Virus record (IMG/VR): IMGVR_UViG_3300017917_001996
Location: 1-64,000 of that record
Length of the DNA: 64,000 nucleotides
Strand: one strand, 5' to 3'
In this document: piece by piece, positions 1 to 64,000 of the stretch
Layout of the letters: each line of letters opens with the position of its first letter
Position numbering within the stretch: position 1 is the stretch's first letter
Notes under the pieces: model-generated
The model's input: only the letters and a program-made list of their open reading frames with translations
Told to the model about the DNA's origin: nothing
Databases searched by the model: none
Program-made: the position numbers and the translations under genes

Positions 1-1
1 T

Positions 2-451
2 GAATACTGCCAAGACAACCTGAACGCTAAGGATCAGATTGAACGCATTGTGAACATTTCTACTATGTTCCGTGAATTCAACTTTGACATGCTGAAGGCT
101 CTTGTTGAAGAAATGAATCGTTACAACGAAACTCCTCAGCAAGCACTTGCTATGCTTAACGCCAAGCCTGAGTTTGATGGTGAGACTAAGTACGAAGTCA
201 AGATCGTCCATGAAGGCCAAGAGATTGACTACAATAGCGAATATCGTGGTAACCCTCTGAGCCCCGACGGTGTCGAGATTGGATTTGATCCGGCTCCTGA
301 TGACGACGAAGCCGATTACATTCACAAGGTCTTCACTGCAAGCACTCTTGTAACTGTTAAGAACGGTCAGTTTGTGTTTGAGGACAAAGGCACTCGTATT
401 ATGCTAACTCGCATCGTTGAGAAGAAGCCCAATTACTGGGATGCCTTTTAA
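2..451 (+). CDS. Partial CDS (5' truncated), possibly the C-terminal part of a phage AAA-family ATPase
   Basis: Frame is open from base 2 (EYCQDNLN...FNFDMLKALVEEMNRY); no Walker motif in the window, so the family call is tentative. Confidence 0.45.
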   Translation, partial: EYCQDNLNAKDQIERIVNISTMFREFNFDMLKALVEEMNRYNETPQQALAMLNAKPEFDGETKYEVKIVHEGQEIDYNSEYRGNPLSPDGVEIGFDPAPDDDEADYIHKVFTASTLVTVKNGQFVFEDKGTRIMLTRIVEKKPNYWDAF

Positions 452-474
452 AAAAGCCCCGAAAGGGGCTTTTT
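450..474. terminator. Bidirectional intrinsic terminator
   Basis: AAAAAAGCCCC-GAAA-GGGGCTTTTT between convergent genes. Confidence 0.9.
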
Positions 475-1228
475 ATTTGAGTACAATATCAAAGATCCAA
501 GCCTCAAAGACTTCAGACCTTGCATAGTCGTAGGGTATCCAGAAGTAACCATTTTCGCCCCAGTCAGGACCAAAACTGTTCTTGGCTAACAGTTGTTTCT
601 TGTCTTGATTGTAGCCAACAAGAAAGACAGCGTGTTCACCATAGAAATCCTCAAATCTATTTTTAGGCATCTCTACAACAGGATTAGTTTTGTCAATTCC
701 AAAGAATTGAGTGTATACACTCATACCGATTACTACTGGTCGATTATTGTTTATGGCTGCAATGATCTCGGGTATACCATATAAACGTCGATAATTTTCA
801 AGTGTGCGTTTCTTAGCATCGGCATAGGCTTCCGGACTAGGACGCACATCAAATTTTTTAATGTCGTAGGGCCAAAGATCTTCTGAGCAGATACCATAAT
901 CAACTATACCTTCAATGGCAGCGCGAATGGTAGTGCCCGCATCTAGTTCTACTAGGTCTTCCTTAAAACGGCCGTTGTAGTAAACAAACAGCGAACTCAA
1001 CTCGGTGAAGTTTTTAGGATAATTACGCCTTAGCATCATTTCATATGCGCCAGCTAGAGCTTGTCCAACACAACTACCTAAAGTTGTTTGATCTTCAACT
1101 CGTGTATCCCATTCCCTCAGGTCCACTACATTTCTAGTAGGAATACGAGCAACCTGGTAAACCCAATCTCTATGATCAGGTCTACTAGGTCTGCATGAAT
1201 GCCTGTTACGGCTGATTAGATTATCCAC
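473..1228 (-). CDS. Papain-like (C1A) cysteine peptidase
   Basis: DQTTLGSCVGQA (oxyanion Q, catalytic C), GEHAV (H), KNSFGPDWGENGYFW (N). Confidence 0.9.
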   Translation of the reverse strand: MDNLISRNRHSCRPSRPDHRDWVYQVARIPTRNVVDLREWDTRVEDQTTLGSCVGQALAGAYEMMLRRNYPKNFTELSSLFVYYNGRFKEDLVELDAGTTIRAAIEGIVDYGICSEDLWPYDIKKFDVRPSPEAYADAKKRTLENYRRLYGIPEIIAAINNNRPVVIGMSVYTQFFGIDKTNPVVEMPKNRFEDFYGEHAVFLVGYNQDKKQLLAKNSFGPDWGENGYFWIPYDYARSEVFEAWIFDIVLK

Positions 1229-1845
1229 CAGCCGGTGCTCCTAAAAACTACGCCAACACTTTGATTGGGTACACTAATGATGTAAGTAGCTTTGCCATCA
1301 ATTAGCTGACCAGCTTGAGGTTGTATAGTAATCTTACCAGAACCTTGGCCGTATTCATCTTTGATTGTGTACACACGACCATTGATGCCTGCAGGCAAGG
1401 TAATAGTTACTGCATTGGCACTAAAAACACCGATATATTCATCATTTAATGCGGCTGTATAACTTGTTGTGGTACCGTAAACATTAATTAAATCAGCACC
1501 ATAACTACTAATGGTAATATTACCGGTAGTTCCTGTTATAGTAATACCTGGGCCAGCTGCCAGACTGGTAACACCAGTGTTATAGATTTCGAATTTAGCA
1601 TTGGGTCCAGACGTAACTACATTGGTCAATGCAATCCCATTACCAGCAGTAGGAGTAACACTGGTAACAACCTGTGCGCCATTGGAAGTTAAATTACCAG
1701 TAACAGTAATCGAATTGAAGGTTACATTGGCATTAGGGTGCAGGTTTTGTGCAACAGATATAACACCATCAATAACATCAATATTGCCGCCTATCTGTAC
1801 AACACCATATTCCAGGGTTGATGCGGCTGAACTTAAATATGACAT
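1216..1845 (-). CDS. Beta-rich structural/fibre-like protein
   Basis: GVTSLAAGPGITIT repeats; C-terminal domain (DEYIGV...VTITLP...LIDG...WWII) is paralogous to the C-terminus of 2193-2804. Confidence 0.6.
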   Translation of the reverse strand: MSYLSSAASTLEYGVVQIGGNIDVIDGVISVAQNLHPNANVTFNSITVTGNLTSNGAQVVTSVTPTAGNGIALTNVVTSGPNAKFEIYNTGVTSLAAGPGITITGTTGNITISSYGADLINVYGTTTSYTAALNDEYIGVFSANAVTITLPAGINGRVYTIKDEYGQGSGKITIQPQAGQLIDGKATYIISVPNQSVGVVFRSTGWWII

Positions 1846-1848
1846 TTA

Positions 1849-2181
1849 TTATGCTCCTGCTGAACCGCAGTAACCGGCTGCGCTTTGGGAACCTGTGTAT
1901 CCCCAACCTTCTTTGTTTTCCATTTCTCTTTGTGCTTGTTTCATACCAGCACGAAATCCTCTGGCAAAGTCATCTTTGGCTGTATCGTATCTGCCAAAGT
2001 CATAGTAATAATCATATAAGTCTGTGTCGTCATAGTCATAGTAATCATAGTCAGGATAATCCCAATACCAATAATGATATGGATGATACCAATAATGTCT
2101 ATTCCAATAATGTCCTGGACGTTGTGGTCCGTGAGGTGCTTGTGGTGCTGCTTGTGGTCTGCGTGGTGGTCTTCTATTCAT
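1849..2181 (-). CDS. Tyr/His/Trp/Asp-rich low-complexity protein
   Basis: RBS AAGGAG upstream; HYWNRHYWYHPYHYWYWDYPDYDYYDY; fills the gap in the operon. Confidence 0.7.
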   Translation of the reverse strand: MNRRPPRRPQAAPQAPHGPQRPGHYWNRHYWYHPYHYWYWDYPDYDYYDYDDTDLYDYYYDFGRYDTAKDDFARGFRAGMKQAQREMENKEGWGYTGSQSAAGYCGSAGA

Positions 2182-2192
2182 GATTTACTCCT

Positions 2193-2804
2193 TTAAATTA
2201 TATGCCATTCGCCGCCGCGACATAACATACTAACTGATTCGTAAGGTACTTCCATAACATAAGAAGTACTACCATCGATAAGGCCACTATTTGCAACCAC
2301 AAGCGTAACCTTACGGTTACCAATTGGCGGGCCCATTTCTATTTTTACAATAATTTGCTGACAATCTTCGCAATCTCCGGGAAGTGTGATAGTAACCGGT
2401 CCAGTACTATTAACACCAATGTAATAATCATCCATCGTAGCACTGTAGTCTTGTGATACCACTCTTGCCGAGCACTTGCAACTACAGTTTCCAGTCGCAC
2501 CAGTAGCTCCGATAGGGCCAGGTTCTCCTTGAGCGCCCGTTGCTCCAGTAGCACCAATCGGTCCTTGAGGTCCTGTAGCTCCGATGCATTCCGGCGGGCA
2601 AGGCGGGGGGTTGGGTCCTGTTGCACCATTTACTCCTTGTTGTAATACTGTTGATGATAATCCCGCAGGAATAAATTGACCGGACACTGTTTGTCTGATC
2701 AACTCAAGATGGTTATGAGTGAGATCATTTCGATTCTTATTAATCTGTGCGATTATTTCGTTGAGCTCAATTAATCTTTGTTCATTGGGATTCATTTTTT
2801 CCAT
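2193..2804 (-). CDS. Short collagen-like protein with Cys motifs and a C-terminal beta domain
   Basis: GATGPQGPIGATGATG repeats flanked by CPPEC and CSCKC. Confidence 0.8.
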   Translation of the reverse strand: MEKMNPNEQRLIELNEIIAQINKNRNDLTHNHLELIRQTVSGQFIPAGLSSTVLQQGVNGATGPNPPPCPPECIGATGPQGPIGATGATGAQGEPGPIGATGATGNCSCKCSARVVSQDYSATMDDYYIGVNSTGPVTITLPGDCEDCQQIIVKIEMGPPIGNRKVTLVVANSGLIDGSTSYVMEVPYESVSMLCRGGEWHII

Positions 2805-3162
2805 CCTTAGAAAAGAATTGGAATAATTTTCCGCTGATAGTTGATTTTTCTTCTTTAACCGGTTCGGGCTCGGTTACTTCAATGTTGGGCTCTTGTTTAA
2901 TTTCTTCTATAGCCTGCTCGGCAGACTCTTTTATTGTGTCTTGCTCGTTGTCACAATCAACAACGGTGTTTTCTACTTTTTCTATATTAATATTAATATC
3001 TGTGTCGCTATCTGAGGTTTTGACTCCAGCAAACAGCGTCTGTTTAAAATCATCAAGGTTAAAAGGCTTTCCGCCTATGCTTGGTAACTCGCCAGTGAGT
3101 CTATACCTCGAAATTACATGACTTAAAGCTATTAATTCGTACTCGCGGGGATCCATTGCCAT
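2782..3162 (-). CDS. Hypothetical acidic protein
   Basis: RBS GAGG; N-terminus (DPREYELIALSHVI) resembles the N-terminus of 2193-2804 (NPNEQRLIELNEII). Confidence 0.6.
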   Translation of the reverse strand: MAMDPREYELIALSHVISRYRLTGELPSIGGKPFNLDDFKQTLFAGVKTSDSDTDININIEKVENTVVDCDNEQDTIKESAEQAIEEIKQEPNIEVTEPEPVKEEKSTISGKLFQFFSKDGKNESQ

Positions 3163-3176
3163 ACCTCAACATCCTT

Positions 3177-3210
3177 TTAAAATGGCGAACCCTTGTGAGG
3201 TTCGCCAGTT
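3177..3210 (-). terminator. Intrinsic terminator after the 3230-3853 gene
   Basis: TGGCGAACC/GGTTCGCCA stem followed by a T-run on the minus strand. Confidence 0.75.
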
Positions 3211-3229
3211 TTACTACTCAACGTTGAAA

Positions 3230-3853
3230 TTAACGAACGTTGTTGCTGGTGCTGGTTTGACCAACGCCGGCCATTGTGCCAAAGTTAACCATACCTTGGC
3301 GAGTCTCTTGTAGTTGACTCTGGAAGGCATTTAATTGGCTAGTTAGAGCAGCCCACTGACTGTTGTCAGCGTGACGGTGCCAGTGACGTCCATCATCAAG
3401 AGCAGCAACTAGTTCAGTGTTGCGCTCAATTAGACGACGACCATAGTCATCTTCACGTAGGCGATTAATTAGAGCAACAGTTTTCTCGTTTCCCGAATCG
3501 ATCTTGTCACTTAGATAAGTTGTCTGCTTGGCTAGTTCAACTTGTGTCTTTAGTGCATTGATTTCTGCATCCTTGCTTGCACCCAAGAATCCAGCAACTA
3601 CTTGTTGCTGTTGTGCTACGATCTGAGCACGGATATCGGCTAGGTCACGACCAGTGTCAAAGAAACGACTGTCGATGCCGCGGGCTGTATCGCTTACTCT
3701 TTGATTGATATCAAAACGTGCGTCTTTGATAGCGCCTTGTGTGTTATAGTCGCCTTTTAGACCTTCTTTAACGATTTCGTTAGTGTGCTCCGATGCTTCA
3801 CGACGGATGTCGCTGTGTTGACCGGCTAACATCATTGTATCTACTTCTGCCAT
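3230..3853 (-). CDS. Long helical/coiled-coil protein of unknown function
   Basis: Strong RBS AAGGAG, its own terminator, heptad-like helical composition. Confidence 0.75.
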   Translation of the reverse strand: MAEVDTMMLAGQHSDIRREASEHTNEIVKEGLKGDYNTQGAIKDARFDINQRVSDTARGIDSRFFDTGRDLADIRAQIVAQQQQVVAGFLGASKDAEINALKTQVELAKQTTYLSDKIDSGNEKTVALINRLREDDYGRRLIERNTELVAALDDGRHWHRHADNSQWAALTSQLNAFQSQLQETRQGMVNFGTMAGVGQTSTSNNVR

Positions 3854-3958
3854 TTTATTCTCCTTTATAAGTTATAACGGCTTGTACAGGAATACTTCCT
3901 GCAATGTACCCTGAATGTTTGATCAGGTGTTATAATTACTTAGGTAAAAATTGTGGTC

Positions 3959-3986
3959 AAAAAAATAGGCCTTGGTCTAAGGCCTA
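3959..3986 (-). terminator. Terminator of the luxR-family gene, overlapping a candidate operator
   Basis: TAGGCCTT-GGTCT-AAGGCCTA followed by a T-run on the minus strand. Confidence 0.65.
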
Positions 3987-4006
3987 CTTCAGTGTATGTG
4001 CTATAA

Positions 4007-4699
4007 TTACTTCTTGGCAAACACAGCCAGTTGTGTTCTGTTCTTAACACCGTATTTCTTAAAAATGTGACCAAGATGAAGTTTAACTGTACTTTCACTA
4101 ATGTTCAGTGAACGTGCAATAACTTTGTTACTGGATCCTCGTTCAAGTACAATATTGAGAATTTGATTCTGACGAGGTGTAAGTTTAATTTCTTTCAAAG
4201 AACCCAATTCGGGTTTAGATTTTGAACCTGGTAATTGATCGATAATGTGTTTAGGCCAGTACGGAATGCCTGCCCATTGAGCAAGTACACCTTTTTCGCA
4301 TTCATCCCAACCATAGTCTCGAGAGTTTGGAATTATACCAATGATTCCACTTTTTTGTAGATCTTTTATTAGGGCAACATCAGCGCCACTGAAAATAGAA
4401 ACAGAAACGGAAATTTCATAGTCTAATTCAATTAGCTTGGAAAGAGTTCTTACCATGTTAACTACCTCAATGGCTGTTGTGTTATCTAGTTCGGCTTGAT
4501 GTATTGAAATGCTTTTAACTTTTTTAGACTTTAAATGTTCTGTTAAAGAATCCCAATTTGAGCAAAAGATAATTTCTTTTACATCGGATTTTTTATACAG
4601 CTCATCTAAATCATCTCTTATCGGTTCGATAAACCGATCAAATGTCTCATCGGTGAATGCTTTACTAAAAAATAAATGTACAGTTTTTTCAGTTGTCAT
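4007..4699 (-). CDS. LuxR/NarL-family (GerE HTH) transcription regulator with a degenerate receiver-like N-terminus
   Basis: LTPRQNQIL...SNKVIARSLNISESTVKLHLGHIFKKYGVKNRTQL; start moved to ATG 4699, which has a GGAGAG RBS. Confidence 0.9.
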   Translation of the reverse strand: MTTEKTVHLFFSKAFTDETFDRFIEPIRDDLDELYKKSDVKEIIFCSNWDSLTEHLKSKKVKSISIHQAELDNTTAIEVVNMVRTLSKLIELDYEISVSVSIFSGADVALIKDLQKSGIIGIIPNSRDYGWDECEKGVLAQWAGIPYWPKHIIDQLPGSKSKPELGSLKEIKLTPRQNQILNIVLERGSSNKVIARSLNISESTVKLHLGHIFKKYGVKNRTQLAVFAKK

Positions 4700-4770
4700 T
4701 TGTTCTCTCCACGGTGTATACAAATACTTACGTTTGTCTACACATCTGTTTAACATACCATGGTACGCCT

Positions 4771-4787
4771 TAGACATGAGTCTAGGT
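4771..4787. promoter_or_regulatory. Palindromic candidate operator TAGAC-N4-GTCTA(GGT), with further copies at 5125-5141 and 3966-3979
   Basis: Three copies flank the luxR gene, all intergenic or at gene ends. Confidence 0.5.
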
Positions 4788-4878
4788 CTTCCTTCTATTA
4801 CTACGACTATTATAAATAAAAGACCCGATTGATATCAAATTAAACAGTAGTACTTTTAACACTGGACTTACATCTCTT

Positions 4879-5127
4879 ATGAGCAATCTCACCAATTATT
4901 TTAACAACATTTGCTATAAACCTCTTTACAACATAGGCGACCGCGTCTACGGCCGCTGGAACAAAATTCCTTTCGTTGGTACAGTAGGTAACGATACCTT
5001 GATTAACGAACAAGAGGGTCCTCGCATCAGCATACATCTTGACTTGCCTATACGTGTCAATGATTACAATCATACAATAATATTTGTCAAGCATCGAGAC
5101 ATTAAACGTCTTGTTGAATTTAACTAG
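4879..5127 (+). CDS. Small hypothetical protein (SH3/KOW-like)
   Basis: YNIGDRVYGRWNKIPFVGTV pattern. Confidence 0.55.
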   Translation: MSNLTNYFNNICYKPLYNIGDRVYGRWNKIPFVGTVGNDTLINEQEGPRISIHLDLPIRVNDYNHTIIFVKHRDIKRLVEFN

Positions 5128-5171
5128 ACTTTAGTCTAGGTTTTTGCCGTGTAGAAGTTTTAAATATCTGC

Positions 5172-6077
5172 ATGTGCATTATCATTGGCAAATATTTTGA
5201 CGACCTAGGCTGGGTTGCAGTTAAAAATCGAGACCGCAATTACATTCCTGAAATTTCTTTTCGTAAAAAAACTGCCAGCGGAGTTGAAGTCTTATACTTC
5301 TGGGATGATATAACACAGTATTGCGAAGGTTTTAATTCAGCCGGGGTAGGTATTCTCAGTGCTAGCTTGATGGTCTTAGACGACGAAAAAGAGATAGAGA
5401 AGCGCACTCGCACACCGAGTCGCGATGGTGCTAGAATAAAGAAAGCCTTGATGCTGCCTAATGTCAAGGCAGCGGCCATGCAATTGATCAATGATAAACT
5501 AACAGGAAATACCTTGGTGTTCAACAAGGATCATATGTTTCTAATCGAAGCTGCTCAAAATAACGGAAGGTATCGTTACAAGGTACGCGAGATTCCCCGA
5601 GACCAAACGGTAGTTAGGACCAATCACGGAATCTGGTTACCTTGGGCTGGCTATCAACGCGGTGTAGATCAAGCCGAGACTCTAAGTAGGATCAGTTCAG
5701 AAAGTAGAAAACTGATTGCCGATCAGGTAACCGAGCAATCACAGGACCCAGAAGATATCTTGGATGGACTAACCTTAGACTATACCAGCAACGGTCAATT
5801 AAATGCACTACGCACTACAACTGAAAAAAAGAAAATGCGTACCACAAGTCAAATCATGATCATACCCAAAGAGAGAACCATGTATGTACGCCCGGTGCAG
5901 AGCAATATGATTTTTAATTTTTGGGAATTGAACAAGCCCAATCAGCAGACCTGGATCGAAATTCTAAGCAATCGAGTTTTATACATGAACCTTAAGGACA
6001 TTGACCCTGGTAACGATCCACCATTTGATCACAGCCTAAGTCACGACTTGGACGAGCAAGAAGTCCAAATTACTTGA
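5172..6077 (+). CDS. N-terminal nucleophile (Ntn) hydrolase-like protein
   Basis: MC start, KNRD motif and RTNH resemble NRDE/C45-type Ntn hydrolases. Confidence 0.6.
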   Translation: MCIIIGKYFDDLGWVAVKNRDRNYIPEISFRKKTASGVEVLYFWDDITQYCEGFNSAGVGILSASLMVLDDEKEIEKRTRTPSRDGARIKKALMLPNVKAAAMQLINDKLTGNTLVFNKDHMFLIEAAQNNGRYRYKVREIPRDQTVVRTNHGIWLPWAGYQRGVDQAETLSRISSESRKLIADQVTEQSQDPEDILDGLTLDYTSNGQLNALRTTTEKKKMRTTSQIMIIPKERTMYVRPVQSNMIFNFWELNKPNQQTWIEILSNRVLYMNLKDIDPGNDPPFDHSLSHDLDEQEVQIT

Positions 6078-6102
6078 TTTAACCGTTCTGTGCGTATATA
6101 AT
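6074..6102 (+). promoter_or_regulatory. Sigma70-like promoter
   Basis: TTGATT-N17-TATAAT with TG upstream. Confidence 0.65.
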
Positions 6103-6152
6103 TAGTGGAACAATACCACTAAGTATTACAAAGTGCTTTACACAGAGGTTTT

Positions 6153-6509
6153 ATGGGTTCAGGAAATTATTGCTTCACTTGTTTAAATTGCGGTCGACAA
6201 AATCCAGTTAAGAGCAGTGGCATTATATCTAAGTATTGTAATAACAAATGCCAGGCAGAACACCGCAGTCGTTCTCTTGTAAAAGAATGGAAAGACAACG
6301 AAACTACAACCGCTTGGCGTCAAGTTCCCGAATATGTCAAAAAATACTTGATATCTAGTCGAGGCCATAAATGTGAAATCTGTGGCGGCACTGAGTGGCA
6401 AGGAGAAGAGATTCCGTTAGTTGTAGATCATTGGGATCGTAACACTCATAATAACGAAGAGTCAAATTTAGCAATTATATGTCCTAACTGTAGGTCACAA
6501 CGTAAGTAA
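6153..6509 (+). CDS. HNH endonuclease with Zn-finger
   Basis: CxxC pairs; VDHWDRNTHNNEESNLAIICPNC. Confidence 0.8.
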   Translation: MGSGNYCFTCLNCGRQNPVKSSGIISKYCNNKCQAEHRSRSLVKEWKDNETTTAWRQVPEYVKKYLISSRGHKCEICGGTEWQGEEIPLVVDHWDRNTHNNEESNLAIICPNCRSQRK

Positions 6510-6537
6510 TTCATTTAACACACAAGGAGAAACACAA

Positions 6538-7083
6538 ATGAAAACAATCGGCGATAAAATTACAAGTTTTGCAGTTACTGGCGTCAAGCCTGGCGCACTT
6601 TCTCCAGAGGGTGCGTTCGAAACTATTACTGACAAAAGCTTCGAAGGAAAATGGAAAGTTATTGTCTACTATCCTAAGGACTTCACTTTCGTATGTCCTA
6701 CTGAGATTGTTGCTTATGACAAGCTCAATGGTGACTTTGCTGACCGTGATGCAGTTCTATTGATCGGCAGCACAGACAATGAGTTCTGCAAGCTGGCATG
6801 GCGTAACGCACACGAAGATCTAAAGAAGACAAATTCTTGGAGCTTCGCTGATGTTGCTCGGGACGAAAACAGCCTAGCCGACCAACTTGGTATCTTCTAC
6901 GGCCCTGCTGGTGCTGCACTTCGCGCTACATTCATTGTTGACCCTGATAACGTTATTCAGCACGTTACAGTAAACAACTTAGACGTTGGTCGTAACCCAG
7001 ACGAAACATTGCGTGTTCTAGACGCACTGCAAACTGGCGAACTATGCCCATGCAGCCGTCCTGTCGGTGGTGAGACACTGTAA
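6538..7083 (+). CDS. ahpC: Peroxiredoxin AhpC
   Basis: YYPKDFTFVCPTE, GRNPDE, GELCPC. Confidence 0.95.
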   Translation: MKTIGDKITSFAVTGVKPGALSPEGAFETITDKSFEGKWKVIVYYPKDFTFVCPTEIVAYDKLNGDFADRDAVLLIGSTDNEFCKLAWRNAHEDLKKTNSWSFADVARDENSLADQLGIFYGPAGAALRATFIVDPDNVIQHVTVNNLDVGRNPDETLRVLDALQTGELCPCSRPVGGETL

Positions 7084-7430
7084 TGCACTATCACGCACAC
7101 ATCTACTGGCAAAATGAAGCCCAGAGGTTTGAAGCGTTACACCTAAGACAGCCCCTTCAAGAATTGGGCTGTCAATTGGGTAGCATACACGACGAACCGA
7201 TTGGTCCTCATCCGTCGCCTATGTATCAAGTAAACTACAACAGCAACATTGCTGACGAAGTTGAAGAATTGTTATATAAGGCTAAGTTGCATATCTTATT
7301 ACACGAAGATACCGGTAATGATGTGCGTAACCATACTGAAGGCGTAAGATGGATTGGAAGGCCTCTAACACTGAATATCGATTGGTTAAGGAATTATGCT
7401 AAAGGAGTAAAAAATGACACATTGGGTTGA
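7083..7430 (+). CDS. DOPA 4,5-dioxygenase family protein
   Basis: YHAHIY, IGPHP, LLHEDTG..NHT..WIGRPL.L motifs. Confidence 0.8.
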   Translation: MHYHAHIYWQNEAQRFEALHLRQPLQELGCQLGSIHDEPIGPHPSPMYQVNYNSNIADEVEELLYKAKLHILLHEDTGNDVRNHTEGVRWIGRPLTLNIDWLRNYAKGVKNDTLG

Positions 7431-7932
7431 TGCATTAAAAGAAAACAGCATACCTGATTATGCCAAGGATACCAAGCTAAACATGGACGCTGTAATCAAG
7501 CGTAGCTCGCTGCCTGCAGAAGAAGCAGAAGCCGTTGCACTAGCAGCCGCATTTGCCACAGGTAACAGCAAACTATGGACTTGGATGGAAAGTCAGATTG
7601 CTAACAAGACAGAGACACAGGCTGCACTAACAGCAGCAGCACTAATGGCACAAAACAACGTATGGTATCCTTACGTTGAAATGGCCGACGATGAGCAGCT
7701 CAAAGGTTTGCCTGCACAGTTGCGTATGAATGCCATTGCCACACACGGCGGCACAACCAAAGAGCGCTTTGAGGCATACAGTTTAGCCGCTAGCATTGTT
7801 GGTAAATGCCATTTCTGTGTAAAGGCACACTACGAAGGCCTAAAGAAAATGGGCTATACAGTTGAGCAATTACGTGACATTGGACGTATTTCCGCAGTGA
7901 TTACTAGTGTATCAAAAGTGGTAGCAAACTAA
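7414..7932 (+). CDS. ahpD: Alkyl hydroperoxide reductase AhpD
   Basis: PDYAKDTKLN, MAQNNVWY, LRMN, CHFCVKAH. Confidence 0.93.
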   Translation: MTHWVDALKENSIPDYAKDTKLNMDAVIKRSSLPAEEAEAVALAAAFATGNSKLWTWMESQIANKTETQAALTAAALMAQNNVWYPYVEMADDEQLKGLPAQLRMNAIATHGGTTKERFEAYSLAASIVGKCHFCVKAHYEGLKKMGYTVEQLRDIGRISAVITSVSKVVAN

Positions 7933-8348
7933 TGATTGAATGTATTGTATTAGGTGATTCTATTGCTGTAGGTACACACCTTCAACGCCATGAGTGTGTG
8001 TCCTATAGCAAAGGCGGTATTAATACTTGGCAATGGAACAAGATGTATAGCGACAAAGACCTAACTGCCGGTACAGTTATTATTAGTCTTGGCACCAACG
8101 ACCACAAAGGTGTAAAAACCGAAAAAGAGTTGTTAGCTATGCGATCTCGGGTCAAAGCAGCCCGAGTGTTTTGGATTATGCCTCCTTGTAATGATAAGTT
8201 TTGTAAGCAGGACGTCAATGACATTGTCAAGATGATTGCCGAAGCAAACGGAGATATAATTATCGGAACCAATCGTGTGCAAGCAGATGCTATTCACCCA
8301 AGTTGGGCCGGGTATAGAGAATTAGCAACACAAACAAAAGCACCGTAA
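7932..8348 (+). CDS. SGNH/GDSL hydrolase
   Basis: GDSIAVG, SLGTND, DAIHPSWAGY. Confidence 0.85.
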   Translation: MIECIVLGDSIAVGTHLQRHECVSYSKGGINTWQWNKMYSDKDLTAGTVIISLGTNDHKGVKTEKELLAMRSRVKAARVFWIMPPCNDKFCKQDVNDIVKMIAEANGDIIIGTNRVQADAIHPSWAGYRELATQTKAP

Positions 8349-8359
8349 GGTGCTTTTTT
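8336..8359 (+). terminator. Intrinsic terminator
   Basis: AAAAGCACC-GTAA-GGTGCTTTTTT. Confidence 0.9.
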
Positions 8360-8455
8360 ATTGGGTTTTTAAGTTATAGTAGCAGTTTGTTTTTTAGCCC
8401 GAAATGTTAAATAAGTTTATACTGTACTAAAGTATAGGTTGCAGGAGGAAAATAC

Positions 8456-8929
8456 GTGAAGAAAATAGTTACGATTTTGCTTTTTGTGCCCGTGCTAGCG
8501 CAAGCTGAACTAGTTCAACAATTCAAAAATCCTGCTTTTAGCGGCATTGGTTGGTCAAGCCATGCACTAACGGTAGACAGTATCGAAAAAAGTCGTAGAG
8601 ACACTATAGAAGCAGACAAAAAAGCCGCTATTGCCAAAGCCGAAGCAGATTTATTAAATACGCCGTTAAATAGGTTCATGAGCCTATTCCAGAGTCAAGT
8701 TTATGCACAACTTGCTACTCAATTAAGTAATAACTTATTCCAAAACAAATGTGCAGCCGCAGATGGCGGTAGTATTCCTGGTTGTGTAAATCCAACTACA
8801 GGAACATTTAATTTGGATGGAAATACCGTCACTTGGACAAAAGCCAATGACAAAGTTACATTAACTGTAGTTGATGCTAAAGGGTCAGTGACTACAGTCG
8901 TGGTACCAATTGCAAGTTTTGGATTCTAA
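8456..8929 (+). CDS. csgF: Curli assembly protein CsgF
   Basis: Signal peptide then AELVQQFKNPAFSG (CsgF N-terminal motif); adjacent to csgG. Confidence 0.8.
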   Translation: MKKIVTILLFVPVLAQAELVQQFKNPAFSGIGWSSHALTVDSIEKSRRDTIEADKKAAIAKAEADLLNTPLNRFMSLFQSQVYAQLATQLSNNLFQNKCAAADGGSIPGCVNPTTGTFNLDGNTVTWTKANDKVTLTVVDAKGSVTTVVVPIASFGF

Positions 8930-8937
8930 GGAGTACT

Positions 8938-9807
8938 ATGAAAGCATTTAAATTAAGTATTGTATCCTTAGCCATGCTAGCATTGGTAGGGTGTTCTACA
9001 GTGCGTCCATTGGGCAGCACAGATATCAGTAAAGAAGCCAAAGTATCAGAAACTATTAACAAAACGTTTTCTGTAGTTCCTACGCCAGCTGGGCCTCCAG
9101 TTGTAGTAGCGGTCTATGGTTTTACTGATAAAACTGGACAACGTAAGCCTAGTAATACATTAAGTTTGTTTAGCACTGCGGTAACACAAGGCGCAGAAAG
9201 TTATTTGATTAAGAGCCTACAAGAAGTGGGCAACGGATCTTGGTTTACTGTTGTTGAGCGTGTAGGCTTAGATAACCTACTCAAAGAGCGTCAAATGATC
9301 AAACAAACTCGCGAGATCTATGACGGAGACAAGGCCAAAATATTGCCTCCGCTAACATTAGCTGGTGTTATACTAGAAGGTGCTATTGTTGATTATAACA
9401 GCAATACATTAACTGGCGGCACTGGTGCTCGTTGGTTAGGCATTGGTCCTTATACACAGTATACTCAAGATTTAGTTGTTATTAGTCTAAGATTAATTAG
9501 TGTACAGTCTGGTGAAGTACTAACTACTGTTACAGTTGAGAAAAACCTACTAAGCACCTCTGATGGTGTCACTGCATTGAAATTCTTCAATCAATCGACT
9601 CGTGCGTTTGAGTTTGACAGCAGTCAAACATATAACGAACCTGCTAACTATGCACTTCGATCAGCAGTTGAAACAGCAATTGTAGAATTGATACGCAAAG
9701 GTGAGCGTCAAGGGCTTTGGAAGTTCAAGGAGAAACCAAATGAGCTGGTACAAAAGAACACCCAAGTTGAAGGAGCCGCCCAAGCATCTCCCGCATCACA
9801 GAAATAG
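8938..9807 (+). CDS. csgG: Curli secretion channel CsgG (lipoprotein)
   Basis: Lipobox LVGC; VAVYGFTDKTGQRKP, FSTAVTQG, WFTVVERVGLDNLLKERQMI, GGTGARWLGIG. Confidence 0.95.
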   Translation: MKAFKLSIVSLAMLALVGCSTVRPLGSTDISKEAKVSETINKTFSVVPTPAGPPVVVAVYGFTDKTGQRKPSNTLSLFSTAVTQGAESYLIKSLQEVGNGSWFTVVERVGLDNLLKERQMIKQTREIYDGDKAKILPPLTLAGVILEGAIVDYNSNTLTGGTGARWLGIGPYTQYTQDLVVISLRLISVQSGEVLTTVTVEKNLLSTSDGVTALKFFNQSTRAFEFDSSQTYNEPANYALRSAVETAIVELIRKGERQGLWKFKEKPNELVQKNTQVEGAAQASPASQK

Positions 9808-9898
9808 TCCAATAGCAGAAAAAATTAAAGAGGAAACACAAAATAAAGTAAGAGCATCAAGTAATAGCTCGGGCCCTAAAAAGAAACCTAAGGGGTAA
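9740..9898 (+). CDS. Small basic protein overlapping the csgG 3' end
   Basis: AAGGAG RBS before ATG 9740; fills the gap to 9904. Confidence 0.5.
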   Translation: MSWYKRTPKLKEPPKHLPHHRNSPIAEKIKEETQNKVRASSNSSGPKKKPKG

Positions 9899-9903
9899 AG
9901 AAA

Positions 9904-10716
9904 ATGAAAAAGACAATTTTAGCATTAATGTTAGGAGCAGTATTTCCAGCATTTGCACAAACTGCGGTGCAGTCACCTGCTAACCCTACCATTCCAACTA
10001 TGGTAACAGTAAGTCCAAATGCAACCGCAGCCTTGGCAAATACTACAACTAACCGTATTTTTATCGACCAAAGCGGCGATAATCCTAATGTCAATATGAC
10101 GCAAGACGGTAGCGGTAACAAGGCAGGCAGTGCTGCCCGCCCAATTTATCTACGTGGTATCAACCAAACAGTTGTTACACGTCAAATTGGCGTAACCAAT
10201 GAAATTAATTTAGAAGTAGTTAACCCAACAGTAGCCGATACTACACCAAATGTAGTAACTGGTGCTACTGTTACTATTCAACAAATCGGCGACAGTAACA
10301 AAGTTGACGCAGCCTGCGGTTATGGCACATTAAGCAATGGTACCACAAGCATTGCTGGGGGAACCGGTTGTAAAGCCTTGGATGTTAACTGGAAATTTAC
10401 CGGCGATAGCAATGAAATTCAATTCCGTGGAAACGGAACAGATATCAAGAGTGCAATCGATGTTCAAGGTGATACCAATAAGTTCTACATTGATGTAATG
10501 GGTGACAAGCACACACAAACCATCAAGGTAGTTGGCGACACTAACACCTTCCATATTAACCAAGCAAGCACTGGTTCTAGTGGTAGTAGCATTTGGGTCG
10601 ATCTTGCTGGCAACAGCAACAACTTGAATATTAGCCAAATTGGTACAGTTGATAATGTGCTAAACATTAAGAGTGTATCTAACAGCGGTACGTTTAATAT
10701 TACACAGAAAAACTAA
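9904..10716 (+). CDS. Curlin-repeat (CsgA/CsgB-like) secreted protein
   Basis: Signal peptide; repeated xIxQxGxxN units (IDQSGDN, TQDGSGN, RQIGVTN, QQIGDSN, SQIGTVDN). Confidence 0.8.
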   Translation: MKKTILALMLGAVFPAFAQTAVQSPANPTIPTMVTVSPNATAALANTTTNRIFIDQSGDNPNVNMTQDGSGNKAGSAARPIYLRGINQTVVTRQIGVTNEINLEVVNPTVADTTPNVVTGATVTIQQIGDSNKVDAACGYGTLSNGTTSIAGGTGCKALDVNWKFTGDSNEIQFRGNGTDIKSAIDVQGDTNKFYIDVMGDKHTQTIKVVGDTNTFHINQASTGSSGSSIWVDLAGNSNNLNISQIGTVDNVLNIKSVSNSGTFNITQKN

Positions 10717-10727
10717 GAGGGTATACC

Positions 10728-11831
10728 ATGAGGTTACCCCTCTTAGTCGCTGGACTATTCCTTTCAATATCGGCGTGGGCTGGAATAGGCTCTGTTACCG
10801 ATTTAACTGGTGCCGCTCAAATTAAGCGCGGTAAGGAAACTATTACGGTTTCAAAGGGCACCGCTATTGAAATGAATGACAAAGTTGAGACTAAAAACGG
10901 TAAATTAACTATCGTTTTTAAAGACGAAACAAATGTCAAGGTCAGCGAACATAGCAGTTTAGTGATTGACGATTTTGTCTACGATCCTAAAAGCGGCAAA
11001 GGTTCTTTAGCAATGAAAGCAGCCGGCGGTGCTGTGCGTTATACATCTGGCGCACTGGCCAAAGACCCTAAGCAAGTTAAAATAAACACACCTACTGCGG
11101 CTATTGCTGTGCGCGGCACAGATTTTGTTATGGCCGTTAACGAAGTAGGATCTAGCGTCATAGTACTGATGCCCACTTGCGATTGGGAAACTAGTTCGGT
11201 CAAGGGTGTTACCTGCGGTAGCAGTGGACGCATTGATGTTGAAAGTGGAACAAAAACTATTACATTAGATAAGGCATACGAAGCCACGGTAGTTGAAACA
11301 CTCGGAGCTCCACCGAGTCCTCCAATGATTGTTAGTATGAGTCAAGGTAATATAGGAACAAACTTATTAGTCAGCGAACCAAAAACTGCCAGTGGACGAT
11401 CAGTGGTTGCTGCTGCTAGGGCTGCAATGGATAAAACTGACGATAGTAAAAAAGATGATGCAGCCAAAGAAGAACAAAAGGTTGCTAGTAAAAGCACTGA
11501 TGAATCCAACAAACGATCTGCAGGCAGTGAAGACACATCTACAGTTAAAGTTGTTGTTGATACCACAAAGTTAGGTATAGATGTTGGCGATAGTACCAAA
11601 GAAAACCCATATGTACATAAGATATGGAAGGACAAAAGTGAGACGCAACAAATCGGCTGGCAATACGAAAGTTTGAGTCAGAACGGGAACAATTATACAA
11701 ACATTACTCTGCCTTTAGACACTAAGGTTTTGGTTATTGTAACGCAAGACAGAATTACAGATGCTTATAACTTTAACACGCAGAGCACTAAATCCTACGG
11801 ACAAATTGTTATTAATCAAACATACAGATGA
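10728..11831 (+). CDS. FecR-domain periplasmic protein
   Basis: Signal peptide; IEMNDKVET, VKINTPTAAIAVRGTDF. Confidence 0.85.
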   Translation: MRLPLLVAGLFLSISAWAGIGSVTDLTGAAQIKRGKETITVSKGTAIEMNDKVETKNGKLTIVFKDETNVKVSEHSSLVIDDFVYDPKSGKGSLAMKAAGGAVRYTSGALAKDPKQVKINTPTAAIAVRGTDFVMAVNEVGSSVIVLMPTCDWETSSVKGVTCGSSGRIDVESGTKTITLDKAYEATVVETLGAPPSPPMIVSMSQGNIGTNLLVSEPKTASGRSVVAAARAAMDKTDDSKKDDAAKEEQKVASKSTDESNKRSAGSEDTSTVKVVVDTTKLGIDVGDSTKENPYVHKIWKDKSETQQIGWQYESLSQNGNNYTNITLPLDTKVLVIVTQDRITDAYNFNTQSTKSYGQIVINQTYR

Positions 11832-13384
11832 TAAAAATATTATTTTCATTGTTATTATTGTTTAGCGGTATCGCCCATTCACAGAACATAGGGTTCGAAT
11901 CCGGTAATCTTTCAAACTGGACCACTTCGGGAACAGATGCAACAGTTAGCACCGGACTAAACAATGCCTCCTACGGTGGTGGTCTAACATGGACCATTAA
12001 GCCATATGGAACATACATGGCTCAGCTATATCCTAGCGGCAGCGTACAGTTCGACGGCGCTACCAGTAGCCTAGGTCTTACTAGCGCAGACAATACTGCC
12101 ATTAGAAATTTCATGACTGCCAACGCAGGTGGCGGCAGCCCTACTCCAACAAATGCAACCTGGATCAAAAGAACTGTAACGTTACAGGCAGGAACTACCT
12201 ACAGTTTTGCTTGGAACTATCTGTCTACAGATTATACACCATTTAACGACGGTTCAATGATCACCTTGGTACACACCACAGATGCCACCAAGATACCAAC
12301 ATTAAACAATGAGCAGAAAAGATATGCCTTACTAGGATTTACTAACCCTGGCACAGGAAACTATTCCACAGGCAGCTATGGTAGCACCGGTTGGCAGTTA
12401 GCAGTGTTTACTGTGCCAGTAACCGGCGACTACGTACTTGGATTTGCTACTTTTAACCTAGGCGATACTGCTCTAAGCCCTATGTTGTTCATTGATGAAC
12501 TACAAGGTGTTACAGAATTAAACGGACAGACTTTTGCTCCTATCGCTCCTAACGCAGGTAGTAGCGCACCAGTCACCGGAGGTGGCAGTAGCGAACCTAC
12601 GTACACATCTGACATAACTCCAGCACAAACATTGATTCTCAACAATGCAAGAACTAGACAAAATGCTATCACTTCAGGTAACAGAATTGACTTGTACAGC
12701 GATGGTTCTGGCAACAGCGTTACTATAGAGCAAGTAGGAAGTTATAACAGAATAAAAGGCCTTGGTACTGCACAAAATGCACACGTAGCAGGCTTTGGTA
12801 CCGCTGTAGACATCAAACAAGGCGAAGTTGGTGCTACCAGGAATCTAATAGAATTGTATGTACAAGGTAATGGCAACAACGTAACTTTAAGTCAAGCCCG
12901 AAATACTTCAACAGGTCTGGTCGATGGTGCAGAAAGTGGAGGGCATTATATGGGGTTGTCTCTAACTGGTGACATCAACTCAATAACCATTCGCCAGGGT
13001 AACGACGGTGGCAGTAACAGCGGTCACTTTACCTTACAAACTATCACAGGCAATTTTAACAACAGCACATTAAATCAAAGTAACAACGGCGAAAAACAAG
13101 CATTTATTAGTATAGACGGTAGCAGTAACAACAGCACCGTAATACAAAGTGGTACTGGTAATCATTATTTAGATTTAACCCTGACAGGAAACGGTAATAG
13201 TGCCAGTGTTACACAAAAAGATTCGGGTAGCCATAAGGCCACAATCAACTTATCTAATGTAGGTGGGCCAAGTTCGGCAACCGTAGTACAACAAGGTAGC
13301 ACCAATCAAGTCTACAATATTAGTCAACAATGTGCTACACTATCAGGGTGTTCTGTTAGTGTTACTCAAGGAACCGGGCCATGA
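11828..13384 (+). CDS. Secreted protein with an N-terminal beta-sandwich-like domain and C-terminal curlin repeats
   Basis: Signal peptide; GFESGNLSNW; many QxGxxN/H repeats in the C-terminal half. Confidence 0.8.
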   Translation: MIKILFSLLLLFSGIAHSQNIGFESGNLSNWTTSGTDATVSTGLNNASYGGGLTWTIKPYGTYMAQLYPSGSVQFDGATSSLGLTSADNTAIRNFMTANAGGGSPTPTNATWIKRTVTLQAGTTYSFAWNYLSTDYTPFNDGSMITLVHTTDATKIPTLNNEQKRYALLGFTNPGTGNYSTGSYGSTGWQLAVFTVPVTGDYVLGFATFNLGDTALSPMLFIDELQGVTELNGQTFAPIAPNAGSSAPVTGGGSSEPTYTSDITPAQTLILNNARTRQNAITSGNRIDLYSDGSGNSVTIEQVGSYNRIKGLGTAQNAHVAGFGTAVDIKQGEVGATRNLIELYVQGNGNNVTLSQARNTSTGLVDGAESGGHYMGLSLTGDINSITIRQGNDGGSNSGHFTLQTITGNFNNSTLNQSNNGEKQAFISIDGSSNNSTVIQSGTGNHYLDLTLTGNGNSASVTQKDSGSHKATINLSNVGGPSSATVVQQGSTNQVYNISQQCATLSGCSVSVTQGTGP

Positions 13385-13605
13385 TTGACTGGTCATTGTC
13401 TGCAGATTTGCAAACAAAATACAATGACATTCTAGAACGAAATAGAAAACTCCAACTTGAGTTGGGCATAGTTCCTAGAACATTAGAACAACGTGCTCAA
13501 GATTACGAAAAGAAAAAACTAGAACGAGAACAGGCTGCACAGGAGTTAGCTAGATTAAAAGCACTAACTGCCAATAGAAGACCACCGCCACGCTGGAAAG
13601 TGTAA
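13381..13605 (+). CDS. Hypothetical coiled-coil protein
   Basis: ORF overlaps the upstream stop (ATGA). Confidence 0.55.
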   Translation: MIDWSLSADLQTKYNDILERNRKLQLELGIVPRTLEQRAQDYEKKKLEREQAAQELARLKALTANRRPPPRWKV

Positions 13606-13627
13606 ATACTATTTTAAGGAGAACACC

Positions 13628-13918
13628 ATGCGCCAATTACTTTTAGGTGTTCTACTATTACCCGCTATCGCATTTGCTGAGCCTGTAACCGTAGAAAAAC
13701 CTGTAGTCTGCGAAAAAACAAAAATTCTAATAGAAGTGTTATCTGGTAGTGATTATAAAGAAGTACCGGTCTGGACAGGTCGCGACGACACCAGCAGGTA
13801 CAGCATCTTTGCCAATGAAAAGACCGGGTCCTGGACCATTATACAATTTAATGCAAATATTGCTTGCGTTTTAGGATCAGGTGAAGGACACAACTTCGTA
13901 AAGAAAACCAGAGTTTAA
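13628..13918 (+). CDS. Small secreted protein with two Cys
   Basis: AAGGAG RBS, signal peptide. Confidence 0.7.
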   Translation: MRQLLLGVLLLPAIAFAEPVTVEKPVVCEKTKILIEVLSGSDYKEVPVWTGRDDTSRYSIFANEKTGSWTIIQFNANIACVLGSGEGHNFVKKTRV

Positions 13919-13946
13919 GCAGTTTTTCATAGCTAAATATTAGACT

Positions 13947-16007
13947 ATGAAAAAAATCTTGCTAAATCCGTGGACAGCATTAGTTACCCTAATTGTTGTT
14001 GCACTAATTCGTTTCTTTGATCCTGCATTTGTTGAATCGGTAAGACTACGTTATTTTGACCAGCTCGTTGTAGGACAACCTGCTACGGAAATTCCTGTAG
14101 ACGTCGTTAACATTGACGAAGCCACCTTAGACAAATACGGACAGTTTCCTTTTCCTCGGGACATATACGCAAAAATAATACAGGATTTATACAAACGCAA
14201 TGCTGGCTTGGTTGTGTTTAACGTAATGATGCCTGAAGCAGATCGTTTTAAACAAGATCCTGTACTGGCACAAACACTAAATCAATATCCAGTTGTTTTA
14301 CCTAAGTTAGCACATACCAAGCAAAAGAATAAAGACCTAGGTAGTGCAGTACAATTATTAGGACAAGATCCCAGTGGGCGCATAGTAGAGTACCCTGGGC
14401 TAATCAACAACGTTCCTGCACTCGAAGAGATTGCTGCCGGAGTCGGTATCGTAAACACATTCCCAGAAATCGACGGCGTTCTACGTCGTATGCCATTAGT
14501 TGTTATGACCGGTAACGGTAATGTACATCCTGCTATCGCCCTTGAAGCATTGCGAGTGGCAGCAGGTGATGATAAGGTGCAGGTTAAGATCGGGGATGTT
14601 GGTGTCGAAGCTTTACGTGTTCCAAAATTTGGACGCCTTGACACAGATAACCTAAGTCGCATCTGGATTGATTGGAGTAAAAAGCCTGCTGAATACAGTC
14701 TAATGAATTTACCTGCAAGTTTTGATAACAAGATTGTTATTGTTGGACTAAGCGCACAAGGACTAGTAAATCCGATTGCTACTGCTCGCGGCGAAGTTTG
14801 GCCTCATAACATGCAAGCCAGCGTTATGGGTACACTGTTAACCAACACCAACATACAAAGACCAGGTTATGCCGACAACTTAGAACTAGCGTCAATTGTA
14901 ATTGCTGGTATTATTTTAATCTTTTTAATGAGGTGGACTTATGTTGGTATCGCTGCCACTGTGGTTACGATTGGTGGTGTTATTGCTGGTAGCATGTATG
15001 CTTACAGTAATTACTTATTCTTATTCGATAGCACTGCCTTTGCAGTTGGCGTGGGCCTGGTCGCTCTGCACGCCTACATGGTAAAGTTTGTTAGTGAGTT
15101 CTTACAGAAGCAACAGATTAGAAAACAATTCCAAAGCTATCTAAGTCCTGACTTGGTTGCTAAACTAATCAAAGATCCTAGCCTATTAAAACTAGGCGGC
15201 GAAGAAAAAGAATTAAGTATCATGTTCACAGACGTTCGTGGCTTTACCAGCATCAGCGAACACTACGGTAAAGACGTACAGGGTCTAACAAGCATCATGA
15301 ACAGATACATGACTGCTATGACTCGTACCATTTTAGAAACAGGCGGTACACTAGACAAGTATATCGGTGATGCACAGATGGCTTTCTGGAACGCACCATT
15401 GGATGAAACAAAGCACTGTAAAGATGCTGTTGAAGCAGCATTACAAATGTTAGGAAGTTTAGATGGATTTAATAAGAGCATTAGTGATGAAGGTGTTCCT
15501 CCCTTTGGGATGGGCATTGGTATTAATACCGGCGTTGTTGTTGTTGGGAATATGGGCAGCGAGCAACGTTTTGATTATACTTGCCTCGGCGATGCTGTCA
15601 ATCTCGCTTCGAGGCTTGAAGGCCAAAGCAAGAACTATGGCGTACTCATTGTCTTGGGACCGATCACAGCAGAAAGACTAGGCGACGAATACTTTACCCT
15701 CGAACTCGACTGTATTGCTGTTAAGGGTAAGAAAGATGGTGTAAACATTTTTACAGTATTCTACAACCCAGATAACGAAGTTGAAATGGTTAAATGGAAG
15801 ACTGCCAGAGAATTACACGACTTAATGTTAGCGCACTATCGCCGTCAAGAATGGGATAAAGCCGTTGCTCTGTGCAATGAGTTAAAAGGTGAATTCAATG
15901 GTGGCATGGACCACTATTACGAGCTATGGCTAGAAAGAATCGAGGGGATGCAAAATGCAGGTTTACCGGCTGATTGGGATGGAATTTTTAGGGCGCAATC
16001 GAAGTAA
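13947..16007 (+). CDS. CHASE2-domain class III adenylate cyclase
   Basis: CHASE2 (VNIDEATLDKYGQFPFPR, DGVLRRMPL), 3 TM helices, FTDVRGFT, DKYIGDA, DYTCLGDAVNLASRLEG; the K and D/T residues fit ATP specificity. Confidence 0.93.
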   Translation: MKKILLNPWTALVTLIVVALIRFFDPAFVESVRLRYFDQLVVGQPATEIPVDVVNIDEATLDKYGQFPFPRDIYAKIIQDLYKRNAGLVVFNVMMPEADRFKQDPVLAQTLNQYPVVLPKLAHTKQKNKDLGSAVQLLGQDPSGRIVEYPGLINNVPALEEIAAGVGIVNTFPEIDGVLRRMPLVVMTGNGNVHPAIALEALRVAAGDDKVQVKIGDVGVEALRVPKFGRLDTDNLSRIWIDWSKKPAEYSLMNLPASFDNKIVIVGLSAQGLVNPIATARGEVWPHNMQASVMGTLLTNTNIQRPGYADNLELASIVIAGIILIFLMRWTYVGIAATVVTIGGVIAGSMYAYSNYLFLFDSTAFAVGVGLVALHAYMVKFVSEFLQKQQIRKQFQSYLSPDLVAKLIKDPSLLKLGGEEKELSIMFTDVRGFTSISEHYGKDVQGLTSIMNRYMTAMTRTILETGGTLDKYIGDAQMAFWNAPLDETKHCKDAVEAALQMLGSLDGFNKSISDEGVPPFGMGIGINTGVVVVGNMGSEQRFDYTCLGDAVNLASRLEGQSKNYGVLIVLGPITAERLGDEYFTLELDCIAVKGKKDGVNIFTVFYNPDNEVEMVKWKTARELHDLMLAHYRRQEWDKAVALCNELKGEFNGGMDHYYELWLERIEGMQNAGLPADWDGIFRAQSK

Positions 16008-16033
16008 TTTCTGCGCTACTACTAAATAAGAGT

Positions 16034-16585
16034 ATGAAACATACTCACCACATTATACCGAGACATATGGGCGGATCTGACGACCCATCGAATTTAGTAG
16101 AATTAACCATCGAAGAACATGCAGAAGCACATCGTTTGCTCTATGAACAACATGGCCATTGGCAAGATAAAGTTGCTTGGCGCGGATTGTTAGGGCTAAT
16201 AGGACACGAAGATATTATGCGAGAAATGTATGATGCCAGAAAAGGCAAAGGCAATGTTATGTATAGAAAACCTTGTTTTTACAAAATGACAGATGAAGAA
16301 AAAGAACGCTGGAAAGACAATTTAAGCAAAGCCAAAAAAGGCAAAAAGAAACCGGATGGGTTTAAAGAAAAATTAAGTAAAAGAAATTCCGGAGAAGGTA
16401 ATCCTATGTACGGAAAAGAGCCCTGGAACAAAGGAAAACAAATTGGTCCACAATCTGCCGAATCAAGACGAAAAAAAGGAAAACCCCTGATTTACAAAGG
16501 CATTGAGTACAATAGTATCAACGAAGCAGAAAAATTAACAGGCATTAGTGCTTATAAAATAACCAAAGACTGCAAATTTATTTAA
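16034..16585 (+). mobile_element. HNH homing endonuclease with NUMOD3-like repeats
   Basis: HHIIPRHMGGSDDPSNLVELTIEEHAEAH; GEGNPMYGK; CTAAATA promoter at 16022. Confidence 0.85.
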
Positions 16586-16857
16586 TGAAATACTTATTAC
16601 TAATTCCAACTATTCTCCTAGTAGGGTGCGCTTCGTCAAGTAAAATTGAAATACTTGAACACGAAAACAGGATCCTTAAAGAACAACTAGAGCAGCAGCA
16701 ACAAAAACGCATCTACCATTACATAGAAAAAATTGAAAAGATTCCAGAAAAACCATTCAAGGTTTGCCCGGAACAACCCAAGGACGATGATTATCCTTGT
16801 ATTAAAATGGGCCCGACTAAAACATTGGGCGTACAAGGTTTGCTTATTTTACGTTAA
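16585..16857 (+). CDS. Small lipoprotein
   Basis: Lipobox LVGC. Confidence 0.6.
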   Translation: MKYLLLIPTILLVGCASSSKIEILEHENRILKEQLEQQQQKRIYHYIEKIEKIPEKPFKVCPEQPKDDDYPCIKMGPTKTLGVQGLLILR

Positions 16858-16978
16858 TCTGGTAAAGTTAGATTTGATTTCTGCTAGTACTGGAACTTAT
16901 AATAGTTGTAAGTTCTTGTAGTACCATGGAAGGGGCTAATAAATAATTTATATCCTTTTCGAATTTTAGGATTTATCA

Positions 16979-17356
16979 ATGGTTGAAACCTTAATTTTAT
17001 TTTTTGTTTTACAGGTCAAGCACTATGTGGCTGATTTTGTAATTCAAACATACGCTCAGACAGTTCGTAAAGGAATTTATAGAGATCCTGTAGGCATAAG
17101 CCACAGTGCAGATCATGTTATAGGCAGCTTGGTTGCACTGTTGATTGCCAGCTTCTTTGTGCCAATGTCTATGCCATTTATAATTCTACTGTGTTTTATA
17201 GAAGGCATCTTACACTACCACATTGATTGGACCAAAGTACATTTTGGTTGTAAGGATATAACAAAACCTTTGTTCTGGAACCAATTTGGTATTGACCAAC
17301 TGGCGCACCAGTTTACTTATTTAGGTATGGTTCTGTTACTATTGACGTATCGTTAA
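16979..17356 (+). CDS. DUF3307-like membrane protein
   Basis: KHYVADF, HYHIDWTK, GIDQLAH. Confidence 0.75.
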   Translation: MVETLILFFVLQVKHYVADFVIQTYAQTVRKGIYRDPVGISHSADHVIGSLVALLIASFFVPMSMPFIILLCFIEGILHYHIDWTKVHFGCKDITKPLFWNQFGIDQLAHQFTYLGMVLLLLTYR

Positions 17357-17754
17357 TCGTCGCCGGAAGCGTCTTTAATTTCCTGAGCTGTAGCTTTACG
17401 TTTACCAATTGGTTGCTCTGCTTTTGCCGCTTCGGCTTTCTTAGCTTCTTCTTCACGTCGCTTCTTATAAGGATCAACGTTAATATCAGCTTCAGCAATC
17501 ATGCGTTCCTTTTCAATTGTTTTGCCACGCAATTGCAAAACAACTTCGACCTTTTGATTCAGCCTGATAAGATCATTGTCAAGCATACGAATACGATCAA
17601 TAAGAGCGATAAGAGTTCCATTGGCTTGTCCTATAACAGGTTTGATTTCGGTAGTGACCCAAGTCCAGACATAGTAGATAAAGCCCCCCATTCCTGCGGC
17701 AGCTATAATAGGGAAACCATATTTTGCTATTAGATCTGGTAAGTTACTTTCCAT
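17353..17754 (-). CDS. Single-TM coiled-coil protein (YvrJ-like GFPI motif)
   Basis: KYGFPIIAA TM, then LIDRIRMLDNDLIRL; paralogous to 18298-18579. Confidence 0.7.
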   Translation of the reverse strand: MESNLPDLIAKYGFPIIAAAGMGGFIYYVWTWVTTEIKPVIGQANGTLIALIDRIRMLDNDLIRLNQKVEVVLQLRGKTIEKERMIAEADINVDPYKKRREEEAKKAEAAKAEQPIGKRKATAQEIKDASGDD

Positions 17755-18259
17755 TTAAATTCCTCTTACATTTTTCAAAATGATATCTTGTCATATTTGC
17801 GCCTTTGCCTGTAACCCCGCAATGCGGGCAACTTCTATTAGGCTGTCTTGCTTGAGCATCTTTTAGTTTTTGTTTCCACTCAGAAGAAAACGGTTCTCTA
17901 ACCTTTCCTTTGTGAGCTTCGGATATTTTTCTTTTATGTTCTTCACTTTTGCTTTTACCAGCAAGGGCAGCAGCATTTTTATTTCCCTTTAACCAAGGTT
18001 TAGATTTTCCTTTATGAGCTTCGGATATTTTTCTTTTATGCTCTTCGCTTTTCGGTTGGGTTAGAATATCTTTTATTATTTCTGCACCAGTTATCATTTT
18101 TGCCAGGCCCATCCAAGCTCTTTTATCTTCAATTCGACCAAATTGTTCATACAACAGTCGATGAGCCTCTGCGTGTTCCTCAACAGTTAGTTCTATTAGA
18201 TTAGATGGGTCGTCGGTACCGCCCATATGCCTTGGTATGATGTGATGAGTATGTTTCAT
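17744..18259 (-). mobile_element. HNH homing endonuclease with NUMOD3 repeats
   Basis: HHIIPRHMGGTDDPSNL; KSEEHKRKISEAHKGK twice; probable ATG at 18259. Confidence 0.85.
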
Positions 18260-18297
18260 AGTAAATTTATTTATCTTATTTACTATGTTTGGCACCA

Positions 18298-18579
18298 TCA
18301 GTCTCTCCTTTGATCTGATTGCTCTGCTCGACTGATACGATAGTAATCCGGTTGCAATCCTAGTGCATGACTAATCTTAACATCAACCCGTTGTAGGTCG
18401 TTGGTCATAGTGTCTACACGAGCATCTAGGCCTTTGATGATTCCTGCCATGCCGTTAACGCTAGAAGTAACGCCAGCTAAAATAAACTTTAGTGTCAAAA
18501 ACACAAAGTACCCTGCCGCTAGTGCGGCTGCAATTGGGAAGCCTACATCGGCTACGAGTTTTAAGAAGTCCATAAACAT
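18298..18579 (-). CDS. Single-TM coiled-coil protein (YvrJ-like GFPI motif)
   Basis: DVGFPIAAA TM, then LDARVDTMTNDLQRV. Confidence 0.7.
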   Translation of the reverse strand: MFMDFLKLVADVGFPIAAALAAGYFVFLTLKFILAGVTSSVNGMAGIIKGLDARVDTMTNDLQRVDVKISHALGLQPDYYRISRAEQSDQRRD

Positions 18580-18612
18580 ATTTATTTCGGACAGTAATAA
18601 ATTAGTATTACA

Positions 18613-18641
18613 TTGCTCTAGATTAAGAGTTATGCTATAAT
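18613..18641 (+). promoter_or_regulatory. Sigma70-like promoter with extended -10
   Basis: TTGCTC-N17-TATAAT, TGC before the -10. Confidence 0.65.
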
Positions 18642-18666
18642 ATGGTTTTCAACCACGGAGTTTCTG

Positions 18667-19062
18667 ATGAGTATGCACCTGCACCACCCTAGTCTTAGCC
18701 TCAATGGTAAAAAGAAGGGCAAGGTTAAATTCCGTAATGCAGACGAAGCAAGAAAGGCACGCGAATTGGATAAAGAATGGAAAGAGCTACAAGCTAAATG
18801 GGGTGTAGAAGCAGAAGACCGCAAGCGTCGACGTGCTATGTCTGCTGAGCCACTTGACTATAAACTGAGCACTCCTGCAGGTCGTACAACCACTAATCAT
18901 ATTCCTAGCAAAGATACAGGTATCGGTGTTGCTGCCGCGGCACCGACTAAAGTTTACACAGGTACAAAAATGTTGGGCATTGGCACTATGCACAAGTCAA
19001 ACAGCGTTCCTATTTTTAGCGACGAAGAAGCGGTAGCAATATCAACTATGCGCCGCAACTAA
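18667..19062 (+). CDS. Basic phage hypothetical protein
   Basis: GGAG RBS, own promoter and terminator; GTMHKSNSVP motif. Confidence 0.75.
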   Translation: MSMHLHHPSLSLNGKKKGKVKFRNADEARKARELDKEWKELQAKWGVEAEDRKRRRAMSAEPLDYKLSTPAGRTTTNHIPSKDTGIGVAAAAPTKVYTGTKMLGIGTMHKSNSVPIFSDEEAVAISTMRRN

Positions 19063-19066
19063 ACTG

Positions 19067-19090
19067 ACCCGCTTCGGCGGGTTTCTTTTT
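19067..19090 (+). terminator. Intrinsic terminator (UUCG loop)
   Basis: ACCCGC-TTCG-GCGGGT-TTCTTTTT. Confidence 0.9.
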
Positions 19091-19093
19091 CCC

Positions 19094-19101
19094 TATAAAT
19101 A
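19094..19101 (+). promoter_or_regulatory. T4-like late promoter TATAAATA (also 4811, 27915, 57853, 61319; CTAAATA variants at 13933, 16022, 31984, 53351, 59799, 61181)
   Basis: Exact T4 late consensus upstream of the structural operon; recurs before gene starts. Confidence 0.75.
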
Positions 19102-19124
19102 TACTATTATGGGGAAATTCTATA

Positions 19125-21119
19125 ATGGCTGCACCAATATGGACTACTAATAGCAGTCTTGGTATCGTAAAACACCTAAGCCCTTGCAATAAATCATTAG
19201 ACGCTACAGGAGCAAATAGTTACAGTTTAGTATCTGGACAATTGCCTCCGGGACTAAGCGTGGCCTCAAACGGATTAATTTCAGGCACCCCGCGATTAGA
19301 TGACATTATTGCCAATACACAAGGTACAACTTTTACATTTACAGTAAGGGCCATTAACAACAGCGGATTCTCTAATAGAACATTTACCTTAGATGTTGTT
19401 GTCAACGATCTTTATGTACCCGAAAACTTTACAATGCCACGTTGTCGCATTGGATCAAATTTTTTGCAGTATCAGATACCCCGAGGTGATACAAGTATAT
19501 CAGCTAATAGAATTTGGAGAGTAAGCGAAGGAAATTTACCTCCGGGTACTACACTTAATCCAATTGGTACTCTTGAAATGTTACCCGGATATAACATATA
19601 TCCTTTTAAACGAGAACAATTCATTAAATCAACTGTTGATGCTAATGGTATTCCTAGTTTAAGTCAAGCGTCGTGGGATACCTGGATGGCAGAATTCTTG
19701 TCTACAGTTAAAGAAAAAGATTACCAATTTCGCTTAACATTATCAGACAATGTTAATCCTGCTACATTATCTATTACATGTAGAGTACTGATAGTGCCGC
19801 CACCAGTTTCGTCTGAATGGTTTCAAACTAATGCCGCATATTTAAACTTACCAATTGGGCAAGAATACATCTTCTTTGCTATCTCTGATATGGATTATAT
19901 CTATTGGAATACTGATAGTAACCTAGGAAGTGTATATAACGGATCATTAAGTGAATTAGGAATTAGTGCTACTTGCAATACCGACAAGGAATTACTCTAC
20001 AGCATTAAACCGTCGGTTACCAGTAAGCTACCACAGCAATTAACTTTATTAGATAATGGACTAATCACTGGGCGTGTTAGCTTTAGATGTTATCAAGACG
20101 ACCCAGTGAGTGTTCCACCTAATGATAATTATACATTTACTATACGTGCGTCAACAGCGGATAGATTTACCTATACAGAAAAAACATTTAATCTTCATGT
20201 TATAAGGTACCACGACAAACCTTATAACAATATTTGGTCAAGATCATTTCCTACGCCAAACCAACGCACCAGGTTCGACACATTGATCAAAGACCCAACG
20301 TTCTTTCCTGATAAGTTTTTATACAGAGCTGCCGACAAGTATTTTGGCAAAGCTAGACATCTTAGATTTTTATTAGCTGCCGGTGTTCCTCCTGCAACCA
20401 CTGAAGAGTACTATTCTCTAATTGTAAACAACCACTACAATAAAGTTGTTCTATTCGGTGACGTTAAAACAGCAATTTCATACGATGAAAACTTTAACGT
20501 CAAATACGAAGTGGTATATGTGCCACTAATAGATTTTTCTCAAATTACTAACCTTAAAACAAATAGTGTTATATCTCAGCCCAACATTATCGACCTTAGA
20601 AATTATGTAAGAAATTTTTATTACAAAGATGAGCAGATATATTACGAGTTTGAACCCAACGGTATCGAAAATATGCGTCGGGCTATCGGTTACAGTGGGT
20701 ATTCCGACACAGGTATATTACCGAGTTGGATGACTAGTATTCAACCTATACCAAACCTAATCGGACAGTTTAACAGTCCACCAGGCTTTGTGGCGTGTGT
20801 GGTGTTAGCGTACACTATACCAGGTTCTAGTGCTGCTATCGCTTACAGGCTTAAACAAGCAGGTATGAATTTTAACGAATTCAAATTTGAATTTGACAGA
20901 TACGAGCTGGATGACAACATGTCACGCAGTTACGATCTAACTACTAGTAGTTTTTTATCTCCTGGCACTGAAACCATTTTTGACAACGGAACAACTATAT
21001 TCGAAACAGGAGCTACTCGATTCAACCAAAACCTAGACTACAGTACTGAAATTAGCGATCGCGATCCAGATTTTGGCACTAAATATCTAAAGTTCCCAAA
21101 AACCGGAGTATTCGTTTAA
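19125..21119 (+). CDS. Virion structural protein with putative Ig (He_PIG) domains
   Basis: YSLVSGQLPPGLSVASNGLISGTP...FTFTVRA repeats. Confidence 0.75.
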   Translation: MAAPIWTTNSSLGIVKHLSPCNKSLDATGANSYSLVSGQLPPGLSVASNGLISGTPRLDDIIANTQGTTFTFTVRAINNSGFSNRTFTLDVVVNDLYVPENFTMPRCRIGSNFLQYQIPRGDTSISANRIWRVSEGNLPPGTTLNPIGTLEMLPGYNIYPFKREQFIKSTVDANGIPSLSQASWDTWMAEFLSTVKEKDYQFRLTLSDNVNPATLSITCRVLIVPPPVSSEWFQTNAAYLNLPIGQEYIFFAISDMDYIYWNTDSNLGSVYNGSLSELGISATCNTDKELLYSIKPSVTSKLPQQLTLLDNGLITGRVSFRCYQDDPVSVPPNDNYTFTIRASTADRFTYTEKTFNLHVIRYHDKPYNNIWSRSFPTPNQRTRFDTLIKDPTFFPDKFLYRAADKYFGKARHLRFLLAAGVPPATTEEYYSLIVNNHYNKVVLFGDVKTAISYDENFNVKYEVVYVPLIDFSQITNLKTNSVISQPNIIDLRNYVRNFYYKDEQIYYEFEPNGIENMRRAIGYSGYSDTGILPSWMTSIQPIPNLIGQFNSPPGFVACVVLAYTIPGSSAAIAYRLKQAGMNFNEFKFEFDRYELDDNMSRSYDLTTSSFLSPGTETIFDNGTTIFETGATRFNQNLDYSTEISDRDPDFGTKYLKFPKTGVFV

Positions 21120-21120
21120 C

Positions 21121-23316
21121 ATGGCCAGTAGCATTGACAGTTCAAGAATTGACGCGACCTTTCCTCGCGCTGGCCAAAATAATGATAGTCAAGGATTCAG
21201 AGATAACTTTGCTAACATTAAGGCGGCGATCAGCACCACTAATAATGAAATAACTGAACTACAAGAAAAAGCAGTTCTAAAAAGTCCCCTAACTGGCAGT
21301 ACCGGTGTTGACAACAACATGAACTGGCAAGACATAACTCGCCTACAGTTAAAAGCCTTTAGTGAAACGTATGTAGATGTCGGAGTAGTGTCAGACTATT
21401 ATGAAGTAAATTATGTCGATGGCACACTACAGCGTTTAAAACTTACACAGGATTTATTGCTTGATTTTTCGAACTTTCCTCCGGTTGGACAGTTTGGACG
21501 TTTAAAAATTTGGTTTGCCGTAGACAATAAGAACTACAGAGTTATACTCCCAGAATCGGTAATTTACGGAACAAACAATTTACAGATTGTTAACCAAAGA
21601 ATCATTTTCCCTGAAGTTGGCGATTTTTTACTTGAAATAGGATCAGTGGACCATGGCATGACGTTCTGGTTCATTGATTTTGCCAACCTCGGAGGATCAG
21701 GCGGTGGAAGGCTAGGAGCAACTGGTGCCACCGGTCCTATAGGTCCAACTGGTCCACAGGGTCCAACTGGTCAATTTGGCGGCTTAACACTAGCTTATCG
21801 TTACAGAAACATAACTGCTAATGCATGGCCCGGTGATGGTTACATTGCATTTAACGAAGAAAACATTTCTACTGCTACAGAAATGTATGTTAGTGACAAA
21901 GACATTGATGCAAACATTGTTGAGATGTTTTTAAGAACTATCGACGACAGCACAAATCCAATTAAAGGTCACTTTAAGATTACTCGTAAACTAGACGAAA
22001 GCGCCTATGCTGTCTTTACCATAAATGCAATTAACCAAGAGAACTCAAATTACTTTGCTATATCGTGTAGCTATGTAGATGGATACTCTACCATTGACAA
22101 TACCGACGAAGTATTTGTTACTTTTGCTAGAACAGGCGACGTAGGCCCTATAGGGTCAACTGGTGCTACTGGTCCACAAGGTATCCCGGGAACAGCAGTT
22201 TATCGTGGTGCCACCGGAGCAACAGGTCCTCTTGGTGCTACCGGATTGACTGGGCCTGTTGGACCTGTTGGTGCCACTGGCGTACAAGGTATTCCAGGGC
22301 CAATGGGTTTTGAAGGATATACAGGTAGTCGAGGCTTTACAGGTAGCCAAGGTGAAACAGGTTACGTTGGCAGTCAAGGACTAGATGGTGCTGCCGCAGC
22401 AGTTGGATATGTTGGCAGCGAAGGCGCTACAGGACCGTACGGATACACTGGTAGCCAGGGTATCCCCGGAGTTGCTGCATGGCGTGGCGCAACTGGTGCT
22501 ACAGGTATACGCGGTTCAACTGGTCCAATTGGTGCCACTGGCCCACAAGGTGCACCTGGCGGCTATACTGGTAGTCAAGGCGACTTTGGTTATACTGGTA
22601 GCATTGGCACAGGATATACCGGTAGCGTAGGCGAAAGTTCCTTTACATGGGGACCAACACCGCCCGAGGATCCAGCAATAGGTGACCGCTGGTACGATAG
22701 TATTACCGGAGCAGAAGTAGTCTGGACCAGCGACGGGAATACACAACAATGGGTTGAAATTTCAGCATCAGGCTTCTTGGGCAGACCGGGTTATACTGGT
22801 AGTCGTGGTGTATTAGGATTTACAGGTAGTCAAGGCAATACAGGTTTTACTGGCCCAATTGGTTATACTGGTAGCCAAGGCATTCCGGGTCAATATGCTG
22901 CTTTAGGCTATACAGGTAGCCAAGGTAGTTTCCCTAATAGGGTAGTTGTTACCGGTATAACACCTTTATTACCCGCTGACACCAATGATACAATTAACAT
23001 CACCGGTTTCAAAGGCTATATGTTATATAAAGTCACTGTAATTGGTGCACCTGCATGGGTGCAGATCTATAACAACGATTCTAATAGAATTGCCGATGCA
23101 CAAAGGCCAAATTGGACAGCACCTCAACCAAATATAGGCTTAATAACCGAGGTAACAACAACACAAGCAAACCAAACAGTGTCGTTTACACCTGCGCTAT
23201 TTGGTTACAACGATGAAACTCCAGTTACCACTAATATTCCATTGCGTGTAACAAACAGAGGTTCGTCGCCTGCAACTATTACAGTTGCACTAACTTTAGT
23301 TAAAGCAGAAGCATAA
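21121..23316 (+). CDS. Collagen-like tail fibre protein
   Basis: NDSQGFRDNF N-terminus; long GATG/GYTGSQG Gly-X-Y repeats. Confidence 0.8.
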   Translation: MASSIDSSRIDATFPRAGQNNDSQGFRDNFANIKAAISTTNNEITELQEKAVLKSPLTGSTGVDNNMNWQDITRLQLKAFSETYVDVGVVSDYYEVNYVDGTLQRLKLTQDLLLDFSNFPPVGQFGRLKIWFAVDNKNYRVILPESVIYGTNNLQIVNQRIIFPEVGDFLLEIGSVDHGMTFWFIDFANLGGSGGGRLGATGATGPIGPTGPQGPTGQFGGLTLAYRYRNITANAWPGDGYIAFNEENISTATEMYVSDKDIDANIVEMFLRTIDDSTNPIKGHFKITRKLDESAYAVFTINAINQENSNYFAISCSYVDGYSTIDNTDEVFVTFARTGDVGPIGSTGATGPQGIPGTAVYRGATGATGPLGATGLTGPVGPVGATGVQGIPGPMGFEGYTGSRGFTGSQGETGYVGSQGLDGAAAAVGYVGSEGATGPYGYTGSQGIPGVAAWRGATGATGIRGSTGPIGATGPQGAPGGYTGSQGDFGYTGSIGTGYTGSVGESSFTWGPTPPEDPAIGDRWYDSITGAEVVWTSDGNTQQWVEISASGFLGRPGYTGSRGVLGFTGSQGNTGFTGPIGYTGSQGIPGQYAALGYTGSQGSFPNRVVVTGITPLLPADTNDTINITGFKGYMLYKVTVIGAPAWVQIYNNDSNRIADAQRPNWTAPQPNIGLITEVTTTQANQTVSFTPALFGYNDETPVTTNIPLRVTNRGSSPATITVALTLVKAEA

Positions 23317-23328
23317 CCAGGATAACAT

Positions 23329-24435
23329 ATGTCTGTTAATTTTCCAGTAAACCCTCTAATGAATCAAGTCTATACAAACCTTGATAGGTCTTGGACGTGG
23401 AACGGACGGTTCTGGCAAGCTACTAGCACAACAGTTGGATACTCTGGTAGTCAAGGCAATATAGGTTACACAGGCAGCGAGGGTATCCAAGGCAATATAG
23501 GTTATACGGGCAGCGAGGGTATCCAAGGCAATATAGGTTATACGGGCAGTCAAGGTGTAGGTTACACTGGCAGTCGCGGTCCTATAGGATATACAGGTAG
23601 TGCAGTAGATACCAGCGGGTTTATTAAATATGATCCCGACGGCGACGGAATATGTGTATCCTACAGCGATCAGAACCCAACGATTAACGGCATATCATGT
23701 AACGGTGGTTGGATTTTTGGTGCCGATGGCAACTTTAATTCTGGTATGCTCGAAGCCAAGATTATTAATGCTAGAAATGGAAGTATTAACAGTTCTGGTG
23801 GTTATTACGTTGGAACTATAAATCCTTTAGAGGATCCCAATGCAGGAACCTACACTAGTAAACAAGTAATCTCTGCAGATGGATTGATAATGCCATCCGC
23901 TGGCAATGCTGCTACCAATGGAATTAAGTTTCCTAACGATCCTGGCACCGGAACCGGTGACACTGCTTGGATAAGATATTATGCTTTTTCCGGAGAGAAC
24001 ACTAATTTAGAAATTGGTATTTCTGACGACGGTGACGATAGCATTAATTTTGTTACCCCACGTGGTGTAGGAATTAACAGACAAAACCCGTCCGAAGCAT
24101 TGCATGTTACAGGAAATATCTTAGCTACTGGAACTATTAATTCTTCTAGCGATGCTAGACTAAAAACCAATGTAAGAACTATCGACAATCCCTTAAAGAT
24201 AGTTACTAATCTAAGAGGTGTGTTGTACACTACTTTGGACAATAGAGATGGTACCGGTGTTATTGCACAAGAAGTTGAGCAGGTTATGCCATGTCTTGTA
24301 AGCACCGATCGAGACGGAATGAAAAATGTCAGTTACGGAAACTTTGCTGGCATATTGATTGAAAGCATAAAAGAGCTTACTAGCCAAATCGAAGAGCTAC
24401 GGGCCGAAGTAAATCGACTAAAAGGTAATAGTTGA
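23329..24435 (+). CDS. Tail fibre with C-terminal intramolecular chaperone (peptidase S74)
   Basis: SSDARLKTNV...GVIAQEVE...coiled-coil end; GYTGS repeats. Confidence 0.85.
   Translation: MSVNFPVNPLMNQVYTNLDRSWTWNGRFWQATSTTVGYSGSQGNIGYTGSEGIQGNIGYTGSEGIQGNIGYTGSQGVGYTGSRGPIGYTGSAVDTSGFIKYDPDGDGICVSYSDQNPTINGISCNGGWIFGADGNFNSGMLEAKIINARNGSINSSGGYYVGTINPLEDPNAGTYTSKQVISADGLIMPSAGNAATNGIKFPNDPGTGTGDTAWIRYYAFSGENTNLEIGISDDGDDSINFVTPRGVGINRQNPSEALHVTGNILATGTINSSSDARLKTNVRTIDNPLKIVTNLRGVLYTTLDNRDGTGVIAQEVEQVMPCLVSTDRDGMKNVSYGNFAGILIESIKELTSQIEELRAEVNRLKGNS
23452..23549 (+). repeat. 36-bp in-frame tandem repeat, about 2.7 copies (QGNIGYTGSEGI)
   Basis: CAAGGCAATATAGGTTAYACRGGCAGCGAGGGTATC at 23452, 23488 and 23524. 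Confidence 0.9.
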
Positions 24436-24460
24436 CTTTGCCGTTTTGATCCTCTATAAT
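24432..24460 (+). promoter_or_regulatory. Sigma70-like promoter
   Basis: TTGACT-N17-TATAAT. Confidence 0.8.
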
Positions 24461-24479
24461 CCTTGATAAGGAGTTATAC

Positions 24480-24914
24480 ATGCAGATCGATCTAAACAAA
24501 TATCAAGAATTCGTAAAAGTAGTTACTAGCAAGCCAAGTAACGATTTAACCACATTTATGAGCCGCTTAGACGAGCTCGATGGCAATTTTGATTCTGAAA
24601 AGAACGAACACGGACCAGACATTAATGTACCATTGCTATTAACAGCAGCACTAGGATTAGCAGCCGAAACTGGTGAGTTCTGCGAAATCCCAAAGAAGAT
24701 GTTTTTTCAAGGGAAACCTTTGAACAGTGAAAACGTCTTTCATATGAAACGTGAACTCGGTGATGTTATGTGGTACTGGATTAACGCATGTCGTGCATTA
24801 GATCTAGATCCTAACGACGTCATTGCCGAAAATGTTAAAAAACTAGAAGCACGTTACCCAGGCGGTAGCTTTGATCCATATTACAGCGAAAATCGAAAAG
24901 AAGGTGACTTATGA
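24480..24914 (+). CDS. MazG-like nucleotide pyrophosphohydrolase
   Basis: GLAAETGEFCEIPKK...ELGDVMWY...NVKKLEARYP. Confidence 0.9.
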   Translation: MQIDLNKYQEFVKVVTSKPSNDLTTFMSRLDELDGNFDSEKNEHGPDINVPLLLTAALGLAAETGEFCEIPKKMFFQGKPLNSENVFHMKRELGDVMWYWINACRALDLDPNDVIAENVKKLEARYPGGSFDPYYSENRKEGDL

Positions 24915-25060
24915 AATTACCATTTATAGGACTAATGGGTGTAGACAGCAACAATGTACTCTACACACCCAGCGGTGAAAGACTGTTTAGAGTACCCGAG
25001 TGGGCTGCTTGGCGTATTCAACACATCCAACACTGGATTGCACAAAAAACCTGGAGGTGA
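24911..25060 (+). CDS. 49-aa hypothetical protein (absent from the ORF track)
   Basis: ATGA overlap with the upstream gene; MKLPFIGLMG...QKTWR; ends 1 nt before the next ATG. Confidence 0.6.
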   Translation: MKLPFIGLMGVDSNNVLYTPSGERLFRVPEWAAWRIQHIQHWIAQKTWR

Positions 25061-25061
25061 T

Positions 25062-25301
25062 ATGCATCCGTTAACACAAGATTTATCTGGACTATCGATG
25101 GAAGAGTTGCAAAACAAATACAACGATCTCTCTAAGAAATATGCACAGGCTTGGCGCATGGGCACTCATAGTGTTCTAGGACAAATGCAAATGGTTATGG
25201 AAGATTATAAACAAGAACTTGCCCGTAGACATCAAGCATTGCTTGACGAAGCTAGCAGTAAAAGTAATAATTTCAAGAATCTAATCGATATTAAAAAATG
25301 A
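25062..25301 (+). CDS. Hypothetical helical protein
   Basis: GGAGG RBS before ATG 25062. Confidence 0.65.
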   Translation: MHPLTQDLSGLSMEELQNKYNDLSKKYAQAWRMGTHSVLGQMQMVMEDYKQELARRHQALLDEASSKSNNFKNLIDIKK

Positions 25302-25819
25302 AGTATGACCAATTAGGTAGGCCATTTGTTAACGAAGACGAACTTTGTGATATGCTATATCACAATGCAGACCTACCTTTGGATAACTTCCTAGTTGTTG
25401 ATCCGGAACAGTATAATCAAAGCGTTAAGACACTATTTGCTGACTTACCAAGTCTACAAAAATATCAAGAACTTGATGTCGATATCGAAGAATTCGACAA
25501 CCTAAACCAAGACCATTGGTCAATGCCAGAAGAATATAAAAACTTTGATATTGCACAATGGATACTTGATCAATGTAAAACTGAGCACGAGCTACAGCGA
25601 GTTGGTCAAGAGTTATTGCTATTCCAAGAGAAAAATCTATTTTCTCTGCTACAGTACCTTAAATATCTAGTAGACACCATGCGCCAGCACAATATAGTAT
25701 GGGGTGTAGGCCGTGGTAGTAGTGTAGCCAGTTATGTACTATATTTGATTGGTGTGCACCACATTGATTCGATTTATTACGATTTACCCATAGAAGAATT
25801 TTTAAAGGAAACAAAATGA
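25298..25819 (+). CDS. Stand-alone fragment of a DNA polymerase III alpha (DnaE)-like protein
   Basis: YLVDTMRQHNIVWGVGRGSSVASYVLYLIGVHHID...FL matches the DnaE GRGS segment. Confidence 0.8.
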   Translation: MKYDQLGRPFVNEDELCDMLYHNADLPLDNFLVVDPEQYNQSVKTLFADLPSLQKYQELDVDIEEFDNLNQDHWSMPEEYKNFDIAQWILDQCKTEHELQRVGQELLLFQEKNLFSLLQYLKYLVDTMRQHNIVWGVGRGSSVASYVLYLIGVHHIDSIYYDLPIEEFLKETK

Positions 25820-26133
25820 GTAAAGCATATAGAACTGCACGTGGTGTAGTTATTGATATGGACCAACTTCGTCTGAACAACGAAGAATCTATTGCAGTCG
25901 GGAACATGAAAGTCAATGCTCGAGGCGACGAGCTTGGCCCAGGCGGTGAAGTAATTCGCACACGCAACGAAGTTATGAATGATTACTATAACTTAAATAC
26001 TCCCGTAGCAACTTCTGCTCCACGTATCGTTGCCGACGAAACTGAATTAGAACCAAAGCCAGCGCCTGCGCCCGAACCTGGAGCATTGCGTGGTAGCCTA
26101 GCAGATTTAGTTTCTAAAACCGAAAAGAAATAA
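25816..26133 (+). CDS. Phage hypothetical protein
   Basis: AVGNMKVNARGDELGPGG motif; translationally coupled ORF. Confidence 0.65.
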   Translation: MSKAYRTARGVVIDMDQLRLNNEESIAVGNMKVNARGDELGPGGEVIRTRNEVMNDYYNLNTPVATSAPRIVADETELEPKPAPAPEPGALRGSLADLVSKTEKK

Positions 26134-26136
26134 TAT

Positions 26137-26511
26137 ATGTCAGTACCTGTAAGACACAAAGTTTCAACCCTACGCCCCTTAACTGACACTGTTCTTGTGT
26201 CAGATATGAACTTCAAAGAGCGCTTTACTAGCAGTGGTATTGTACTACTAGGTGACGATGGTAAAACATCGGGTATCAGACCACGTTGGGGACGAGTATT
26301 TGCTATCGGGCCAGAACAAAAAGATGTTCGAGTCGGCGACTGGGTTTTTATAGCACACGGACGTTGGACACGTGGGTTAGAAATCGAAACCGATGAAGGA
26401 CAATTTACTATTCGAAAAGTAGATCCAAACGACATTATGTTAATTTCAGACGAACAGCCAGCCGATGACACAATAAGCACTGCCATCCAAGCCGAGCAAA
26501 AAACCCTTTGA
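26137..26511 (+). CDS. groES: GroES-like co-chaperonin
   Basis: LRPLTDTVLV...TSSGIVL...VFAIGP...VRVGDWV. Confidence 0.8.
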   Translation: MSVPVRHKVSTLRPLTDTVLVSDMNFKERFTSSGIVLLGDDGKTSGIRPRWGRVFAIGPEQKDVRVGDWVFIAHGRWTRGLEIETDEGQFTIRKVDPNDIMLISDEQPADDTISTAIQAEQKTL

Positions 26512-26567
26512 TCTTTATCTACAATTTGTGTTATCATACAGCATAACACTTTCAAGGACACACTCAC

Positions 26568-27503
26568 ATGCTAATGAATCAACTTTGGGTTGAGAAGTAT
26601 CGACCAAGCACTGTTGACGGTTATGTGTTTACAGACGAACACGTACAAGAACAAGTTGAACACTGGATTAAAACAGGAACCGTTCCACATCTATTGCTGC
26701 ACGGACCTGCGGGCACAGGCAAGACCACACTAGCCAAGATTCTAATTAACAACCTAGGTGTTGATGAATCTGATGTTATGTTTGCTAACGGTAGTAAGGA
26801 AGGTCGTCGCATTGAATGGGTTGACCGGCTAATTGGCTTTTGTCAAACTATGCCGTTTGGTCCATTTAAGATTGTCTTAATTGATGAAGCAGACTATTTG
26901 AACAAAGAATCTGTGCAGCCAGCTATGCGTAACTTGATGGAAGAATACGCAGACAATGTTAGGTTTATCTTAACTTGTAACTATGTTAACAAGATCATTC
27001 CACCGCTGAAAAGTCGCTGTCACGAAATCCACATTTCTAAAACAAATCAAACAGAATTCACTGCACGAGCTGCTACAGTACTAGTCGAAGAAGGCATTGA
27101 ATTTGATTTGGACACCCTTGACAGTTATGTTAAAGCAACTTATCCAGATTTGCGTAAGTGCTTGAACTTGCTACAAACAAACAGCGTATCTGGCAAGCTA
27201 AACCAGCCAAGAGAAACTGGTGGTGTTGCTGGCGACTTTAAACTAGATGCCGTTAACTTGTTTAAGTCGGGTCGCTTCCGTCAAGCTCGCGAACTAATTT
27301 GCAATCAAGTTGATCCTGGAGAAATGGACGAAGTATATCGTTGGATGTACGACAATCTAGACTTATGGAGTTCAACGCAAGAAGGCCAAGACGAAGCAAT
27401 CATTATCATACGCCGCGGACTAGTTAATCATTCAATCTGTGCTGATGCAGAAATTAATCTCAGCGCCACAATAACAGAACTCATTTCACTCAATAAGGAA
27501 TAA
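26568..27503 (+). CDS. Clamp loader AAA+ subunit (RFC / T4 gp44-like)
   Basis: WVEKYRP, GPAGTGKT, LIDEAD, FILTCNY, SRC. Confidence 0.92.
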   Translation: MLMNQLWVEKYRPSTVDGYVFTDEHVQEQVEHWIKTGTVPHLLLHGPAGTGKTTLAKILINNLGVDESDVMFANGSKEGRRIEWVDRLIGFCQTMPFGPFKIVLIDEADYLNKESVQPAMRNLMEEYADNVRFILTCNYVNKIIPPLKSRCHEIHISKTNQTEFTARAATVLVEEGIEFDLDTLDSYVKATYPDLRKCLNLLQTNSVSGKLNQPRETGGVAGDFKLDAVNLFKSGRFRQARELICNQVDPGEMDEVYRWMYDNLDLWSSTQEGQDEAIIIIRRGLVNHSICADAEINLSATITELISLNKE

Positions 27504-27505
27504 AA

Positions 27506-27919
27506 ATGTCATCAAAAAGTATCTATCTGGTTGCTACCTACTACATGAAACCCCGCAGTCGGGTAAACACACAACTTAAAGGTTGGATGAATGATCAAGA
27601 AAATATTGCCTATGACGAAAAAGTCGACATTACCCGAAATCTTAAAAAGTCAGATCTGAGCACAGCCAAGGTTATTTTAGACCTTAAAAAGAAATCTGTT
27701 GTGCGTAATGGATGGAACAACGATTTAGACTTTGATAAGATCTTTGAATACTTCCACAACGGGTATCCTCAATATACTAATTCTGTCATGGGCGAATTAG
27801 ATCCTGAGTACCTAAAGAAATTTGAAAAGCCGGCTACGGCTAATTCTGAGTTATCTATTTCTGCGCCCGACTCTGAAGTAGTCGAAATAGACACTAGCAC
27901 AGAAGCCAAGGTTCTATAA
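27506..27919 (+). CDS. Hypothetical protein
   Basis: Tightly packed ORF. Confidence 0.65.
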   Translation: MSSKSIYLVATYYMKPRSRVNTQLKGWMNDQENIAYDEKVDITRNLKKSDLSTAKVILDLKKKSVVRNGWNNDLDFDKIFEYFHNGYPQYTNSVMGELDPEYLKKFEKPATANSELSISAPDSEVVEIDTSTEAKVL

Positions 27920-27926
27920 ATACTGC

Positions 27927-28172
27927 ATGAATCCACTATTTCTTAAGAAACTTGCAGCCAAGAAAAAGCGTGAGCGAGACCCAAACGCTCCGCCTCCTCC
28001 TACACTACTAGGACAGGTTAAAGAGCTTCGTTTAACTCGCGAAGAAACTCAACGTATTAATCTTGAGTTGCAAGTTCTTAGGCAAAGGATTGAGCAGTTA
28101 GAATCAAAAAATAGAAGACTCGAGATGTATATGGATACCGTTCGAGGTTGGGTCAACAAACTGCGAAAATAA
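27927..28172 (+). CDS. Hypothetical coiled-coil protein
   Basis: TATAAATA just upstream; heptad pattern. Confidence 0.6.
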   Translation: MNPLFLKKLAAKKKRERDPNAPPPPTLLGQVKELRLTREETQRINLELQVLRQRIEQLESKNRRLEMYMDTVRGWVNKLRK

Positions 28173-28175
28173 TTA

Positions 28176-28766
28176 ATGAAAAGCAAAATAATACTTACCG
28201 ATTGTGACGGTGTTATATTAGACTGGGAATATGCGTTCGACATCTGGATGCGACAGCACGGTTTCCGTAAAACCGAAGATGGGCACTTAAAATATAATAT
28301 CGGCCGTCGTTACGGTATCGATGCAGAACAAGGCAAAAAGCTAATTAAAATCTTTAACGAGTCTGCATCAATTGGATTCTTGCCAGCGTTGCGTGATGCA
28401 ATGTATTACGTTAAACGTTTACACGAAGAACACGGTTACGTATTTCATGCAATTACCAGCCTTAGCGAAGACGAAAACGCACAAGAACTGCGCCGCATGA
28501 ATGTCAGAAAACTGTTTGGCAACACAGCCTTTGAAAAGTTTATTATTCTAGACACAGGCGCAGATAAAGATCGGGCACTAAGCTACTACAAGGACACTGG
28601 CTACTATTGGGTCGAGGATAAGATCGATAATGCTTGTGTAGGCCATGAACTAGGCCTGCGTAGTCTGCTCATGGAACACGGTCACAATATGGACTACGAG
28701 CATCCAGAAATTCCCCGTGTAAAAAACTGGGCAGAAATATACAAAATAATTACAGAAAATAACTAA
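28176..28766 (+). CDS. HAD-family 5'(3')-deoxyribonucleotidase-like phosphatase
   Basis: LTDCDGVILDW, ITS, WVEDK. Confidence 0.85.
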   Translation: MKSKIILTDCDGVILDWEYAFDIWMRQHGFRKTEDGHLKYNIGRRYGIDAEQGKKLIKIFNESASIGFLPALRDAMYYVKRLHEEHGYVFHAITSLSEDENAQELRRMNVRKLFGNTAFEKFIILDTGADKDRALSYYKDTGYYWVEDKIDNACVGHELGLRSLLMEHGHNMDYEHPEIPRVKNWAEIYKIITENN

Positions 28767-28773
28767 AAACTGG

Positions 28774-28802
28774 TTGACAACCACCTAAAATGGTTGTATA
28801 AT
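28774..28802 (+). promoter_or_regulatory. Perfect-consensus sigma70 promoter
   Basis: TTGACA-N17-TATAAT. Confidence 0.9.
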
Positions 28803-28857
28803 TAGTACTGTTTATTAACCCAATCCCGCATTGTGTCGGGTAACGAAAGGAAGCAAA

Positions 28858-29913
28858 ATGGCAAAACGCCTCACACGTAAACTTACGGATGTAATTGCTG
28901 AAGTCATCACTCAGCTCAAAGCTCATTACGGTATCACGGATGAACAAATCAAGGCTTGGCAGAATCGTGTCAAAGCCGAAGGTTACGATTTTCCTGACAG
29001 TACTCAAGTTGACATCGACGATCTTTGGATCGACTACGAAGTACAGCGTGATGTAATTCACAAACACATTATCAATATTGCCAAGAAGTGGGATCCTCGA
29101 ATCTGTTCCCCTGGTTCAGCATGTCGTACTCCTGGCGGCAAACAAATCTTTCTCTATGATGCACAGCATAGAACTATTTCGGCTGGCATTCTTGGGTACA
29201 AGTCTATTCCTTGTGCAGTAGTCGAAACAACCGATCCTAATTTTGCAAGTTACGCATTTGAAATGCTTAACGACACAGGCGTTAAACGTCTAACCCCTGG
29301 TGACCTGCATCGTAATGCTCTAGTGCGTTTTAAAAACGGTAGCAAAGATAAAAAGGTTATTTCTGCTCGCACAATGCAAGACCAATTTGACAAGTTGGGT
29401 ATCGACTTGCAGGACAAAGGCAGTCGTAACAGCGACAACCTGCGTGGTGACAATGATTACTTCTTCAGTCACTTCAAGTATGCACAAAAGGGCATCGAAG
29501 TCGACGAAAGCGGAAAGATCTTGTACAACATTCTTGATGCTATCAAGTCAGCATTTCCTCTGCAAGAAGAAATCGATCAAGGTGTTTATATTGGCTTGTA
29601 CGAGTTGCACCGCATCTCTAAGACCAGTCCTAACATTAAATTGCCTGCGGACTGGATGAAGACTTTGCTAGACAGCGTTAAGCCTACATTTAAAAGTTCA
29701 GCGCTGGTACATGCCAAAGCTAAGATCCAATGGGAACATGTTAATCCGGGTGCTACCTGGAGTGCTCCTAGTGCAATGGCTAACTTCTTGCGTGAACTAC
29801 ATATTCGCAACAGCGGTAAACTTAACTTGCCTTATCACGGCGAAGGTAGTAAGATGGGAATTGAGTCTGGCAATATTGCTCCGGGTTTGTTCCCTGATGG
29901 GAGACAATCATGA
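28858..29913 (+). CDS. ParB/Srx-fold domain protein
   Basis: IDIDDLWIDYEVQR...LYDAQHRT...F..LN pattern of ParB-like (DGQHR) domains. Confidence 0.65.
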   Translation: MAKRLTRKLTDVIAEVITQLKAHYGITDEQIKAWQNRVKAEGYDFPDSTQVDIDDLWIDYEVQRDVIHKHIINIAKKWDPRICSPGSACRTPGGKQIFLYDAQHRTISAGILGYKSIPCAVVETTDPNFASYAFEMLNDTGVKRLTPGDLHRNALVRFKNGSKDKKVISARTMQDQFDKLGIDLQDKGSRNSDNLRGDNDYFFSHFKYAQKGIEVDESGKILYNILDAIKSAFPLQEEIDQGVYIGLYELHRISKTSPNIKLPADWMKTLLDSVKPTFKSSALVHAKAKIQWEHVNPGATWSAPSAMANFLRELHIRNSGKLNLPYHGEGSKMGIESGNIAPGLFPDGRQS

Positions 29914-30467
29914 ATAACTACTCAATTATTTCGATAACACCTTATCCTTGTTACAAAATCGAATTAAAAGATTTGAATAACCCAATTGATGTTAGTGCCA
30001 TATGCGCTAAACTAGGTGTAGAGGATTATGTCTACGAAGTCAAATTCGAGGATTGTATCCTAAAGTACGGACTCAGTTTTGGAACAAGTAAATCCATGTC
30101 ATGGACTCCCGGGGAGCGGATTTATCGACAATGTGGACATTTACCTGGTTGGAATAAACCTTTGCTAGGTCCAAGCGGTAGCGACATGCTAGAAATTACT
30201 CGTATGTACTTTAAAAAATCTGGTAAGCTAGTAGATCGTAATGGCGTAACTGTTACGATCCACGATCTAACAAATGTAAAAAGTCCAAGTATAGTTGAGC
30301 CATATCTTCATGTTAAACAATTAGAAAGTAAGTTAATTAACGACTACAAAAACAAATACGGTCAGACACCAATCGGAAATATCAAAGACGAATCCTACGT
30401 AGGTCGTATTAGATATACGCCAGATGAAGTTTTTAATTCATTATTTGAATTCGATGGAAACTCTTAA
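29910..30467 (+). CDS. Possible GIY-YIG-like nuclease
   Basis: YVYEV...LKYGLS...RIYRQ...LESKLI...PIGN. Confidence 0.45.
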   Translation: MNNYSIISITPYPCYKIELKDLNNPIDVSAICAKLGVEDYVYEVKFEDCILKYGLSFGTSKSMSWTPGERIYRQCGHLPGWNKPLLGPSGSDMLEITRMYFKKSGKLVDRNGVTVTIHDLTNVKSPSIVEPYLHVKQLESKLINDYKNKYGQTPIGNIKDESYVGRIRYTPDEVFNSLFEFDGNS

Positions 30468-31023
30468 AGAATCACTTGAACAGTTTGTAGCGCCTGTCTA
30501 CGGTAAAACCAAACGTACCAAGGACACTTACAAAACTGTAGCCAGCCATTGCAGTTTGCATATTACTCGTTTAGTCGACGAGTATCATGCGGTGCAAAAC
30601 GATCAACAGCTATTACGAGAAATTCGTGACGACATTGATTACTACCTGCGTCGTTATCACGAATACTGCATTAAGCAACGTGACGGAATGGGTGCTCATT
30701 ATTGGGAAATCGGTGCAGACGAGGACACTGATTTTGAACACCTAATTCCTGCGGCACGTATTCGTGATCTTCTACTTGCAAACACTATTACAGTAGAGCA
30801 AGCCCTTAATGCTCCTACAGTAAAGCTCAGTAGAACAAAACATGCCATGTTAAAAGAAGCAGGTTGGGCTAGCCATACTCCCGACATGTGGTTCCCATTC
30901 AAGCGTTACACACAGGTATTCACAGCACAATACCAAACACACGACGGAACTGCTATAGATCCAGACACCTGGACTCTAGAGCAACACTACGAGTATTTTA
31001 AACACTTGAAGATCGAAGCATGA
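30454..31023 (+). CDS. Hypothetical protein with a possible His-Me/HNH-like EHxIP motif
   Basis: DFEHLIP. Confidence 0.5.
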   Translation: METLKESLEQFVAPVYGKTKRTKDTYKTVASHCSLHITRLVDEYHAVQNDQQLLREIRDDIDYYLRRYHEYCIKQRDGMGAHYWEIGADEDTDFEHLIPAARIRDLLLANTITVEQALNAPTVKLSRTKHAMLKEAGWASHTPDMWFPFKRYTQVFTAQYQTHDGTAIDPDTWTLEQHYEYFKHLKIEA

Positions 31024-31024
31024 T

Positions 31025-31052
31025 GAATAGGGCCGCAAGGCCCTATTCTTTT
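31025..31052. terminator. Intrinsic terminator between convergent units
   Basis: GAATAGGGCC-GCAA-GGCCCTATTC-TTTT. Confidence 0.9.
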
Positions 31053-31061
31053 CTTCAAAAT

Positions 31062-31808
31062 TTATTCGTCGCCGTATAGTTTTAATACCTCCGCTACTAC
31101 TGGATTACGTTGTACATCTTTTCTAGCAAAGTTGACAACGGATATAGTTGAACTACCAGATCTCTCTAGACGTTCAATGAAATCTCTTAGACCATTTTCA
31201 TCATTATTGAATTTGCGGTCCATTTGATTTAAGTCCCCTGTGACTACCATCTTACTCCTATCGCCTAAACGGGTCAGCAACATTTTTAACTGATTTTTTG
31301 TAGCGTTCTGCATCTCATCGGCAATTATATACGCATTTTTAAATGTTCGCCCCCGCATGAATGCTAGTGGAGATATCTCTAGCACTTTTTCGTCTAACAT
31401 TCGTGCGATTTCTCGAGTATTATAGTACTCACCAATAACATCAAAAATGGGCCGGGTCCACGGTTCCATCTTTGTGTTCAGGTCTCCGGGTAGGAAACCG
31501 TGCTCCTCCTCCTCGACTCCTACTGCGGGTCGAGTAATAATAATCTTGTTAATCTTTCCTTCCTTATATGCTTTGATTGCGGCCATGACCGCTAGCATTG
31601 TTTTACCTGTGCCTGCTGGGCCTGTGGCAAAAACTATTGATTTTTTAGGGTTTACTAGTAAATCGATATATTCTTCCTGTTTTAATGTCTTTGGTAATAA
31701 TGTCACGGGCTTTTTTTGCTGTACAAATTGATTGATTCCGATAACATTATCTGCTTGCTCGAAATTTTGAGCGCGGCGGCTCGCTTGAGTTTTGCGTTTT
31801 GCTGACAA
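31062..31808 (-). CDS. phoH: PhoH-family ATPase
   Basis: GPAGTGKT, HGFLPGD, FMRGRTF, DEMQN, GDLNQ; TTG start at 31808 with an AGGAG RBS. Confidence 0.95.
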   Translation of the reverse strand: MSAKRKTQASRRAQNFEQADNVIGINQFVQQKKPVTLLPKTLKQEEYIDLLVNPKKSIVFATGPAGTGKTMLAVMAAIKAYKEGKINKIIITRPAVGVEEEEHGFLPGDLNTKMEPWTRPIFDVIGEYYNTREIARMLDEKVLEISPLAFMRGRTFKNAYIIADEMQNATKNQLKMLLTRLGDRSKMVVTGDLNQMDRKFNNDENGLRDFIERLERSGSSTISVVNFARKDVQRNPVVAEVLKLYGDE

Positions 31809-31998
31809 ATGATTTCTCCTAAAATTTATTAACATGATTTGAGCTTTGTCTGTATGCCTTGGCATACAATCGTATTTACAGGCCTGTTACCACGGTTTTT
31901 ACTAGCAGATTAATTTTTTTAAATTATGCTAAGTATAATTCTGTCCTCAAATCTACCATAGTAAAGCTAAATATCAAAAACAGCTAAATATTATTACT

Positions 31999-32580
31999 AT
32001 GACTACTCACGTTAAAGATATCATTGACAACACCAAGAACATTTACATGAGTGAAAGCTCCTTAGAGAGCCTTATGGATTTTGAGCGTGTGTTAGATGAA
32101 TTAGACACCTATGTTTTCCAGAACTGGGAGAAAGGCGAACTAGTTGAGGGTCCATTATACGACAAGTATTTTGTTACCTGTACATTTATGTGGCCACACA
32201 AACTAATGCCAGACCCACGTGGCGGAGAAAGATTATTAGACTACAAATGCGAAGTTAGCTATCGTAGAGAAACTCTAGAATACCCTGTGGAAGTTAAAAG
32301 TCCTGACGATTTTAGACCCGGAACCAAGGTTCCTAAGCTAGCACAAAAACCAGTCTGGCTAGTAACTATTACCATGCCCAAGCAACTGATGCATGACATC
32401 CATCAAGGTAGCTTGGACCTCGAAGCAGAAACTGTAAATATCGAAGACATCGAACAAGCCTACGAAGTTGGTTTAGATGATGACGTTTACAAAGACGAAG
32501 AACAACAAATGCAGTCAGCTGGAGCAATGCCAGGTGCAATGCCTCCACCAGTCCAACAGCCAGGAGCACCAATTGTCTAA
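31999..32580 (+). CDS. Phage hypothetical protein
   Basis: CTAAATA upstream; long ORF. Confidence 0.7.
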   Translation: MTTHVKDIIDNTKNIYMSESSLESLMDFERVLDELDTYVFQNWEKGELVEGPLYDKYFVTCTFMWPHKLMPDPRGGERLLDYKCEVSYRRETLEYPVEVKSPDDFRPGTKVPKLAQKPVWLVTITMPKQLMHDIHQGSLDLEAETVNIEDIEQAYEVGLDDDVYKDEEQQMQSAGAMPGAMPPPVQQPGAPIV

Positions 32581-33124
32581 ACTACATGAAGGTCTCGAAA
32601 GACACGACTTAAAAAGATTAGTTTCTACTCGTGTAACTATCGACGAATACAAAAGCAAAATCGGTTCCGACGAAGAAATTGTAGTTATCAGTTTCCAAGT
32701 TGACTCTAAAGAGCCTGCGCTAGATTTAGTCAGCTTTGTAGAAAAAAGTTACGAATGGGTAGTTGACGCAGACACCAGTTCAGGAGAAATCTCCGACGGA
32801 TCTTATATCGTGTTTGTGGAAACTGAACGGACTCCAGAGGTCGCTGAAAACATCTTGCGGTTGTTTGAAGACTTAGAAAACTTAACAGATATAAAACATG
32901 ACGAGTGGCAAATAGAATACTATAAACCGCAAAAACATGTTAATCTAGATTTAGAGTCATTGCAGGCTGCTATTCCTACTAGCCCCGAAGAATACAGAAT
33001 GTTGTACAAAAATAAAAAAGACGACATTGATAAACTTAAGGCAGCAGCCGGTGTCGAAGTTAACACCAAGGCACCCAAAAACGATTTTACTGAAAGTTTA
33101 CGAGTAATGGCTGGTATTCGTTAA
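32573..33124 (+). CDS. Phage hypothetical protein
   Basis: TTG start with AGGAG RBS. Confidence 0.65.
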   Translation: MSKLHEGLERHDLKRLVSTRVTIDEYKSKIGSDEEIVVISFQVDSKEPALDLVSFVEKSYEWVVDADTSSGEISDGSYIVFVETERTPEVAENILRLFEDLENLTDIKHDEWQIEYYKPQKHVNLDLESLQAAIPTSPEEYRMLYKNKKDDIDKLKAAAGVEVNTKAPKNDFTESLRVMAGIR

Positions 33125-33164
33125 TTCGATCGATTACTCAGGCTAATTTTATCAAGGATCAAAA

Positions 33165-33791
33165 ATGAGCGATTTTATTCTTACCGAAGAACAACTAAAA
33201 GAACTGATACCCGGTAACCCCTACGTCAGTTACTGGTACAGTGCACTATCAAGATGTCTTCCAGACTACGATATCAACACTCCGCAACGAGTAGCAGCTT
33301 TTATAGCGCAGTGTGCTCATGAATCCGGTGGATTCAAATTCCTTAAAGAAAACTTAAATTATCGTGCAGAAAGTTTAGTGCGGGTTTGGCCTAAGTACTT
33401 TCCTAATTTGGACGTTGCACGACAATATGCACAGAAGCAAGAAAAGATCGCCAACCGAGCGTATGCCAACCGTATGGGCAACGGAGACGAATCCAGTGGC
33501 GACGGTTGGAGGTTCTGCGGCCGAGGATTAATTCAATTAACTGGACGAAACAACTATCAAGCATTTGCTGATAGTATTGAAACAGACATCAATGACATTC
33601 CTGAATACTTACAAACATTTGAAGGTGCCGTGCAAAGTGCCTGCTGGTTCTGGGAATCCAACAACCTAAACAAATGGGCTGACCTAGGCGACATTTTAAC
33701 GTTAACTAAAAAAATTAACGGAGGCACATTAGGTCTCGACGATCGTGTTAAACATTACAACCATGCACTGCATGTTCTAGGAGCACACTAA
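33165..33791 (+). CDS. Glycoside hydrolase family 19 endolysin
   Basis: AFIAQCAHESGG, GDGWRFCGRGLIQLTGRNNY, INGGTLGLDDR. Confidence 0.92.
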   Translation: MSDFILTEEQLKELIPGNPYVSYWYSALSRCLPDYDINTPQRVAAFIAQCAHESGGFKFLKENLNYRAESLVRVWPKYFPNLDVARQYAQKQEKIANRAYANRMGNGDESSGDGWRFCGRGLIQLTGRNNYQAFADSIETDINDIPEYLQTFEGAVQSACWFWESNNLNKWADLGDILTLTKKINGGTLGLDDRVKHYNHALHVLGAH

Positions 33792-34336
33792 TGTGGCAAA
33801 TTTCATGGATGCTTAGTCTACTACCCGATTGGTTCTGGACATTAGTATTGATTGCTGGTATCCTTGGAATTATAGTCGCATGGGTTTTGAAATTTATTCC
33901 GTGGGTGTCTAGATACAAACTACCTATTCAAGTTTTTAGTGTTTTATTCTTACTAGTCGGTGTTTACTTTCAAGGCGTAATAGCCAATGAAGAAAAATAT
34001 AAAGCTGAACATGCAAGATTAGAAAAAGAAATTGCTGAGAAGAACGAAAACTCTAAACGTCTTAACGATGAATTAACTAAAGTGCAAGCTGAAAGAGATG
34101 CTGCTATAGCTAACAAAGGTAAGACCGTAATTAAAACAATTGATCGTTACGTCAAGGGGGATCCAGTAGAAATAGTCAAAGAAATTACCAAAGAGAAAAA
34201 CCTCAGTGACGAGGAACGTAAAAAATTAGAGTCACAAATCGAAGAATTACAAAAAGCTGAAAAAGAATGTCGTGTTCCTAGATTATTAATCGATCAACTT
34301 AACTCAATTACAACTAACCCAGGAGTTAAACAATGA
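33791..34336 (+). CDS. Putative i-spanin (Rz-like)
   Basis: N-terminal TM helices plus coiled coil, directly after the lysin. Confidence 0.6.
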   Translation: MWQISWMLSLLPDWFWTLVLIAGILGIIVAWVLKFIPWVSRYKLPIQVFSVLFLLVGVYFQGVIANEEKYKAEHARLEKEIAEKNENSKRLNDELTKVQAERDAAIANKGKTVIKTIDRYVKGDPVEIVKEITKEKNLSDEERKKLESQIEELQKAEKECRVPRLLIDQLNSITTNPGVKQ

Positions 34337-34623
34337 AGGCATTTAACTTGATTCTTGTTATACCCTTTTTTGTTTCTGGATGCAGTCTAGCACCAAAGTT
34401 AACTTCAGCTAAACCAGATTTCCCTGCACCTTACACCGACGAAGCTACAAAAAGCATGCCGCAGTGTAGTGAGCTAAAATCTATTCCGCCCGATGTAAAC
34501 AATTTATCATCGGTGTTTAAAATAATTGCCGAAAATTATACCAGTTACTGGCAATGCTCAAACAAAGTTGACGGATGGAACAACTGGTACAATGTTCAAA
34601 AACGTAATTACGAAAGTAAATAA
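34333..34623 (+). CDS. Putative o-spanin (Rz1-like lipoprotein)
   Basis: Lipobox VSGC, Pro-rich, Cys pair. Confidence 0.65.
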   Translation: MKAFNLILVIPFFVSGCSLAPKLTSAKPDFPAPYTDEATKSMPQCSELKSIPPDVNNLSSVFKIIAENYTSYWQCSNKVDGWNNWYNVQKRNYESK

Positions 34624-34638
34624 TCAAAAGGAAACATC

Positions 34639-35514
34639 ATGAAACTAGCACTATCAATCGTCGGTTTAGCAGTTTTTCTAACAGGTTGTGCTGCGAGTAA
34701 GGAGTACGTGCTGTATGCGGAAACCCAAAAGGCAATCGCACAAGCAAATGCACAAGCTCATGCTATGACAGAATCTGCCAGATATGCTGCACTAGCCGAA
34801 ATAGCAAAGAATGGAGACGCTACTGCCAGAGTAGCCGCAGCAATGAGTTTAAGCCTAGGTAGTGGCGGAGGCCAACAGGGCAATCGTCAACCAGCAATGC
34901 CAAACGTTAATCCTCCTAAGTCATTCGGCGATACAGCCTTACAGTGGACCAGTGTGTTGCTACCAAGCCTGACACAATTTTACGGTATTAACGCCAACCG
35001 TCAAATTGCTATTACACAAAGTAATAACCAAGCTGCTGTGGCAACAAGTACAAATAACACATTTGCTACAATGAGCAACAACATGGCCAAGAGCAATACT
35101 GATATTGCCAATGCAGGATTTACCGCAGCAACAGCTATTTCTAATAGTGGCTTGACTGCTACAACCAGCGTTGCTAACAGCGGACTTACTGCTACACAAA
35201 ATGTTGCTACAGCCGGAATCACTGGCGTGGTTACATCCGGAGCAAACGGATTAACTGCTACACAAAATGTTGCTACAGCCGGAATCACTGGCGTGGTTAC
35301 ATCCGGAGCAAACGGATTAACTGCTCTAACTGCTGTAAATGCAAGTTCTAATACTGCTATTACCAATGTTAGCAATGCTGCTAACACTAGTATCCAAACA
35401 TTAGCTAACCAGATTCCTAATCTACAACCTAATGTAACAAATACTACAACAACCACAAATAATAATTTAACCTGCCCAGTAGGTCAGACACTAGTTGCTG
35501 GTAGTTGCCAATAA
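34639..35514 (+). CDS. Lipoprotein with 11-residue Ala/Thr/Gly repeats
   Basis: Lipobox LTGC; GLTATQNVATA-type hendecads. Confidence 0.75.
   Translation: MKLALSIVGLAVFLTGCAASKEYVLYAETQKAIAQANAQAHAMTESARYAALAEIAKNGDATARVAAAMSLSLGSGGGQQGNRQPAMPNVNPPKSFGDTALQWTSVLLPSLTQFYGINANRQIAITQSNNQAAVATSTNNTFATMSNNMAKSNTDIANAGFTAATAISNSGLTATTSVANSGLTATQNVATAGITGVVTSGANGLTATQNVATAGITGVVTSGANGLTALTAVNASSNTAITNVSNAANTSIQTLANQIPNLQPNVTNTTTTTNNNLTCPVGQTLVAGSCQ
35188..35325 (+). repeat. Perfect 66-bp tandem duplication (22 aa)
   Basis: 35188-35253 is identical to 35254-35319. Confidence 0.9.
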
Positions 35515-35530
35515 TTTTAAAGGAAAGTAA

Positions 35531-36052
35531 ATGACGCAAGAAGTTAAGCCTCTTTCAAGAAGCGAGCGCGAAGCAAAGATCAAGGACAAGGCAGGGTTTG
35601 TAATTGTTATCCTTGCTGCCATTTTAGCAATCAACACTATGATCGGTGGCCAGAATAGCAGTAAGATTATGAACAATACCATTGCAGCAAACAATCAATG
35701 GGCTTGGTATCAAGCCAAAAATGTACGCCAAGTTTTATACGAAACTGCTGCTGTAGAAAGCAAAATTCCATCAAACAAAGAAAAGTTTGAATCGGAAGCA
35801 AAACGCATGGAAGCAGACAAAAAAGAAATCATGGAAAAAGCCAAGGCTCTAGAAGCCGAACGCGAAGTAGCTCGTAAGAAAAGCCCATGGTTTACTTGGG
35901 GCGGTAGTATACTACAGATTGCCATTGTTCTGCTAACTGCTAGCATTCTTGCTGTCAGTATGCCTATGTTCTGGGTTAGTCTCGTAGTAGGAGCTTTTGG
36001 CAGTCTTTTTGTAAGCCAAGCATTATGGCTTTGGTTACCTTTTGCACTATAA
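35531..36052 (+). CDS. DUF4337-like membrane protein
   Basis: NNQWAWYQAKNVRQ, LQIAIVL. Confidence 0.75.
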   Translation: MTQEVKPLSRSEREAKIKDKAGFVIVILAAILAINTMIGGQNSSKIMNNTIAANNQWAWYQAKNVRQVLYETAAVESKIPSNKEKFESEAKRMEADKKEIMEKAKALEAEREVARKKSPWFTWGGSILQIAIVLLTASILAVSMPMFWVSLVVGAFGSLFVSQALWLWLPFAL

Positions 36053-36061
36053 GGATCAATC

Positions 36062-36589
36062 ATGACAGCTAAAGAATACGATAAGATGAGCGACAGTGAA
36101 AAGAAAAAAGAAGACTGGATGAACAGCAAGTGGCGCCCGATGATGGGTTGGACTTACATGATAACCTGTTTGGCCGACTTTGTTCTGTTTCCAATTTTGT
36201 GGTCCGTACTACAGGCACTTAGCAAAGGACAAGTTAATGTCCAGTGGCAACCTATTACACTACAAGGTGCAGGGTTGTTCCACATTGCTATGGGTGCTGT
36301 GTTAGGTATTGCAGCATATGGTCGCACACAAGAAAAAATGAACGGTGCAAACAACGGTGGATTACAACTACCATCAAATGTCGGGACCACCTACACCCCG
36401 CCGGCTCCTGTAAATAATCAACCATCGGGCGGATTTGGTGCTCCATCGTCGATGACTGTGACACAAACGTTTGGAAACCCTGCGCCTGCAACTGGTGGGT
36501 TTGGTTCATCGGCAGGAGGCTTCGGTCAGGTAACAACAGGATTCGGTGGCAAACCGGCTCCTATTCAACCGCCAGATCCAGTTCTTTAA
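36062..36589 (+). CDS. 3TM holin-like protein
   Basis: WRPMMGWTY...LGIAAYGRTQEK resembles GTA-type 3TM holins. Confidence 0.7.
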   Translation: MTAKEYDKMSDSEKKKEDWMNSKWRPMMGWTYMITCLADFVLFPILWSVLQALSKGQVNVQWQPITLQGAGLFHIAMGAVLGIAAYGRTQEKMNGANNGGLQLPSNVGTTYTPPAPVNNQPSGGFGAPSSMTVTQTFGNPAPATGGFGSSAGGFGQVTTGFGGKPAPIQPPDPVL

Positions 36590-36598
36590 GGAGATAAC

Positions 36599-36835
36599 AT
36601 GAAAAATTTATTTTGGACATTATGTGTTGTTGCAGGATTCGCTTTTCCAGCTTATAATGCACATGCCAGCGACGATACTGCTGGTAAGGGAGAGATGAAA
36701 GAAGTCTGTCATCCAAAAAAAGATAAAGCAGGCAAAGAAGTAATTGGCAAAGACGGAAAACCAGTTCAGGAATGCAAAAAAATCAAAGTTCGAAAGAAAC
36801 TAGAAGGAACAGAAATTCCTCCTGCCAAGAAATAA
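36599..36835 (+). CDS. Small secreted basic protein
   Basis: Signal peptide, AAGGAG RBS, two Cys. Confidence 0.7.
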   Translation: MKNLFWTLCVVAGFAFPAYNAHASDDTAGKGEMKEVCHPKKDKAGKEVIGKDGKPVQECKKIKVRKKLEGTEIPPAKK

Positions 36836-36839
36836 TCTC

Positions 36840-36884
36840 TTGACAATCCACAAAAGGTATAGTATTATTAGTGCTATACCTTTT
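36840..36884 (+). promoter_or_regulatory. Sigma70-like promoter overlapped by an inverted repeat
   Basis: TTGACA-N17-TATTAT; AAAAGGTATAG/CTATACCTTTT stem. Confidence 0.7.
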
Positions 36885-36903
36885 CTCTTTTGTAAATACA
36901 ATA

Positions 36904-37737
36904 ATGAAAGACTATTTTAATACCTTAGGAGTCAACGCTAACGCCAGCGACGACGAGATTAAAAAAGCATACAAACGATTAGCCATGAAACACCACCCAG
37001 ACCGTGGAGGTGATCAAGCTAAGTTTCAGGAAATCCAAGAAGCATACGATGTGCTGAGCACACCACAACGTCGTGCACAATGGGAACAAGAACGCCAATT
37101 TGGTCAAGGCGGACCCGGTGGGTTCCAATTTAACTTTGGTTTTGGTCCTCAAGGGTTTGAAGATATATTTCAACATTTCCAGGGCGGGCATCCTTTTAGT
37201 TTTAGACAACCTGCAAAAAACAGAGACCTGCGTGTTAGGTTGGAAATTGATCTTCAAGCAACACTAGAAAAACAAAGCCAACAAATTAACATCAGACAAA
37301 ACAATGGTGTTAACAAAACAGTTGACATAGAGATTCCACGTGGTGTAATGACAGGTATGCAAATGCGTTGTCAAGGGATCGGTGATCACTCAAATACTAA
37401 TTTACCGCCGGGTGATCTTTATGTTGAATTTTTTGTTCGACCGCACCCTGATTTCCAAGTCAACGGAATACATTTGACTAGGTCATTAAAAATAAACTGT
37501 CTAGATGCAATTCTAGGTACAACAGAAAACATCAACGGACTTGACGGTAAAGTTTTTGAAATCAATATTCCGCCCGGTACACAGCCAAATACTAAATTCA
37601 GACTTGCTTCGCAAGGCCTATGGGATGTCAATCAACCAATCAGAGGAGATTTATTTGTAGAAATAATATTACAAGTACCAACTGCACTAACTGCAGAACA
37701 ACTTAATAAATTGCAACAACTTGTTAATAGGAATTAA
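36904..37737 (+). CDS. DnaJ/CbpA-like co-chaperone without a Zn finger
   Basis: J-domain with HPD, G/F region, C-terminal domain. Confidence 0.92.
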   Translation: MKDYFNTLGVNANASDDEIKKAYKRLAMKHHPDRGGDQAKFQEIQEAYDVLSTPQRRAQWEQERQFGQGGPGGFQFNFGFGPQGFEDIFQHFQGGHPFSFRQPAKNRDLRVRLEIDLQATLEKQSQQINIRQNNGVNKTVDIEIPRGVMTGMQMRCQGIGDHSNTNLPPGDLYVEFFVRPHPDFQVNGIHLTRSLKINCLDAILGTTENINGLDGKVFEINIPPGTQPNTKFRLASQGLWDVNQPIRGDLFVEIILQVPTALTAEQLNKLQQLVNRN

Positions 37738-37739
37738 AA

Positions 37740-40061
37740 ATGTCTCTTATGCAACCAAATAACGAAATCGAAGAAATCATCCTCAAGGCAGGCGAAGCTG
37801 CTAGAAGATATGGCCATGAATATGTAACTCTAGAACACCTGAGCTGGGCCATTTTTCAATATTCACCATTTAACGAAATTTTAAAGAAGCTAAAATTCGA
37901 TGTCGACGGTTTGGTTAACGATATTGAAGAATACTTGGTGAACCAAGATACAATTGGTGCCAATGATCAAAATGCTCCTCGCAAAACACAAACACTAGAG
38001 CGTGTGTTTAATCGAGCCCTTACGCAAGTACTTTTTCACGGACACAATCGTATTAAGATTGTAGACTTGCTATTGAGCATCAGTTTAGAAACCAACAGCT
38101 ATGCTTCATATTTCATGATCAAATACGGCCTCGACCGTAACACCATTATTAGTCTTTATAAGAAATTCAACACCGAAGCAGATTCTAAGGCACTAAATTC
38201 CAATGGATCCAGTTCTGCCGACGACATCCTTGATGAGTTTTGCACTAATTTAAATGCTCTAGCCGAGAAAGGTGATATTGATCCAATTATCGGAAGAGAA
38301 ATAGAACTCGACGATATGACCCAAATCCTAGCTAAACGTAACAAAGCTAACGTATTGCTAGTTGGCGACCCTGGTGTTGGTAAAACAATGCTAGCAGAAG
38401 GATTAGCCAAGAATATTGTTGAAGGCAACGTTCCAGACTACCTAAAAGGATTTACTGTTTATAACTTAGATATTGGCACATTGTTGGCTGGTAGTAAATA
38501 TCGAGGCGAGTTCGAAGAAAAGTTCCAACAAGTTATCAAAGCTCTTGTTACTAAAACAAAAACAATTTTGTTTATTGACGAAGCGCACCAAATGCGTGGC
38601 GCCGGTTCTAATAGTTCCAGTAGTGTTGACTTTAGCAACATGATTAAGCCTGCACTAACTAAAGGTCGTATTAAAGTTATCGCTAGTACAACCTGGGAAG
38701 AATATACACAGAGCTTTGAAAAGGATCGAGCACTAATGCGCCGATTCCAACGTCTAGTTGTTGATGAACCTAGTCCTGCAGAAGCTAAATTAATTCTTAT
38801 GGGAATTAAGAAGCAATTCGAAAAGTTCCATGGTGCTTACATCACCGACGAAGCTATTGAAGCTGCTGTAGACTACAGTGTTAAGTATCAAACAGATAAG
38901 AAGTTGCCCGACAAGGCCATTGATCTTATTGACTCTGCGTGTGCTAAACAAAAGATTTTCTACAATAAAGATCCTGAATCGGGTTCTGAATTTATCTTGT
39001 CCAAGAGTCATATTATTGAAATTCTAAGCAAGGCAACAAAGATTCCAGTGGACCAAATTGGCGCAAGTTCTGAATCCAATAACTTAGTTAACTTAGAAGA
39101 AACTATTCAGCAAAACTTGTACGGTCAAGAATCTGCAATCAAGACAGTACTAGAGAAGATTTATGTCAGCAAGGCAGGCATGAAGCCTCTAAACAAGCCT
39201 ATTGGTAGTTTCTTGTTCTTGGGTCCAACTGGTACAGGTAAGACTGAACTAGCCAAGCTGATTGCAGAAAATTTAAACATGAAGCTACTGCGCTATGATA
39301 TGAGTGAGTACCAAGAGAAGCACAGTCTTGCTAAACTTATTGGTGCGCCTCCAGGCTATGTTGGCTATGATGACGGTAACCTAGGTGGTGGTTTGTTAAT
39401 CAGCGCAATCGAACAAAATCCTAACGCAATCATTTTGTTTGACGAAGTTGAAAAGGCACACCCAGATGTTAGTAACCTCTTGCTACAGTTTATGGACGAG
39501 GGTTTTATTACATCTAGCAATGGCAAAAAAGCCGATGCACGTAATACTATCTTAGTTATGACCAGTAACCTAGGTGCTGCCGACAGCGAACGTAACACAA
39601 TTGGTTTTGGTGAAAGTCTACAGAGGACGGGCGAAGACGATAAGGCAGTTAAAGATTTCTTTAAACCAGAATTCCGAAATCGTATTGACGCAATTTGTAA
39701 GTTCAATTACCTAGATCAAATGAGTATGCGTAAGATTGTGGCTAAGTTCATTAACGAACTCAACGAATTGTTGTCCGATCGTCGTATTAAGATTAGACTC
39801 ACAGAAGCTGCTGTAGATCATTTAATTAATAAAGGCTTCGACAAAAAGATGGGCGCACGACCGCTGGGCCGTACAATTAACGATTTAATTAAAGTGCCAA
39901 TTAGTAAGAAAATCTTATTCGAGAATATGATGAATGGAAGTATTATTACTGTTGATTATGCCAACGAATCGTTGACATTTAATATTGAGACCAGTAATAT
40001 GTTCATTACATTAGAAGGAACTTCAACAGTTGACAAAGACGGCTACATTCGATTGGAATAA
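37740..40061 (+). CDS. clpA: ClpA-like AAA+ chaperone
   Basis: Clp N-domain, GDPGVGKT, GPTGTGKTE, LIGAPPGYVG; no ClpB middle domain. Confidence 0.92.
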   Translation: MSLMQPNNEIEEIILKAGEAARRYGHEYVTLEHLSWAIFQYSPFNEILKKLKFDVDGLVNDIEEYLVNQDTIGANDQNAPRKTQTLERVFNRALTQVLFHGHNRIKIVDLLLSISLETNSYASYFMIKYGLDRNTIISLYKKFNTEADSKALNSNGSSSADDILDEFCTNLNALAEKGDIDPIIGREIELDDMTQILAKRNKANVLLVGDPGVGKTMLAEGLAKNIVEGNVPDYLKGFTVYNLDIGTLLAGSKYRGEFEEKFQQVIKALVTKTKTILFIDEAHQMRGAGSNSSSSVDFSNMIKPALTKGRIKVIASTTWEEYTQSFEKDRALMRRFQRLVVDEPSPAEAKLILMGIKKQFEKFHGAYITDEAIEAAVDYSVKYQTDKKLPDKAIDLIDSACAKQKIFYNKDPESGSEFILSKSHIIEILSKATKIPVDQIGASSESNNLVNLEETIQQNLYGQESAIKTVLEKIYVSKAGMKPLNKPIGSFLFLGPTGTGKTELAKLIAENLNMKLLRYDMSEYQEKHSLAKLIGAPPGYVGYDDGNLGGGLLISAIEQNPNAIILFDEVEKAHPDVSNLLLQFMDEGFITSSNGKKADARNTILVMTSNLGAADSERNTIGFGESLQRTGEDDKAVKDFFKPEFRNRIDAICKFNYLDQMSMRKIVAKFINELNELLSDRRIKIRLTEAAVDHLINKGFDKKMGARPLGRTINDLIKVPISKKILFENMMNGSIITVDYANESLTFNIETSNMFITLEGTSTVDKDGYIRLE

Positions 40062-40761
40062 GTTAAATCCTAAAATTAAATTTTCTTTTACTAAAAAGAA
40101 ATTCTTTAACGAGTGTTATTTTAGGCTTAACTATAATCTGCCTGGTGCTAGATTAATGACCTATTACCAGGCAGATCACGACATCTCTTTATTTGACAAG
40201 AGGGTAGAAAACCACAATAAAAATTTGTATAAGGGGCGACGACAATCTTATATAAGATTTCGTTATGCTGACATTAGACAGCTAGTACCCTTTGCTAACG
40301 TTTATCATGGTGATTACAAAACTTGTCAAGTCAGATTTAGAATTGAATCTGACATACTAAGCATCTACTCTGATTCAGAAGAGTTCTTATACAATCTAGC
40401 CAGCAAAGATTTAGCAAACTGGACTACAGATATAATATCATTTAGTTCGCCCGAAAATCAAGCATCGTTGTCGCTGCTAGATCAAGGTTTTGTAATTGTT
40501 AGCAAACCACAGACACACCCATACAAGGTCAAACTAAAGGAAACTTTTGGATTAAATGCTGAAAGAAAATTCCTGGCAACCTATTTACAAGGCCTAGGCA
40601 CAGATGTTAAAGTAACGAAATATATATTGGAGCACTTATCCCGTGAACATAAATATTTTCCTGCTGGTTATATCTATGTTAACGATGTAAGACTAGTAGA
40701 TATGTTACGTTTAGTATCACCTAATCTTGTTGGGTCAGTCCAACAGCTAGTTACTCAATAA
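40030..40761 (+). CDS. Hypothetical protein
   Basis: Long ORF in the operon. Confidence 0.65.
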   Translation: MTKTATFDWNKLNPKIKFSFTKKKFFNECYFRLNYNLPGARLMTYYQADHDISLFDKRVENHNKNLYKGRRQSYIRFRYADIRQLVPFANVYHGDYKTCQVRFRIESDILSIYSDSEEFLYNLASKDLANWTTDIISFSSPENQASLSLLDQGFVIVSKPQTHPYKVKLKETFGLNAERKFLATYLQGLGTDVKVTKYILEHLSREHKYFPAGYIYVNDVRLVDMLRLVSPNLVGSVQQLVTQ

Positions 40762-40783
40762 TTTTATTCAAAAAGAAAGCAAC

Positions 40784-41659
40784 ATGGAAAATCAAAATAA
40801 ACCCACAACAGATCTCGAATTGCCCGGTCAGACTGCAACTGAAGTTGTTTCAAAGATTACAGATTTTATGAAACAGCGTCAAACAAATACTCAGCAGAGT
40901 CAAAAACAAGGAACACCATACGATTTTAGTAAGCTGCACTTACACATCGGTATTCCATGTTATGGTGGTATGATGAGTGAACCCACTGTTACCAGTTTGT
41001 TAAAATTTGTTCTCATGGCCCAGCGTGTTGGACTTAATTGGAGTCTAGACACTATGGTTAACGAAAGTCTTATTACCCGTGGACGTAACAACCTAATGGC
41101 CAAGATGATGACTAATACTGCTGCTACACATTTTATGTTTATTGACGCAGACATTCGTTTCGAAGCAGAAAGTATTTTCCAAATGCTGGTTTACGAAAAA
41201 GACGTCATTGGTGGTTTATACCCAAAGAAAAGCATACCTACTAATTATGTTATTAATTTGCTGCCACAGACACAGATTCAAGGAGATGTGTTTACCGTAG
41301 ATACCATGGGTACAGGCTTCTTAATTTTTAAACGCAATGTTTACGAACGTCTAATTGCTGCACACCCAGAAACCAAATACGTCGACGATGTTGGCTTGGG
41401 CAAACAATATGAACCTCATATGTATGCAATTTTCGACACAGAAATTGATCACAAAGGTCACTATCTTAGCGAAGATTGGTTGTTCTGCCGCCGATGGCAA
41501 GCAATTGGTGGTACTATTTGGGCACATAGCAAAGTGTTGCTCAATCACGTCGGACATTACGAATATAAAGGTAACTTGGATCTTATGCCAGAGTTTACCA
41601 AGAAAGTACCGCAAGCGGTGCCGCAAACTGCACAGCCCGCCGAAGCTACACCAGCTTAA
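40784..41659 (+). CDS. GT-A fold glycosyltransferase-like protein
   Basis: IGIPCYGG, ESLITRGRN, FIDAD, SEDWLFCRRW. Confidence 0.75.
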   Translation: MENQNKPTTDLELPGQTATEVVSKITDFMKQRQTNTQQSQKQGTPYDFSKLHLHIGIPCYGGMMSEPTVTSLLKFVLMAQRVGLNWSLDTMVNESLITRGRNNLMAKMMTNTAATHFMFIDADIRFEAESIFQMLVYEKDVIGGLYPKKSIPTNYVINLLPQTQIQGDVFTVDTMGTGFLIFKRNVYERLIAAHPETKYVDDVGLGKQYEPHMYAIFDTEIDHKGHYLSEDWLFCRRWQAIGGTIWAHSKVLLNHVGHYEYKGNLDLMPEFTKKVPQAVPQTAQPAEATPA

Positions 41660-41675
41660 CAGTGATTTACTCAAT

Positions 41676-41703
41676 AAAAAGACTGCTCAGGCAGTCTTTT
41701 TTT
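41676..41703 (+). terminator. Intrinsic terminator
   Basis: AAAAAGACTGC-TCAG-GCAGTCTTTTTTT. Confidence 0.88.
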
Positions 41704-41709
41704 ACGAAC

Positions 41710-41738
41710 TTGTATTTGCCAAAAACAATAAATATAAT
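41710..41738 (+). promoter_or_regulatory. Sigma70-like promoter with a nested TAAATA late motif
   Basis: TTGTAT-N17-TATAAT; ATAAATA overlaps the spacer and -10. Confidence 0.6.
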
Positions 41739-41741
41739 ACT

Positions 41742-43667
41742 ATGTTTCTTAACGACTTATACGAAAACGTTGAAACCATGGACACTTTAGTGGTGTACCC
41801 TGGTAGATTCCAACCCTGGCACAGAGGACACCACGAAGTTTACAATTATTTGGTTAAAAACTTTGGACGTGATAGGGTATTCATTGCAACCAGCAACAAA
41901 GTAGAACCTCCTCGCAGTCCATTTAGTTTTGCAGAAAAAGTGCAGTTTATGCACTTTACTGGCATACCCAATGATGTAATTGTTGAGGCTAGGGATCCTT
42001 ATAAAGCAGTAGAACTAACTAGCAAATACAATCCTAAAACTACAAGATTAATTTTTGCTGTTAGCCAAAAGGACATGGACGAAGATCCACGGTTTACGTT
42101 TGGTTACAAAAAAGATGGTTCTCCAACTTACCTCCAAGATATGCCCAAGAATGCATATCAAATGCAGAGCCTAGAGTCACATGCATATATAATGGTTGTG
42201 CCCACATTTCCGTTTAAGATATTAGGGAAAGATGTTGAAGGCGCAACAGACATTCGTAGAATGTTTTCAGAAGGCGACGAGCAAACACAACAACAAATCA
42301 TTATAGATTTATTTGGTAGATACAGTCCCGATATCCATGCTTTAATGAAGAACAAGATTACATTAAATGAATCGATGCAATCCGACAAGTCGCAGGATAT
42401 GTTGATGCGAATTAAAAAGCAAATCGACCAGAATCGTGCAGCAACTGCTGCCCAACGTCAAGCAGAGTTAGCCCAATGGGAACAAGATTTTAAGCAAAAC
42501 ATGGCGTCTAGGTACAGAACAGTAAGGCAGCCCGAGTTAACACAAACTCCAACACAAATTGCTGCACCTATAGAAAAACATTCTGTATTACAGACTAGAA
42601 TGGCTAACCTTAATAAGGCTATCGAAAAAACAAATATCCTCAATGCACTAATCTCCAAGGCAGAGCAAAGAGGTTTAATGACCCCAGGATTACGTGCAGA
42701 CACAGATATTTCTTTGTACGTTAGTAATGCTGCTCAAGACAACTATGTAGGACTAAACCAAAAGTTAGATAAGTCAATTGAATTAGTTAAACAAGCGTGG
42801 AATGCTAAAAAATTAGCCTACTCTAAGCCAAAGAGCAACATGCGCGAACAGGAATTAGATGAAGGCCTTGGTGATTACTTTAATAAATTAAAATCATTTG
42901 TGCTAAAAGTCTTAGGCAAAAAAGTTAGTAAGACACCACAGGATGCAGCCGCATTCCAACGAATGATGAGCAAAATTACTGCTCCAGTTGATACTGCACA
43001 ATACGGAAGACTTTGGCAGGAATATAAATCTAATTCACAATATAATGTTCCTATTCCGAGGCCCGAAGATCTTGATAATCCTCAAGTAATGTATCTATGG
43101 TCTAACAGTATAGTCCAGTTTGTCATGAACAAGTTTCCGGACACACCAGTAGACGTACTTAAACAAACAGTAATCGGATTGTCTATGTTTGCAGTTAATG
43201 AATATAGAGCAAAATACCGTAACAACGACATCAGCGAGGAAAACGATTCCTATAGACCACCGGGCGCTAGTCGATCACAAACTGCGGCAGTAATGAACAA
43301 AATGCACCCTGCTGAAAAATTTGTTTGGAAACGACCAAACCAAATTGGAGGTAGTTTTAGCGAGCAAGAGCTATTGGCAAAAGGATTTAAAAAATCACAA
43401 TATAATAGCTGGGGCGGTACACCCACAATGTGGCGGAACCTACTAGGTGTAAAAGAAACCGTACTAAATCAACCTACACCTACACTTAGAGATTTAATTA
43501 AAAAATACCCTAATGTGCCCTTAGAAAAACTGCGCCACGAACTTCAAATAGGTGTGCGTGTAGAATATGAGCATACTAAAAATGCTCGGACTGCCACAGA
43601 AATAGCACTAGATCATTTAAATGAAAGGCCAGACTACTATACAGTCTTAGCCAAAGTAGGCCTATAA
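41742..43667 (+). CDS. Multidomain protein: HIGH-motif cytidyltransferase-like domain, further modules, and a C-terminal DUF5661-like domain
   Basis: PGRFQPWHRGH; GVRVEYEH...IALDHLNERPDYY; start moved to 41742 (after the terminator and promoter). Confidence 0.75.
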   Translation: MFLNDLYENVETMDTLVVYPGRFQPWHRGHHEVYNYLVKNFGRDRVFIATSNKVEPPRSPFSFAEKVQFMHFTGIPNDVIVEARDPYKAVELTSKYNPKTTRLIFAVSQKDMDEDPRFTFGYKKDGSPTYLQDMPKNAYQMQSLESHAYIMVVPTFPFKILGKDVEGATDIRRMFSEGDEQTQQQIIIDLFGRYSPDIHALMKNKITLNESMQSDKSQDMLMRIKKQIDQNRAATAAQRQAELAQWEQDFKQNMASRYRTVRQPELTQTPTQIAAPIEKHSVLQTRMANLNKAIEKTNILNALISKAEQRGLMTPGLRADTDISLYVSNAAQDNYVGLNQKLDKSIELVKQAWNAKKLAYSKPKSNMREQELDEGLGDYFNKLKSFVLKVLGKKVSKTPQDAAAFQRMMSKITAPVDTAQYGRLWQEYKSNSQYNVPIPRPEDLDNPQVMYLWSNSIVQFVMNKFPDTPVDVLKQTVIGLSMFAVNEYRAKYRNNDISEENDSYRPPGASRSQTAAVMNKMHPAEKFVWKRPNQIGGSFSEQELLAKGFKKSQYNSWGGTPTMWRNLLGVKETVLNQPTPTLRDLIKKYPNVPLEKLRHELQIGVRVEYEHTKNARTATEIALDHLNERPDYYTVLAKVGL

Positions 43668-43705
43668 TTTAAAATTAATAAATACTAATTATATCGGATT
43701 ACACC

Positions 43706-44110
43706 ATGAAACCAACAGATTTTATCCCAGAAAAGCACCATATTGGCCAAGCTGCTATGGATATGCATGTCGATCATGAAATACAAATGGCTAGAGAAAA
43801 CTGCTACAATGCAGCTACTAACGCCATTGAATTACATCGTATGCTTAAAAAGGTAAGCGAACAAGAGGGACTAGACGCATGGGCTAGTGAAAAACTCAGT
43901 CTAGCCAACGATTATCTGCGTACAGTAAAAGAGTGGCTAGAGTATGAAATCATGAGTAAGATGGAGACGCAAATGGCCGAAGAAACTTTTGATGCACAAG
44001 TTGTCGAATTTGCTTCAGCCGGTGCAGGTGCAGTTGGAGGTGTTGCCACAGCGCCAGGCACCGCCGGAGAACTGTTTGGTGGTAAAAAGAAAAAGGCAAA
44101 AACAAAATGA
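43706..44110 (+). CDS. Probable internal virion protein
   Basis: TAAATA upstream; MKPTDFIPE leader. Confidence 0.6.
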   Translation: MKPTDFIPEKHHIGQAAMDMHVDHEIQMARENCYNAATNAIELHRMLKKVSEQEGLDAWASEKLSLANDYLRTVKEWLEYEIMSKMETQMAEETFDAQVVEFASAGAGAVGGVATAPGTAGELFGGKKKKAKTK

Positions 44111-44544
44111 AATCTACTAGCTTTTTATACGAAGGCGCACGCCTAGTTGCACAACAAAATTTCGGAAATCGTGCTGTTAAAATCTACCGCGATGTAGAAT
44201 GGAACGAGTTTATTGTTAAATTTTTTCTAAACGGTGAACATCAAATTGAAGCCGATTATCATACTAACGAAAAAGATGATGCGCTTTCAACCGCACAAGG
44301 TTGGTTAAGAAAAGGTTCTGATGTTAGCGGTCCGGCTACTGAATCAGAGTTAGAAGAAGTTGTAATTCCTCCAACACCCGGGGGTACTGCTGCTGCACCT
44401 ACAGCCAATGCTGCACCAACATCGCAGGGTGCAGTACAATCTAAACCAATAACACCACAAGGAGTTGATGCACTGGCACAGATTATAAAGAGTGCTGGTT
44501 TAAATCCTAGTCAGTTAAACACTGTTCTTTCCAAAGCAAAATAA
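44107..44544 (+). CDS. Probable internal virion protein
   Basis: MKSTSFLYEG leader. Confidence 0.6.
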   Translation: MKSTSFLYEGARLVAQQNFGNRAVKIYRDVEWNEFIVKFFLNGEHQIEADYHTNEKDDALSTAQGWLRKGSDVSGPATESELEEVVIPPTPGGTAAAPTANAAPTSQGAVQSKPITPQGVDALAQIIKSAGLNPSQLNTVLSKAK

Positions 44545-44555
44545 TAAGGCTTACT

Positions 44556-47500
44556 ATGTTTGTATTTGATTTATTTAATAAAAAAGTTTCTGAAGCCGAG
44601 CGACGTCCTGAGCCTGAACAAGAAATCATTGATGCCACACGTCGTGCCAGACAACAACAAGAACGCGAACCAGCTGGCAGTGAAAAGATTGACGCAATGT
44701 TGGCGCAACAACATGCACAGCGCCAGGAATACGAAAGAACTGGTAATTTCTGGCTAAAGACCAAAGTTGAACAACGTCATATCCAAGGTCCTTTTGTAGG
44801 CAAGGCTGCTGCTAATACTGCGGCTTTGGAATTATTAAAACAGGCGCCAGAGCTAAAAGGAAACCTATTAATTACTGCCTACGGCCCAGGAGAACAGCAA
44901 AATGAAAATATCGACGAAGGCAGTTTAGTTGCCTTTGAAAAAGATCCTTTTGAGCGTTGGAAAAAAACTGTAGCTATGGTCAATCCTAACATAGGAAAAA
45001 ATTTGACTTTCGTTTCTAAAGAGAATGGAAGAAAAGTTGTTGCTATGGATCGTTTTTCAAGAATTGTCTACGGCGAATTTAATACTCAAACCATGAAGGG
45101 TCAAGTCTTTGATGTTACCGACGGCGACCTAGCCGAGGAAAAAGTTCGCTTAGATCCTAGCTGCTGGAAGAACAAAAAGATCGGCAATCCCAAGACCAAG
45201 ATGAAGGGCGGTGTTAGGGTTAATAATTGTGTGCCTGCAGAAAGTGTAACAGAAGGTTTTGACAATTATCTAGATAACGCTATATACGATCTAGGTATGA
45301 GCAAACCAGGTATGGATCAAGAAACTTTCCTTGACGATCTTTATTCCTACTTAGATGCTGAATATGGTAAAAATGTAGCAGATCGAGTATTCTATCGCGA
45401 AGACGAAAATGAATATGCTGAGTGGTACGACAAATATCAAAGTCTAGATGAAGGTGTAGCGGAAGGATTGGGCAAAGACCTAAAGCGTTTGGCTACAGGA
45501 AAAGATGTAAAAAGTCGTTCTGGACAGGAGATTGCTAAAGCACAGCAAGCCAGTATGACAGGTGATAACAAAACCGCACACAAGCACTTCAAGCGTTATG
45601 ACAAGTTAGACAAGTTGGCAAATAAAGAGCAAGGTGTGGCTGAAGGCTATCCTAAACATCAAGACCTAAGTGCTATACCTACAGAAAAATTGATGGCATT
45701 TCTTGAAAAACATGCAGGTGGAGGTGTCCCAACATTTGGTCAAGGGGCACAAGTTCGCCGTGTTTATGCAGAACTAAAGCGTAGACAGCAAGGTGTGGCG
45801 GAAGGTGGCTATCAAGATGATAGTAAAGAGAGTGAAGAAAATTTAAGATACGCCCGCACTCGCAATCCTGTTGCCGATGTGATTCGCAAGAAATTAAATC
45901 CTAATCAGAAACCAGAAAAAGAGCAAGGTGTGGCGGAAGGCTTGAGCAAGCGTGACCAACAGGATGTGGCTGCTATCCGTGCTGCTATTGCGAGATTAGA
46001 GGCACAACTAAATCACCCTAATGCTGATCGTGATGCTATCCTGCAAAGTATTGCCCACGAGAAGAAGCGTCTAGCATTGTACGGACAGGATGTGGTGGAA
46101 GGCTCTGATCCCTTTACAGATGGATACAATGCTTGGCAGCAGTACCTAAATGGTAAAACAAATCGTCGCCCTACAAATCCTTACCCAGCCGGACATGGTA
46201 TGGGTCAATGGGAAGCAGGAGCGGCCAAGGCTGCCGAAGGACACGACTTTGGCCAAGATGATAGTAGGTATGATGTGGCTGAAGACCAAATCAACGAATC
46301 TCCTACTATTGATTTCATCAGAGGGTTGATCTCTGAATTCAATAAACAAATGAGCGGTAGCCCATACTATCCAATGGATTATAAAAATCCCGGCATGAGA
46401 ATGTGGACTCGCGGTGATGGATCTAAATATAAAGATCCTGGATATATTTTTATTGACCGTGATTTGAAGCCAGAAGATATACCCAAGTGGCAAAAAGCAG
46501 GTGCAGTGGAAAAGTTTTGGAAGTTCTTAGAGTCCAAAGGTGCTCGTAAGATAGGTGATGTTTCTGGCGAGTTTGGCTCAGACCCACACAGTCCTGCTAT
46601 AGTATTGAACAAGTTGATTTTTGTATTCAACGGTCGTAGCATTGCCTGGGGGTCAACCAGCAGACTAAAGAACTCCAATGTGTGGCGTCAGAAACAGCAA
46701 GGTGTGGCGGAAGCAGGCGTGAAACAATTGCCTACTCAAGGTGCAGATTATAGCAAATACGATACTGACCATTTGAAAATGATGTTGCGACCAGGTATCT
46801 TACATCGCAATGAAGCAAGATTCAAATCACTAATTCGTAAAGAATTACAGAAGCGTGAACAGCAAAGTCAACAAGGTGTGGCGGAAGTCTCGGAACAAAA
46901 ATATGTCGTTACTATTGACGCCATCGACCATGGCGTATTAGGAGCAATAACGGTTACTGCTAGTAGCCCAGAAGAAGCAAAAAGAAAAGTTGTTGCTGGT
47001 GTTAAGTCATCAATGTTAAAGCGCGGATATGAATTGATGGTACGCAGTGTGAGTGTAAAACCAGTGGAAGATGTAGCGGAAGAAGACAAAAGTCAAGTAG
47101 AAAAACTAAGAATGCAAGATTATTTAGATCGTGCTGATCGTTTACACGACGAAATAATGACCCTACAACGCTCCGGAAATCTTGAGGCACTAAAGCATTT
47201 AAAACAACAATATTATGAACTAGAAGCACAAGCAAGAAAGGGATTAGTTCCAGAAGAATCTGTTACTGAAGCAGGTACCCCAGCAGATCAACCACGTATT
47301 CGTAAGTATTCTAAGATACGTGCAGATGGATCCAAAGCCGAACGATACGAAGTACTTGACTACCAAGGTCGTCGAGTTGCCGGTCAAGGATCAGAAGGCT
47401 TTGACGATCTCAAAAATGCCAAAGAGTTCTTCAGAAGAAACTACAGTCGTTTAATTAACCCAATCGACGAGGAAGTCTTAAAGACTAAAGAAAAGAAAAA

Positions 47501-47615
47501 AGAACGAGATGATCCTGCACATCCTGGTAAGAAGATGTTAGAGTCTAAGAAGCGTTATTGGTGTTCAACCGAGAAACGTTGGAAAGAGATGGAAGAAAAC
47601 AAGGAGAGCAACTGA
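44556..47615 (+). CDS. Modular polyprotein with QGVAE(G) linkers (probable processed internal head protein)
   Basis: Nine xxVxE-type linkers (mostly QGVAE) separate unrelated 45-143 aa modules. Confidence 0.8.
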   Translation: MFVFDLFNKKVSEAERRPEPEQEIIDATRRARQQQEREPAGSEKIDAMLAQQHAQRQEYERTGNFWLKTKVEQRHIQGPFVGKAAANTAALELLKQAPELKGNLLITAYGPGEQQNENIDEGSLVAFEKDPFERWKKTVAMVNPNIGKNLTFVSKENGRKVVAMDRFSRIVYGEFNTQTMKGQVFDVTDGDLAEEKVRLDPSCWKNKKIGNPKTKMKGGVRVNNCVPAESVTEGFDNYLDNAIYDLGMSKPGMDQETFLDDLYSYLDAEYGKNVADRVFYREDENEYAEWYDKYQSLDEGVAEGLGKDLKRLATGKDVKSRSGQEIAKAQQASMTGDNKTAHKHFKRYDKLDKLANKEQGVAEGYPKHQDLSAIPTEKLMAFLEKHAGGGVPTFGQGAQVRRVYAELKRRQQGVAEGGYQDDSKESEENLRYARTRNPVADVIRKKLNPNQKPEKEQGVAEGLSKRDQQDVAAIRAAIARLEAQLNHPNADRDAILQSIAHEKKRLALYGQDVVEGSDPFTDGYNAWQQYLNGKTNRRPTNPYPAGHGMGQWEAGAAKAAEGHDFGQDDSRYDVAEDQINESPTIDFIRGLISEFNKQMSGSPYYPMDYKNPGMRMWTRGDGSKYKDPGYIFIDRDLKPEDIPKWQKAGAVEKFWKFLESKGARKIGDVSGEFGSDPHSPAIVLNKLIFVFNGRSIAWGSTSRLKNSNVWRQKQQGVAEAGVKQLPTQGADYSKYDTDHLKMMLRPGILHRNEARFKSLIRKELQKREQQSQQGVAEVSEQKYVVTIDAIDHGVLGAITVTASSPEEAKRKVVAGVKSSMLKRGYELMVRSVSVKPVEDVAEEDKSQVEKLRMQDYLDRADRLHDEIMTLQRSGNLEALKHLKQQYYELEAQARKGLVPEESVTEAGTPADQPRIRKYSKIRADGSKAERYEVLDYQGRRVAGQGSEGFDDLKNAKEFFRRNYSRLINPIDEEVLKTKEKKKERDDPAHPGKKMLESKKRYWCSTEKRWKEMEENKESN
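45450..47083 (+). repeat. Dispersed in-frame 16-17 bp repeat CAAGGTGTGGCGGAAG
   Basis: Exact at 45789, 45924, 46698 and 46872; variants at 45450, 45630, 46086, 46269 and 47067. Confidence 0.9.
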
Positions 47616-48049
47616 TGGAAGAATTACAAAAGGCAGCAAAGATTGCCTTTGCCAGCGAATTTAGTTTTTATTTAAAGGCACATCAGTTTCACTGGAATGT
47701 TGAAGGCATCAACTTCAAACAACTGCACGACTTGTTTGGCGGCATCTACGAAGAAGTATATGATAGCATTGACGACTTTGCTGAAAAGATTCGTAGCCTT
47801 GGTACCTACATGCCGGGCAGCTACACTCGTTTTAGTATGCTAAGTAAAATAGAAGACGAAACTAATATCCTTGACAGTCAAGGTATGTTAGCTGAGTTAG
47901 CCGGCGACAACGAAAAAATGATCAAAATTTTTAAAATGGTTTTTGACCTGAGCGAAGCTGCTGGCGAACACGGTTTTAGCGATTTCGTTGCTGGCCGCAT
48001 GGATGCACATCGCAAACATGGTTGGATGTTAAAAGCTAGTTTAAAATGA
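47615..48049 (+). CDS. dps: Dps / ferritin-like DNA protection protein
   Basis: KAHQFHWNVEG..F..LH...DDFAEKIR...KHGWML; TGATG coupling at 47615. Confidence 0.92.
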   Translation: MEELQKAAKIAFASEFSFYLKAHQFHWNVEGINFKQLHDLFGGIYEEVYDSIDDFAEKIRSLGTYMPGSYTRFSMLSKIEDETNILDSQGMLAELAGDNEKMIKIFKMVFDLSEAAGEHGFSDFVAGRMDAHRKHGWMLKASLK

Positions 48050-48441
48050 GAGCTAAAGAGTTTTTATACGAAGGTCGCGAGCATTACCCGCAGGTTCATG
48101 CTGCAATTAGGGACTTACTTCCTATCGCAATGGAGGAACTAGGCCTTAAAGATCTTCCTAAGATTAAAATTGAAAAATCTTTAAACTTTAGCGGGCAACC
48201 TAGCTTTGGTGCTTACACAGGCGCAGATATTCAACTAGGTATTAACGGACGTCATCCAGTAGATGTATGCCGCACTCTTGCACATGAACTAGTCCACTAC
48301 AAACAAAAACTCGATGATAAACTAAACGCAGAATCCGGTACAACTGGTAGCCCAGAAGAAAACGAAGCCAACAGCGTTGCCGGTGTTATCATGCGTAAAT
48401 TTAGCAAACAATTTCCACGTTACATAAACAATGAGAGTTAA
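48046..48441 (+). CDS. Zn metallopeptidase-like protein (HExxH)
   Basis: RTLAHELVHYKQ...ENEAN. Confidence 0.75.
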   Translation: MRAKEFLYEGREHYPQVHAAIRDLLPIAMEELGLKDLPKIKIEKSLNFSGQPSFGAYTGADIQLGINGRHPVDVCRTLAHELVHYKQKLDDKLNAESGTTGSPEENEANSVAGVIMRKFSKQFPRYINNES

Positions 48442-49126
48442 AGATTTTAAAAATGAAATCGCCTACCATAGCCAGCTTAACTCTAAAGCCTGGGCAGGTA
48501 CTCAGCTACGCCCAGAAGTTAGATACAAACTTCTACAAGCTGCAAAATTGTTTATAAGTTATCTTGATATCAAAGGTTTTCGTGTTTTGGATGTAGTGTT
48601 AGCTGGAAGTATGGCTAATTACAATTATACTGACTATTCCGATTTTGATGTTCACGTTGTTACTAGATACGCAGACTTACAGTGCGACGACTTAGCCGAA
48701 GCATTCTATCGTGCTAAGAAACAGTTATGGAACGAACAACACGATATAGTTATACGTGGGCACGAAGTAGAACTGTATGTAGAAGATGTTGAGCAACCTC
48801 CGGTTAGTGCAGGTGTTTACAGTATTCTAGATGACAAGTGGTTAACAGAACCCAAATACAATCCACCAGAAATTAACCGTCCTGCAATTAAGCTAAAGGT
48901 ACAGGACTTAATTAAACAAATCAACGACACATTATCAACTGCCGACGATCCCGCAGACATTCGTCGCATTGCTGATAAAATCGGCGACATGAGAAAATCT
49001 GGATTAGCCCGCGGCGGCGAATTCAGTGTAGAAAACTTAGCATTCAAGGTTCTAAGGAACCAAGGATATATCGATCGTTTGTACAAAGAGTTCAATCGTC
49101 AACAAGACATTGACCTTAGTATCTAA
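48431..49126 (+). CDS. Pol-beta-like nucleotidyltransferase
   Basis: LAGSMANYNYTDYSDFDVHVV (GS...DxD), VELYVE. Confidence 0.8.
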   Translation: MRVKDFKNEIAYHSQLNSKAWAGTQLRPEVRYKLLQAAKLFISYLDIKGFRVLDVVLAGSMANYNYTDYSDFDVHVVTRYADLQCDDLAEAFYRAKKQLWNEQHDIVIRGHEVELYVEDVEQPPVSAGVYSILDDKWLTEPKYNPPEINRPAIKLKVQDLIKQINDTLSTADDPADIRRIADKIGDMRKSGLARGGEFSVENLAFKVLRNQGYIDRLYKEFNRQQDIDLSI

Positions 49127-49135
49127 GAGGCTTAC

Positions 49136-49312
49136 ATGGAAAAATACATGGACGATTATGAGTCGTATAAACGATATACCGCTAATGCAAAGTGTAAATG
49201 CGGTTGCTTTGCACATTGTAACCATAGCTGCATGACCGATGATTGCGATTGCACTGACTGTATGTGTTTAGAGTGCGAAGATAAATATCTTTTTACTCGT
49301 AGTTCAAATTGA
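49136..49312 (+). CDS. 58-aa Cys-rich metallothionein-like peptide (absent from the ORF track)
   Basis: GAGG RBS; CKCGCFAHCNHSCMTDDCDCTDCMCLEC. Confidence 0.7.
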   Translation: MEKYMDDYESYKRYTANAKCKCGCFAHCNHSCMTDDCDCTDCMCLECEDKYLFTRSSN

Positions 49313-49313
49313 A

Positions 49314-49952
49314 GTGAACGATTTAGTCCTTACTACAAACACACTCGATTCTGAAGGTTATTGGACCAAACCAATTGATAAGATAACCTTTATGCCTATT
49401 CCTGCCGATGTAGCTTTGTTTGATCAAAACGGTTATGATCTAACTGACCTTGAACAACACTATGCCAATGCCAATCTTACTCCGGCCGATTTTCATAGAT
49501 ATCGTCGATCTTTAAAAAAGAGTTGGTTTACACAAGCAGAAAAGAATTGCTATGATGTTTTAAACCATAGTCTGATATTTGAGCGCAAAGGATATGCAGG
49601 TGCAGCTCGAGAGCAATTATTAAAATGGGCCAAGACAAACCCAATGGTCCACAAACTATTAGCCTTACGACCAAAATGGGGTTTAGACTTTAGTATCGAT
49701 TGGGTTGATCCAGACGGAAATGCTTTCGAAATATTTCATTGGGAATACGACGGTTTTGACTACGATGAAATACAAGTTAGAAAATTACAGGTGCAGGCCA
49801 AAATTGCAACCACTGACTGGCACCATGCAGGGCAGCAAATGTTGCAGCACAAAGATCAATGGCACCATTTAGAATTTTTCGAACAGAGTGCTTGGAAGTG
49901 TAAATACTTTGGAATACCGAACGAGCGATTCAAAATGGTCGCTTGGGAATGA
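49314..49952 (+). CDS. Phage hypothetical protein
   Basis: Long ORF; FDQNGYDL, PKWGLDFSID. Confidence 0.7.
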   Translation: MNDLVLTTNTLDSEGYWTKPIDKITFMPIPADVALFDQNGYDLTDLEQHYANANLTPADFHRYRRSLKKSWFTQAEKNCYDVLNHSLIFERKGYAGAAREQLLKWAKTNPMVHKLLALRPKWGLDFSIDWVDPDGNAFEIFHWEYDGFDYDEIQVRKLQVQAKIATTDWHHAGQQMLQHKDQWHHLEFFEQSAWKCKYFGIPNERFKMVAWE

Positions 49953-50055
49953 ACCCCACCTTAGGGCCGTTTGTCGCTACGGAAAAAGGCGTCAAAACAG
50001 GCGGCTGCTGCCTGGGGTCCAGTATTACGCCAGATACTGCTCAAAGTGAGCATTT
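49953..50055 (+). ncRNA. Candidate structured non-coding RNA
   Basis: GC-rich intergenic stretch with four potential hairpins and a possible GGCGT/ACGCC pseudoknot; strand assumed. Confidence 0.45.
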
Positions 50056-50072
50056 CCTCTCAACCTAAACTG

Positions 50073-50101
50073 TTGCATTATTATTGCACAGTGTCTATAA
50101 T
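50073..50101 (+). promoter_or_regulatory. Sigma70-like promoter for the replication operon
   Basis: TTGCAT-N17-TATAAT. Confidence 0.7.
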
Positions 50102-50125
50102 ACATACTTTCTATTAGGAGATCAC

Positions 50126-50386
50126 ATGAGCTCACGCACATTCAACGGCGATGCAAAAATCAAACTTACACAACTTATCAACGAAGGCATGCAGGTCATG
50201 AACGAAATTGATACTCTTAGCGAAGGACTTAACGATACAGTTAAAGCAGTAGCCGAAGAACTAGAAATTAAACCAGGTATTCTGAAGAAAGCAATTAAAA
50301 TTGCACACAAAGCTAAACTCGGCGAAACTAACCGAGACCACGAAGACCTTAACACTATTCTGGAAACTGTAGGTAAGACCCTTTGA
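50126..50386 (+). CDS. dsDNA-binding protein (T4 DsbA/GapR-like)
   Basis: AGGAG RBS; LNDTVKAVAEELEIKPGILKKAIKIAHK. Confidence 0.65.
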   Translation: MSSRTFNGDAKIKLTQLINEGMQVMNEIDTLSEGLNDTVKAVAEELEIKPGILKKAIKIAHKAKLGETNRDHEDLNTILETVGKTL

Positions 50387-50673
50387 CTAATTTAATTAAA
50401 AATACATTTTCTTGGATTAAGGATGACTGGGCATCTCACCGTTTACGTTTTATTGTTGAGTTGCTTGCCTGGGGCATTAGTATCGGCTGTAGTATCACTA
50501 TGGCTCTCACGGTTCCTAATCCACCCCTACTTGCGCTTTATCCTATCTGGATCGCTGGGTGTGCTATGTATGCTTGGGCTGCTTGGACTAGGAAGTCTTT
50601 TGGCATGCTGGCTAACTACATCTTGCTCACCACCATCGACAGTATTGGGCTAATAAGGATGTTAATTAATTGA
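50383..50673 (+). CDS. Small multi-TM membrane protein
   Basis: Three hydrophobic segments. Confidence 0.65.
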   Translation: MTNLIKNTFSWIKDDWASHRLRFIVELLAWGISIGCSITMALTVPNPPLLALYPIWIAGCAMYAWAAWTRKSFGMLANYILLTTIDSIGLIRMLIN

Positions 50674-53327
50674 GTTACGTTGACGCATTATTTTCCAAAG
50701 ACGAAGACCGCATCTACGTAGTCGAACGTGTAGATGGAAAGAGACTCTACAAGGAGTTTCCGGCCAATTATATTTTTTATTACGATGATCCTCGCGGTAA
50801 ATTCCGTACTATTTACGACACACCAGTTAGTAGATTCAGTACTCGCAGTGGCAAGGAATTTTTTAAAGAACTAAAAATGCACCCAAAAAACAAAGTTTGG
50901 GAAAGTGACGTTAAGCCATTGGTGCGATGCCTAGAAGAAAACTATCTAGGCAAAGATGCCCCAAAGCTAAACGTAGCATTTTTCGATATTGAGGTCGACT
51001 TTGATCCTGTACGTGGATTTAGTCGACCTGAAGATCCTTTTAACCCTGTCACTGCTATCAGTATCTACCTCGATTGGTTAGATAAACTAATTACCTTGGT
51101 GATTGCACCTAAGAGTTATAGTCGAGAATCTGCACAGGAGATTGTTAATAAATTCGACGACTGTTATTTGTTTGATACAGAACAAGATATGATTAACACA
51201 TTCTTGGAACTGATCGACGATGCAGATATCTTAAGCGGTTGGAACTCAGAAGGTTTCGATATTCCGTATATGGTTATGCGGACCACACAGATTCTAAGTA
51301 AAGACGACACACGTCGTTATTGTTTGTGGAATCAATTTCCTAAGAAGCGCACATTCGAACGATTCGGTGCAGAGAACATTACATTCGACCTAATCGGTCG
51401 TGTGCACATGGACTATATGCAACTGTATCGCAAGTACACTTATGAAGAACGTCACAGCTATAGTCTAGACGCCATTGGCGAATATGAACTAGACGAACGC
51501 AAGACGCAGTATGAAGGTACACTAGATCAGCTATACAACAAAGACTTTCCTAAGTTTATTGAATATAACAGACAGGATACTTTGCTGTTAGCCAAGCTAG
51601 ATAAGAAGTTAAGATTCATTGACCTAGCCAACGAACTGGCACATGATAACACTGTGCTGTTGCCCACTGTTATGGGTGCTGTGGCTGTTACCGAGCAGGC
51701 AATTATCAATGAAGCGCATCAAAGAGGTTTAGTTGTTCAAAATAGGAGTAGTTCAGATGACCAAGACACGCAAGCGGCAGGTGCCTACGTTGCTTATCCC
51801 AAAAGAGGCATGCACGAATACATCGGAGCAATTGACATCAACTCGCTCTATCCCTCGGCTATTCGTGCCCTTAACATGGCACCAGAAACAATCGTCGGAC
51901 AACTCAGACCAACGCTCACTGACCACTACATAAATGAAAAGATGGCCAATGGCTCCAGCTTTGCTGATGCCTGGGAAAACATGTTTGGCAGTTTAGAATA
52001 TACTGCTGTTATGAACATGGAGCCAGGCACCGAATTAACTGTAGACTGGGAAGGCGGTGGGTCAGATACAATGAGTGCCAAAGACATTTGGCATTTAATC
52101 TTTGAAGGGAACCAACCTTGGATTCTTAGTGCCAATGGTACTATTTTTAAATATGATGCTAAAGGTGTAGTACCAGGATTATTGGAGCGTTGGTATGCAG
52201 AACGTAAAGAACTTCAGGCTAAAAAGAAAGATGCTACAACTGCTGAAGAAAAGGCCTTTTGGGACAAGCGACAGTTGGTTAAGAAAATTAACCTTAATTC
52301 ACTGTATGGCGCTATTCTTAATCCTGGATGTCGTTTTTTTGATAAGCGTATTGGTCAAAGTACAACCTTAACAGGTCGTGTTATTGCACGTCATATGGAT
52401 GCATTTGTTAATGAATGCATTACAGGCGTTTATGATCACGTTGGTGAAGCTGTTATCTATGGCGACACTGACTCTGTTTATTTCAGTGCATGGCCTGCTG
52501 TTAAAGATGATGTCGAAGCTGGGCGTATGCCTTGGAACAAAGACATTTGCGTACAACTTTACGATCAGATTGCTGAACAGGTAAACGATAGCTTTCCTGC
52601 GTTTATGGAACGTGCATTTCGTTGTCCAAGACCAATGGGCAGTCTTATCAAAGGTGGTCGTGAATTGGTTGCAGAGAAAGGCCTGTTCATTAAGAAAAAG
52701 CGTTATGCTGTATTGATTTACGATCTAGAAGGTAATCGTCTAGACAAAGATGGCAAGCCAGGCAAGGTCAAGGCTATGGGTCTAGATCTTAAAAGGAGTG
52801 ATACACCTAAGGTTGTGCAAGACTTCTTAAGTGACTTGCTCTTAAAGGTACTCACTGGTTCGCCCAAAGAAGTTGTCTATGAGCAGGTTAAAGAATTTAA
52901 GATCTTATTCCAAGATCGACCTGCTTGGGAGAAAGGCACACCTAAGCGTGTTAACAATTTGACTAAGTTTAGTGAAGCCGAAGCGAGGCAAGGTCGTGCT
53001 AACATGCCAGGTCATGTTCGAGCAGCTATCAATTGGAATACATTGAAGCGTATGCACAGTGACAACTATAGCATGGCTATTGTAGACGGTATGAAAACGG
53101 TTGTGTGTAAACTCAAGCCTAATCCACTAGGCTTTACCAGCGTGGGTTATCCTACAGACGAAACACACATACCAGACTGGTTCAAGGAATTGCCATTCGA
53201 CGACGGCTTAATGGAAACAACTATTGTAGACCAGAAAGTCGAAAACCTATTAGGTGTGCTAGACTGGAATATCAGCGAGCACACTGAAACTAAAAACACA
53301 TTCAATGACTTGTTTAGCTTTGATTAA
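50670..53327 (+). CDS. Family B DNA polymerase (T4 gp43-like)
   Basis: Exonuclease FDIEV and WNSEGFD; polymerase DINSLYPS, KINLNSLYG, YGDTDS, KKRY. Confidence 0.97.
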   Translation: MSYVDALFSKDEDRIYVVERVDGKRLYKEFPANYIFYYDDPRGKFRTIYDTPVSRFSTRSGKEFFKELKMHPKNKVWESDVKPLVRCLEENYLGKDAPKLNVAFFDIEVDFDPVRGFSRPEDPFNPVTAISIYLDWLDKLITLVIAPKSYSRESAQEIVNKFDDCYLFDTEQDMINTFLELIDDADILSGWNSEGFDIPYMVMRTTQILSKDDTRRYCLWNQFPKKRTFERFGAENITFDLIGRVHMDYMQLYRKYTYEERHSYSLDAIGEYELDERKTQYEGTLDQLYNKDFPKFIEYNRQDTLLLAKLDKKLRFIDLANELAHDNTVLLPTVMGAVAVTEQAIINEAHQRGLVVQNRSSSDDQDTQAAGAYVAYPKRGMHEYIGAIDINSLYPSAIRALNMAPETIVGQLRPTLTDHYINEKMANGSSFADAWENMFGSLEYTAVMNMEPGTELTVDWEGGGSDTMSAKDIWHLIFEGNQPWILSANGTIFKYDAKGVVPGLLERWYAERKELQAKKKDATTAEEKAFWDKRQLVKKINLNSLYGAILNPGCRFFDKRIGQSTTLTGRVIARHMDAFVNECITGVYDHVGEAVIYGDTDSVYFSAWPAVKDDVEAGRMPWNKDICVQLYDQIAEQVNDSFPAFMERAFRCPRPMGSLIKGGRELVAEKGLFIKKKRYAVLIYDLEGNRLDKDGKPGKVKAMGLDLKRSDTPKVVQDFLSDLLLKVLTGSPKEVVYEQVKEFKILFQDRPAWEKGTPKRVNNLTKFSEAEARQGRANMPGHVRAAINWNTLKRMHSDNYSMAIVDGMKTVVCKLKPNPLGFTSVGYPTDETHIPDWFKELPFDDGLMETTIVDQKVENLLGVLDWNISEHTETKNTFNDLFSFD

Positions 53328-53341
53328 TTTTACCATTGGCA

Positions 53342-53370
53342 TTGAAAAATCTAAATAATTCAAGTATTAT
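53342..53370 (+). promoter_or_regulatory. Sigma70-like promoter with nested CTAAATA
   Basis: TTGAAA-N17-TATTAT; CTAAATA at 53351. Confidence 0.6.
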
Positions 53371-53393
53371 ATCAACAACTATAAAGGAAACCT

Positions 53394-54128
53394 ATGAAAG
53401 ACCATCTTATGGACATCGTTCAACACACCCATGCACTAGGTGTGATTGATCTTATTAAAATCTCTGGAACTGCACAAGAAACTTCTATTAACGCAGTGGC
53501 TGAAGACCGTACTGTAGTGCTAGACGCTACCTTCCACGGTCCTGTTGCTGAGTTTATTGGTACATTTGGTATGCCCAACCTAGGCAAGCTAAACACCATT
53601 TTGAATATTCCCGAGTACAAGGAAGATGCAGTATTTACTATTACCCGCCAAAAGGACGACGCCGGTGATATGGTTCCTGCAGGTATCCATTTTGAAAACA
53701 AGGTCGGCGACTTTAAGAACGACTACCGTTTCATGGCAGCTAAGATTGTCAACGACAAAGTTAAGAACGTAAAGTTCAAAGGCGTTAAGTGGGGTGTAGA
53801 GTTTGAACCTACTGCGTTGGGTATTCAGCGTTTTGCTTTCCAAAGTCAAGCCAACAGTGAAGAAAGTACTTTTATTGCCAAGACTGAAGGGTCGGATCTA
53901 AAGTTCTTCTTTGGTGATACTAGCAGTCATGCAGGTAACTTTGTGTTTGCCAGCAACATCAGTGGTTCGGTTACCAAAGGTTGGTTGTGGCCAGTTGCAG
54001 TAGTTAAGAGCATTCTTAGCCTGCCTGGAGACAAGGTCATGCGTTTTAGTGACGAAGGTGCTGCACAGATTACTGTCGACAGTGGTATTGCAGTTTATAA
54101 CTATACATTACCTGCACAGCAGAAATGA
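53394..54128 (+). CDS. Probable DNA sliding clamp (gp45/PCNA-like)
   Basis: 244-aa beta-rich protein directly after the polymerase, ending YNYTLPA; a clamp loader is present in the window. Confidence 0.6.
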   Translation: MKDHLMDIVQHTHALGVIDLIKISGTAQETSINAVAEDRTVVLDATFHGPVAEFIGTFGMPNLGKLNTILNIPEYKEDAVFTITRQKDDAGDMVPAGIHFENKVGDFKNDYRFMAAKIVNDKVKNVKFKGVKWGVEFEPTALGIQRFAFQSQANSEESTFIAKTEGSDLKFFFGDTSSHAGNFVFASNISGSVTKGWLWPVAVVKSILSLPGDKVMRFSDEGAAQITVDSGIAVYNYTLPAQQK

Positions 54129-54466
54129 TTAAACATATAGTAGCAGGACCCGGTGTTAGTGTAACCGGGTCCTTTAGTACTCCATATATTAGTCCAGGCT
54201 CGCAGAGCGCTGGTATGATAAGGTACAATACTAGCTCACAGAACACAGAAGTCTACGACGGTAACAGTTGGCTCACAATGAGTTCTAATCCTAGCATTTC
54301 CTTAAGCAACGACACCATGGAAGTTTTAGACTGGGCAAGAAAAAAGATGCAGGAAGAAAAGCAGCTCGAAGACTTAATGAACCAGCACCCTGGGCTTCGA
54401 GACCTACACGAAAAGTTTGAACTAATGCGGGCATTATGCCAGACAGACAAAGAGAATGCAAGATAA
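54125..54466 (+). CDS. Hypothetical protein
   Basis: Translationally coupled ORF. Confidence 0.65.
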   Translation: MIKHIVAGPGVSVTGSFSTPYISPGSQSAGMIRYNTSSQNTEVYDGNSWLTMSSNPSISLSNDTMEVLDWARKKMQEEKQLEDLMNQHPGLRDLHEKFELMRALCQTDKENAR

Positions 54467-56015
54467 TTTAACTAGCAAACAAAACGATTACGCTGTATTT
54501 CTTCCGGCTATCAGCGGATTCTATGCTACCTTTATAGGCAAGCAACGCAACGAACAGTATGTAGATCCTGCACGATTTCCGCAGGGTCTGACAGATATGG
54601 AACAACTCAATTGGTTGAACAGTTCCAAAGGTTTGTTTACATATCGTTGGAGTCTATATTCAGGTGGTCATGCTAACTTGGATCTCGCTAAACAAGATTG
54701 GAGCGAGGATATGGTGCGTAACCGTGAGCCAGGTACATTTATCCTAGGCGACTCTGGTGGATTCCAGATTGCCAAAGGTCTGTGGGAAGGTGACTGGAAA
54801 GCTAACAGTGGTTGCCCTCGGGCGCAAAAGAAGCGAGAGCTTATTCTAAACTGGTTAGACAATGTTGCTGACTACGGAATGATCCTTGATATTCCTACCT
54901 GGGTTATTCACGATAAGAAAGCCAGTAAGGCTTGCCAAATTACTACACTGCAAGAAGCTGTAGATGCCACTAAGTTTAACAACGAGTACTTTATGAAACA
55001 CCGTAAGGGTGTAAAGAATGGTGGTGCTCGTTTCTTAAATGTGTTGCAAGGTGACAATCATACCAGTGCTGAAGAATGGTATCAGACCATGAAGCACTAT
55101 TGCGATCCTAACCTGTATCCAGACACACATTTTGATGGTTGGGCCATGGGCGGTCAGAACATGTGTGATGTACACTTGGTTCTCAAGCGTCTAGTGGCCT
55201 TGCGCTATGACAACTTGTTACAAGAAGGAAAACATGATTGGATGCACTTCTTAGGCACAAGTAAACTAGAGTGGGCAGTTCTATTAACTGTTATTCAACG
55301 AGCTGTAAGAAAATATGTCAACCCGAATTTTACTATTAGTTTTGATTGTGCAAGCCCTTTCTTGGCCACAGCTAATGGCCAAGTCTACCACCACATCGAC
55401 TTACCACATCAAGAAAAGTGGTGCTATAGAATGAGTCCTAGCGTTGACGATAAAAAATACGCCACTGACACACGAAAGTATAGTGACGTAATTGTTAACG
55501 ACGGCTATGTTAAGCACTTTGATGAAAGTCCTATTAGTCAACTGCTCAAGGTCAAAGATATTTGTATCTACAAGCCCGGAGATCTAAATAAGATTGGTAA
55601 AGAAGGTAAGACTTCCTGGGATAGTTTCAGTTATGCACTGTTAATGGGTCATAATGTTTGGACACACATCGAAGCTGTGCAACGTGCTAACAGAGAGTTT
55701 GACGCAGGTACGTGGCCTTACATGATGCAACACGATGGCAGCGATCACGAATTCTTTGCTGACATTGTAGATCGTATTTTTGCTGCGCCAACTCGTGAAG
55801 CTGCCATGGAGATCATTGATAGTCCTAAGTATGCGCGACACAATGGTTATTGGAATCAAATCATTGGCACACGAGGATTTAAAGGTAAGAACACAGTTAA
55901 TGCCAATACTATGTTTAATAACTTGTTTGAAATCTCAGATGGCAACGACGAGGACAGCGTTGACTTTAGCGAAGATGTTTTAGATAACCTAGAGCAAGAA
56001 CAAAAGGAACAATAA
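54456..56015 (+). CDS. TGT-fold 7-deazaguanine DNA transglycosylase (DpdA-like)
   Basis: LGDSGGFQ, MILDIP, VLQG, MHFLG, SFDCAS; clustered with QueD-like and folE genes. Confidence 0.8.
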   Translation: MQDNLTSKQNDYAVFLPAISGFYATFIGKQRNEQYVDPARFPQGLTDMEQLNWLNSSKGLFTYRWSLYSGGHANLDLAKQDWSEDMVRNREPGTFILGDSGGFQIAKGLWEGDWKANSGCPRAQKKRELILNWLDNVADYGMILDIPTWVIHDKKASKACQITTLQEAVDATKFNNEYFMKHRKGVKNGGARFLNVLQGDNHTSAEEWYQTMKHYCDPNLYPDTHFDGWAMGGQNMCDVHLVLKRLVALRYDNLLQEGKHDWMHFLGTSKLEWAVLLTVIQRAVRKYVNPNFTISFDCASPFLATANGQVYHHIDLPHQEKWCYRMSPSVDDKKYATDTRKYSDVIVNDGYVKHFDESPISQLLKVKDICIYKPGDLNKIGKEGKTSWDSFSYALLMGHNVWTHIEAVQRANREFDAGTWPYMMQHDGSDHEFFADIVDRIFAAPTREAAMEIIDSPKYARHNGYWNQIIGTRGFKGKNTVNANTMFNNLFEISDGNDEDSVDFSEDVLDNLEQEQKEQ

Positions 56016-56521
56016 TGGATAGAGATCCAATTAACGGTGAAAAGTTTTTCACTGGCATAGAAGTTGAACATACTCCAGCATACGGAAAGCAAACTCTGTT
56101 TGTTGTTGGTGTTCAACCAGTGGAACAAATTGCAAAGAATTTGCAAGGGTGCGAACACATCTATTTTGGTGCCAACATGAGTTTTCCTAAATTAGGTGTC
56201 AACGACGGTGGTGCATGGAGAGAGTGGGAACAGATGATTATTCCTTTCCTTAAAAAAGATTATCTGTGCACCCTAGATGTCGATATTACTTGTGTCGAAG
56301 GCCTAGTCGAAGGCGGCTTGCCCGAATATTATAATTTTATTCCGATGATTTCGGCTAAGTTACCTTACATTGGTCTACTAGGTTATAACGCTACTCTAAA
56401 ACTAGACGACAAAGGTTTCCAGGCATCCAATCCGGGTGTTTGGTGCCATAGCATTCATAGTCTGCAGGACCGACAAGTATTTACCCCGTGGAATTGTTAC
56501 GAAGAAGATAAAGGTGTATGA
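56015..56521 (+). CDS. Hypothetical protein of the modification cluster
   Basis: TAATG-coupled to the DpdA-like gene; GIEVEHTP, HIYFGANMSF. Confidence 0.65.
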   Translation: MDRDPINGEKFFTGIEVEHTPAYGKQTLFVVGVQPVEQIAKNLQGCEHIYFGANMSFPKLGVNDGGAWREWEQMIIPFLKKDYLCTLDVDITCVEGLVEGGLPEYYNFIPMISAKLPYIGLLGYNATLKLDDKGFQASNPGVWCHSIHSLQDRQVFTPWNCYEEDKGV

Positions 56522-57099
56522 TGTCTATCAAAGTTAAAAAAATCAAAACCAAACTTATCGGCCAGACTTTGCCGTTTTCCGACAACTCGAAAAATGCAAG
56601 ATACTGCGAAAGGTTTCTTATTAACGAAGGTTGGAGTATCGACCAAAATGCTAAAGGTCCAGATGTAAAAAAAGATAACCTTGTGCTCGAATTTAAGTTA
56701 AAAGATATCGAAAGTGAATCTGCGTTTACAATTGGTAAAATTACTTTTGACGCTCTTAAAAATATAAGTTACAATAAATCACACATAAAAGAAAAACTTC
56801 AACAACTTTGTATTATCGAGCACAAGGATAAGGTCGTGTTAAATGCCAACGTCTACGACTTGTCTGATTCATTTATACAAGGTTTACTCGAAGAGGCATT
56901 TGACGAAGCAAGAGAACTTATCGTTGACGGTTACGCATCAAACTATATTCCTGGAAATAGATTCGGGTATTTTGAAAGGACTGACAAGCATCCAAACATT
57001 TATGCATTCCGAATTAGAAAAAATATTATGAACACTACAATCAAGGCAATGTCTAGATCTTCTGACAACTTTAACAAACATTTCGAAATAGTAGATTAA
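56518..57099 (+). CDS. PD-(D/E)xK restriction-endonuclease-like protein
   Basis: E...GPDV...LEFKLK catalytic pattern. Confidence 0.55.
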   Translation: MMSIKVKKIKTKLIGQTLPFSDNSKNARYCERFLINEGWSIDQNAKGPDVKKDNLVLEFKLKDIESESAFTIGKITFDALKNISYNKSHIKEKLQQLCIIEHKDKVVLNANVYDLSDSFIQGLLEEAFDEARELIVDGYASNYIPGNRFGYFERTDKHPNIYAFRIRKNIMNTTIKAMSRSSDNFNKHFEIVD

Positions 57100-57100
57100 A

Positions 57101-57553
57101 ATGGACCAACATCAACAGGCTCAACAAGAAAAAAGACAGCGTATTAAAAACGCTGCACATAGAATGATTTTTGTTACCTTTCAGAAAGAAGGTATTCACA
57201 TGTACCCAGCGGCAGCTACTGACCCTGCACTAAAGACAGGCGACCAGTATGATGTTAGCTTTCTAGGAACTCCACATCGTCACATCTTTCATTTTAATGT
57301 GGCGATTGAAGTATTTCACAATGACAGAGATTTGGAATTTATACAGGTTAAACGCTGGCTAGAGAACCTCTATGCCGGTGGTACACTTGAACTGAATTAC
57401 AAGAGTTGTGAAATGATTAGCGACGACCTCTATGAAGTTATTGCTACTCGATATCCCGATCGTAATATCGAAATTACTGTGTCCGAAGATAATGAAAACG
57501 GCGCTACGATTTATTACAACACAACTGAACCTTATCAAAAACTCGCTATTTAA
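57101..57553 (+). CDS. QueD/PTPS-like T-fold enzyme
   Basis: EGIH, PHRHIFHF, SCEMIS, VSED. Confidence 0.75.
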   Translation: MDQHQQAQQEKRQRIKNAAHRMIFVTFQKEGIHMYPAAATDPALKTGDQYDVSFLGTPHRHIFHFNVAIEVFHNDRDLEFIQVKRWLENLYAGGTLELNYKSCEMISDDLYEVIATRYPDRNIEITVSEDNENGATIYYNTTEPYQKLAI

Positions 57554-57568
57554 AAGGAATTAAACAAA

Positions 57569-57805
57569 ATGGCAAAAGATTTTAAAAAGTATTTCGTTAT
57601 GAAACCCGAAGTTACTCGTATCTTTGACGAGTTGGATCGCTATCGCCAATTCTGCATAGAATTTGGCTATGTGTTTAACGAGGCTCATTTAGGTAATGAT
57701 CATAGTCCGTATAACGATTTCCAAAGATACCAACAAGGTAGGAATCCCCGTGACAATTGGGGTTGGGCTATCAAACAAGGGCGCCGTAACTACGTTGAGA
57801 ATTAA
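57569..57805 (+). CDS. Hypothetical protein
   Basis: AAGGA RBS. Confidence 0.65.
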   Translation: MAKDFKKYFVMKPEVTRIFDELDRYRQFCIEFGYVFNEAHLGNDHSPYNDFQRYQQGRNPRDNWGWAIKQGRRNYVEN

Positions 57806-57833
57806 TAATGCGTAAGTTTTGTCATTAGAACCT

Positions 57834-57881
57834 TATAAAATCCTTCTTGTAATATAAATACATTATGCGGAGGATTTTATA
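57834..57881 (+). promoter_or_regulatory. RBS-sequestering hairpin with a late promoter TATAAATA at its loop
   Basis: TATAAAATCCT/AGGATTTTATA stem covers GGAGG and the A of ATG; TATAAATA at 57853-57860. Confidence 0.8.
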
Positions 57882-58615
57882 TGGGTAAACGAACACATGG
57901 AAAAAATACTGAAATAGTTCTTGCAGAAATAAAAAAAATACACGGCGAAAAATTTCTTTACGACAAATTTCAGTATGTAAATTGCAAAACTAAAGTTAGT
58001 GTTGGTTGCAAAGTTCACGGTTATTTCGAAAAATACCCTAACGATTTGAAAAGAATCAATGGAGGTTGCCCTCGTTGCAACAATAGTTTTTTTAAAACAG
58101 ATAATGAATTTAAAGTTGAACTACTGAATAAATTTCCGAATTATATGTATGATGGAACATATAAAAATGCTAAAACAAAATTATTTTTTACATGTTTGGA
58201 ACATCAACATAGTTTTAGTTCAACACCAAATTCTATATTACTCGGACATACAGGATGCATAGATTGTTATGCAAACAAACAAATACAAACTAGAGTACTC
58301 AAAGGACAAATGACCGACCCATTATTAAAATCAGACTATGAAAATTATAGACGTGCTGTATGGAAATTTTCAAATAGGTCATTCAAAAAATATATGACTG
58401 GACAAAAAAGAGATAGACAAAATCACTTAGACCATATACTATCGATAGTAGATGGGTATAATAATAAAGTTCCTGCAGAGATTGTTGGAAGCATTCATAA
58501 CCTAAGAATTATAAGTGGTACATCCAATAGAAATAAGAGTTATAAAAGCTATATATCGGTAGAAGAATTGCTTGAAAGGTTTAATAATGAGAAAATTATT
58601 GTACATGGGGCTTGA
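57881..58615 (+). mobile_element. Zn-finger/HNH homing endonuclease
   Basis: CKVHG...CPRC, CLEH...CIDC, HLDHILS...NLRII...NRNK. Confidence 0.8.
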
Positions 58616-59798
58616 AAAATATAAGTCCCGTTACACGTATCAATTGCAAGAATGGAATCGTGCAGTGTTCGAACGTAGGGGCATCAACTACGTTATCGTC
58701 CCAGGTGAAACACTGAGTAACGATCAAGCCATTGTTACAGGACAAGTATTAGATGCACATGGCCGCACATACTTTGGTATGAGTCAGCTAATGAACCTGG
58801 TACGTATGATGAAGGCAGGAGAAGTTACCAATGAAGATGTTATCTACTTTGAAGACATGTTTCAACCCGGTATCGAAAGTCTACCTTACATATTTGATCA
58901 AATCCCTAGTAATCTACGGCCCCGTGTGTATGTTCGCTGTCTTGCTCAGTCCATTGATCCTGACGATTTTGTACATGTATGGGGTATGGCGAAGTGGATG
59001 GGACTCTACGAACAAATGGTTAATGAATTCGTGGACGGAGTTCTCGCCTCGAACGAAGAAATGGTTGCTCATATGCGTATTGCTGGATGGCGTGCTCCTA
59101 TCTACAATATTTCTGGCCTAGCATTTGGTAAGGACGAAGTTATCGGTAGGGTCGGTGGACTAGACCGCATCCAGGACTTTAGGACTCGTAGTTATCGTGT
59201 AGGCTTTGCTGCTCGCTGGGATCAAGAAAAGCAACCCGACTTTTACATGGACTTAATTGAAGCATATAATTCTCACAAGGCCCAACTCAAGCAAACACAC
59301 GAAATTACATTACCTGATGTAGAATTTGCTGTGTATAGCGGCGGTAAACTAAAGAGCAACAACGATAGTTACATGCAACGTACACGTTCTATGCAAGAGC
59401 AAGGTTTGCTTACTGTATACGAGGACTTAGAAAAAAATGACTACTATAATCTGCTTAATGATACTCGCGTGTTGTTCAATTGTGCTTTACAAGACTGGGT
59501 TAGCAACACGGTATCCGAGGCTGATGCTCTTGGGTGCAATGTACTATATCCTGCTTATCGTAGCTTCCCCGAGACTTTCAGCAACGACCCAGAGCGACTA
59601 TACGTACCCTGGAGCATACCAGATGCGTTGGACAAGTTGCTGAAACTGCTTAAAGAGCCACATAAGAACCAAGGTAAAATTAGTGATTGGACCAATGGCA
59701 CTGTTGATCGTATTTGCGATATTATGGATGGTAAAGGCGAGCAATGGCTACGTATGAGTACAGATTACCGTAAACATACAAACGAATCCAAATTTTAA
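58587..59798 (+). CDS. GT-B glycosyltransferase, possibly DNA-modifying
   Basis: FAARWDQEKQP, QDWVSNTVSEA, YRSFPE. Confidence 0.75.
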   Translation: MRKLLYMGLEKYKSRYTYQLQEWNRAVFERRGINYVIVPGETLSNDQAIVTGQVLDAHGRTYFGMSQLMNLVRMMKAGEVTNEDVIYFEDMFQPGIESLPYIFDQIPSNLRPRVYVRCLAQSIDPDDFVHVWGMAKWMGLYEQMVNEFVDGVLASNEEMVAHMRIAGWRAPIYNISGLAFGKDEVIGRVGGLDRIQDFRTRSYRVGFAARWDQEKQPDFYMDLIEAYNSHKAQLKQTHEITLPDVEFAVYSGGKLKSNNDSYMQRTRSMQEQGLLTVYEDLEKNDYYNLLNDTRVLFNCALQDWVSNTVSEADALGCNVLYPAYRSFPETFSNDPERLYVPWSIPDALDKLLKLLKEPHKNQGKISDWTNGTVDRICDIMDGKGEQWLRMSTDYRKHTNESKF

Positions 59799-59824
59799 CT
59801 AAATATAGTATATAGGTGATTAAA

Positions 59825-60130
59825 ATGAAAAGACTTGGATCAATTTTAGGTTTAGCAGTTTTAATAGCAGTACTACCTGCTTGTGCTCAACATCACCATC
59901 ATCAGCATCCTGCATATCGTCACTATAATCATAGCCATAGTCACAATAGTTGGATTGCACCTTTTATACTCGGTGCAGGTGCCACTTATATACTAACTCG
60001 CCCAGCACAACCTGCTGTTCAACCACAAATTGTTATACAGCCAGGGCAGCATATCATTTGTCAACCCGTTCAGGTATACAATTCGTACCGAGGTATGTAC
60101 GAAATCCGACAACAATGTTGGGCACAATAA
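59825..60130 (+). CDS. His-rich small exported protein
   Basis: Signal peptide, HHHHQH, hydrophobic WIAPFILG segment. Confidence 0.6.
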   Translation: MKRLGSILGLAVLIAVLPACAQHHHHQHPAYRHYNHSHSHNSWIAPFILGAGATYILTRPAQPAVQPQIVIQPGQHIICQPVQVYNSYRGMYEIRQQCWAQ

Positions 60131-60134
60131 TTAG

Positions 60135-60158
60135 AGCAACCGCAAGGTTGCTTTTTTT
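60135..60158 (+). terminator. Intrinsic terminator
   Basis: AGCAACC-GCAA-GGTTGCT-TTTTTT. Confidence 0.88.
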
Positions 60159-60182
60159 ATTCTGTCAAGCTAAAATATTTCC

Positions 60183-61163
60183 ATGAACAAACGAGTTATT
60201 ATTACCGGAGCCATGGGCTTCATTGGTAGCCATACCGCCAAAATATTTAAGGAAGCCGGTTATCACGTTATCGGTGTTGACCACGCCCAGACCATACCAC
60301 AAGCGTCAATATATATAGATCAACTGTTTACTGATGACTTTGTCAAAATTACTGCCGCGGCTGCGACAGTCAACGACGTTGATGCAATTATTCATTGCGC
60401 CGGTACAAGCCTAGTAGGCCCAAGTATTAAACATCCTCACTTATATTTTTGGAACAACGGCTGTAAAACAAACGATCTGCTCGAAGGCTTACAAAAAAAC
60501 AATTGGCATGGTAAGTTTATCTTTAGTAGCAGTGCTGCCGTCTATGGCGTACCCGAAGGTAACAGGCCATTATTTGAAACAGATCACTTAGCGCCTATTA
60601 GTCCGTACGGAAAAAGTAAATGGATCTGTGAAGAAATAATTCACGATCATTGCCATGCACACAAATTCAAAGGCATTGCTTTACGTTACTTTAATGCCAG
60701 CGGTTGCGACCCAGATGGAACATTAGGCCATGTCATTGACGATACCCACATGATTCCTAGAGTATTAAGTGCATATCGACGCGGCGAAACATTTACCCTT
60801 TATGGCAATGACTACAGCACCCGAGATGGCACTTGTGTTCGAGATTATCTACACGTTGTTGATATTGCAAGAGCACATTTAGAAGCAGTATGTCTAGCTG
60901 ATTCTATGCTCAAAGGCGAATTCCGTGCTTACAATTTAGGTACTGGCCAAGGGCATAGTAATAAAGAAATTATCTGGTCTTGTAATTGGGCTGTTAGAGA
61001 TAAGATTAATTTCGTTATCGGTCCTAGACGCATCGGCGATCCAGATTATCTAGTTGCCAACAGCGATTGTTTTCAACAAGATACAAGTTGGCGTCCGGAT
61101 AATAGCAGTATTGAAAATATTGTAACCACAGCCTGGGCTTGGGAACGTAAACATGGGTCTTAA
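60183..61163 (+). CDS. galE: UDP-glucose 4-epimerase
   Basis: TGAMGFIGSH, FSSSAAVYG, YGKSK, LRYFN, DGTCVRDYLHV. Confidence 0.9.
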   Translation: MNKRVIITGAMGFIGSHTAKIFKEAGYHVIGVDHAQTIPQASIYIDQLFTDDFVKITAAAATVNDVDAIIHCAGTSLVGPSIKHPHLYFWNNGCKTNDLLEGLQKNNWHGKFIFSSSAAVYGVPEGNRPLFETDHLAPISPYGKSKWICEEIIHDHCHAHKFKGIALRYFNASGCDPDGTLGHVIDDTHMIPRVLSAYRRGETFTLYGNDYSTRDGTCVRDYLHVVDIARAHLEAVCLADSMLKGEFRAYNLGTGQGHSNKEIIWSCNWAVRDKINFVIGPRRIGDPDYLVANSDCFQQDTSWRPDNSSIENIVTTAWAWERKHGS

Positions 61164-61167
61164 TACC

Positions 61168-61196
61168 TTGACTACGCAATCTAAATACTGTACAAT
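61168..61196 (+). promoter_or_regulatory. Sigma70-like promoter with nested CTAAATA
   Basis: TTGACT-N17-TACAAT. Confidence 0.7.
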
Positions 61197-61239
61197 TAAT
61201 ATAACGACATCCTCGTCGTAAACTCGGAGAAAAACTATA

Positions 61240-61323
61240 ATGACTGAAAAAAATCTAGCACAAGTCCTTCGCGAACGCATGAAGGCCAACGGCAAACGAT
61301 TCTGGGCCGGTGATAATGTATAA
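61240..61323 (+). pseudogene. N-terminal remnant of a displaced phage-type folE
   Basis: GGAG RBS; MTEKNLAQVLRERMKANGKRFWAGDNV*, truncated where TATAAATA begins. Confidence 0.6.
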
Positions 61324-61389
61324 ATACCATTGCTACACAAAGGTAGCAAACTTTTTAAAATTAACATCCGTGTAAGGAAGGATACAAAT

Positions 61390-62073
61390 ATGTCGTATAA
61401 CAAAACAAAAACCGACCCAGTATTGGGTAAAGCAGTACATGAGCATTTGGTAAAATGTGGTGTAGAAACTCCTACAGTTCCTAACGACATTGATCGTAAA
61501 GACAAGATTGAGCAGATCGAAAGTCACTTTACAGAAATCATGAAGATAATGGGCCTGGATCTCAACGACGACAGTTTAATCGAAACACCCAAGCGTGTGG
61601 CAAAAATGTATGTCAATGAAATCTTTTGGGGGTTGGACTACGAAGCATTTCCAAAATGCACAGCAGTAGAAAACAAAATGAAGTACGATGAAATGGTCAT
61701 TGAACGCAACGTCAATGTTCAGAGTAACTGTGAACATCACTTTGTTGTAATTGATGGACTAGCAACTGTGGCCTATATTCCTAATCAAAAGGTTTTAGGT
61801 CTTAGCAAAATCAATCGTGTAGTGGAATACTTCTCTAAGCGTCCGCAGATTCAAGAACGATTAACTGAACAGATCTATCACGCACTACAATACATTCTTG
61901 GCACAGACAATATCGCTGTAGTTGTCGATGCTCAACACTATTGTGTGAAAAGTCGAGGTGTTGAAGATGTCGGATCAAGTACAGTCACCAGCAAGTTAGG
62001 TGGTGTATTTAAATCCGATCCTGCTGTGCGTAACGAGTTTATGAACATTGTTAATGCTTGTAAAACAAAATAA
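61390..62073 (+). CDS. folE: GTP cyclohydrolase I
   Basis: ETPKRVAKMY, SNCEHH, GLSKINR, RPQIQERLT, HYCVKSRG. Confidence 0.95.
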   Translation: MSYNKTKTDPVLGKAVHEHLVKCGVETPTVPNDIDRKDKIEQIESHFTEIMKIMGLDLNDDSLIETPKRVAKMYVNEIFWGLDYEAFPKCTAVENKMKYDEMVIERNVNVQSNCEHHFVVIDGLATVAYIPNQKVLGLSKINRVVEYFSKRPQIQERLTEQIYHALQYILGTDNIAVVVDAQHYCVKSRGVEDVGSSTVTSKLGGVFKSDPAVRNEFMNIVNACKTK

Positions 62074-62074
62074 G

Positions 62075-62680
62075 TTATCTACCTAAAAACTTATAATCGT
62101 ATCTCTTTTTAAGTAGATACGGTGTAGTGTTAAAATGTCGTGATGCGGCTCCTATAGTAGGAAAGGTTATGCCTTCGACTACTATAGGGCGAACATTAGG
62201 ATTGTTATTATTTTGACTCATCCTTTTTCGCTGTGCTGGATCTTTCATTGGATTGTTTTCTACCATGCGTTTACGAACTTGTTCAATAATTTCTGGTGTA
62301 GAAAAAATGTTATCTTTCCCTCTTTTGTAAGATCCTCGGGCTTTACGAGTAGCAGACATCTTAACATACGATTCCGGAGTGCAGTATATTTGTGGGGTTG
62401 GACACTTGGAAGTATCATACTTGGCATTAAACAATTTATAGGCATACATCATTCTGTATCGGTTTGCACCCTTAACCATTTCAATTAACAGTCTATGACA
62501 TACTCTGTGTTCTTTGTAGGTAAGCACCACAAGATTACTCGGATCATCTGTGCCGCCAAATGACCGTGGAATGATGTGATGCGTTTGAAATCCATCATTT
62601 CGTTCTTTAAGGTGATTACGCTGAATAGAACGATTGATTATTCTATAATAAACCTTGGTGTATTTGTTATCTAAAAACAT
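62075..62680 (-). mobile_element. HNH homing endonuclease
   Basis: HHIIPRSFGGTDDPSNLVVLTYKEHRVCH; C-terminal DNA-binding-like repeats. Confidence 0.85.
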
Positions 62681-62741
62681 TGACTCTTCCTATATGATAT
62701 GTTAAACTTAAATATATTTATCAAAATGGATGTTGTGACAA

Positions 62742-62855
62742 ATGAATAAACTTACACAAACCACTGTACTGCACGGCGCATTCCGTACTGATCCAAGCGT
62801 TAAAAAAGAGTTTATGGACAATATTAAGCTACAGCAAGACTGGGCTCCACGTTAA
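62742..62855 (+). pseudogene. C-terminal remnant of a displaced folE
   Basis: LTQTTVLHGAFRTDPSVKKEFMDNI aligns with the FolE C-terminus STVTSKLGGVFKSDPAVRNEFMNIV. Confidence 0.8.
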
Positions 62856-62871
62856 TTAGAAAGGACTTAAC

Positions 62872-63549
62872 ATGACCGCTATTGTTTATCGAGGTGCTGC
62901 TGCTATTAACCAAGCCATGGGCCGTGTCTATGGACACATGGCTGCGGCTATTTTTACCAGCATGGTTATTAGTTATCTAGTAGGAACTTCCGCTGCATTG
63001 ATGGAATTTTTCTTTACTGGATTTACCAAGTGGGTTGTAATCTTTGCACCCTTGGCATTTATATTTTTAGTTCCTATTTTGCTCAATGCAGGACTTCCTA
63101 AAATCGGTAAGGTGCTGACCTTGCACGCCTTTGCTGGCCTTATGGGCTTGAGCTTTGCCACTATCTTTGCAGTCTACACCATGGGCAGTATTGTTAGTGC
63201 ATTTATGAGTGGTGCCGTGTTGTTTGGGGTTATGAGCTTGTATGGTTACTTTACCAAGCAGAGCCTAGACAGCCTTGGCAAGTATTTGCTAGTAGGCCTA
63301 ATTGCAATTATCATTGCCAGCATTATCAATATCTTTGTTGGCAGCACTGTAGCACAAATGGTAATCAGCGCCATTGCTATTCTTATCTTCCTGGGCCTTA
63401 CTGCCTACGATACACAACAAATTAGAGAAATGGTAATGACTGACTCCGACGACAGTGTTGAGATTTCTGGTGCGCTAACTTTGTATCTGGATTTCATTAA
63501 CTTGTTCCTGAGTCTGCTGCAACTATTCGGAAATAAAAAGGATGATTAA
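62872..63549 (+). CDS. Bax inhibitor-1/YccA family membrane protein
   Basis: 7 TM helices; TAYDTQQI, GALTLYLDFINLFLSLL. Confidence 0.92.
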   Translation: MTAIVYRGAAAINQAMGRVYGHMAAAIFTSMVISYLVGTSAALMEFFFTGFTKWVVIFAPLAFIFLVPILLNAGLPKIGKVLTLHAFAGLMGLSFATIFAVYTMGSIVSAFMSGAVLFGVMSLYGYFTKQSLDSLGKYLLVGLIAIIIASIINIFVGSTVAQMVISAIAILIFLGLTAYDTQQIREMVMTDSDDSVEISGALTLYLDFINLFLSLLQLFGNKKDD

Positions 63550-63551
63550 AA

Positions 63552-63764
63552 ATGACTAAAAATAAACCAGCGATTAACAAGATCAGCGACAAGCTAACCA
63601 AAGTTGGCGATTCATTTACAGTAACCATGTATGACAATGGTTTTATGTTTGAGATCGGCGGACGTAACGAAAACGACGACTGGTCAAATGCCCGTTTGAT
63701 TTGCTCTAACCTAGACGATCTTGTTACACTAATAATGGAAGCTATCGAAGCTGAAAGAGATTAA
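63552..63764 (+). CDS. Hypothetical protein
   Basis: Tightly packed ORF. Confidence 0.65.
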   Translation: MTKNKPAINKISDKLTKVGDSFTVTMYDNGFMFEIGGRNENDDWSNARLICSNLDDLVTLIMEAIEAERD

Positions 63765-63766
63765 CT

Positions 63767-64000
63767 ATGGCACTTTGGACTATATGCCCATCTGAAACAT
63801 ATCGAGCTGTAACCGAAATACAGCTATGGAAAAAATTTGATTACGAGTTAATCAGAGAAGAAACATACGATTGGGCTGAGTTTGAAGTTAATTCAGATAC
63901 CGAACCCATGGTTAACTTAAAAAACGATTACGGTTATAAAGTTAACCATGATCCAAACTATAGTTGGAGTTTAACACAATTAGTGCAAACAAGACCCGAA
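63767..64000 (+). CDS. Partial hypothetical protein (3' truncated)
   Basis: ATG at 63767, open to the window end. Confidence 0.55.
   Translation, partial: MALWTICPSETYRAVTEIQLWKKFDYELIREETYDWAEFEVNSDTEPMVNLKNDYGYKVNHDPNYSWSLTQLVQTRPE

What the first reader, a model, noticed from the sequence alone, without database searches (positions are those of the whole stretch)
473..4699. LuxR-headed minus-strand operon resembling an extracellular coat or matrix module
Seen: against the main transcription direction lie luxR, a coiled-coil protein with its own terminator, an acidic protein, a Cys-flanked collagen-like protein, a Tyr/His/Trp-rich protein, a beta-rich paralogue of the collagen C-terminal domain and a papain-like protease. 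I see no signal peptides. Known: collagen-like, Cys-rich and Tyr-rich proteins are typical of cross-linked spore coat and exosporium layers. Inference: this may be a regulated self-assembling structure (virion coat, occlusion-like body or fibre) matured by the protease. A LuxR-type regulator is unusual in a T4-like phage.
Basis: inference. Interest (0 to 1): 0.7.

Follow-up and report, generated by a model that had tools for sequence, protein, structure and literature searches.

The report
Conserved jumbo-phage accessory fibre gene cassette
A seven-gene block read against its neighbours in an uncultured pond jumbo phage is a real module shared by many such phages; it most likely builds short fibre-like appendages from an abundant coiled-coil protein and two small fibre proteins, under its own regulator, but its function is untested.

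Summary
Seven minus-strand genes lie at 473-4777: a LuxR-type regulator, a coiled-coil protein followed by a hairpin, an acidic protein, a Cys-knotted collagen-like protein, a Tyr/His/Trp-rich protein, a beta-rich protein sharing the collagen protein's C-terminal domain, and a C1 peptidase. None has a signal peptide.

The block is conserved in about 40 non-redundant IMG/VR jumbo-phage loci. These include lineages whose DNA polymerase is only about 30% identical to the window's.

The invariant core is the coiled-coil protein plus the collagen fibre. The peptidase (18 of 33 loci) and LuxR (17 of 33) are optional.

The shared C-terminal domain has the T4 gp9/gp10 / CBA120 TSP4 XD fold (Z 12.6). 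Agrobacterium phage Atu_ph07 carries the same domain in a protein found in its virions.

The coiled-coil protein ends in a near-invariant 25-residue tail, which also ends small Tyr-rich proteins in other loci.

The cassette lacks the genome's T4-type late promoter. LuxR presence co-occurs with a TAAGTA box and a leader hairpin upstream of the coiled-coil gene.

Best reading: a self-contained, horizontally exchanged accessory fibre kit. The spore-coat or occlusion-body reading stays an analogy. Maturation by the protease is not general. No experiment bears on function.

The parts
4809..4838 (-). Sigma-70-like promoter for luxR (TTGATA, 18 nt, TATAAT; 11 of 12 matches). Its -10 hexamer overlaps a T4-type late motif TATAAATA on the + strand at 4811-4818, which faces the + strand gene starting at 4879.
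   Evidence: scan; sequence. The scan found no more promoter-like sites than in shuffled sequence (16 against 14.4), so this site stands on its near-consensus match and its position only.
4007..4777 (-). LuxR/FixJ-class regulator. The C-terminal GerE helix-turn-helix covers residues 199-254. The N-terminal domain is receiver-like. The start may instead be Met27 at 4699.
   Evidence: Pfam GerE 3.9e-17. NarL and VpsT DNA-binding domains in the PDB match at 2.6e-10 and 2.5e-8. The N-domain resembles VpsT-like REC by features (score 0.89) and NarL-type response regulators by structure (TM 0.53-0.63). NCBIfam's best hit is CsgD at 60 bits against a cut-off of 250; FimZ aligns over nearly the full length at 4e-7.
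3937..3942 (-). TAAGTA box upstream of cc207. It is conserved in the loci that have LuxR and is a candidate promoter or operator element.
   Evidence: present in 15 of 16 LuxR loci against 1 of 21 LuxR-less loci. It is not a genome-wide motif.
3872..3935 (-). 5' leader hairpin of cc207. It starts a few bases after the TAAGTA box and leaves the ribosome site free.
   Evidence: MFE -18.5 with z -2.7 here, and mean z -3.2 over 15 loci. The closing helix changes sequence between loci (TTATAAC/GTTATAA here, TATGAGAG/CTCTCATA elsewhere).
3230..3853 (-). cc207: an elongated coiled-coil protein, the presumed bulk product. It has a strong ribosome site (AAAGGAG).
   Evidence: AF2 gives helix 6-153 at mean pLDDT 76. 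The family has at least 1231 metagenome members, all unnamed. It matches no PHROG or Pfam family.
3233..3307 (-). The 'NFG tail': the last 25 residues of cc207 (ETRQGMVNFGTMAGVGQTSTSNNVR), nearly invariant across the family.
   Evidence: Alignment A1. Pairwise identity is 87% in the tail against 36% in the N-terminal part. Synonymous codons are saturated at the invariant residues. The same motif ends Tyr-rich small ORFs in other loci.
3183..3207 (-). Hairpin plus T-run after cc207: an attenuator or partial terminator.
   Evidence: An equivalent hairpin with a T-rich tail follows the cc207 homologue in 33 of 41 unique sequences.
2782..3162 (-). acid126: an acidic protein (pI 4.4). Its N-terminal helix region weakly resembles the N-terminal domain of the collagen-like family. 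It has a Glu/Pro-rich tail.
   Evidence: hhalign against A3 gives E 3.1e-4 at 39% probability. Positional equivalents exist in L039 and L046.
2193..2804 (-). coll203: a short collagen-like fibre. Order of parts: N-terminal helix, Cys knot, Gly-X-Y run (about 2484-2639), Cys knot, C-terminal beta domain (2196-2477). The likely start is 2795.
   Evidence: Pfam Collagen in 31 of 32 orthologues. The Cys residues on both sides of the collagen run are nearly invariant. The C-terminal domain is homologous to that of beta209.
1849..2181 (-). YHW110: a low-complexity protein with a basic Pro-rich N-terminus and a Tyr/Trp/His/Asp-rich body. It has a strong ribosome site and no NFG tail.
   Evidence: Positional and compositional equivalents are L038:9906-10292 and L044:9934-10308.
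1216..1845 (-). beta209: a short beta-structured fibre. It has a conserved N-terminus (MSYLS..YGVV.IG), repeat shaft units (NTGV..L.AG.GI), and a C-terminal gp9/gp10 (XD)-type domain at 1219-1494.
   Evidence: Alignment A2. In the AF2 model residues 120-209 have pLDDT above 90. VIA-align gives Z 12.6 to CBA120 TSP4, 10.5 to the Pa223 capsid spike, 10.4 to T4 gp9 and 9.8 to T4 gp10.
473..1228 (-). C1 (papain-family) cysteine peptidase of the bacterial xylellain type. It has no signal peptide and no long prodomain.
   Evidence: Pfam Peptidase_C1 at 55 bits against a cut-off of 20.7. PDB 3OIS matches at 1.7e-28. H199 and N217 are invariant; Gln47 and Cys53 are kept in at least 90% of sequences.
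450..475 (.). Bidirectional intrinsic terminator (GCCCC-GAAA-GGGGC between an A-run and a T-run). It lies between the convergent peptidase gene and the + strand gene at 50-451.
   Evidence: Sequence read.

Best explanation
**What it is.** The cassette is a self-contained accessory 'fibre kit' that jumbo phages exchange horizontally.

**Shown**
- The coiled-coil protein cc207 has the sequence signals of a product made in excess: a strong ribosome site, a 5' leader hairpin, and an attenuator hairpin directly after its stop codon.
- Two small proteins, one with a disulfide-knotted collagen stalk and one with a beta-repeat shaft, end in the same gp9/gp10 (XD)-type beta-sandwich.
- The last 25 residues of cc207 are under extreme protein-level constraint. 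The same peptide ends unrelated Tyr-rich proteins in sister loci.
- In half of the loci the block carries its own LuxR/FixJ-class regulator, together with a TAAGTA box.

**Inferred**
- In other phages the gp9/gp10 (XD)-type sandwich joins fibres and spikes to each other, to the baseplate or to the capsid (recalled knowledge).
- The parts assemble after synthesis in the cytoplasm into short composite fibres or 'hairs' on or around the virion.
- The conserved tail acts as a common oligomerisation or docking tag, working like a foldon or a plug. It brings the coiled-coil and Tyr-rich proteins into one assembly.
- The conserved C-terminal domains of the two fibres are anchoring ends rather than receptor-binding ends.
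- The Cys knots, and possibly the Tyr-rich proteins, harden the assembly once the cell lyses into oxidising water.
- The C1 peptidase is an optional trimming or cargo enzyme.
- The regulator is made early from a host-type promoter and switches on the TAAGTA promoter independently of the general late programme.
For: **Synteny**
- The order cc207, collagen fibre, (beta209), (peptidase) recurs in about 40 non-redundant loci.
- The block is usually inverted relative to the small flanking genes.

**Lineage breadth**
- The cassette occurs in phages whose DNA polymerase is 65-67% identical to the window's, and in others where it is only about 30% identical.
- Against the window's proteins, the distant-lineage loci L055 and L060 still give 45-47% identity for the peptidase and 39% for cc207; the collagen protein's C-terminal domain is 64% in L055, and coll203 over its full length is 40% in L060.

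**Fibre nature**
- The beta209 C-terminal domain aligns to CBA120 TSP4 residues 78-175 at Z 12.6, rmsd 1.8 A over 90 residues.
- It also aligns to the Pa223 capsid spike, KP1 baseplate proteins, and T4 gp9 and gp10.
- The same domain is widespread at the ends of collagen-repeat and fibre proteins of uncultured phages.
- It occurs inside a 913-aa collagen-repeat ORF of this genome.
- It occurs in Atu_ph07 gp286. That protein lies next to tail fibre gp288 and was detected in purified virions with 8 peptides and 33% coverage (PMC6102473 Table S5).
- Relatives Atu_ph07 and CBB bear hair-like whiskers whose genes are unknown.

**cc207 as the bulk product**
- It has a strong ribosome site.
- A leader hairpin occurs in 15 loci, mean z -3.2.
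- A hairpin with a T-run follows the gene in 33 of 41 sequences.

**The tail**
- Pairwise identity is 87% in the tail against 36% in the N-terminal part.
- Synonymous codons are saturated at invariant residues.
- A tail profile hits Tyr-rich ORFs with E-values down to 2.7e-7 among 6165 ORFs.

**Anchoring rather than receptor-binding ends**
- The C-terminal domains are the most conserved parts of both fibres: 62% and 71%.

**Regulation**
- None of the genome's late motifs lies in the cassette, although ATAAATA is enriched 13-fold upstream of 25 other genes.
- LuxR and the TAAGTA box co-occur in 15 of 16 loci against 1 of 21.
- In the L007/L009 clade the same genes sit behind a T4-type late promoter, which points to late timing.
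Against: - There is no proteomic, transcript or imaging evidence for this phage or any carrier of cc207. The source is a pond metagenome and no RNA run holds the sequence.
- No cultured phage encodes cc207 or beta209.
- The one complex prediction, cc207 tail against a coll203 trimer plus the peptidase, gave no answer. No partner of the tail is identified.
- Locus L030 keeps the canonical tail but lacks the invariant loop of the coll203 C-terminal domain. That domain is therefore unlikely to be the tail's universal socket.
- A module shared by lineages with 30%-identical polymerases would need a docking site on very different virions. This fits a free-standing assembly at least as well as a virion-bound one.
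- The window's cassette lacks the late promoter that precedes many genes of this genome, including large ORFs that look structural.
- The hendecad periodicity of cc207 is weak, with power about 1.1.
Confidence: 0.4

Rival explanations
1. One reading: the products form a free-standing cross-linked matrix, coat or occlusion-like body, not attached to the virion by a specific site. It assembles from the coiled-coil protein, the collagen fibres and the Tyr-rich proteins. It hardens by disulfides and perhaps dityrosine after lysis, and embeds or shields progeny.
For: - The module is self-contained and moves between lineages with about 30%-identical polymerases.
- The window's cassette has no late promoter.
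- It has its own regulator, whose nearest named relatives control fibre or matrix genes: CsgD, FimZ, and VpsT-like REC.
- cc207 has the signals of an abundant product.
- The conserved Gly/Asn/Gln/Ser-rich tail is shared with Tyr/Arg-rich low-complexity proteins. That fits a homotypic self-assembly motif.
- The Cys knots are conserved.
- There are no signal peptides, so any oxidative cross-linking must wait for lysis.
Against: - No homology to any coat, exosporium, polyhedrin or matrix family was found. A single weak Baculo_PEP_C hit in one of 36 members is coiled-coil noise.
- The two fibres carry a domain typical of virion fibres and spikes, and that domain is found in a virion protein of Atu_ph07.
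- No oxidase or peroxidase lies in the cassette.
- The host is probably Gram-negative, though the hint is weak: the neighbouring peroxiredoxin is closest to Burkholderiales. No spore context exists.
- The regulator scores far below the CsgD cut-off, 60 bits against 250.
Confidence: 0.2
2. A host-surface-directed soluble complex released at lysis. The C1 peptidase degrades a proteinaceous layer of neighbouring host cells, such as an S-layer, fimbriae or biofilm protein. The fibres and the coiled coil act as adhesins or carriers, easing infection by progeny.
For: - The catalytic residues of the peptidase are conserved under long divergence.
- The peptidase family is frequent in jumbo-phage contigs. 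It also occurs as a lone gene in Burkholderia phage FLC9, a 595-kb uncultured phage and the Lak phages.
- Its nearest solved relative is a bacterial C1 peptidase, 3OIS.
- NCBIfam places the collagen stretch nearest to bacterial collagen-like adhesins (Scl, Lcl), far below their cut-offs.
Against: - The peptidase is absent from 15 of 33 loci that keep the core pair, so it cannot be the point of the module.
- One orthologue (L032) has Ser in place of the catalytic Cys.
- The fibre C-termini are the most conserved parts, unlike host-binding tips.
- No substrate is known.
Confidence: 0.12
3. Ordinary baseplate or tail-fibre parts that merely happen to be encoded away from the structural region. 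cc207 would be a fibritin-like whisker or fibre chaperone.
For: - The C-terminal domain has the gp9/gp10 (XD) fold.
- By my recollection of the T4 map, fibritin is encoded beside genes 9-12, which resembles a coiled-coil gene followed by genes with gp9/gp10-type domains.
- The L007/L009 clade uses a T4-type late promoter.
- Atu_ph07 gp286 is a virion protein next to a tail fibre gene.
Against: - cc207 matches no fibritin, chaperone or any PHROG or Pfam family.
- The cassette is patchy among related phages. It is absent from Phosso, Atu_ph07, a Vibrio jumbo phage and a Yersinia jumbo phage and from all 50,697 GenBank phage records. Core tail parts would not be.
- Its content varies from locus to locus.
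- It carries a regulator, a peptidase and low-complexity proteins that tail modules lack.
- It appears to have crossed between distant lineages.
Confidence: 0.15
4. A chance neighbourhood of unrelated genes with no common function.
For: None beyond the lack of functional data.
Against: - The order and orientation are conserved in about 40 non-redundant loci and two distant lineages.
- The genes overlap or abut in the window, and the hairpin after cc207 is conserved across loci.
- Domains and motifs are shared among members.
Confidence: 0.01

Closest known systems
T4 gp9/gp10 domains and the XD domains of CBA120 tailspike TSP4 (PDB 7REJ, 7RFO, 1QEX, 5IV5)
   Same: The C-terminal 90 residues of beta209, and by homology of coll203, superpose on TSP4 residues 78-175 at Z 12.6 and rmsd 1.8 A. 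They superpose on T4 gp9 residues 67-163 at Z 10.4 and on gp10 residues 49-146 at Z 9.8. By my recollection of the literature, these domains serve to join fibres and spikes to one another and to the baseplate.
   Different: Sequence identity is only 16-23%, and no Pfam T4_gp9_10_N match was found. Here the domain sits at the extreme C-terminus of very small proteins (about 200 aa). It follows a collagen stalk or a short beta shaft, inside a separately regulated cassette.
Agrobacterium phage Atu_ph07 gp286 (AUZ95058.1), and the 'hairy whiskers' of Atu_ph07 and Pectobacterium phage CBB
   Same: gp286 ends in the same domain (profile E 4.1e-7; BFVD hit). It was found in purified virions. These relatives carry hair-like appendages whose genes have not been identified.
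   Different: Atu_ph07, Phosso and the Rak2-like phages tested lack cc207 and lack the cassette. gp286 lies beside an annotated tail fibre gene, not in an inverted island. I mapped gp286 to AUZ95058.1 from gene order and mass (38.7 kDa, 367 aa).
SPP1 gp12, a small collagen-like auxiliary capsid protein (Zairi et al. 2014, cited in PMC13212656)
   Same: Both are small phage-encoded collagen-like proteins that are accessory rather than essential. gp12 binds the capsid as a trimer (from the cited title and my recollection).
   Different: gp12 is far smaller and has no Cys knots and no gp9/gp10-type domain. No sequence comparison was made here.
T4 fibritin (wac) with its C-terminal foldon
   Same: Both are elongated coiled coils whose short C-terminal peptide is far more conserved than the body. 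In T4, fibritin is encoded beside genes with gp9/gp10 domains (my recollection).
   Different: There is no detectable sequence relationship. The tail is Gly/Asn/Gln/Ser-rich and is predicted disordered in the monomer model. The same tail also ends Tyr-rich proteins, which has no parallel for the foldon.
CsgD / VpsT / FimZ-type atypical response regulators (LuxR/FixJ class)
   Same: Both have a GerE helix-turn-helix plus a receiver-like N-domain. CsgD is the best NCBIfam hit and FimZ aligns almost end to end. The N-domain has VpsT-like REC features. Those regulators switch on fibre or matrix operons.
   Different: Scores are far below the family cut-offs (60 bits against 250). The VpsT c-di-GMP motif was not seen. 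Several sister loci carry only a 72-86-aa stand-alone helix-turn-helix. DNA binding is untested.
Xylellain-type bacterial C1 peptidases (PDB 3OIS)
   Same: It is the best solved relative at E 1.7e-28 over residues 29-246. The catalytic Gln/Cys/His/Asn are in place.
   Different: The gene is phage-encoded. It has only a short N-terminal extension of about 30 residues and no signal peptide. Its substrate is unknown.
   Same: The inventory is similar: a collagen-like protein with a C-terminal beta domain, Cys-rich knots and Tyr-rich small proteins. There is also a GerE-family regulator and a cysteine protease.
   Different: None of these families is matched. The C-terminal domain has a different fold family. 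The likely host is Gram-negative (weak hint).

Membership tests
LuxR/FixJ (NarL) class transcription regulators | C-terminal GerE-type helix-turn-helix above the Pfam threshold | tested here: met
   PF00196 scores 62.1 bits against a cut-off of 23.5, E 3.9e-17, over residues 199-254. The NarL DNA-binding domain matches at 2.6e-10.
LuxR/FixJ (NarL) class transcription regulators | N-terminal receiver (CheY-like) domain with a phospho-acceptor Asp | tested here: inconclusive
   The fold is receiver-like (TM 0.53-0.63 to NarL-type regulators; VpsT-like REC by features, 0.89). Pfam Response_reg is not matched. By eye, the strands where the acidic pocket and acceptor Asp should sit read VHLFFS and ISIHQ. 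No residue-level alignment was made.
Quorum-sensing LuxR receptors | N-terminal autoinducer-binding domain | tested here: not met
   No Autoind_bind match in Pfam at E up to 0.1. RhlR, SdiA and CviR match only through the helix-turn-helix.
CsgD (NCBIfam NF007505 equivalog) | Score above the curated cut-off | tested here: not met
   60 bits against a cut-off of 250, matching residues 166-255 only.
Collagen triple-helix repeat proteins (PF01391) | Uninterrupted Gly-X-Y run above the Pfam threshold | tested here: met
   27.6 bits against a cut-off of 27.2 for the window protein. 31 of 32 orthologues match, best 1e-13. Trimer formation was not shown.
BclA/BclB exosporium glycoproteins | C-terminal BclA/BclB-type (C1q/TNF-like) domain | tested here: not met
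   No such Pfam match in 32 orthologues at E up to 1. The C-terminal domain superposes on gp9/gp10/XD domains. One giant-virus protein annotated with a BclB C-terminal domain appears among the BFVD fold hits (rank 40) and was not followed up.
T4 gp9/gp10-like (XD) fibre-joining domains | The fold of the domain | tested here: met
   Z 12.6, 10.4 and 9.8 with rmsd 1.7-2.0 A over 85-90 residues. The model region has pLDDT above 90.
T4 gp9/gp10-like (XD) fibre-joining domains | Location in the baseplate or a tailspike complex, binding other fibres | not testable with these tools
   The only indirect support is the homologous domain in virion protein gp286 of Atu_ph07.
Papain family (C1) cysteine peptidases | Pfam match and the catalytic Gln, Cys, His, Asn | tested here: met
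   PF00112 scores 55 bits against a cut-off of 20.7. H199 and N217 are invariant and Q47 and C53 are at least 90% conserved in 19 sequences.
Papain family (C1) cysteine peptidases | Secretory signal and I29-type inhibitory prodomain of classical C1A enzymes | tested here: not met
   No I29 match and no hydrophobic N-terminus. Only about 30 residues precede the mature-type VDLR motif.
T4 fibritin | Sequence relationship to fibritin or its foldon | tested here: not met
   No PHROG or Pfam match for 36 family members.
Anti-phage defence or counter-defence systems (PADLOC) | Any component model matched | tested here: not met
   Only the helix-turn-helix of the regulator matches CARF/CasR-associated HTH models. 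The other six proteins give nothing.

The most novel reading that the evidence does not exclude
The near-invariant 25-residue C-terminal peptide (consensus ..RQGMVNFGTMAGVGQSSTSNNVR) is a new portable self-assembly or targeting tag. It drives a coiled-coil protein and Tyr-rich low-complexity proteins into one higher-order polymer. Together with the Cys-knotted collagen fibres, that polymer forms an extra-virion or virion-coating fibrous layer. The layer hardens oxidatively after lysis, and a phage-borne CsgD/VpsT-like pseudo-response regulator switches it on. In effect this would be a phage-encoded, regulated 'matrix' programme.
Probability: 0.15. Interest if true: 0.8.

Novelty: new variant of a known kind. 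Interest (0 to 1): 0.55.

Why it matters
Jumbo phages of this broad group carry hair-like appendages whose genes nobody has pinned down (PMC5259590, PMC6102473). Their genomes are mostly unnamed genes.

This work defines a widespread module, with at least 1231 coiled-coil homologues in metagenomes. It has a clear core, clear optional parts, a candidate regulator-operator pair and a candidate portable assembly tag. That turns a block of 'hypothetical proteins' into specific bench tests.

If the tail is a general assembly or display tag, it would also be a useful tool. If the cassette proves to be a regulated non-virion structure, it would be a new kind of phage-made material.

If it proves to be plain accessory fibres, the finding is a modest addition to known phage fibre diversity.

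Tried and rejected
**Searches that found nothing**
- Nucleotide and protein searches of 50,697 GenBank phage records found nothing for the cassette DNA, beta209 or cc207. Only the peptidase has distant lone homologues there. The one inspected, in Burkholderia phage FLC9, has a neighbourhood of hypothetical proteins only.
- A scan of 185,579 prokaryote genomes found no cc207 relative, so no prophage or host clue came from it.
- No RNA sequencing run holds the sequence. Only the source pond metagenome does.
- Sequence search of the PDB gave only chance-level hits (E 0.28 or worse) for cc207 and beta209.
- Pfam gave nothing for ten accessory ORFs of sister loci.
- PADLOC gave nothing relevant.
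- Four literature searches found no description of this cassette.

**Tests without a usable result**
- The complex prediction set the cc207 tail (residues 120-207) against a coll203 trimer plus the peptidase. It is not used as evidence either way.
- The accessory family exemplified by L008:7369-7989 is not related to the collagen protein's N-domain (E 0.15).
- The 368-aa ORF at 23329-24435, the same size as Atu_ph07 gp286, does not carry the shared C-terminal domain.

**Ideas rejected**
- TAAGTA as a genome-wide promoter was rejected. Its counts are below expectation and only 11 genes have it upstream.
- My first automatic test for terminators after cc207 undercounted (4 of 40). It read the global fold rather than the local hairpin. 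A direct stem-plus-T-run scan replaced it.
- My first flag of late motifs in several LuxR-less loci did not hold within 200 nt of the start, except in L007, L009 and marginally L050.
- I considered a profile search with the tail alone in the 1.84-billion-protein library and dropped it. A 25-35-position profile cannot reach significance there except on the cc207 family itself.

Full report
**1. Source.** The window is the first 64 kb of a 250,289-bp IMG/VR virus record, about 71% complete by CheckV, assembled from a pond metagenome.
- Its DNA polymerase is T4-type (PHROG 262).
- The polymerase is 51% identical to Sinorhizobium phage Phosso, 46% to Agrobacterium phage Atu_ph07 and about 43% to Rak2-like and other jumbo phages.
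- The motif ATAAATA, the core of the T4 late promoter TATAAATA, is enriched 13-fold in the 100 nt upstream of genes. It precedes 25 genes, mostly 25-40 nt before the start codon.
- 'T4-like' is therefore fair for replication and late transcription. The phage itself is an uncultured jumbo phage.

| Gene | Coordinates | Key evidence |
|---|---|---|
| luxR | 4007-4777 | Pfam GerE 3.9e-17 |
| cc207 | 3230-3853 | one helix 6-153, two short helices, low-confidence tail |
| acid126 | 2782-3162 | pI 4.4 |
| coll203 | 2193-2804 | Pfam Collagen 2.4e-6; 8 Cys |
| YHW110 | 1849-2181 | 16% Tyr |
| beta209 | 1216-1845 | C-terminus homologous to coll203 |
| C1 peptidase | 473-1228 | Pfam Peptidase_C1 1.5e-14 |

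- In coll203, Cys residues bracket the Gly-X-Y run. These Cys are nearly invariant in 32 orthologues.
- The beta209 and coll203 C-termini are homologous: 39% identity, E 6e-13; profile E 4.6e-20.
- No protein has a membrane-type or signal-type hydrophobic stretch.
- Two corrections apply. The luxR ORF runs to 4777, though Met27 at 4699 may be the real start. The invariant Met of the collagen family puts the start of coll203 at 2795.
- Most genes have AGGAG-type ribosome sites. The genes from acid126 to the peptidase abut or overlap. A bidirectional terminator closes the block at 450-475.

**3. Conservation.** Two scans of IMG/VR with beta209 and cc207 returned 26 and 49 loci.
- tblastn of all cassette proteins on these loci shows the same order and strand nearly everywhere: (luxR), cc207, collagen fibre, (beta209), (peptidase).
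- Component counts among 33 non-redundant loci with enough flank:

| Component | Loci (of 33) |
|---|---|
| cc207 | 32 |
| collagen / C-terminal-domain fibre | 31 |
| beta209 | 20 |
| C1 peptidase | 18 |
| LuxR | 17 |
| small tail-bearing ORF | 17 |

- The loci were retrieved with cc207 or beta209, so those two counts are biased upward. The pairing of cc207 with the fibre is not.
- In four of five loci mapped gene by gene, the block is inverted relative to the small flanking genes.
- Carriers include phages with polymerases 65-67% identical to the window's. They also include two complete 250-258-kb genomes with terminal repeats whose polymerase is only about 30% identical.
- In those distant genomes' loci (L055, L060) the peptidase is 45-47% and cc207 39% identical to the window's proteins; the collagen protein's C-terminal domain is 64% in L055, and coll203 over its full length is 40% in L060. 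I read this as movement of the block between lineages. No tree was built.
- The cc207 family has at least 1231 members in metagenomes, none named.
- It has none in GenBank phages.
- It has none in 185,579 prokaryote genomes.
- It has none in Phosso, Atu_ph07, a Vibrio jumbo phage or a Yersinia jumbo phage.

**4. The fibres.** The AF2 model of beta209 is confident only for residues 120-209, with pLDDT above 90.
- VIA-align matches for that domain:

| Target | Z | rmsd / residues |
|---|---|---|
| CBA120 TSP4 residues 78-175 | 12.6 | 1.8 A over 90 |
| Acinetobacter phage tailspike | 11.5 | 1.7 A over 83 |
| Klebsiella phage KP1 baseplate proteins | 11.3 | 1.8-1.9 A over 88-91 |
| Pa223 capsid spike | 10.5 | 2.5 A over 90 |
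| T4 gp9 | 10.4 | 1.9 A over 85 |
| T4 gp10 | 9.8 | 2.0 A over 87 |

- Foldseek agrees.
- In AFDB, the ESM Atlas and BFVD the same domain ends many fibre, minor-tail and collagen-repeat proteins of uncultured phages.
- Upstream of the domain, beta209 has a conserved N-terminus and repeated NTGV..AG.GI units. Some orthologues duplicate a unit.
- coll203 has an N-terminal helix, a Cys knot, a collagen run of variable length and a second Cys knot.
- The same domain lies inside a 913-aa collagen-repeat ORF of this genome, at 167137-167451, E 8e-7.
- It also ends Atu_ph07 gp286 (E 4.1e-7). gp286 sits beside tail fibre gp288 and was detected in virions.
- Atu_ph07 and CBB carry hair-like whiskers, and their authors could not assign the genes.
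- The C-terminal domains are the best-conserved parts of both fibres: 62% and 71%, against 35% for the coll203 N-domain and 51% for the beta209 shaft. Receptor-binding tips usually vary most, so I take these domains as anchoring ends. This is inference.

**5. The coiled-coil protein and its tail.** The N-terminal half of the family varies in length by insertion of SDIRRE-type repeats of about 11 residues. A few long members hit the apolipoprotein Pfam family.
- The last 25 residues are almost invariant: N190, F191, G192, T193, G196, Q199, N204 and V206 in all 36 sequences.
- Pairwise identity is 87% there against 36% at the N-terminus.
- Synonymous codons at these residues are thoroughly mixed. 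Gly192, for example, uses GGC 15, GGA 14, GGT 7 and GGG 1. The constraint is therefore on the peptide, not on the DNA or RNA.
- A profile of the tail finds small Tyr-rich ORFs of about two dozen loci, with E-values down to 2.7e-7 among 6165 ORFs.
- These ORFs lie between the two fibre genes, or just after the peptidase gene.
- The tail is therefore a portable module on two unrelated bodies.
- In this genome only cc207 has it. YHW110 belongs to a second Tyr-rich type without the tail.
- What the tail binds is unknown, and the only complex prediction gave no answer.
- L030 keeps the tail but lacks the invariant loop of the coll203 domain. That argues against that loop as a universal socket and leaves self-association as a live option.

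**6. Expression signals.**
- luxR has a near-consensus sigma-70-type promoter at 4809-4838.
- Upstream of cc207, loci with LuxR share a TAAGTA box (3937-3942 here). A leader hairpin follows it, and its closing helix changes sequence while keeping pairing (mean z -3.2 in 15 loci).
- LuxR and the box co-occur in 15 of 16 loci against 1 of 21 (Fisher 2.6e-8). The loci are related, so this is not an independent-sample probability.
- LuxR-less clades use other elements. About ten loci have CAGACGA/TCGTCTG repeats with a TGGCATTATGTCA box near -73. L007 and L009 have a T4-type TATAAATA at -62 and -87.
- A hairpin with a T-rich tail follows cc207 in 33 of 41 sequences. This should make cc207 much more abundant than the downstream products, as in operons that place a major subunit gene first.
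- None of the 25 ATAAATA-preceded genes of this genome is in the cassette.

**7. The regulator.**
- The C-terminus is a GerE helix-turn-helix.
- The N-domain has a receiver-like fold.
- NCBIfam's best hits are CsgD, ErdR and NarL, and FimZ aligns nearly end to end. All are far below their cut-offs.
- There is no autoinducer-binding domain.
- Three sister loci have only a 72-86-aa helix-turn-helix protein.

**8. The peptidase.**
- It is a true C1 enzyme, closest to PDB 3OIS (E 1.7e-28).
- Its catalytic residues are conserved.
- It has a large metagenomic family on jumbo-phage-sized contigs.
- It is optional in the cassette, and one orthologue has Ser in place of the catalytic Cys.

**9. Weighing.**
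- The fold, the Atu_ph07 virion protein and the late promoter in one clade favour virion-type fibres.
- Four facts favour an autonomous assembly: the self-contained and mobile nature of the block, its private regulation, the abundant coiled-coil subunit, and the tail shared with low-complexity proteins.
- I put the virion-associated accessory fibre kit first (0.4).
- Ordinary tail parts follow (0.15), then a host-directed protease complex (0.12).
- The remaining probability covers functions not imagined here.
- The spore-coat likeness is an analogy of composition. No coat family is matched. The only host hint is the neighbouring peroxiredoxin, which is about 70% identical to those of Burkholderiales.

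**10. Limits.**
- There is no expression, proteomic or imaging evidence.
- Two structure models were available, and only one domain is confident.
- Oligomeric states are inferred.
- The hendecad signal in cc207 is weak.
- The link of acid126 to the collagen N-domain is weak (E 3.1e-4 at 39% probability).
- I mapped gp286 to AUZ95058.1 from gene order and size.

Noticed in passing
whole genome G000; in the window e.g. upstream of 16979, 19125, 43706, 57881, 61390: A T4-type late promoter core, ATAAATA (often TATAAATA), is enriched 13-fold upstream of genes. It precedes 25 genes at about -25 to -40. This gives a ready way to sort this phage's genes into late and non-late.
   Followed up: partly
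window 4809-4838: Back-to-back promoters. The -10 hexamer of the sigma-70-like luxR promoter (minus strand) overlaps TATAAATA on the + strand at 4811-4818. That motif lies 61 nt before the 82-aa + strand gene at 4879. The two could exclude each other.
   Followed up: no
window 3872-3942 and 15 sister loci: A TAAGTA box is followed within a few bases by a leader hairpin. The hairpin's closing helix covaries between loci, and the ribosome site stays single-stranded. It looks like a 5' stabiliser or a regulatory leader. No covariance model was built.
   Followed up: partly
L012, L051, L063, L071 and relatives, about 70-130 nt upstream of the cc207 homologue: LuxR-less loci share inverted CAGACGA / TCGTCTG repeats and a TGGCATTATGTCA box near -73. 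This is probably a second, unrelated control system for the same cassette.
   Followed up: no
L010:5291-6043: In one locus the cc207 position is occupied by a 250-aa Gly/Asn-rich protein. The fibres, peptidase and two LuxR-type genes remain. The bulk subunit seems replaceable.
   Followed up: no
L007 and L009, about 2650-8460: This is an expanded version of the cassette behind a T4-type late promoter. It has two cc207-like paralogues with a variant tail (..NTGT..TNIG), a Tyr-rich tail-bearing ORF and five to six small fibre genes. It has no peptidase.
   Followed up: partly
L032:10154-10918: This peptidase orthologue has Ser where the catalytic Cys should be (GTSVG instead of GSCVG).
   Followed up: no
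genome 149-178 kb and 249-250 kb (outside the window); window 21121-23316 and 23329-24435: There are many large ORFs with GYTGSxG-type collagen-like repeats, up to 1516 aa. One runs off the end of the record. The 731-aa ORF in the window matches tail-fibre PHROGs. Collagen-like repeats are a general building material of this phage.
   Followed up: no
window 6538-7083: This is a peroxiredoxin-like gene, named by eye from its sequence and not scanned against Pfam. It lies next to the cassette here and in several sister loci at 72-87% identity. Its closest cellular relatives are Burkholderiales at about 70%. The 88% hit sits on a 3-kb contig of a 'Fischerella' MAG and is probably phage DNA binned by mistake.
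   Followed up: partly
window 50-451: This 133-aa ORF matches only the C-terminal part (positions 219-303 of 363) of a PHROG ATPase family. It starts 50 nt from the end of the record, so the gene is probably cut by the record boundary.
   Followed up: no
G003 172184-176276; Atu_ph07 211877-214846: The DNA polymerase is split into two ORFs in a sister genome, with about 1.4 kb between the pieces, and in Atu_ph07. It is a single ORF in the window. An inserted element is likely.
   Followed up: no

What the first reader, a model, noticed from the sequence alone, without database searches (positions are those of the whole stretch)
8456..16007. Phage curli (type VIII secretion) operon with two curlin substrates, linked to FecR and a CHASE2 adenylate cyclase
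Seen: csgF, csgG, a curlin, FecR, a domain-plus-curlin fusion, two small proteins and a membrane adenylate cyclase, all co-oriented. Known: curli genes have been reported in some T4-like aquatic phages with unclear function, and FecR plus CHASE2 cyclase is a bacterial trans-envelope signalling pairing. Inference: the module may be a surface-sensing circuit (amyloid fibre, CsgG pore, FecR, CHASE2, cAMP) rather than only a pore. It could aggregate infected cells, exclude superinfecting phage or time lysis.
Basis: partly seen in the sequence, partly recalled or inferred. Interest (0 to 1): 0.7.

Follow-up and report, generated by a model that had tools for sequence, protein, structure and literature searches.

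The report
Phage curli secretion plus cAMP-sensor module
A giant pond phage carries a complete set of genes for building amyloid "curli" fibres on its host's surface, fused to a membrane sensor that makes cyclic AMP. The same package is already published for marine SAR11 phages, so this copy is a new member rather than a new kind, and nobody yet knows what the package does.

Summary
Window 8456-16007 encodes CsgF, lipoprotein CsgG, a curlin, a secreted FecR-domain protein, a second curlin with a lectin/CBM-like head, two small non-conserved ORFs, and a CHASE2 class-III adenylate cyclase. All are co-oriented and tightly spaced, in a T4-like jumbo phage from a pond metagenome.

The linkage is not chance. 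In IMG/VR loci anchored on CsgG, FecR follows in 47/47 and the cyclase in 43/47. In loci anchored on the cyclase, CsgG is present in 34/36. The module-linked cyclases form one clade (SH-aLRT 100).

The same gene order occurs in Pelagibacter phage HTVC008M and Methylophilales phage Melnitz. The CsgF-CsgG-CsgA/B-FecR-CsgA/B-AC module was described in 2022 (PMC9599517), so this is a new member of a known kind.

New points here:
- The cyclase sensor is a CHASE2 domain.
- FecR is not an iron anti-sigma factor. It matches the FecR-domain partners that flank bacterial CHASE2 sensors.
- Sampled bacterial curli loci lack FecR and the cyclase, so the phage module is a chimera.
- Two paralogous small membrane proteins outside the given coordinates (17353-17754, 18298-18579) belong to the module. 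They are probably the published "histidine kinases", but they have no kinase domain.

Function remains inferred.

The parts
8336..8357 (+). Terminator-like hairpin with a T-run, between the upstream GDSL-like gene and csgF. It probably marks the start of a separate transcription unit.
   Evidence: An RBS (GGAGGA) precedes the GTG start of csgF.
8456..8929 (+). CsgF, 157 aa, with a signal peptide. The mature N-terminus is ...QQFKNPAFSG.
   Evidence: Pfam PF10614 at 7.6e-11, covering profile positions 3-132 of 132. Hydrophobic N-terminus. Homologues found in 142 loci.
8938..9807 (+). CsgG outer-membrane lipoprotein, 289 aa. Lipobox LVGC, with Ser at position +2.
   Evidence: Pfam 1e-48. Aligns over its full length with E. 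coli CsgG (3x2r, 2.4e-42). The constriction loop aligns too: Phe56 is kept, Asn55 becomes Leu and Tyr51 becomes Ser.
9904..10716 (+). Curlin 1 (CsgA/B-like), 270 aa, with a signal peptide. Rich in N, T and G, with repeats of the form phi-x-phi-x-Q-x-G-x-x-N.
   Evidence: The phage-built HMM hits bacterial curlins next to csgFG. The Melnitz homologue is annotated as a curlin repeat protein.
10728..11831 (+). Secreted FecR-domain protein, 367 aa. It has a signal peptide, a FecR fold (aa 21-203), a disordered K/D/E-rich linker (239-275) and a small beta domain (286-364).
   Evidence: Pfam 1e-9. AF2 model with pLDDT 78. VIA Z 15.1 to PupR 6ovk_R and Z 10.9 to 5ix9. Present in 47/47 CsgG-anchored loci.
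11828..13384 (+). Curlin 2, 518 aa. It has a signal peptide, a CBM/lectin-like beta-sandwich head (aa ~28-235), a linker, a curlin beta-solenoid (285-515) and a C-terminal Cys-x6-Cys.
   Evidence: Pfam Curlin_rpt. AF2 model. Foldseek matches to CBM4/16/22/61 at probability 1.0, TM by target 0.4-0.59. The head domain differs between relatives.
13381..13605 (+). Small ORF of 74 aa, with coiled-coil character and no signal peptide. Not a conserved module member.
   Evidence: Homologues in only 3 loci. No family match.
13628..13918 (+). Small secreted ORF of 96 aa with two Cys. It is phage-only and variably placed, and is not core to the module.
13947..16007 (+). Receptor adenylate cyclase, 686 aa. 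Order of parts: TM1, periplasmic CHASE2 (aa ~25-310), three TM helices (308-383), a class III cyclase domain (421-597) and a conserved C-terminal tail.
   Evidence: Pfam and hydropathy. The best solved relatives are cyclases deposited as adenylate cyclases, Cya2, CyaB and CyaC. The metal-binding Asp residues, the substrate Lys (DKYIGD), Thr in place of Asp (DYTCLGD), and the Asn and Arg are invariant or nearly so in 12 homologues.
16979..17356 (+). DUF3307 membrane protein, 125 aa. It is a lineage-specific companion that sits just upstream of csgF in most close relatives, and is absent from Melnitz and HTVC008M.
17353..17754 (-). X2, 133 aa. A small bitopic membrane protein with a GFPIIAA helix and the coiled-coil motif LIDRIRMLDNDLIRL. 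Conserved module member.
   Evidence: It lies directly upstream of csgF in Melnitz, HTVC008M and 37 IMG/VR loci.
18298..18579 (-). X1, 93 aa, a paralogue of X2. It is the best-conserved protein of the module. Its C-terminus ends in D-x-R-R-D.
   Evidence: Among 50,697 phage records it is found only in the six that carry the module.

Best explanation
This is a copy, in a freshwater jumbo phage, of the conserved viral curli (type VIII secretion) module. Its core is eight genes: X1, X2, csgF, csgG, curlin 1, FecR-domain protein, curlin 2 and a CHASE2 adenylate cyclase.

Shown:
- The gene identities.
- The export signals.
- An intact catalytic residue set in the cyclase.
- Near-obligate linkage of the genes across more than 100 phage contigs and two isolated phages.
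- A single clade of module-linked cyclases.
- Absence of this linkage from the sampled bacterial curli and CHASE2 loci.

Inferred mechanism:
1. In the infected cell, the Sec-exported lipoprotein CsgG, together with CsgF, forms an outer-membrane channel.
2. The two curlins pass through it and polymerise into a surface amyloid. Curlin 2 anchors a variable lectin-like head on the fibre.
3. This changes the cell surface, by adhesion or aggregation, or by masking receptors against other phages.
4. The secreted FecR-domain protein acts as the periplasmic partner of the CHASE2 domain, as FecR-domain proteins appear to do for bacterial CHASE2 sensors. The cyclase thereby converts an envelope or secretion state into cAMP.
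5. The cAMP must act through host receptors, because the phage DNA held encodes none.

X1 and X2 are inner-membrane accessories of unknown role.
For: - Domain and structure identities.
- Signal peptides and TM topology.
- Linkage: FecR in 47/47 and the cyclase in 43/47 of CsgG-anchored loci; CsgG in 34/36 of cyclase-anchored loci. The misses lie 15-18 kb away on the same contigs.
- Same order in Melnitz and HTVC008M.
- The cyclases form one clade against 20 alphaproteobacterial chromosomal homologues, SH-aLRT 100.
- Bacterial FecR-CHASE2 adjacency: 7/20 cyclase loci and PMC5192318.
- Bacterial curli loci with curlins but no FecR or cyclase: 0/7.
- X1 and X2 occur only with the module.
- Precedent for an outer-membrane beta-barrel feeding a CHASE2 cyclase, cAMP and then a CRP-type regulator: PMC13001267.
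- Published module description and metatranscriptome expression of the marine versions: PMC9599517.
Against: - No direct evidence for fibre formation, for FecR-CHASE2 contact (one search gave no answer) or for cAMP output.
- CsgE and CsgC are absent, so gating and chaperoning would have to work differently.
- Two of the three constriction residues of CsgG differ from E. coli.
- When the cyclase is inverted or displaced, FecR stays with the curli block. The literature reports podoviruses with FecR but no cyclase (PMC9599517). FecR may therefore serve secretion rather than, or as well as, the cyclase.
- Curlin 1 is only weakly recognised by curated models.
- Neither the host nor the timing of expression is known. 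No T4 late promoter motif lies near the module.
Confidence: 0.5

Rival explanations
1. The FecR-domain protein belongs to the secretion machine, not to the sensor. It would replace the missing periplasmic factor CsgE, or a nucleator or anchor, at the CsgG vestibule. The cyclase would then be a looser add-on that regulates or exploits host physiology separately.
For: FecR is always between the two curlin genes and stays with csgFG when the cyclase is inverted or lies 15-18 kb away. CsgE is absent. The first half of the FecR fold resembles the periplasmic retention/plug domain of LapA-type adhesins (5ix9, Z 10.9). The conserved C-terminal beta domain, which ends in a phi-x-phi-x-Q strand, was not aligned by most bacterial FecR hits. 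PMC9599517 reports podoviruses with FecR but without the cyclase.
Against: In sampled bacteria FecR-domain genes flank CHASE2 cyclases (7/20) and never curli loci (0/7). The cyclase is nearly always present in this lineage.
Confidence: 0.2
2. The CsgG(F) channel is used as a pore rather than for fibres. It would be a pinholin- or secretin-like lysis timer (the proposal for Melnitz) or an import channel, and the curlin-like genes would be irrelevant.
For: This was proposed in PMC9004378 and PMC7029224. The constriction residues differ from E. coli. No clumping was seen in Melnitz cultures (PMC9004378).
Against: Two curlin-repeat proteins with signal peptides are conserved in the module across all lineages examined, including Melnitz and HTVC008M. 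CsgF, which is needed for surface nucleation rather than for the pore, is conserved in 46/47 loci. CsgG is a lipoprotein with an outer-membrane sorting signal, not an inner-membrane holin.
Confidence: 0.12
3. The cyclase is a counter-defence or signalling enzyme unrelated to curli. It might, for example, make a cyclic nucleotide that interferes with host Pycsar- or CBASS-type immunity, and sit next to the curli genes only by common descent.
For: The catalytic domain matches the Pycsar cyclase models of PADLOC (best 1.7e-26).
Against: That match reflects the shared class III fold. The substrate residues are Lys and Thr, the best solved relatives are cyclases deposited as adenylate cyclases, and the Cya2 sequence among them carries Glu where the phage has the substrate Lys. 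The enzyme carries a periplasmic CHASE2 sensor. Linkage survives transfer between unrelated phage lineages with different flanking genes (PMC9599517).
Confidence: 0.05

Closest known systems
Viral T8SS (curli) module of pelagiphages: HTVC023P-type podoviruses, pelagimyophages such as HTVC008M, and Methylophilales phage Melnitz (PMC9599517, PMC7029224, PMC9004378)
   Same: Same genes in the same order: two small genes, then csgF, csgG, curlin, FecR, curlin, adenylate cyclase. All six core proteins are homologous at 25-49% identity. The cyclases fall in one clade.
   Different: The host phage is a freshwater jumbo myovirus. Its DNA polymerase is nearest to Sinorhizobium phage Phosso and Agrobacterium phage Atu_ph07, not to Kyanoviridae. 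The X1/X2 pair has moved downstream onto the opposite strand. Curlin 2 carries a CBM-like head. There are extra small ORFs and HNH endonuclease insertions, and a DUF3307 companion gene.
Bacterial curli systems (E. coli csgBAC-csgDEFG; alphaproteobacterial csgF-csgG-curlin loci)
   Same: CsgG lipoprotein, CsgF and secreted curlin-repeat subunits. The nearest sampled bacterial CsgG proteins are 39-48% identical and have the same csgF-csgG-curlin order.
   Different: No CsgE, CsgC or CsgD here. FecR, the CHASE2 cyclase, X1 and X2 were absent from all 7 sampled bacterial loci.
Bacterial two-gene sensors: a periplasmic FecR-domain protein (COG4254) plus a CHASE2 sensor, for example the Burkholderia biofilm-switch operon and its P. 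aeruginosa PAO1 counterpart (PMC5192318)
   Same: A secreted FecR-domain protein encoded beside a membrane protein with a periplasmic CHASE2 domain.
   Different: In the published cases the output is a histidine kinase and the FecR protein often has a LysM domain. Here the output is an adenylate cyclase, and FecR has its own C-terminal beta domain and sits among the curli genes.
Sinorhizobium meliloti CHASE2 adenylate cyclases CyaD1/CyaD2/CyaK with the outer-membrane beta-barrel NsrA and the CRP-type regulator Clr (PMC13001267, PMC5498481)
   Same: CHASE2 plus class III cyclase architecture. An extracellular protein cue is relayed through an outer-membrane beta-barrel to cAMP. Alphaproteobacterial homologues score E values down to 1e-83.
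   Different: The outer-membrane partner here would be CsgG rather than NsrA. The phage DNA held encodes no Clr/CRP-like receptor. The relay itself is untested.

Membership tests
Type VIII secretion / curli system | CsgG outer-membrane lipoprotein channel | tested here: met
   Pfam 1e-48. Full-length alignment to E. coli CsgG structures at 2.4e-42, with lipobox.
Type VIII secretion / curli system | CsgF accessory or nucleation factor | tested here: met
   Pfam CsgF at 7.6e-11 over the whole profile, with a signal peptide. No hit to solved structures by sequence.
Type VIII secretion / curli system | Secreted subunit(s) built of curlin repeats | tested here: met
   Curlin 2 exceeds the Pfam cut-off. 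Curlin 1 reaches it only when its stretches are summed, and also has a weak CsgB match and profile hits to bacterial curlins. The model shows a strand-turn-strand solenoid.
Type VIII secretion / curli system | Periplasmic factors CsgE (gate/adaptor) and CsgC/H (chaperone) | tested here: not met
   No Pfam CsgE or CsgC match in the 250 kb held. The literature says these are also missing from the marine phage modules and many non-gamma bacteria (PMC9599517).
Type VIII secretion / curli system | Formation of extracellular amyloid fibres | not testable with these tools
   Needs expression followed by Congo red or ThT staining and electron microscopy.
Viral curli-FecR-cyclase module (PMC9599517) | Order csgF-csgG-curlin-FecR-(curlin)-cyclase on a phage genome, preceded by one or two small genes | tested here: met
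   In this lineage the small gene pair has been relocated.
Class III adenylate cyclase | Two metal-binding Asp, an adenine-specifying Lys, Asp or Thr at the second specificity position, and the transition-state Asn and Arg | tested here: met
   Motifs FTDVRGFT, DKYIGD and DYTCLGDAVNLASRLE. These residues are invariant or nearly invariant in 12 homologues. Alignment to Cya2, CyaB and CyaC. The residue roles come from established knowledge of the family. Enzyme activity was not tested.
CHASE2 sensor proteins | Periplasmic CHASE2 domain between TM1 and a cluster of three TM helices, upstream of an output domain | tested here: met
   Pfam CHASE2 at 3.8e-34, aa 14-322. Hydrophobic segments at 3-32 and 308-383.
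FecR-type anti-sigma factor (cell-surface signalling) | N-terminal cytoplasmic anti-sigma domain plus a TM helix, with a partner ECF sigma factor and a TonB-dependent transducer | tested here: not met
   The protein starts with a cleavable-type signal peptide, followed directly by the FecR fold. No Sigma70_r2 or TonB Plug family is found in the genome held. Only the periplasmic FecR domain is shared (Z 15.1 to PupR).
Histidine kinase (label given in PMC9599517 to the small genes before csgF) | DHp domain with a conserved phospho-accepting His, plus a HATPase_c catalytic domain | tested here: not met
   X1 and X2 are 93 and 133 aa with no Pfam kinase domain. The only His, in X1, is not conserved. 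That they are the published 'HK' genes is inferred from position, not checked against that paper's sequences.
Pycsar defence cyclase (PycC) | Cyclase paired with a cyclic-pyrimidine-binding effector in a host defence locus | tested here: not met
   Only the cyclase fold matches. No effector or cNMP-binding domain was found, and the gene is phage-encoded with a CHASE2 sensor.

The most novel reading that the evidence does not exclude
The eight genes form one self-contained trans-envelope device. The CsgG/CsgF pore and the growing, lectin-tipped fibre report contact or secretion state through the FecR-domain protein, and perhaps through the X1/X2 membrane pair, to the CHASE2 cyclase. A phage would thereby give its host a new surface sense with a cAMP output. 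The phage would use it to decide timing of lysis, superinfection exclusion or aggregation.
Probability: 0.15. Interest if true: 0.8.

Novelty: new member of a known kind. Interest (0 to 1): 0.45.

Why it matters
The package is very widespread. It was published for marine SAR11 and OM43 phages. Here, at least 598 IMG/VR stretches encode the cyclase, many of them on contigs of 230-380 kb, and X1 falls into 1,475 protein clusters in metagenomes. Yet nobody knows what it does.

It gives infected cells a surface structure, and possibly a signalling input, that at least some hosts lack entirely. This copy shows that the module is not a peculiarity of streamlined marine hosts.

Three points sharpen the question for experiments:
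- The sensor is a CHASE2 receptor with a FecR-domain partner, so iron regulation is not the likely reading.
- The fibre carries exchangeable lectin-like heads.
- Two unnamed membrane proteins are obligate companions of the module.

Tried and rejected
- **FecR-CHASE2 complex prediction.** FecR aa 19-367 was folded with CHASE2 aa 25-312. The score was 0.00 and the tool's verdict was "no answer", so this is no evidence either way.
- **DNA search against phage records.** Megablast of the region found nothing. Protein-level search was needed.
- **Expression.** Only DNA runs from one pond-metagenome study were listed, and of these only the probable source run holds the sequence. No RNA run was listed.
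- **Promoter timing.** No T4 late motif (TATAAATA) lies near the module, and sigma-70-like matches are no more frequent than in shuffled sequence. Timing is undetermined.
- **Whole module in bacteria.** The scan of 185,579 species genomes with cyclase patterns gave 7 loci. Five of them carry other module genes alongside the cyclase, and two short contigs show only the cyclase. Of the two contigs whose flanks I annotated, both carry phage-type genes: integrase and AAA_24 on one, lysozyme on the other. They probably reflect phage or prophage DNA in MAGs. They do not show a cellular origin of the fusion.
- **cAMP receptor and Fec-type partners.** No cAMP receptor, ECF sigma factor, TonB-dependent transducer, CsgE or CsgC was found in the phage genome held. 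The record is estimated to be only 71% complete.
- **Small ORFs s74 and s96.** No family match. s96 has only chance-level similarity to T4 Spackle and Ivy lysozyme inhibitors (score 0.45-0.48). I reject them as core parts.
- **Contamination or assembly chimera.** Rejected. GC content is even, phage genes lie on both sides, and the module is conserved in isolated phages.
- **Rule noted.** I rebuilt it without them.

Full report
**What is there**

The window is the first 64 kb of a 250,289-bp IMG/VR virus record that CheckV rates 71% complete. It carries a T4-family DNA polymerase, tail-fibre genes and an ATP-dependent protease. Its polymerase is closest to Sinorhizobium phage Phosso (51%), Agrobacterium phage Atu_ph07 (46%) and 350-kb Rak2-like phages. 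The sequence is held almost completely by one pond-metagenome run.

Between 8456 and 16007, eight co-oriented ORFs are packed with spacings of -4 to 28 nt and one 96-nt gap. Pfam names five of them:

| Gene | E-value |
|---|---|
| CsgF | 7.6e-11 |
| CsgG | 1e-48 |
| FecR-domain protein | 1e-9 |
| Curlin-repeat protein | 8.4e-6 |
| CHASE2 (cyclase protein) | 3.8e-34 |
| Class III cyclase domain (same protein) | 6.1e-20 |

**The parts in detail**

- **CsgG** aligns end to end with the solved E. coli protein, including the lipobox and the constriction loop. In that loop Phe56 is kept, while Asn55 and Tyr51 are replaced.
- **CsgF** matches the whole Pfam profile and has a signal peptide.
- **ORF 9904-10716** is only weakly seen by curated curlin models. 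However, it has the N/T/G-rich phi-x-phi-x-Q-x-G-x-x-N repeats. A profile built from its phage homologues finds the curlin genes beside csgFG in Alphaproteobacteria.
- **The 518-aa protein** models as three parts: a beta-sandwich (aa 28-235), a disordered linker and a strand-turn-strand solenoid (aa 285-515). The beta-sandwich resembles carbohydrate-binding modules and lectins (Foldseek probability 1.0, TM by target 0.4-0.59). Relatives keep the curlin part but swap the head. Some have no head, one has an added discoidin-like insert, and one is 1,445 aa long.
- **The FecR protein** begins with a signal peptide, not an anti-sigma domain. Its model matches the periplasmic domain of PupR (Z 15.1) and, over its first half, the retention domain of a LapA-type adhesin (Z 10.9). 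It ends in a conserved small beta domain.
- **The cyclase** has one TM helix, a periplasmic CHASE2 domain, three TM helices and a catalytic domain. Its metal, substrate (Lys, Thr) and transition-state residues are conserved. Its nearest solved relatives are cyclases deposited as adenylate cyclases.

**Is the linkage real?**

Yes.

I compared all window proteins with the 160 fetched loci:

| Anchor gene | Loci with enough flank | csgF | Curlin | FecR | Cyclase | CsgG |
|---|---|---|---|---|---|---|
| CsgG | 47 | 46 | 44 | 47 | 43 | n/a |
| Cyclase | 36 | n/a | n/a | 34 | n/a | 34 |

- Three of the four CsgG-anchored loci without a cyclase, and both cyclase-anchored loci without CsgG, are contigs where the two genes lie 15-18 kb apart.
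- Among all 160 loci, the curli/FecR block is inverted relative to the cyclase in about 11 (5 of the 36 counted above). FecR stays with the curli genes in these.
- Identities fall to 25-40%, so this is conservation over a long time.

**It is already known**

Protein searches of 50,697 phage records found the cyclase and CsgG together only in Pelagibacter phage HTVC008M and the four Melnitz isolates. Their GenBank annotations read CsgF, CsgG, curlin, FecR (hypothetical in HTVC008M), curlin (hypothetical in HTVC008M) and adenylate cyclase, in the same order.

Two papers treated the cluster as an incomplete curli operon (PMC7029224, PMC9004378). A 2022 paper (PMC9599517) described the full module in podo- and myoviruses of SAR11. 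It includes FecR, a second CsgA/B, an adenylate cyclase and one or two preceding "histidine kinases". That paper showed the module's global distribution and transcription, and proposed superinfection defence, sibling capture or import as functions.

In my tree, all module-linked cyclases form one clade, separate from 20 chromosomal alphaproteobacterial CHASE2 cyclases (SH-aLRT 100). The clade holds 42 viral sequences, including Melnitz and HTVC008M, and 6 MAG contigs. The window is thus a new member of a known kind, in a different phage lineage and habitat.

**What this analysis adds**

1. **The sensor domain is CHASE2.** The 2022 paper does not mention it.
2. **FecR is not an iron regulator here.**
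   - It lacks the anti-sigma part, and the genome held has no ECF sigma factor or TonB-dependent transducer.
   - Secreted FecR-domain proteins are known neighbours of CHASE2 histidine kinases (PMC5192318).
   - 134 of 401 sampled alphaproteobacterial genomes have a CHASE2 cyclase. In 7 of the 20 best loci, a gene matching the phage FecR profile lies beside it, and none has csgG.
3. **The phage module looks like a fusion of two bacterial units.** The 7 sampled alphaproteobacterial loci with the closest CsgG have csgF, csgG and curlins, but no FecR, cyclase, X1 or X2. Of the seven hits in 185,579 species genomes, five carry other module genes alongside the cyclase, and the two contigs whose flanks I annotated carry phage-type genes.
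4. **Two more genes belong to the module but lie outside the given coordinates.** These are X2 (17353-17754, minus strand) and X1 (18298-18579, minus strand).
   - They are paralogous small membrane proteins with a coiled coil.
   - They sit directly before csgF in Melnitz, HTVC008M and 37 loci, and after the cyclase on the other strand in this lineage.
   - Among phage records, X1 occurs only where the module does.
   - X1 is the best-conserved module protein.
   - They have no kinase domain and no conserved histidine. If they are the published "HK" genes, that label is doubtful.

**How it most likely works**

Shown: the gene identities, export signals, an intact catalytic set, conserved linkage and a single origin.

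Inferred: the infected cell makes a CsgG/CsgF outer-membrane channel and secretes two curlins. These form a surface amyloid that carries a variable lectin-like head. The FecR-domain protein serves as the periplasmic partner of the CHASE2 cyclase, which turns an envelope or secretion state into cAMP. Host proteins would read the cAMP, because no cyclic-nucleotide-binding domain is encoded in the 250 kb held.

A precedent exists in S. meliloti. There, CHASE2 cyclases sense an external protein through the outer-membrane barrel NsrA and signal through cAMP and Clr (PMC13001267).

Points against, or still open:
- The FecR-CHASE2 complex prediction gave no answer.
- CsgE and CsgC are missing.
- FecR travels with the curli genes rather than with the cyclase, so it may serve secretion instead.
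- Expression timing could not be determined.

**Verdict**

The module is a conserved and intriguing phage device whose biological role is still unknown, but its existence and composition are published. I score interest at 0.45 and novelty as a new member of a known kind.

Noticed in passing
window 17353-17754 (-) and 18298-18579 (-): A paralogous pair of small bitopic membrane/coiled-coil proteins (X2, X1) co-occurs strictly with the curli-FecR-cyclase module. X1 is the most conserved protein of the module and has 1,475 unnamed protein clusters in metagenomes. Its function is unknown. The pair is probably what the literature labels 'histidine kinase', but it has no kinase features.
   Followed up: yes
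window 16034-16585 (+) and 17744-18298 (-): Two HNH/NUMOD3 homing-endonuclease genes sit inside the extended module. One follows the cyclase and one lies between X2 and X1. Related endonucleases appear at varying places in a few relatives.
   Followed up: partly
window 16585-16857 (+): A 90-aa ORF with a lipoprotein signal (LLVGC). No homologue was found in any of the 160 related loci.
   Followed up: partly
window 16979-17356 (+): A DUF3307 membrane protein lies immediately upstream of csgF in most close relatives (66 loci) but downstream of the cyclase here. It is absent from Melnitz and HTVC008M.
   Followed up: partly
window 6538-8348 (+): A run of redox and small-molecule genes sits just upstream of the module: an AhpC/TSA peroxiredoxin, a DOPA 4,5-dioxygenase family protein, a carboxymuconolactone-decarboxylase family protein and a truncated-looking GDSL-like lipase (below the Pfam cut-off). 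AhpC and CMD homologues also lie next to the module in L072.
   Followed up: no
window 10728-11831, residues 17-111 of the FecR protein model: The first half of the FecR fold superposes on the 76-residue 'cell surface anchoring' (retention) domain of the Marinomonas ice-binding adhesin, 5ix9 (Z 10.9, 25% identity). That domain is thought to plug a TolC-like outer-membrane pore from the periplasm.
   Followed up: partly
L003:13052-15145: In one relative, curlin 2 has an extra insert of about 150 aa between the head and the curlin repeats. By eye it resembles a discoidin/F5-F8 type C domain. In L066 the homologous gene is 1,445 aa. The head region appears to be a swap site.
   Followed up: no
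L162-L165 (GTDB MAG contigs): Contigs carrying the module cyclase (csgG seen on three of the four) are binned into Bacteroidota (three) and Verrucomicrobiota (one) MAGs. L162 and L163 share further genes with this phage. They are probably phage DNA in MAG bins, and give only a weak hint about hosts.
   Followed up: partly
window 19094-19101, 27915-27922, 57853-57860, 61319-61326, 4811-4818: The T4 late-promoter motif TATAAATA occurs five times, no more than chance predicts. One copy lies 24 nt before the Ig-domain gene that starts at 19125, just upstream of the tail-fibre genes.
   Followed up: no

Follow-up and report, generated by a model that had tools for sequence, protein, structure and literature searches.

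The internal proteins of bacteriophage T4 are ejected into the host, and one of them, IPI, is an anti-restriction protein (PMC9026906). They reach the capsid by way of leaders of 10-19 residues, and the prohead protease gp21 cleaves after L/I-X-E; a strict requirement for Glu at P1 is the signature of the S77 prohead proteases (PMC9026906). In the phages phiKZ and SPN3US, a gp21-related protease recognises a short motif that ends in Glu and cuts behind it, in some proteins more than once (PMC9026906, PMC5694885, PMC10052503). Motif-mediated shuffling of phage genes has been described as well. PeSLs are intergenic composites of a promoter and a stem-loop, ~100 bp long (PMC2839356), and both they and the conserved elements of the T-even internal protein (IP) loci are short repeats that flank ORFan cassettes and act as recombination linkers in hyperplastic regions (PMC2839356, PMC4122927).

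Here we describe a gene that has features of both kinds of system; a comparable arrangement was not found in the literature searched. The DNA analysed (the window) is the first 64 kb of a 250-kb pond-metagenome contig, IMGVR_UViG_3300017917_001996, which belongs to an uncultivated jumbo phage of the T4 superfamily; the G+C content of the window is ~41%. We consider it probable, with some reserve, that the gene encodes a capsid-targeted cargo polyprotein that is cut at its joints by a predicted S77 protease, and that the joint doubles as a stretch of microhomology for the exchange of cassettes.

Architecture of the polyprotein gene

The polyprotein ORF (44556..47615, on the plus strand, as are all features given below) starts with ATG and encodes 1019 amino acids, with a mass of 113 kDa at full length, in 14 modules (M1 to M14). 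The earlier note had counted a joint core four times in exact and five times in degenerate form, at spacings that are multiples of 3, and the recount confirmed these copies at the same positions. The 16-mer CAAGGTGTGGCGGAAG occurs exactly at 45789, 45924, 46698 and 46872 and with one to three mismatches at 45450, 45630, 46086 and 47067, and the copy at 46269, with four mismatches, reads YDVAED in frame. All nine copies share frame 0 of the ORF, with joint-to-joint spacings of 180, 159, 135, 162, 183, 429, 174 and 195 nt. By chance 0.20 matches would be expected, and none of 100 shuffles reached nine; an extra three-mismatch match at 46676, close to the 46698 copy, is put down to chance.

With an arrow marking the predicted cut, the joints read EGVAE↓G (45450..45465, two mismatches to the 16-mer; foreign contigs diverge at 45465), QGVAE↓G (45630..45645, one mismatch), QGVAE↓G (45789..45804, exact), QGVAE↓G (45924..45939, exact), QDVVE↓G (46086..46101, three mismatches), YDVAE↓D (46269..46284, four mismatches), QGVAE↓A (46698..46713, exact), QGVAE↓V (46872..46887, exact) and EDVAE↓E (47067..47082, three mismatches). 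A repeat search recovered the same joint family and added ESVTE↓G at the M3/M4 boundary (45240..45255) as a degenerate copy. Together with the degenerate junctions NIDE↓G between M1 and M2 (44907..44918) and DLAE↓E between M2 and M3 (45126..45137), and the degenerate joint ESVTE↓A between M13 and M14 (47256..47271), the architecture comprises nine in-frame joints and four looser junctions.

The modules had appeared mutually unrelated on first reading, and the searches bear this out. Iterated profile (HMM) searches with each of M1 to M14 never matched another module of the same protein, and TRF found no tandem array in the gene, which rules out a tandem duplication or a repeat-domain protein; among 281 proteins, just two cases of related modules in the same protein were seen. 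A CRISPR array, which has non-coding repeats of ~28-37 nt and spacers of uniform length, is likewise ruled out by the 16-17-nt repeat and the 135-429-nt units, all in one reading frame.

In the AlphaFold model of the whole protein (pTM 0.37), confident islands alternate with segments of pLDDT <50, and those segments hold every joint. The best-conserved cassette, M10 (46284..46712, 143 aa), is predicted to be a folded alpha/beta domain with disordered ends (pLDDT 79.5). A Foldseek search of the PDB with the M10 model found no relative (best E = 0.09, TM at most 0.23), and in the ESM Atlas M10 matched unnamed viral clusters and nothing else. Like the T4 internal proteins, most of the modules are basic (median pI 9.0).

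Pfam and PHROG searches with the polyprotein ORF matched no family, and the same family searches with 88 relatives returned DUFs and unnamed PHROGs and nothing else. Neither the ORF nor a second polyprotein has a cultured relative among 50,697 phage records (megablast and tblastn). In the syntenic region of phage Phosso, collagen-like tail-fibre genes take the place of the polyprotein. The T4 late-promoter motif TATAAATA shows no enrichment across the window and is missing upstream of the polyprotein locus.

Leaders, prohead protease and predicted release of modules

The polyprotein starts with a leader, MFVFDLFNKKVSE (44556..44594), which ends in V-S-E and resembles the capsid targeting sequence (CTS) of T4. 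Relatives start with MFVDDLFNKKTLAE or MFVDDLFNKKTLTE, and in relatives with single modules a leader such as MKTLRDYINLIE..QGVAE↓G is placed before the module; the N-termini of T4 ipII and ipIII read MKTYQEFIAE↓A. Four or five genes neighbouring the ORF begin with M[KR]xx[DE]F[IL]xE. On the upstream side are an NMNAT-like cytidylyltransferase joined to a middle region and DUF5661 (41742..43667, with its start at 41742 or 41778 and a possible leader MFLNDLYE) and two small proteins with CTS-like leaders, MKPTDFIPE (43706..44110) and MKSTSFLYE↓G (44107..44544, also repeat D4 in the repeat search). On the downstream side are a small HExxH protein with the CTS-like leader MRAKEFLYE↓G (48046..48441), which may be more cargo or may compete with the S77 protease as the candidate processing enzyme, and a nucleotidyltransferase-like protein with the leader MRVKDFKNE (48431..49126). 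The combined leader pattern is present in 40 of 124 polyproteins and in 7 of 160 controls; three of these seven are the ORF's own neighbours in the window, and two are T4 gp21 and gp22. The likeness to the T4 CTS is one of pattern, and homology or a shared function would be putative.

A candidate for the processing enzyme is found in related phages. An S77 prohead protease and a Gp23-type capsid protein share two contigs, L043 and L027, with a QGVAE protein. The protease matches Peptidase_S77 with E = 3e-26 and is 35% identical to T4 gp21, and the closest phages by the head proteins are Phosso and PA5oct; for the window's DNA polymerase the closest phage is likewise Phosso. The N-terminus of the capsid protein contains four [LIV]-x-E sites that are kept across 77 relatives; in IMG/VR the clade of this protein counts >600 relatives. 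The protease and capsid genes of the source phage would lie outside the 64-kb window, and its contig is not among the 80 loci listed in the capsid-protein search. The QGVAE gene adjoins the capsid gene in L043, L027 and L063/L261. Among 53 further head loci just two have this arrangement, and so it is given little weight as a general sign of a head location.

Twin-arginine signal peptides inside such polyproteins (n=8) all lie 2-3 residues past a junction Glu. Because internal signals of this type could work only if the preceding bond were cut, they argue for cutting at the joints. Against a gp21-type site, V-A-E↓G at the joint is a loose match to the L/I-X-E rule, with Val at P3 where the T4 rule has Leu or Ile. 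The protease site proposed in the earlier note remains a predicted one, and it is favoured by the CTS-like leaders, the S77 protease on a contig with QGVAE and the twin-arginine signals directly after the joint.

In the reading we favour, a leader of the T4 CTS type would bring the entire chain into the assembling prohead core. A gp21-type serine protease (MEROPS/Pfam S77) would then cut each (Q/E/K)-G-V-A-E↓G joint, as well as the looser x-V/L/I-x-E junctions, and free ~14 small, mostly basic proteins of 4-16 kDa, which would stay with the DNA, be ejected into the next host and act there separately. Since the chain would be cut after its import under one leader, a single leader could load many cargos.

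Alternatively, cutting could take place in the cytoplasm, by the HExxH protein encoded 430 nt downstream of the polyprotein or by a host enzyme, with the products acting unpackaged in the producing cell; we regard this as unlikely. The polyprotein locus is surrounded by genes for chaperones and replication (DnaJ, ClpB-like, Dps-like, PolB) and not by head genes, which counts against packaging and would suit action in the producing cell, and modules with Tat signals would serve that cell equally well. The HExxH protein has a weak match to Peptidase_M91 (E = 0.02), and in several related loci a homologue lies no more than 10 kb from the polyprotein, directly downstream of it in L006 and fused into a multi-domain neighbour in L004. 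However, the HExxH protein has the CTS-like leader of its neighbours and is one domain among others in fusions, and for these reasons it looks like cargo. Further points against cytoplasmic cutting are the strict P1 Glu, which marks the S77 prohead proteases (PMC9026906), and the leader pattern, which also catches T4 prohead core proteins.

Conservation and shuffling at the joint

Across relatives, the joint has the consensus (Q/E/K)GVAE↓G, encoded by ~17 nt, CAAGGTGTGGCGGAAGG, and in >1000 mosaic proteins from uncultivated phages it connects modules of hundreds of kinds. The 1057 proteins collected (50% clustering) have single modules in common, placed differently from protein to protein, and no 5-mers are more frequent in them than QGVAE and GVAEG. 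Of 162 occurrences of the exact 17-mer in IMG/VR, 161 are in frame; in cellular genomes it gave single, mixed-frame background matches only and no clue to the host. A set of 519 internal modules falls into 305 families, and the left neighbours of each family are nearly as varied as the family has members. The orthologue comparison called for in the earlier note gave the outcome expected of a shuffled gene: syntenic loci and relatives contain different module sets, with the order reversed or modules replaced, not an identical order.

The joint is conserved at silent sites. Its Val codon is GTG in 89% of joints, compared with 19% elsewhere in these genes, and its Ala codon is GCG in 93% compared with 7%, in agreement with the fixed wobble positions described in the earlier note. 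Information content drops to about zero beyond roughly 17 nt, silent-site identity is higher in joints than in modules whatever the level of divergence, and GVAE peptides outside joints use ordinary codons. We regard this as a rare and clean case in which the identity of DNA within a coding region is subject to selection or concerted evolution. An RNA element was dropped as an explanation, since Rfam gave no match in the window and no conserved flank could pair with the joint.

Conserved codons would also be expected if the protein stayed uncut, as beads on a string, with the joint as a spacer whose fixed codons (rare GTG-GCG and the Shine-Dalgarno-like AAGGUG) slow the ribosome while modules fold. 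In keeping with this, the joints are disordered spacers between predicted folded islands, two of the five joint codons are rare in these genes and nucleotide conservation is limited to the joint. We nevertheless find it very improbable: a spacer makes no sense in single-module genes with a short leader ending in QGVAE, twin-arginine signal peptides directly follow internal joints, pausing needs no single exact 17-mer over hundreds of contexts, and the joint peptide is itself invariant and agrees with a known protease rule.

Shared DNA ends at the joint, in line with the earlier proposal that modules are exchanged there. Among DNA matches of at least 95% identity, 56% of the ends are no more than 3 nt from a joint, compared with 5% at random, and contigs from four other freshwater or wastewater runs part from the window exactly at joint edges. 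Homology crosses intact joints at a rate of 0.33 and decayed ones at 0.35-0.38 (0.56 for control positions within modules), so that no excess of breaks at intact joints was seen, and breakage shows no visible dependence on present-day nucleotide identity. Seventeen bases are also short for homologous recombination, which counts against the joint as a crossover site, and selection for recombinants with whole domains could be an alternative source of the breakpoints.

According to our preferred reading, the near-identical joint of ~17 nt would serve as an in-frame microhomology patch for the recombination and replication machinery of the phage. Co-infecting relatives would exchange, insert, delete and reorder modules at joints, giving rise to a combinatorial repertoire of cargos.

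A dedicated site-specific recombinase or homing endonuclease that recognises the 17-mer and moves the cassettes, making a true in-frame integron, is in our view highly doubtful: silent-site conservation beyond the apparent need of passive homology and breakage that does not scale with residual identity would fit it, as would the gene for a SegE-like GIY-YIG endonuclease that immediately precedes the QGVAE gene in L043 and L027, but the endonuclease association is confined to a few contigs, a Pfam scan of 47 ORFs of the window, with the small ones covered in part, gave no integrase or recombinase, the 17-mer was found to have neither dyad symmetry, conserved flanks nor a stem-loop partner, and in T4-type phages short homology suffices for efficient recombination (PMC2839356).

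Comparison with known systems

The joint array shares features with several known systems, all of which differ from it in some respect. In integrons, the IntI integrase, a tyrosine recombinase, acts on structured attC sites with imperfect inverted repeats, and the cassettes are separate genes. Integrons and the joint array both line up unrelated cassettes between copies of a recurring site, at which cassettes are gained, lost and reordered; here, the modules are in one ORF, no IntI gene was found among the window ORFs scanned, and no attC-like structure was found. The term 'integron-like' in the earlier note is thus apt only as an analogy, and the interpretation given there is, overall, partly supported: the parts accessible to computation came out as foreseen, and none of the three refuting outcomes named in the note was seen. 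In a bolder reading, the joint would be a selected genetic device with a dual use, a 'protein-level integron': tentatively, and at less than even odds, the same five codons would be both a release site and an in-frame crossover point, by which freshwater and wastewater jumbo phages trade injected effectors, with one leader loading the set. It is possible, with a similar degree of doubt, that the traded effectors include modules re-exported to the periplasm by the host Tat system and that the clade is an abundant one.

Polyvalent proteins of phages and conjugative elements are said to bundle unrelated, conflict-related domains (Iyer, Burroughs, Anand, de Souza and Aravind 2017). They were reportedly predicted to be delivered with DNA and processed by proteases, with the processing ascribed to embedded peptidases; their domains are said to be mostly recognisable enzymes, and they reportedly have no stereotyped linker. 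The fusion neighbours in the window (NMNAT-like, deaminase, HExxH, nucleotidyltransferase and DUF5661) resemble such proteins.

phiKZ and SPN3US are giant phages, too, and pack many proteins (their inner-body and ejection proteins) with the DNA. Those proteins, however, are large and conserved and have propeptides removed, in contrast to arrays of small interchangeable modules with an identical joint, and nucleotide-level conservation of their cleavage sites is not known to have been reported.

The PeSLs and the elements of the T-even IP locus are closest as to shuffling, in that a short repeated motif flanks variable ORFan cassettes, as the joint does here. Whole genes are shuffled by PeSLs, whereas the joint is a 17-nt coding sequence that has no stem-loop, is a peptide signal as well and shuffles modules of proteins. 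If our reading is true, the array would be a counterpart of exon shuffling in viruses of prokaryotes, in which one short sequence ensures joining in frame and, later, separation of the proteins.

As to the cargo, the nearest relatives in kind are the T4 internal proteins (IPI, IPII, IPIII and Alt). They, too, have a short leader (here M-[KR]-x-x-[DE]-F-[IL]-x-E and MKTLRDYINLIE) and are cut after Glu in a hydrophobic-x-Glu motif, which is known for T4 and predicted here; in both cases the products, which are predicted ones here, are small, for the most part basic and very varied, and the locus that encodes them is hypervariable and separate from the head gene cluster. In T4, packaging and cleavage are proven, whereas here they are predicted. 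Each T4 internal protein has a separate gene and its own leader, whereas here ~14 cargos follow one leader in one frame, with a stereotyped internal site between cargos that has Val, not Ile or Leu, at P3.

The joint array would be a variant both of the internal-protein biology of T4 and of modular shuffling mediated by motifs. The hundreds of unannotated module families (305 in a small sample) are candidate injected effectors, some of them with export signals. If the proposed mechanism is true, it would suggest a design rule for the delivery of multiplexed proteins in capsids (leader, cargo, joint, cargo and so on), and the array would be a second, far more compact answer to the problem that T4 solves gene by gene, namely how to load a changeable set of host-takeover or counter-defence proteins into the capsid.

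The polyprotein gene and its setting

The window makes up positions 1-64000 of a 250-kb contig (IMG/VR 3300017917_001996) from a pond metagenome. By its family-B DNA polymerase, the nearest relative is Sinorhizobium phage Phosso (51%), followed by Agrobacterium phage Atu_ph07 (46%), with Vibrio phage 2.275.O and Rak2/121Q-like coliphages as further near relatives; all of these are giant T4-superfamily phages. The encoded collagen-like tail fibres, clamp loader, PhoH, DnaJ, ClpB-like ATPase and Dps-like protein are compatible with a jumbo phage. A conserved gene order (ClpB-like, polyprotein, Dps-like, two small ORFs, PolB) recurs in related contigs with polymerases 58-84% identical, where the polyprotein has just one or two modules in common with that of the window. 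The genes for DnaJ and the ClpB-like double-AAA chaperone are just upstream of the cargo locus (36871-40061), and the start of the Dps/ferritin-like gene (47558-48049) overlaps the polyprotein stop (TAATG). Elsewhere the window encodes AhpC and AhpD-like proteins (6538-7932), a curli-like cluster (8938-13384) of a CsgG channel homologue (E = 1e-48), a FecR-like protein and a Curlin-repeat protein, with a LuxR/GerE regulator nearby (4007-4777, minus strand), a protein that joins a CHASE2 sensor to an adenylate/guanylate cyclase domain (13947-16007; full-length match to the unnamed PHROG phrog_35576, E = 4e-234) and, at the contig end, a papain-family (C1) cysteine protease (473-1228, minus strand).

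The polyprotein is read from one uninterrupted ORF of 1019 aa (44556-47615, plus strand). The 16-mer CAAGGTGTGGCGGAAG, the DNA of the linker peptide or 'joint', occurs exactly at 45789, 45924, 46698 and 46872, with one to three mismatches at 45450, 45630, 46086 and 47067, and with four at 46269, where the same frame reads YDVAED; a repeat search of the window adds ESVTEG at 45240 as a further family member. Expected matches number 0.20, and nine were reached in none of 100 dinucleotide-preserving shuffles. When cuts are placed at the joints and also at the looser junctions NIDE, DLAE and SVTE, the protein divides into 14 modules (39-143 aa), numbered M1 to M14 from the N-terminus. Tandem Repeats Finder detects no tandem array, and iterated profile searches of each module against about 1000 modules of related proteins give no cross-matches among M1-M14. 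The earlier note, which had described an in-frame array of mutually unrelated modules, is thus borne out: every copy is in frame 0, the spacings are as listed there, and the modules are not diverged tandem copies of one another.

Module exchange and silent-site conservation

Scanned in full with HMMER, 1.84 billion cluster representatives yield 1057 proteins at E <= 0.001, each matching one to a few modules only, at widely differing positions. GVAEG and QGVAE are the commonest 5-mers in an unbiased count over the best 150 of these 1057. The exact 17-mer CAAGGTGTGGCGGAAGG is present in at least 120 IMG/VR stretches and, among the IMG/VR matches listed, reads QGVAEG within a long ORF in 161 of 162 occurrences. 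Matches in cellular genomes (596 Gb) are single, fall in mixed frames and hardly ever belong to an ORF with several joints, and their count is about the chance level (roughly 70 by our own estimate).

When 281 of the proteins are split at the joint, 519 internal modules result (median 73 aa), forming 305 families (208 singletons). Related modules are paired within one protein in two cases only, and the number of different left neighbours of each family comes close to its number of members. M10 comes before M1 in the related protein P0005, after M11 in P0007, and before M3 in the related loci L002 and L003; P0002 keeps the ends (M1-M3 and M14) around a different middle. M3 (45138-45254), a 39-aa two-Cys module (..CW..K..G.K.K.G..V.NCVP..), is among the most frequent cassettes: the local set has 67 modules related to it, and it is found at the N-terminus, internally and at the C-terminus. 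Several contigs that otherwise carry different modules share M10 (46284-46712) at 90-97% identity, with invariant TRGDG and WGSxSR motifs; its fold is confidently predicted and no PDB relative was found, and it would be a good first target for functional testing. Neighbouring genes in related loci (L004 1139-3745, L002 6199-8109, L003 6969-8522) are shuffled fusions too, resembling polyvalent proteins, with NMNAT-like, cytidine deaminase, HExxH, nucleotidyltransferase and DUF5661 domains at looser L/V-x-E junctions.

When polyprotein genes from different contigs are compared, DNA matches tend to stop at joints: 30.6% of internal match ends are within 3 nt of one, compared with 4.0% of random positions. 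The figure is 56% (random, 5%) at 95% identity or more and 52% at 85-95%. As an independent check, contigs from four other freshwater and wastewater runs hold pieces 90-99% identical to single window modules and depart from the window sequence precisely at the edges of joints. Similarity to the window gives way to unlike sequence at 45465, 45804/5, 45939-41 and 46713, and begins after unlike sequence at 45631, 45922-5, 46274, 46693-9 and 46869; one foreign piece spans 46274-46713 and another 46698-46887. Whether homology crosses intact joints less often than decayed ones was tested with a negative outcome (0.33 for intact and 0.35-0.38 for decayed joints; control positions inside modules, 0.56).

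Among loci found by protein similarity, the joint Val is GTG in 89% of cases versus 19% elsewhere in the same genes, Ala is GCG in 93% versus 7%, and Gly is GGT in 98% versus 49%; 134 GVAE joints other than the exact seed 17-mer give 83%, 84% and 95%. Information content falls to about zero immediately outside the roughly 17 nt. With amino-acid divergence held equal, shared Gly, Val and Ala residues have the same codon in 64-89% of comparisons at joints versus 35-79% in module interiors. Where a GVAE tetrapeptide occurs in an ordinary protein of these contigs, its codons are ordinary, and in three single-module genes silent sites vary in the leader just upstream and none vary in the joint. Conservation at the nucleotide level is thus genuine and particular to the joint; its cause may be selection or continual copying through recombination.

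The earlier note had also proposed the linker as a possible hinge for swapping cassettes, to be checked by module changes exactly at the 16-mer, and had pointed to its fixed wobble positions, to be checked against codon usage; on each point the relatives agree with it. Because they carry reordered modules, the identical order that it named as counter-evidence is not what is found.

Leaders and predicted cleavage

T4 gp21 cleaves after Glu in L/I-X-E, and T4 internal proteins enter the prohead by N-terminal capsid targeting sequences of 10-19 residues, which gp21 then removes (PMC9026906). In the T4 record, ipII and ipIII start MKTYQEFIAE↓A (the arrow marks the cut, predicted in our proteins). 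The window polyprotein has the leader MFVFDLFNKKVSE↓A, and most polyproteins start with the same type (MKLFDLFE↓G, MKINDVVAE↓S, MKITTLLE↓T, MSNILKGLNE↓G), while single-module genes have a leader such as MKTLRDYINLIESNE directly before QGVAE↓G (L039, L109, L110, P0148, P0032). A combined leader pattern matches 40 of 124 distinct polyprotein N-termini versus 7 of 160 control ORFs; three of those seven are the immediate window neighbours of the polyprotein (43706, 44107, 48046), and two more are T4 gp21 and gp22, prohead core proteins. Neighbour genes (41742-44544, 48046-49126) also start like T4 targeting sequences (MFLNDLYE, MKPTDFIPE, MKSTSFLYE, MRAKEFLYE, MRVKDFKNE), the leaders of 44107 and 48046 being 78% identical in DNA over 32 nt. 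Since such leaders stand on both sides of the polyprotein, the whole 7.4-kb stretch looks, from its sequence, like an internal-protein locus.

Two short contigs with a QGVAE protein (L043, L027) also encode a protease of the gp21-type S77 family (Pfam E = 3e-26; 35% identity with T4 gp21) and a capsid protein of the Gp23 type. Protease and capsid protein have their nearest relatives in Phosso and PA5oct, the group to which the window polymerase points; in Phosso, the two genes that follow the protease gene have similar leaders (MRASELFEF and ..LRKFMNILNE↓S). The capsid-protein N-terminus keeps four [LIV]-x-E sites in 77 relatives, the last at the T4 gp23 cut position. A QGVAE gene adjoins the capsid gene rarely (2 of 53 further head loci). 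In L043 (7870-8592) and L027 (3241-3987), a gene for a SegE-like GIY-YIG homing endonuclease separates the capsid gene from a QGVAE gene, an arrangement rare among related head loci.

A Tat signal works only at a free N-terminus. Eight polyproteins have twin-arginine signal peptides deep inside, RRGFLKG and then an Ala/Gly-rich stretch (L009 about aa 605-640; L068, P0036, P0042, P0067, P0076, P0094, P0119), in all eight cases 2-3 residues past a junction Glu; one member has a Pfam TAT_signal match. Other modules open with a Lys-rich and then an Ala/Gly-rich hydrophobic stretch, like a Sec signal or membrane anchor (L014, L003, L008). From these predicted signals, part of the cargo may be exported again, to the envelope of the host. 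Single-module and polyprotein leaders, co-occurrence of the S77 protease, the capsid sites and the Tat positions together tie the T4 gp21 and targeting rule to the polyproteins. Structure prediction agrees with the joint as a putative protease site: all joints of the window protein are in segments with pLDDT below 50 between confident islands (pTM 0.37), and the M10 model is good with disordered ends.

Proposed mechanism and comparison with known systems

The best-supported reading, which we consider fairly probable, is that the polyprotein is capsid-targeted cargo. One N-terminal leader would load the entire chain into the prohead, the prohead protease would separate the modules at the joints, and the released modules would leave the capsid with the DNA on ejection; identity of the joint DNA would allow in-frame module exchange between relatives. 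Short homology serves T4-type recombination, and ORFans and internal-protein genes are known to be shuffled by way of short conserved motifs (PMC2839356, PMC4122927).

The weak points of the cargo reading are the joint P3, which is Val whereas the T4 rule has Leu or Ile; the negative comparison of intact and decayed joints; the protease, known from L043 and L027 and not from the window's own 64 kb; the location of the polyprotein among replication and chaperone genes; the rarity of QGVAE genes beside the capsid gene; and the length of the joint, 17 bases being short for homologous recombination. Each of three rivals explains less. Processing in the cytoplasm, whether by a host enzyme or by the HExxH protein encoded next to the polyprotein, is unlikely. 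We give still less credence to an uncut protein in which the joint is a spacer whose codons pace translation, and equally little to a dedicated enzyme that recognises the 17-mer.

The literature searched yielded no mention of QGVAE or QGVAEG in a phage context and, on jumbo-phage polyproteins, only the SPN3US and phiKZ protease work. As putative capsid cargo, the modules can be compared with T4 internal proteins, whose basic character they mostly share (median pI 9.0). Targeting leaders, gp21-type processing, hypervariable internal-protein loci and motif-mediated shuffling are already known; what is new is the fusion of many cargos in one reading frame, the stereotyped internal joint, conserved at the nucleotide level, and the scale: module families number in the hundreds, and the uncultivated clade that carries them is abundant, IMG/VR having more than 600 MCP relatives.
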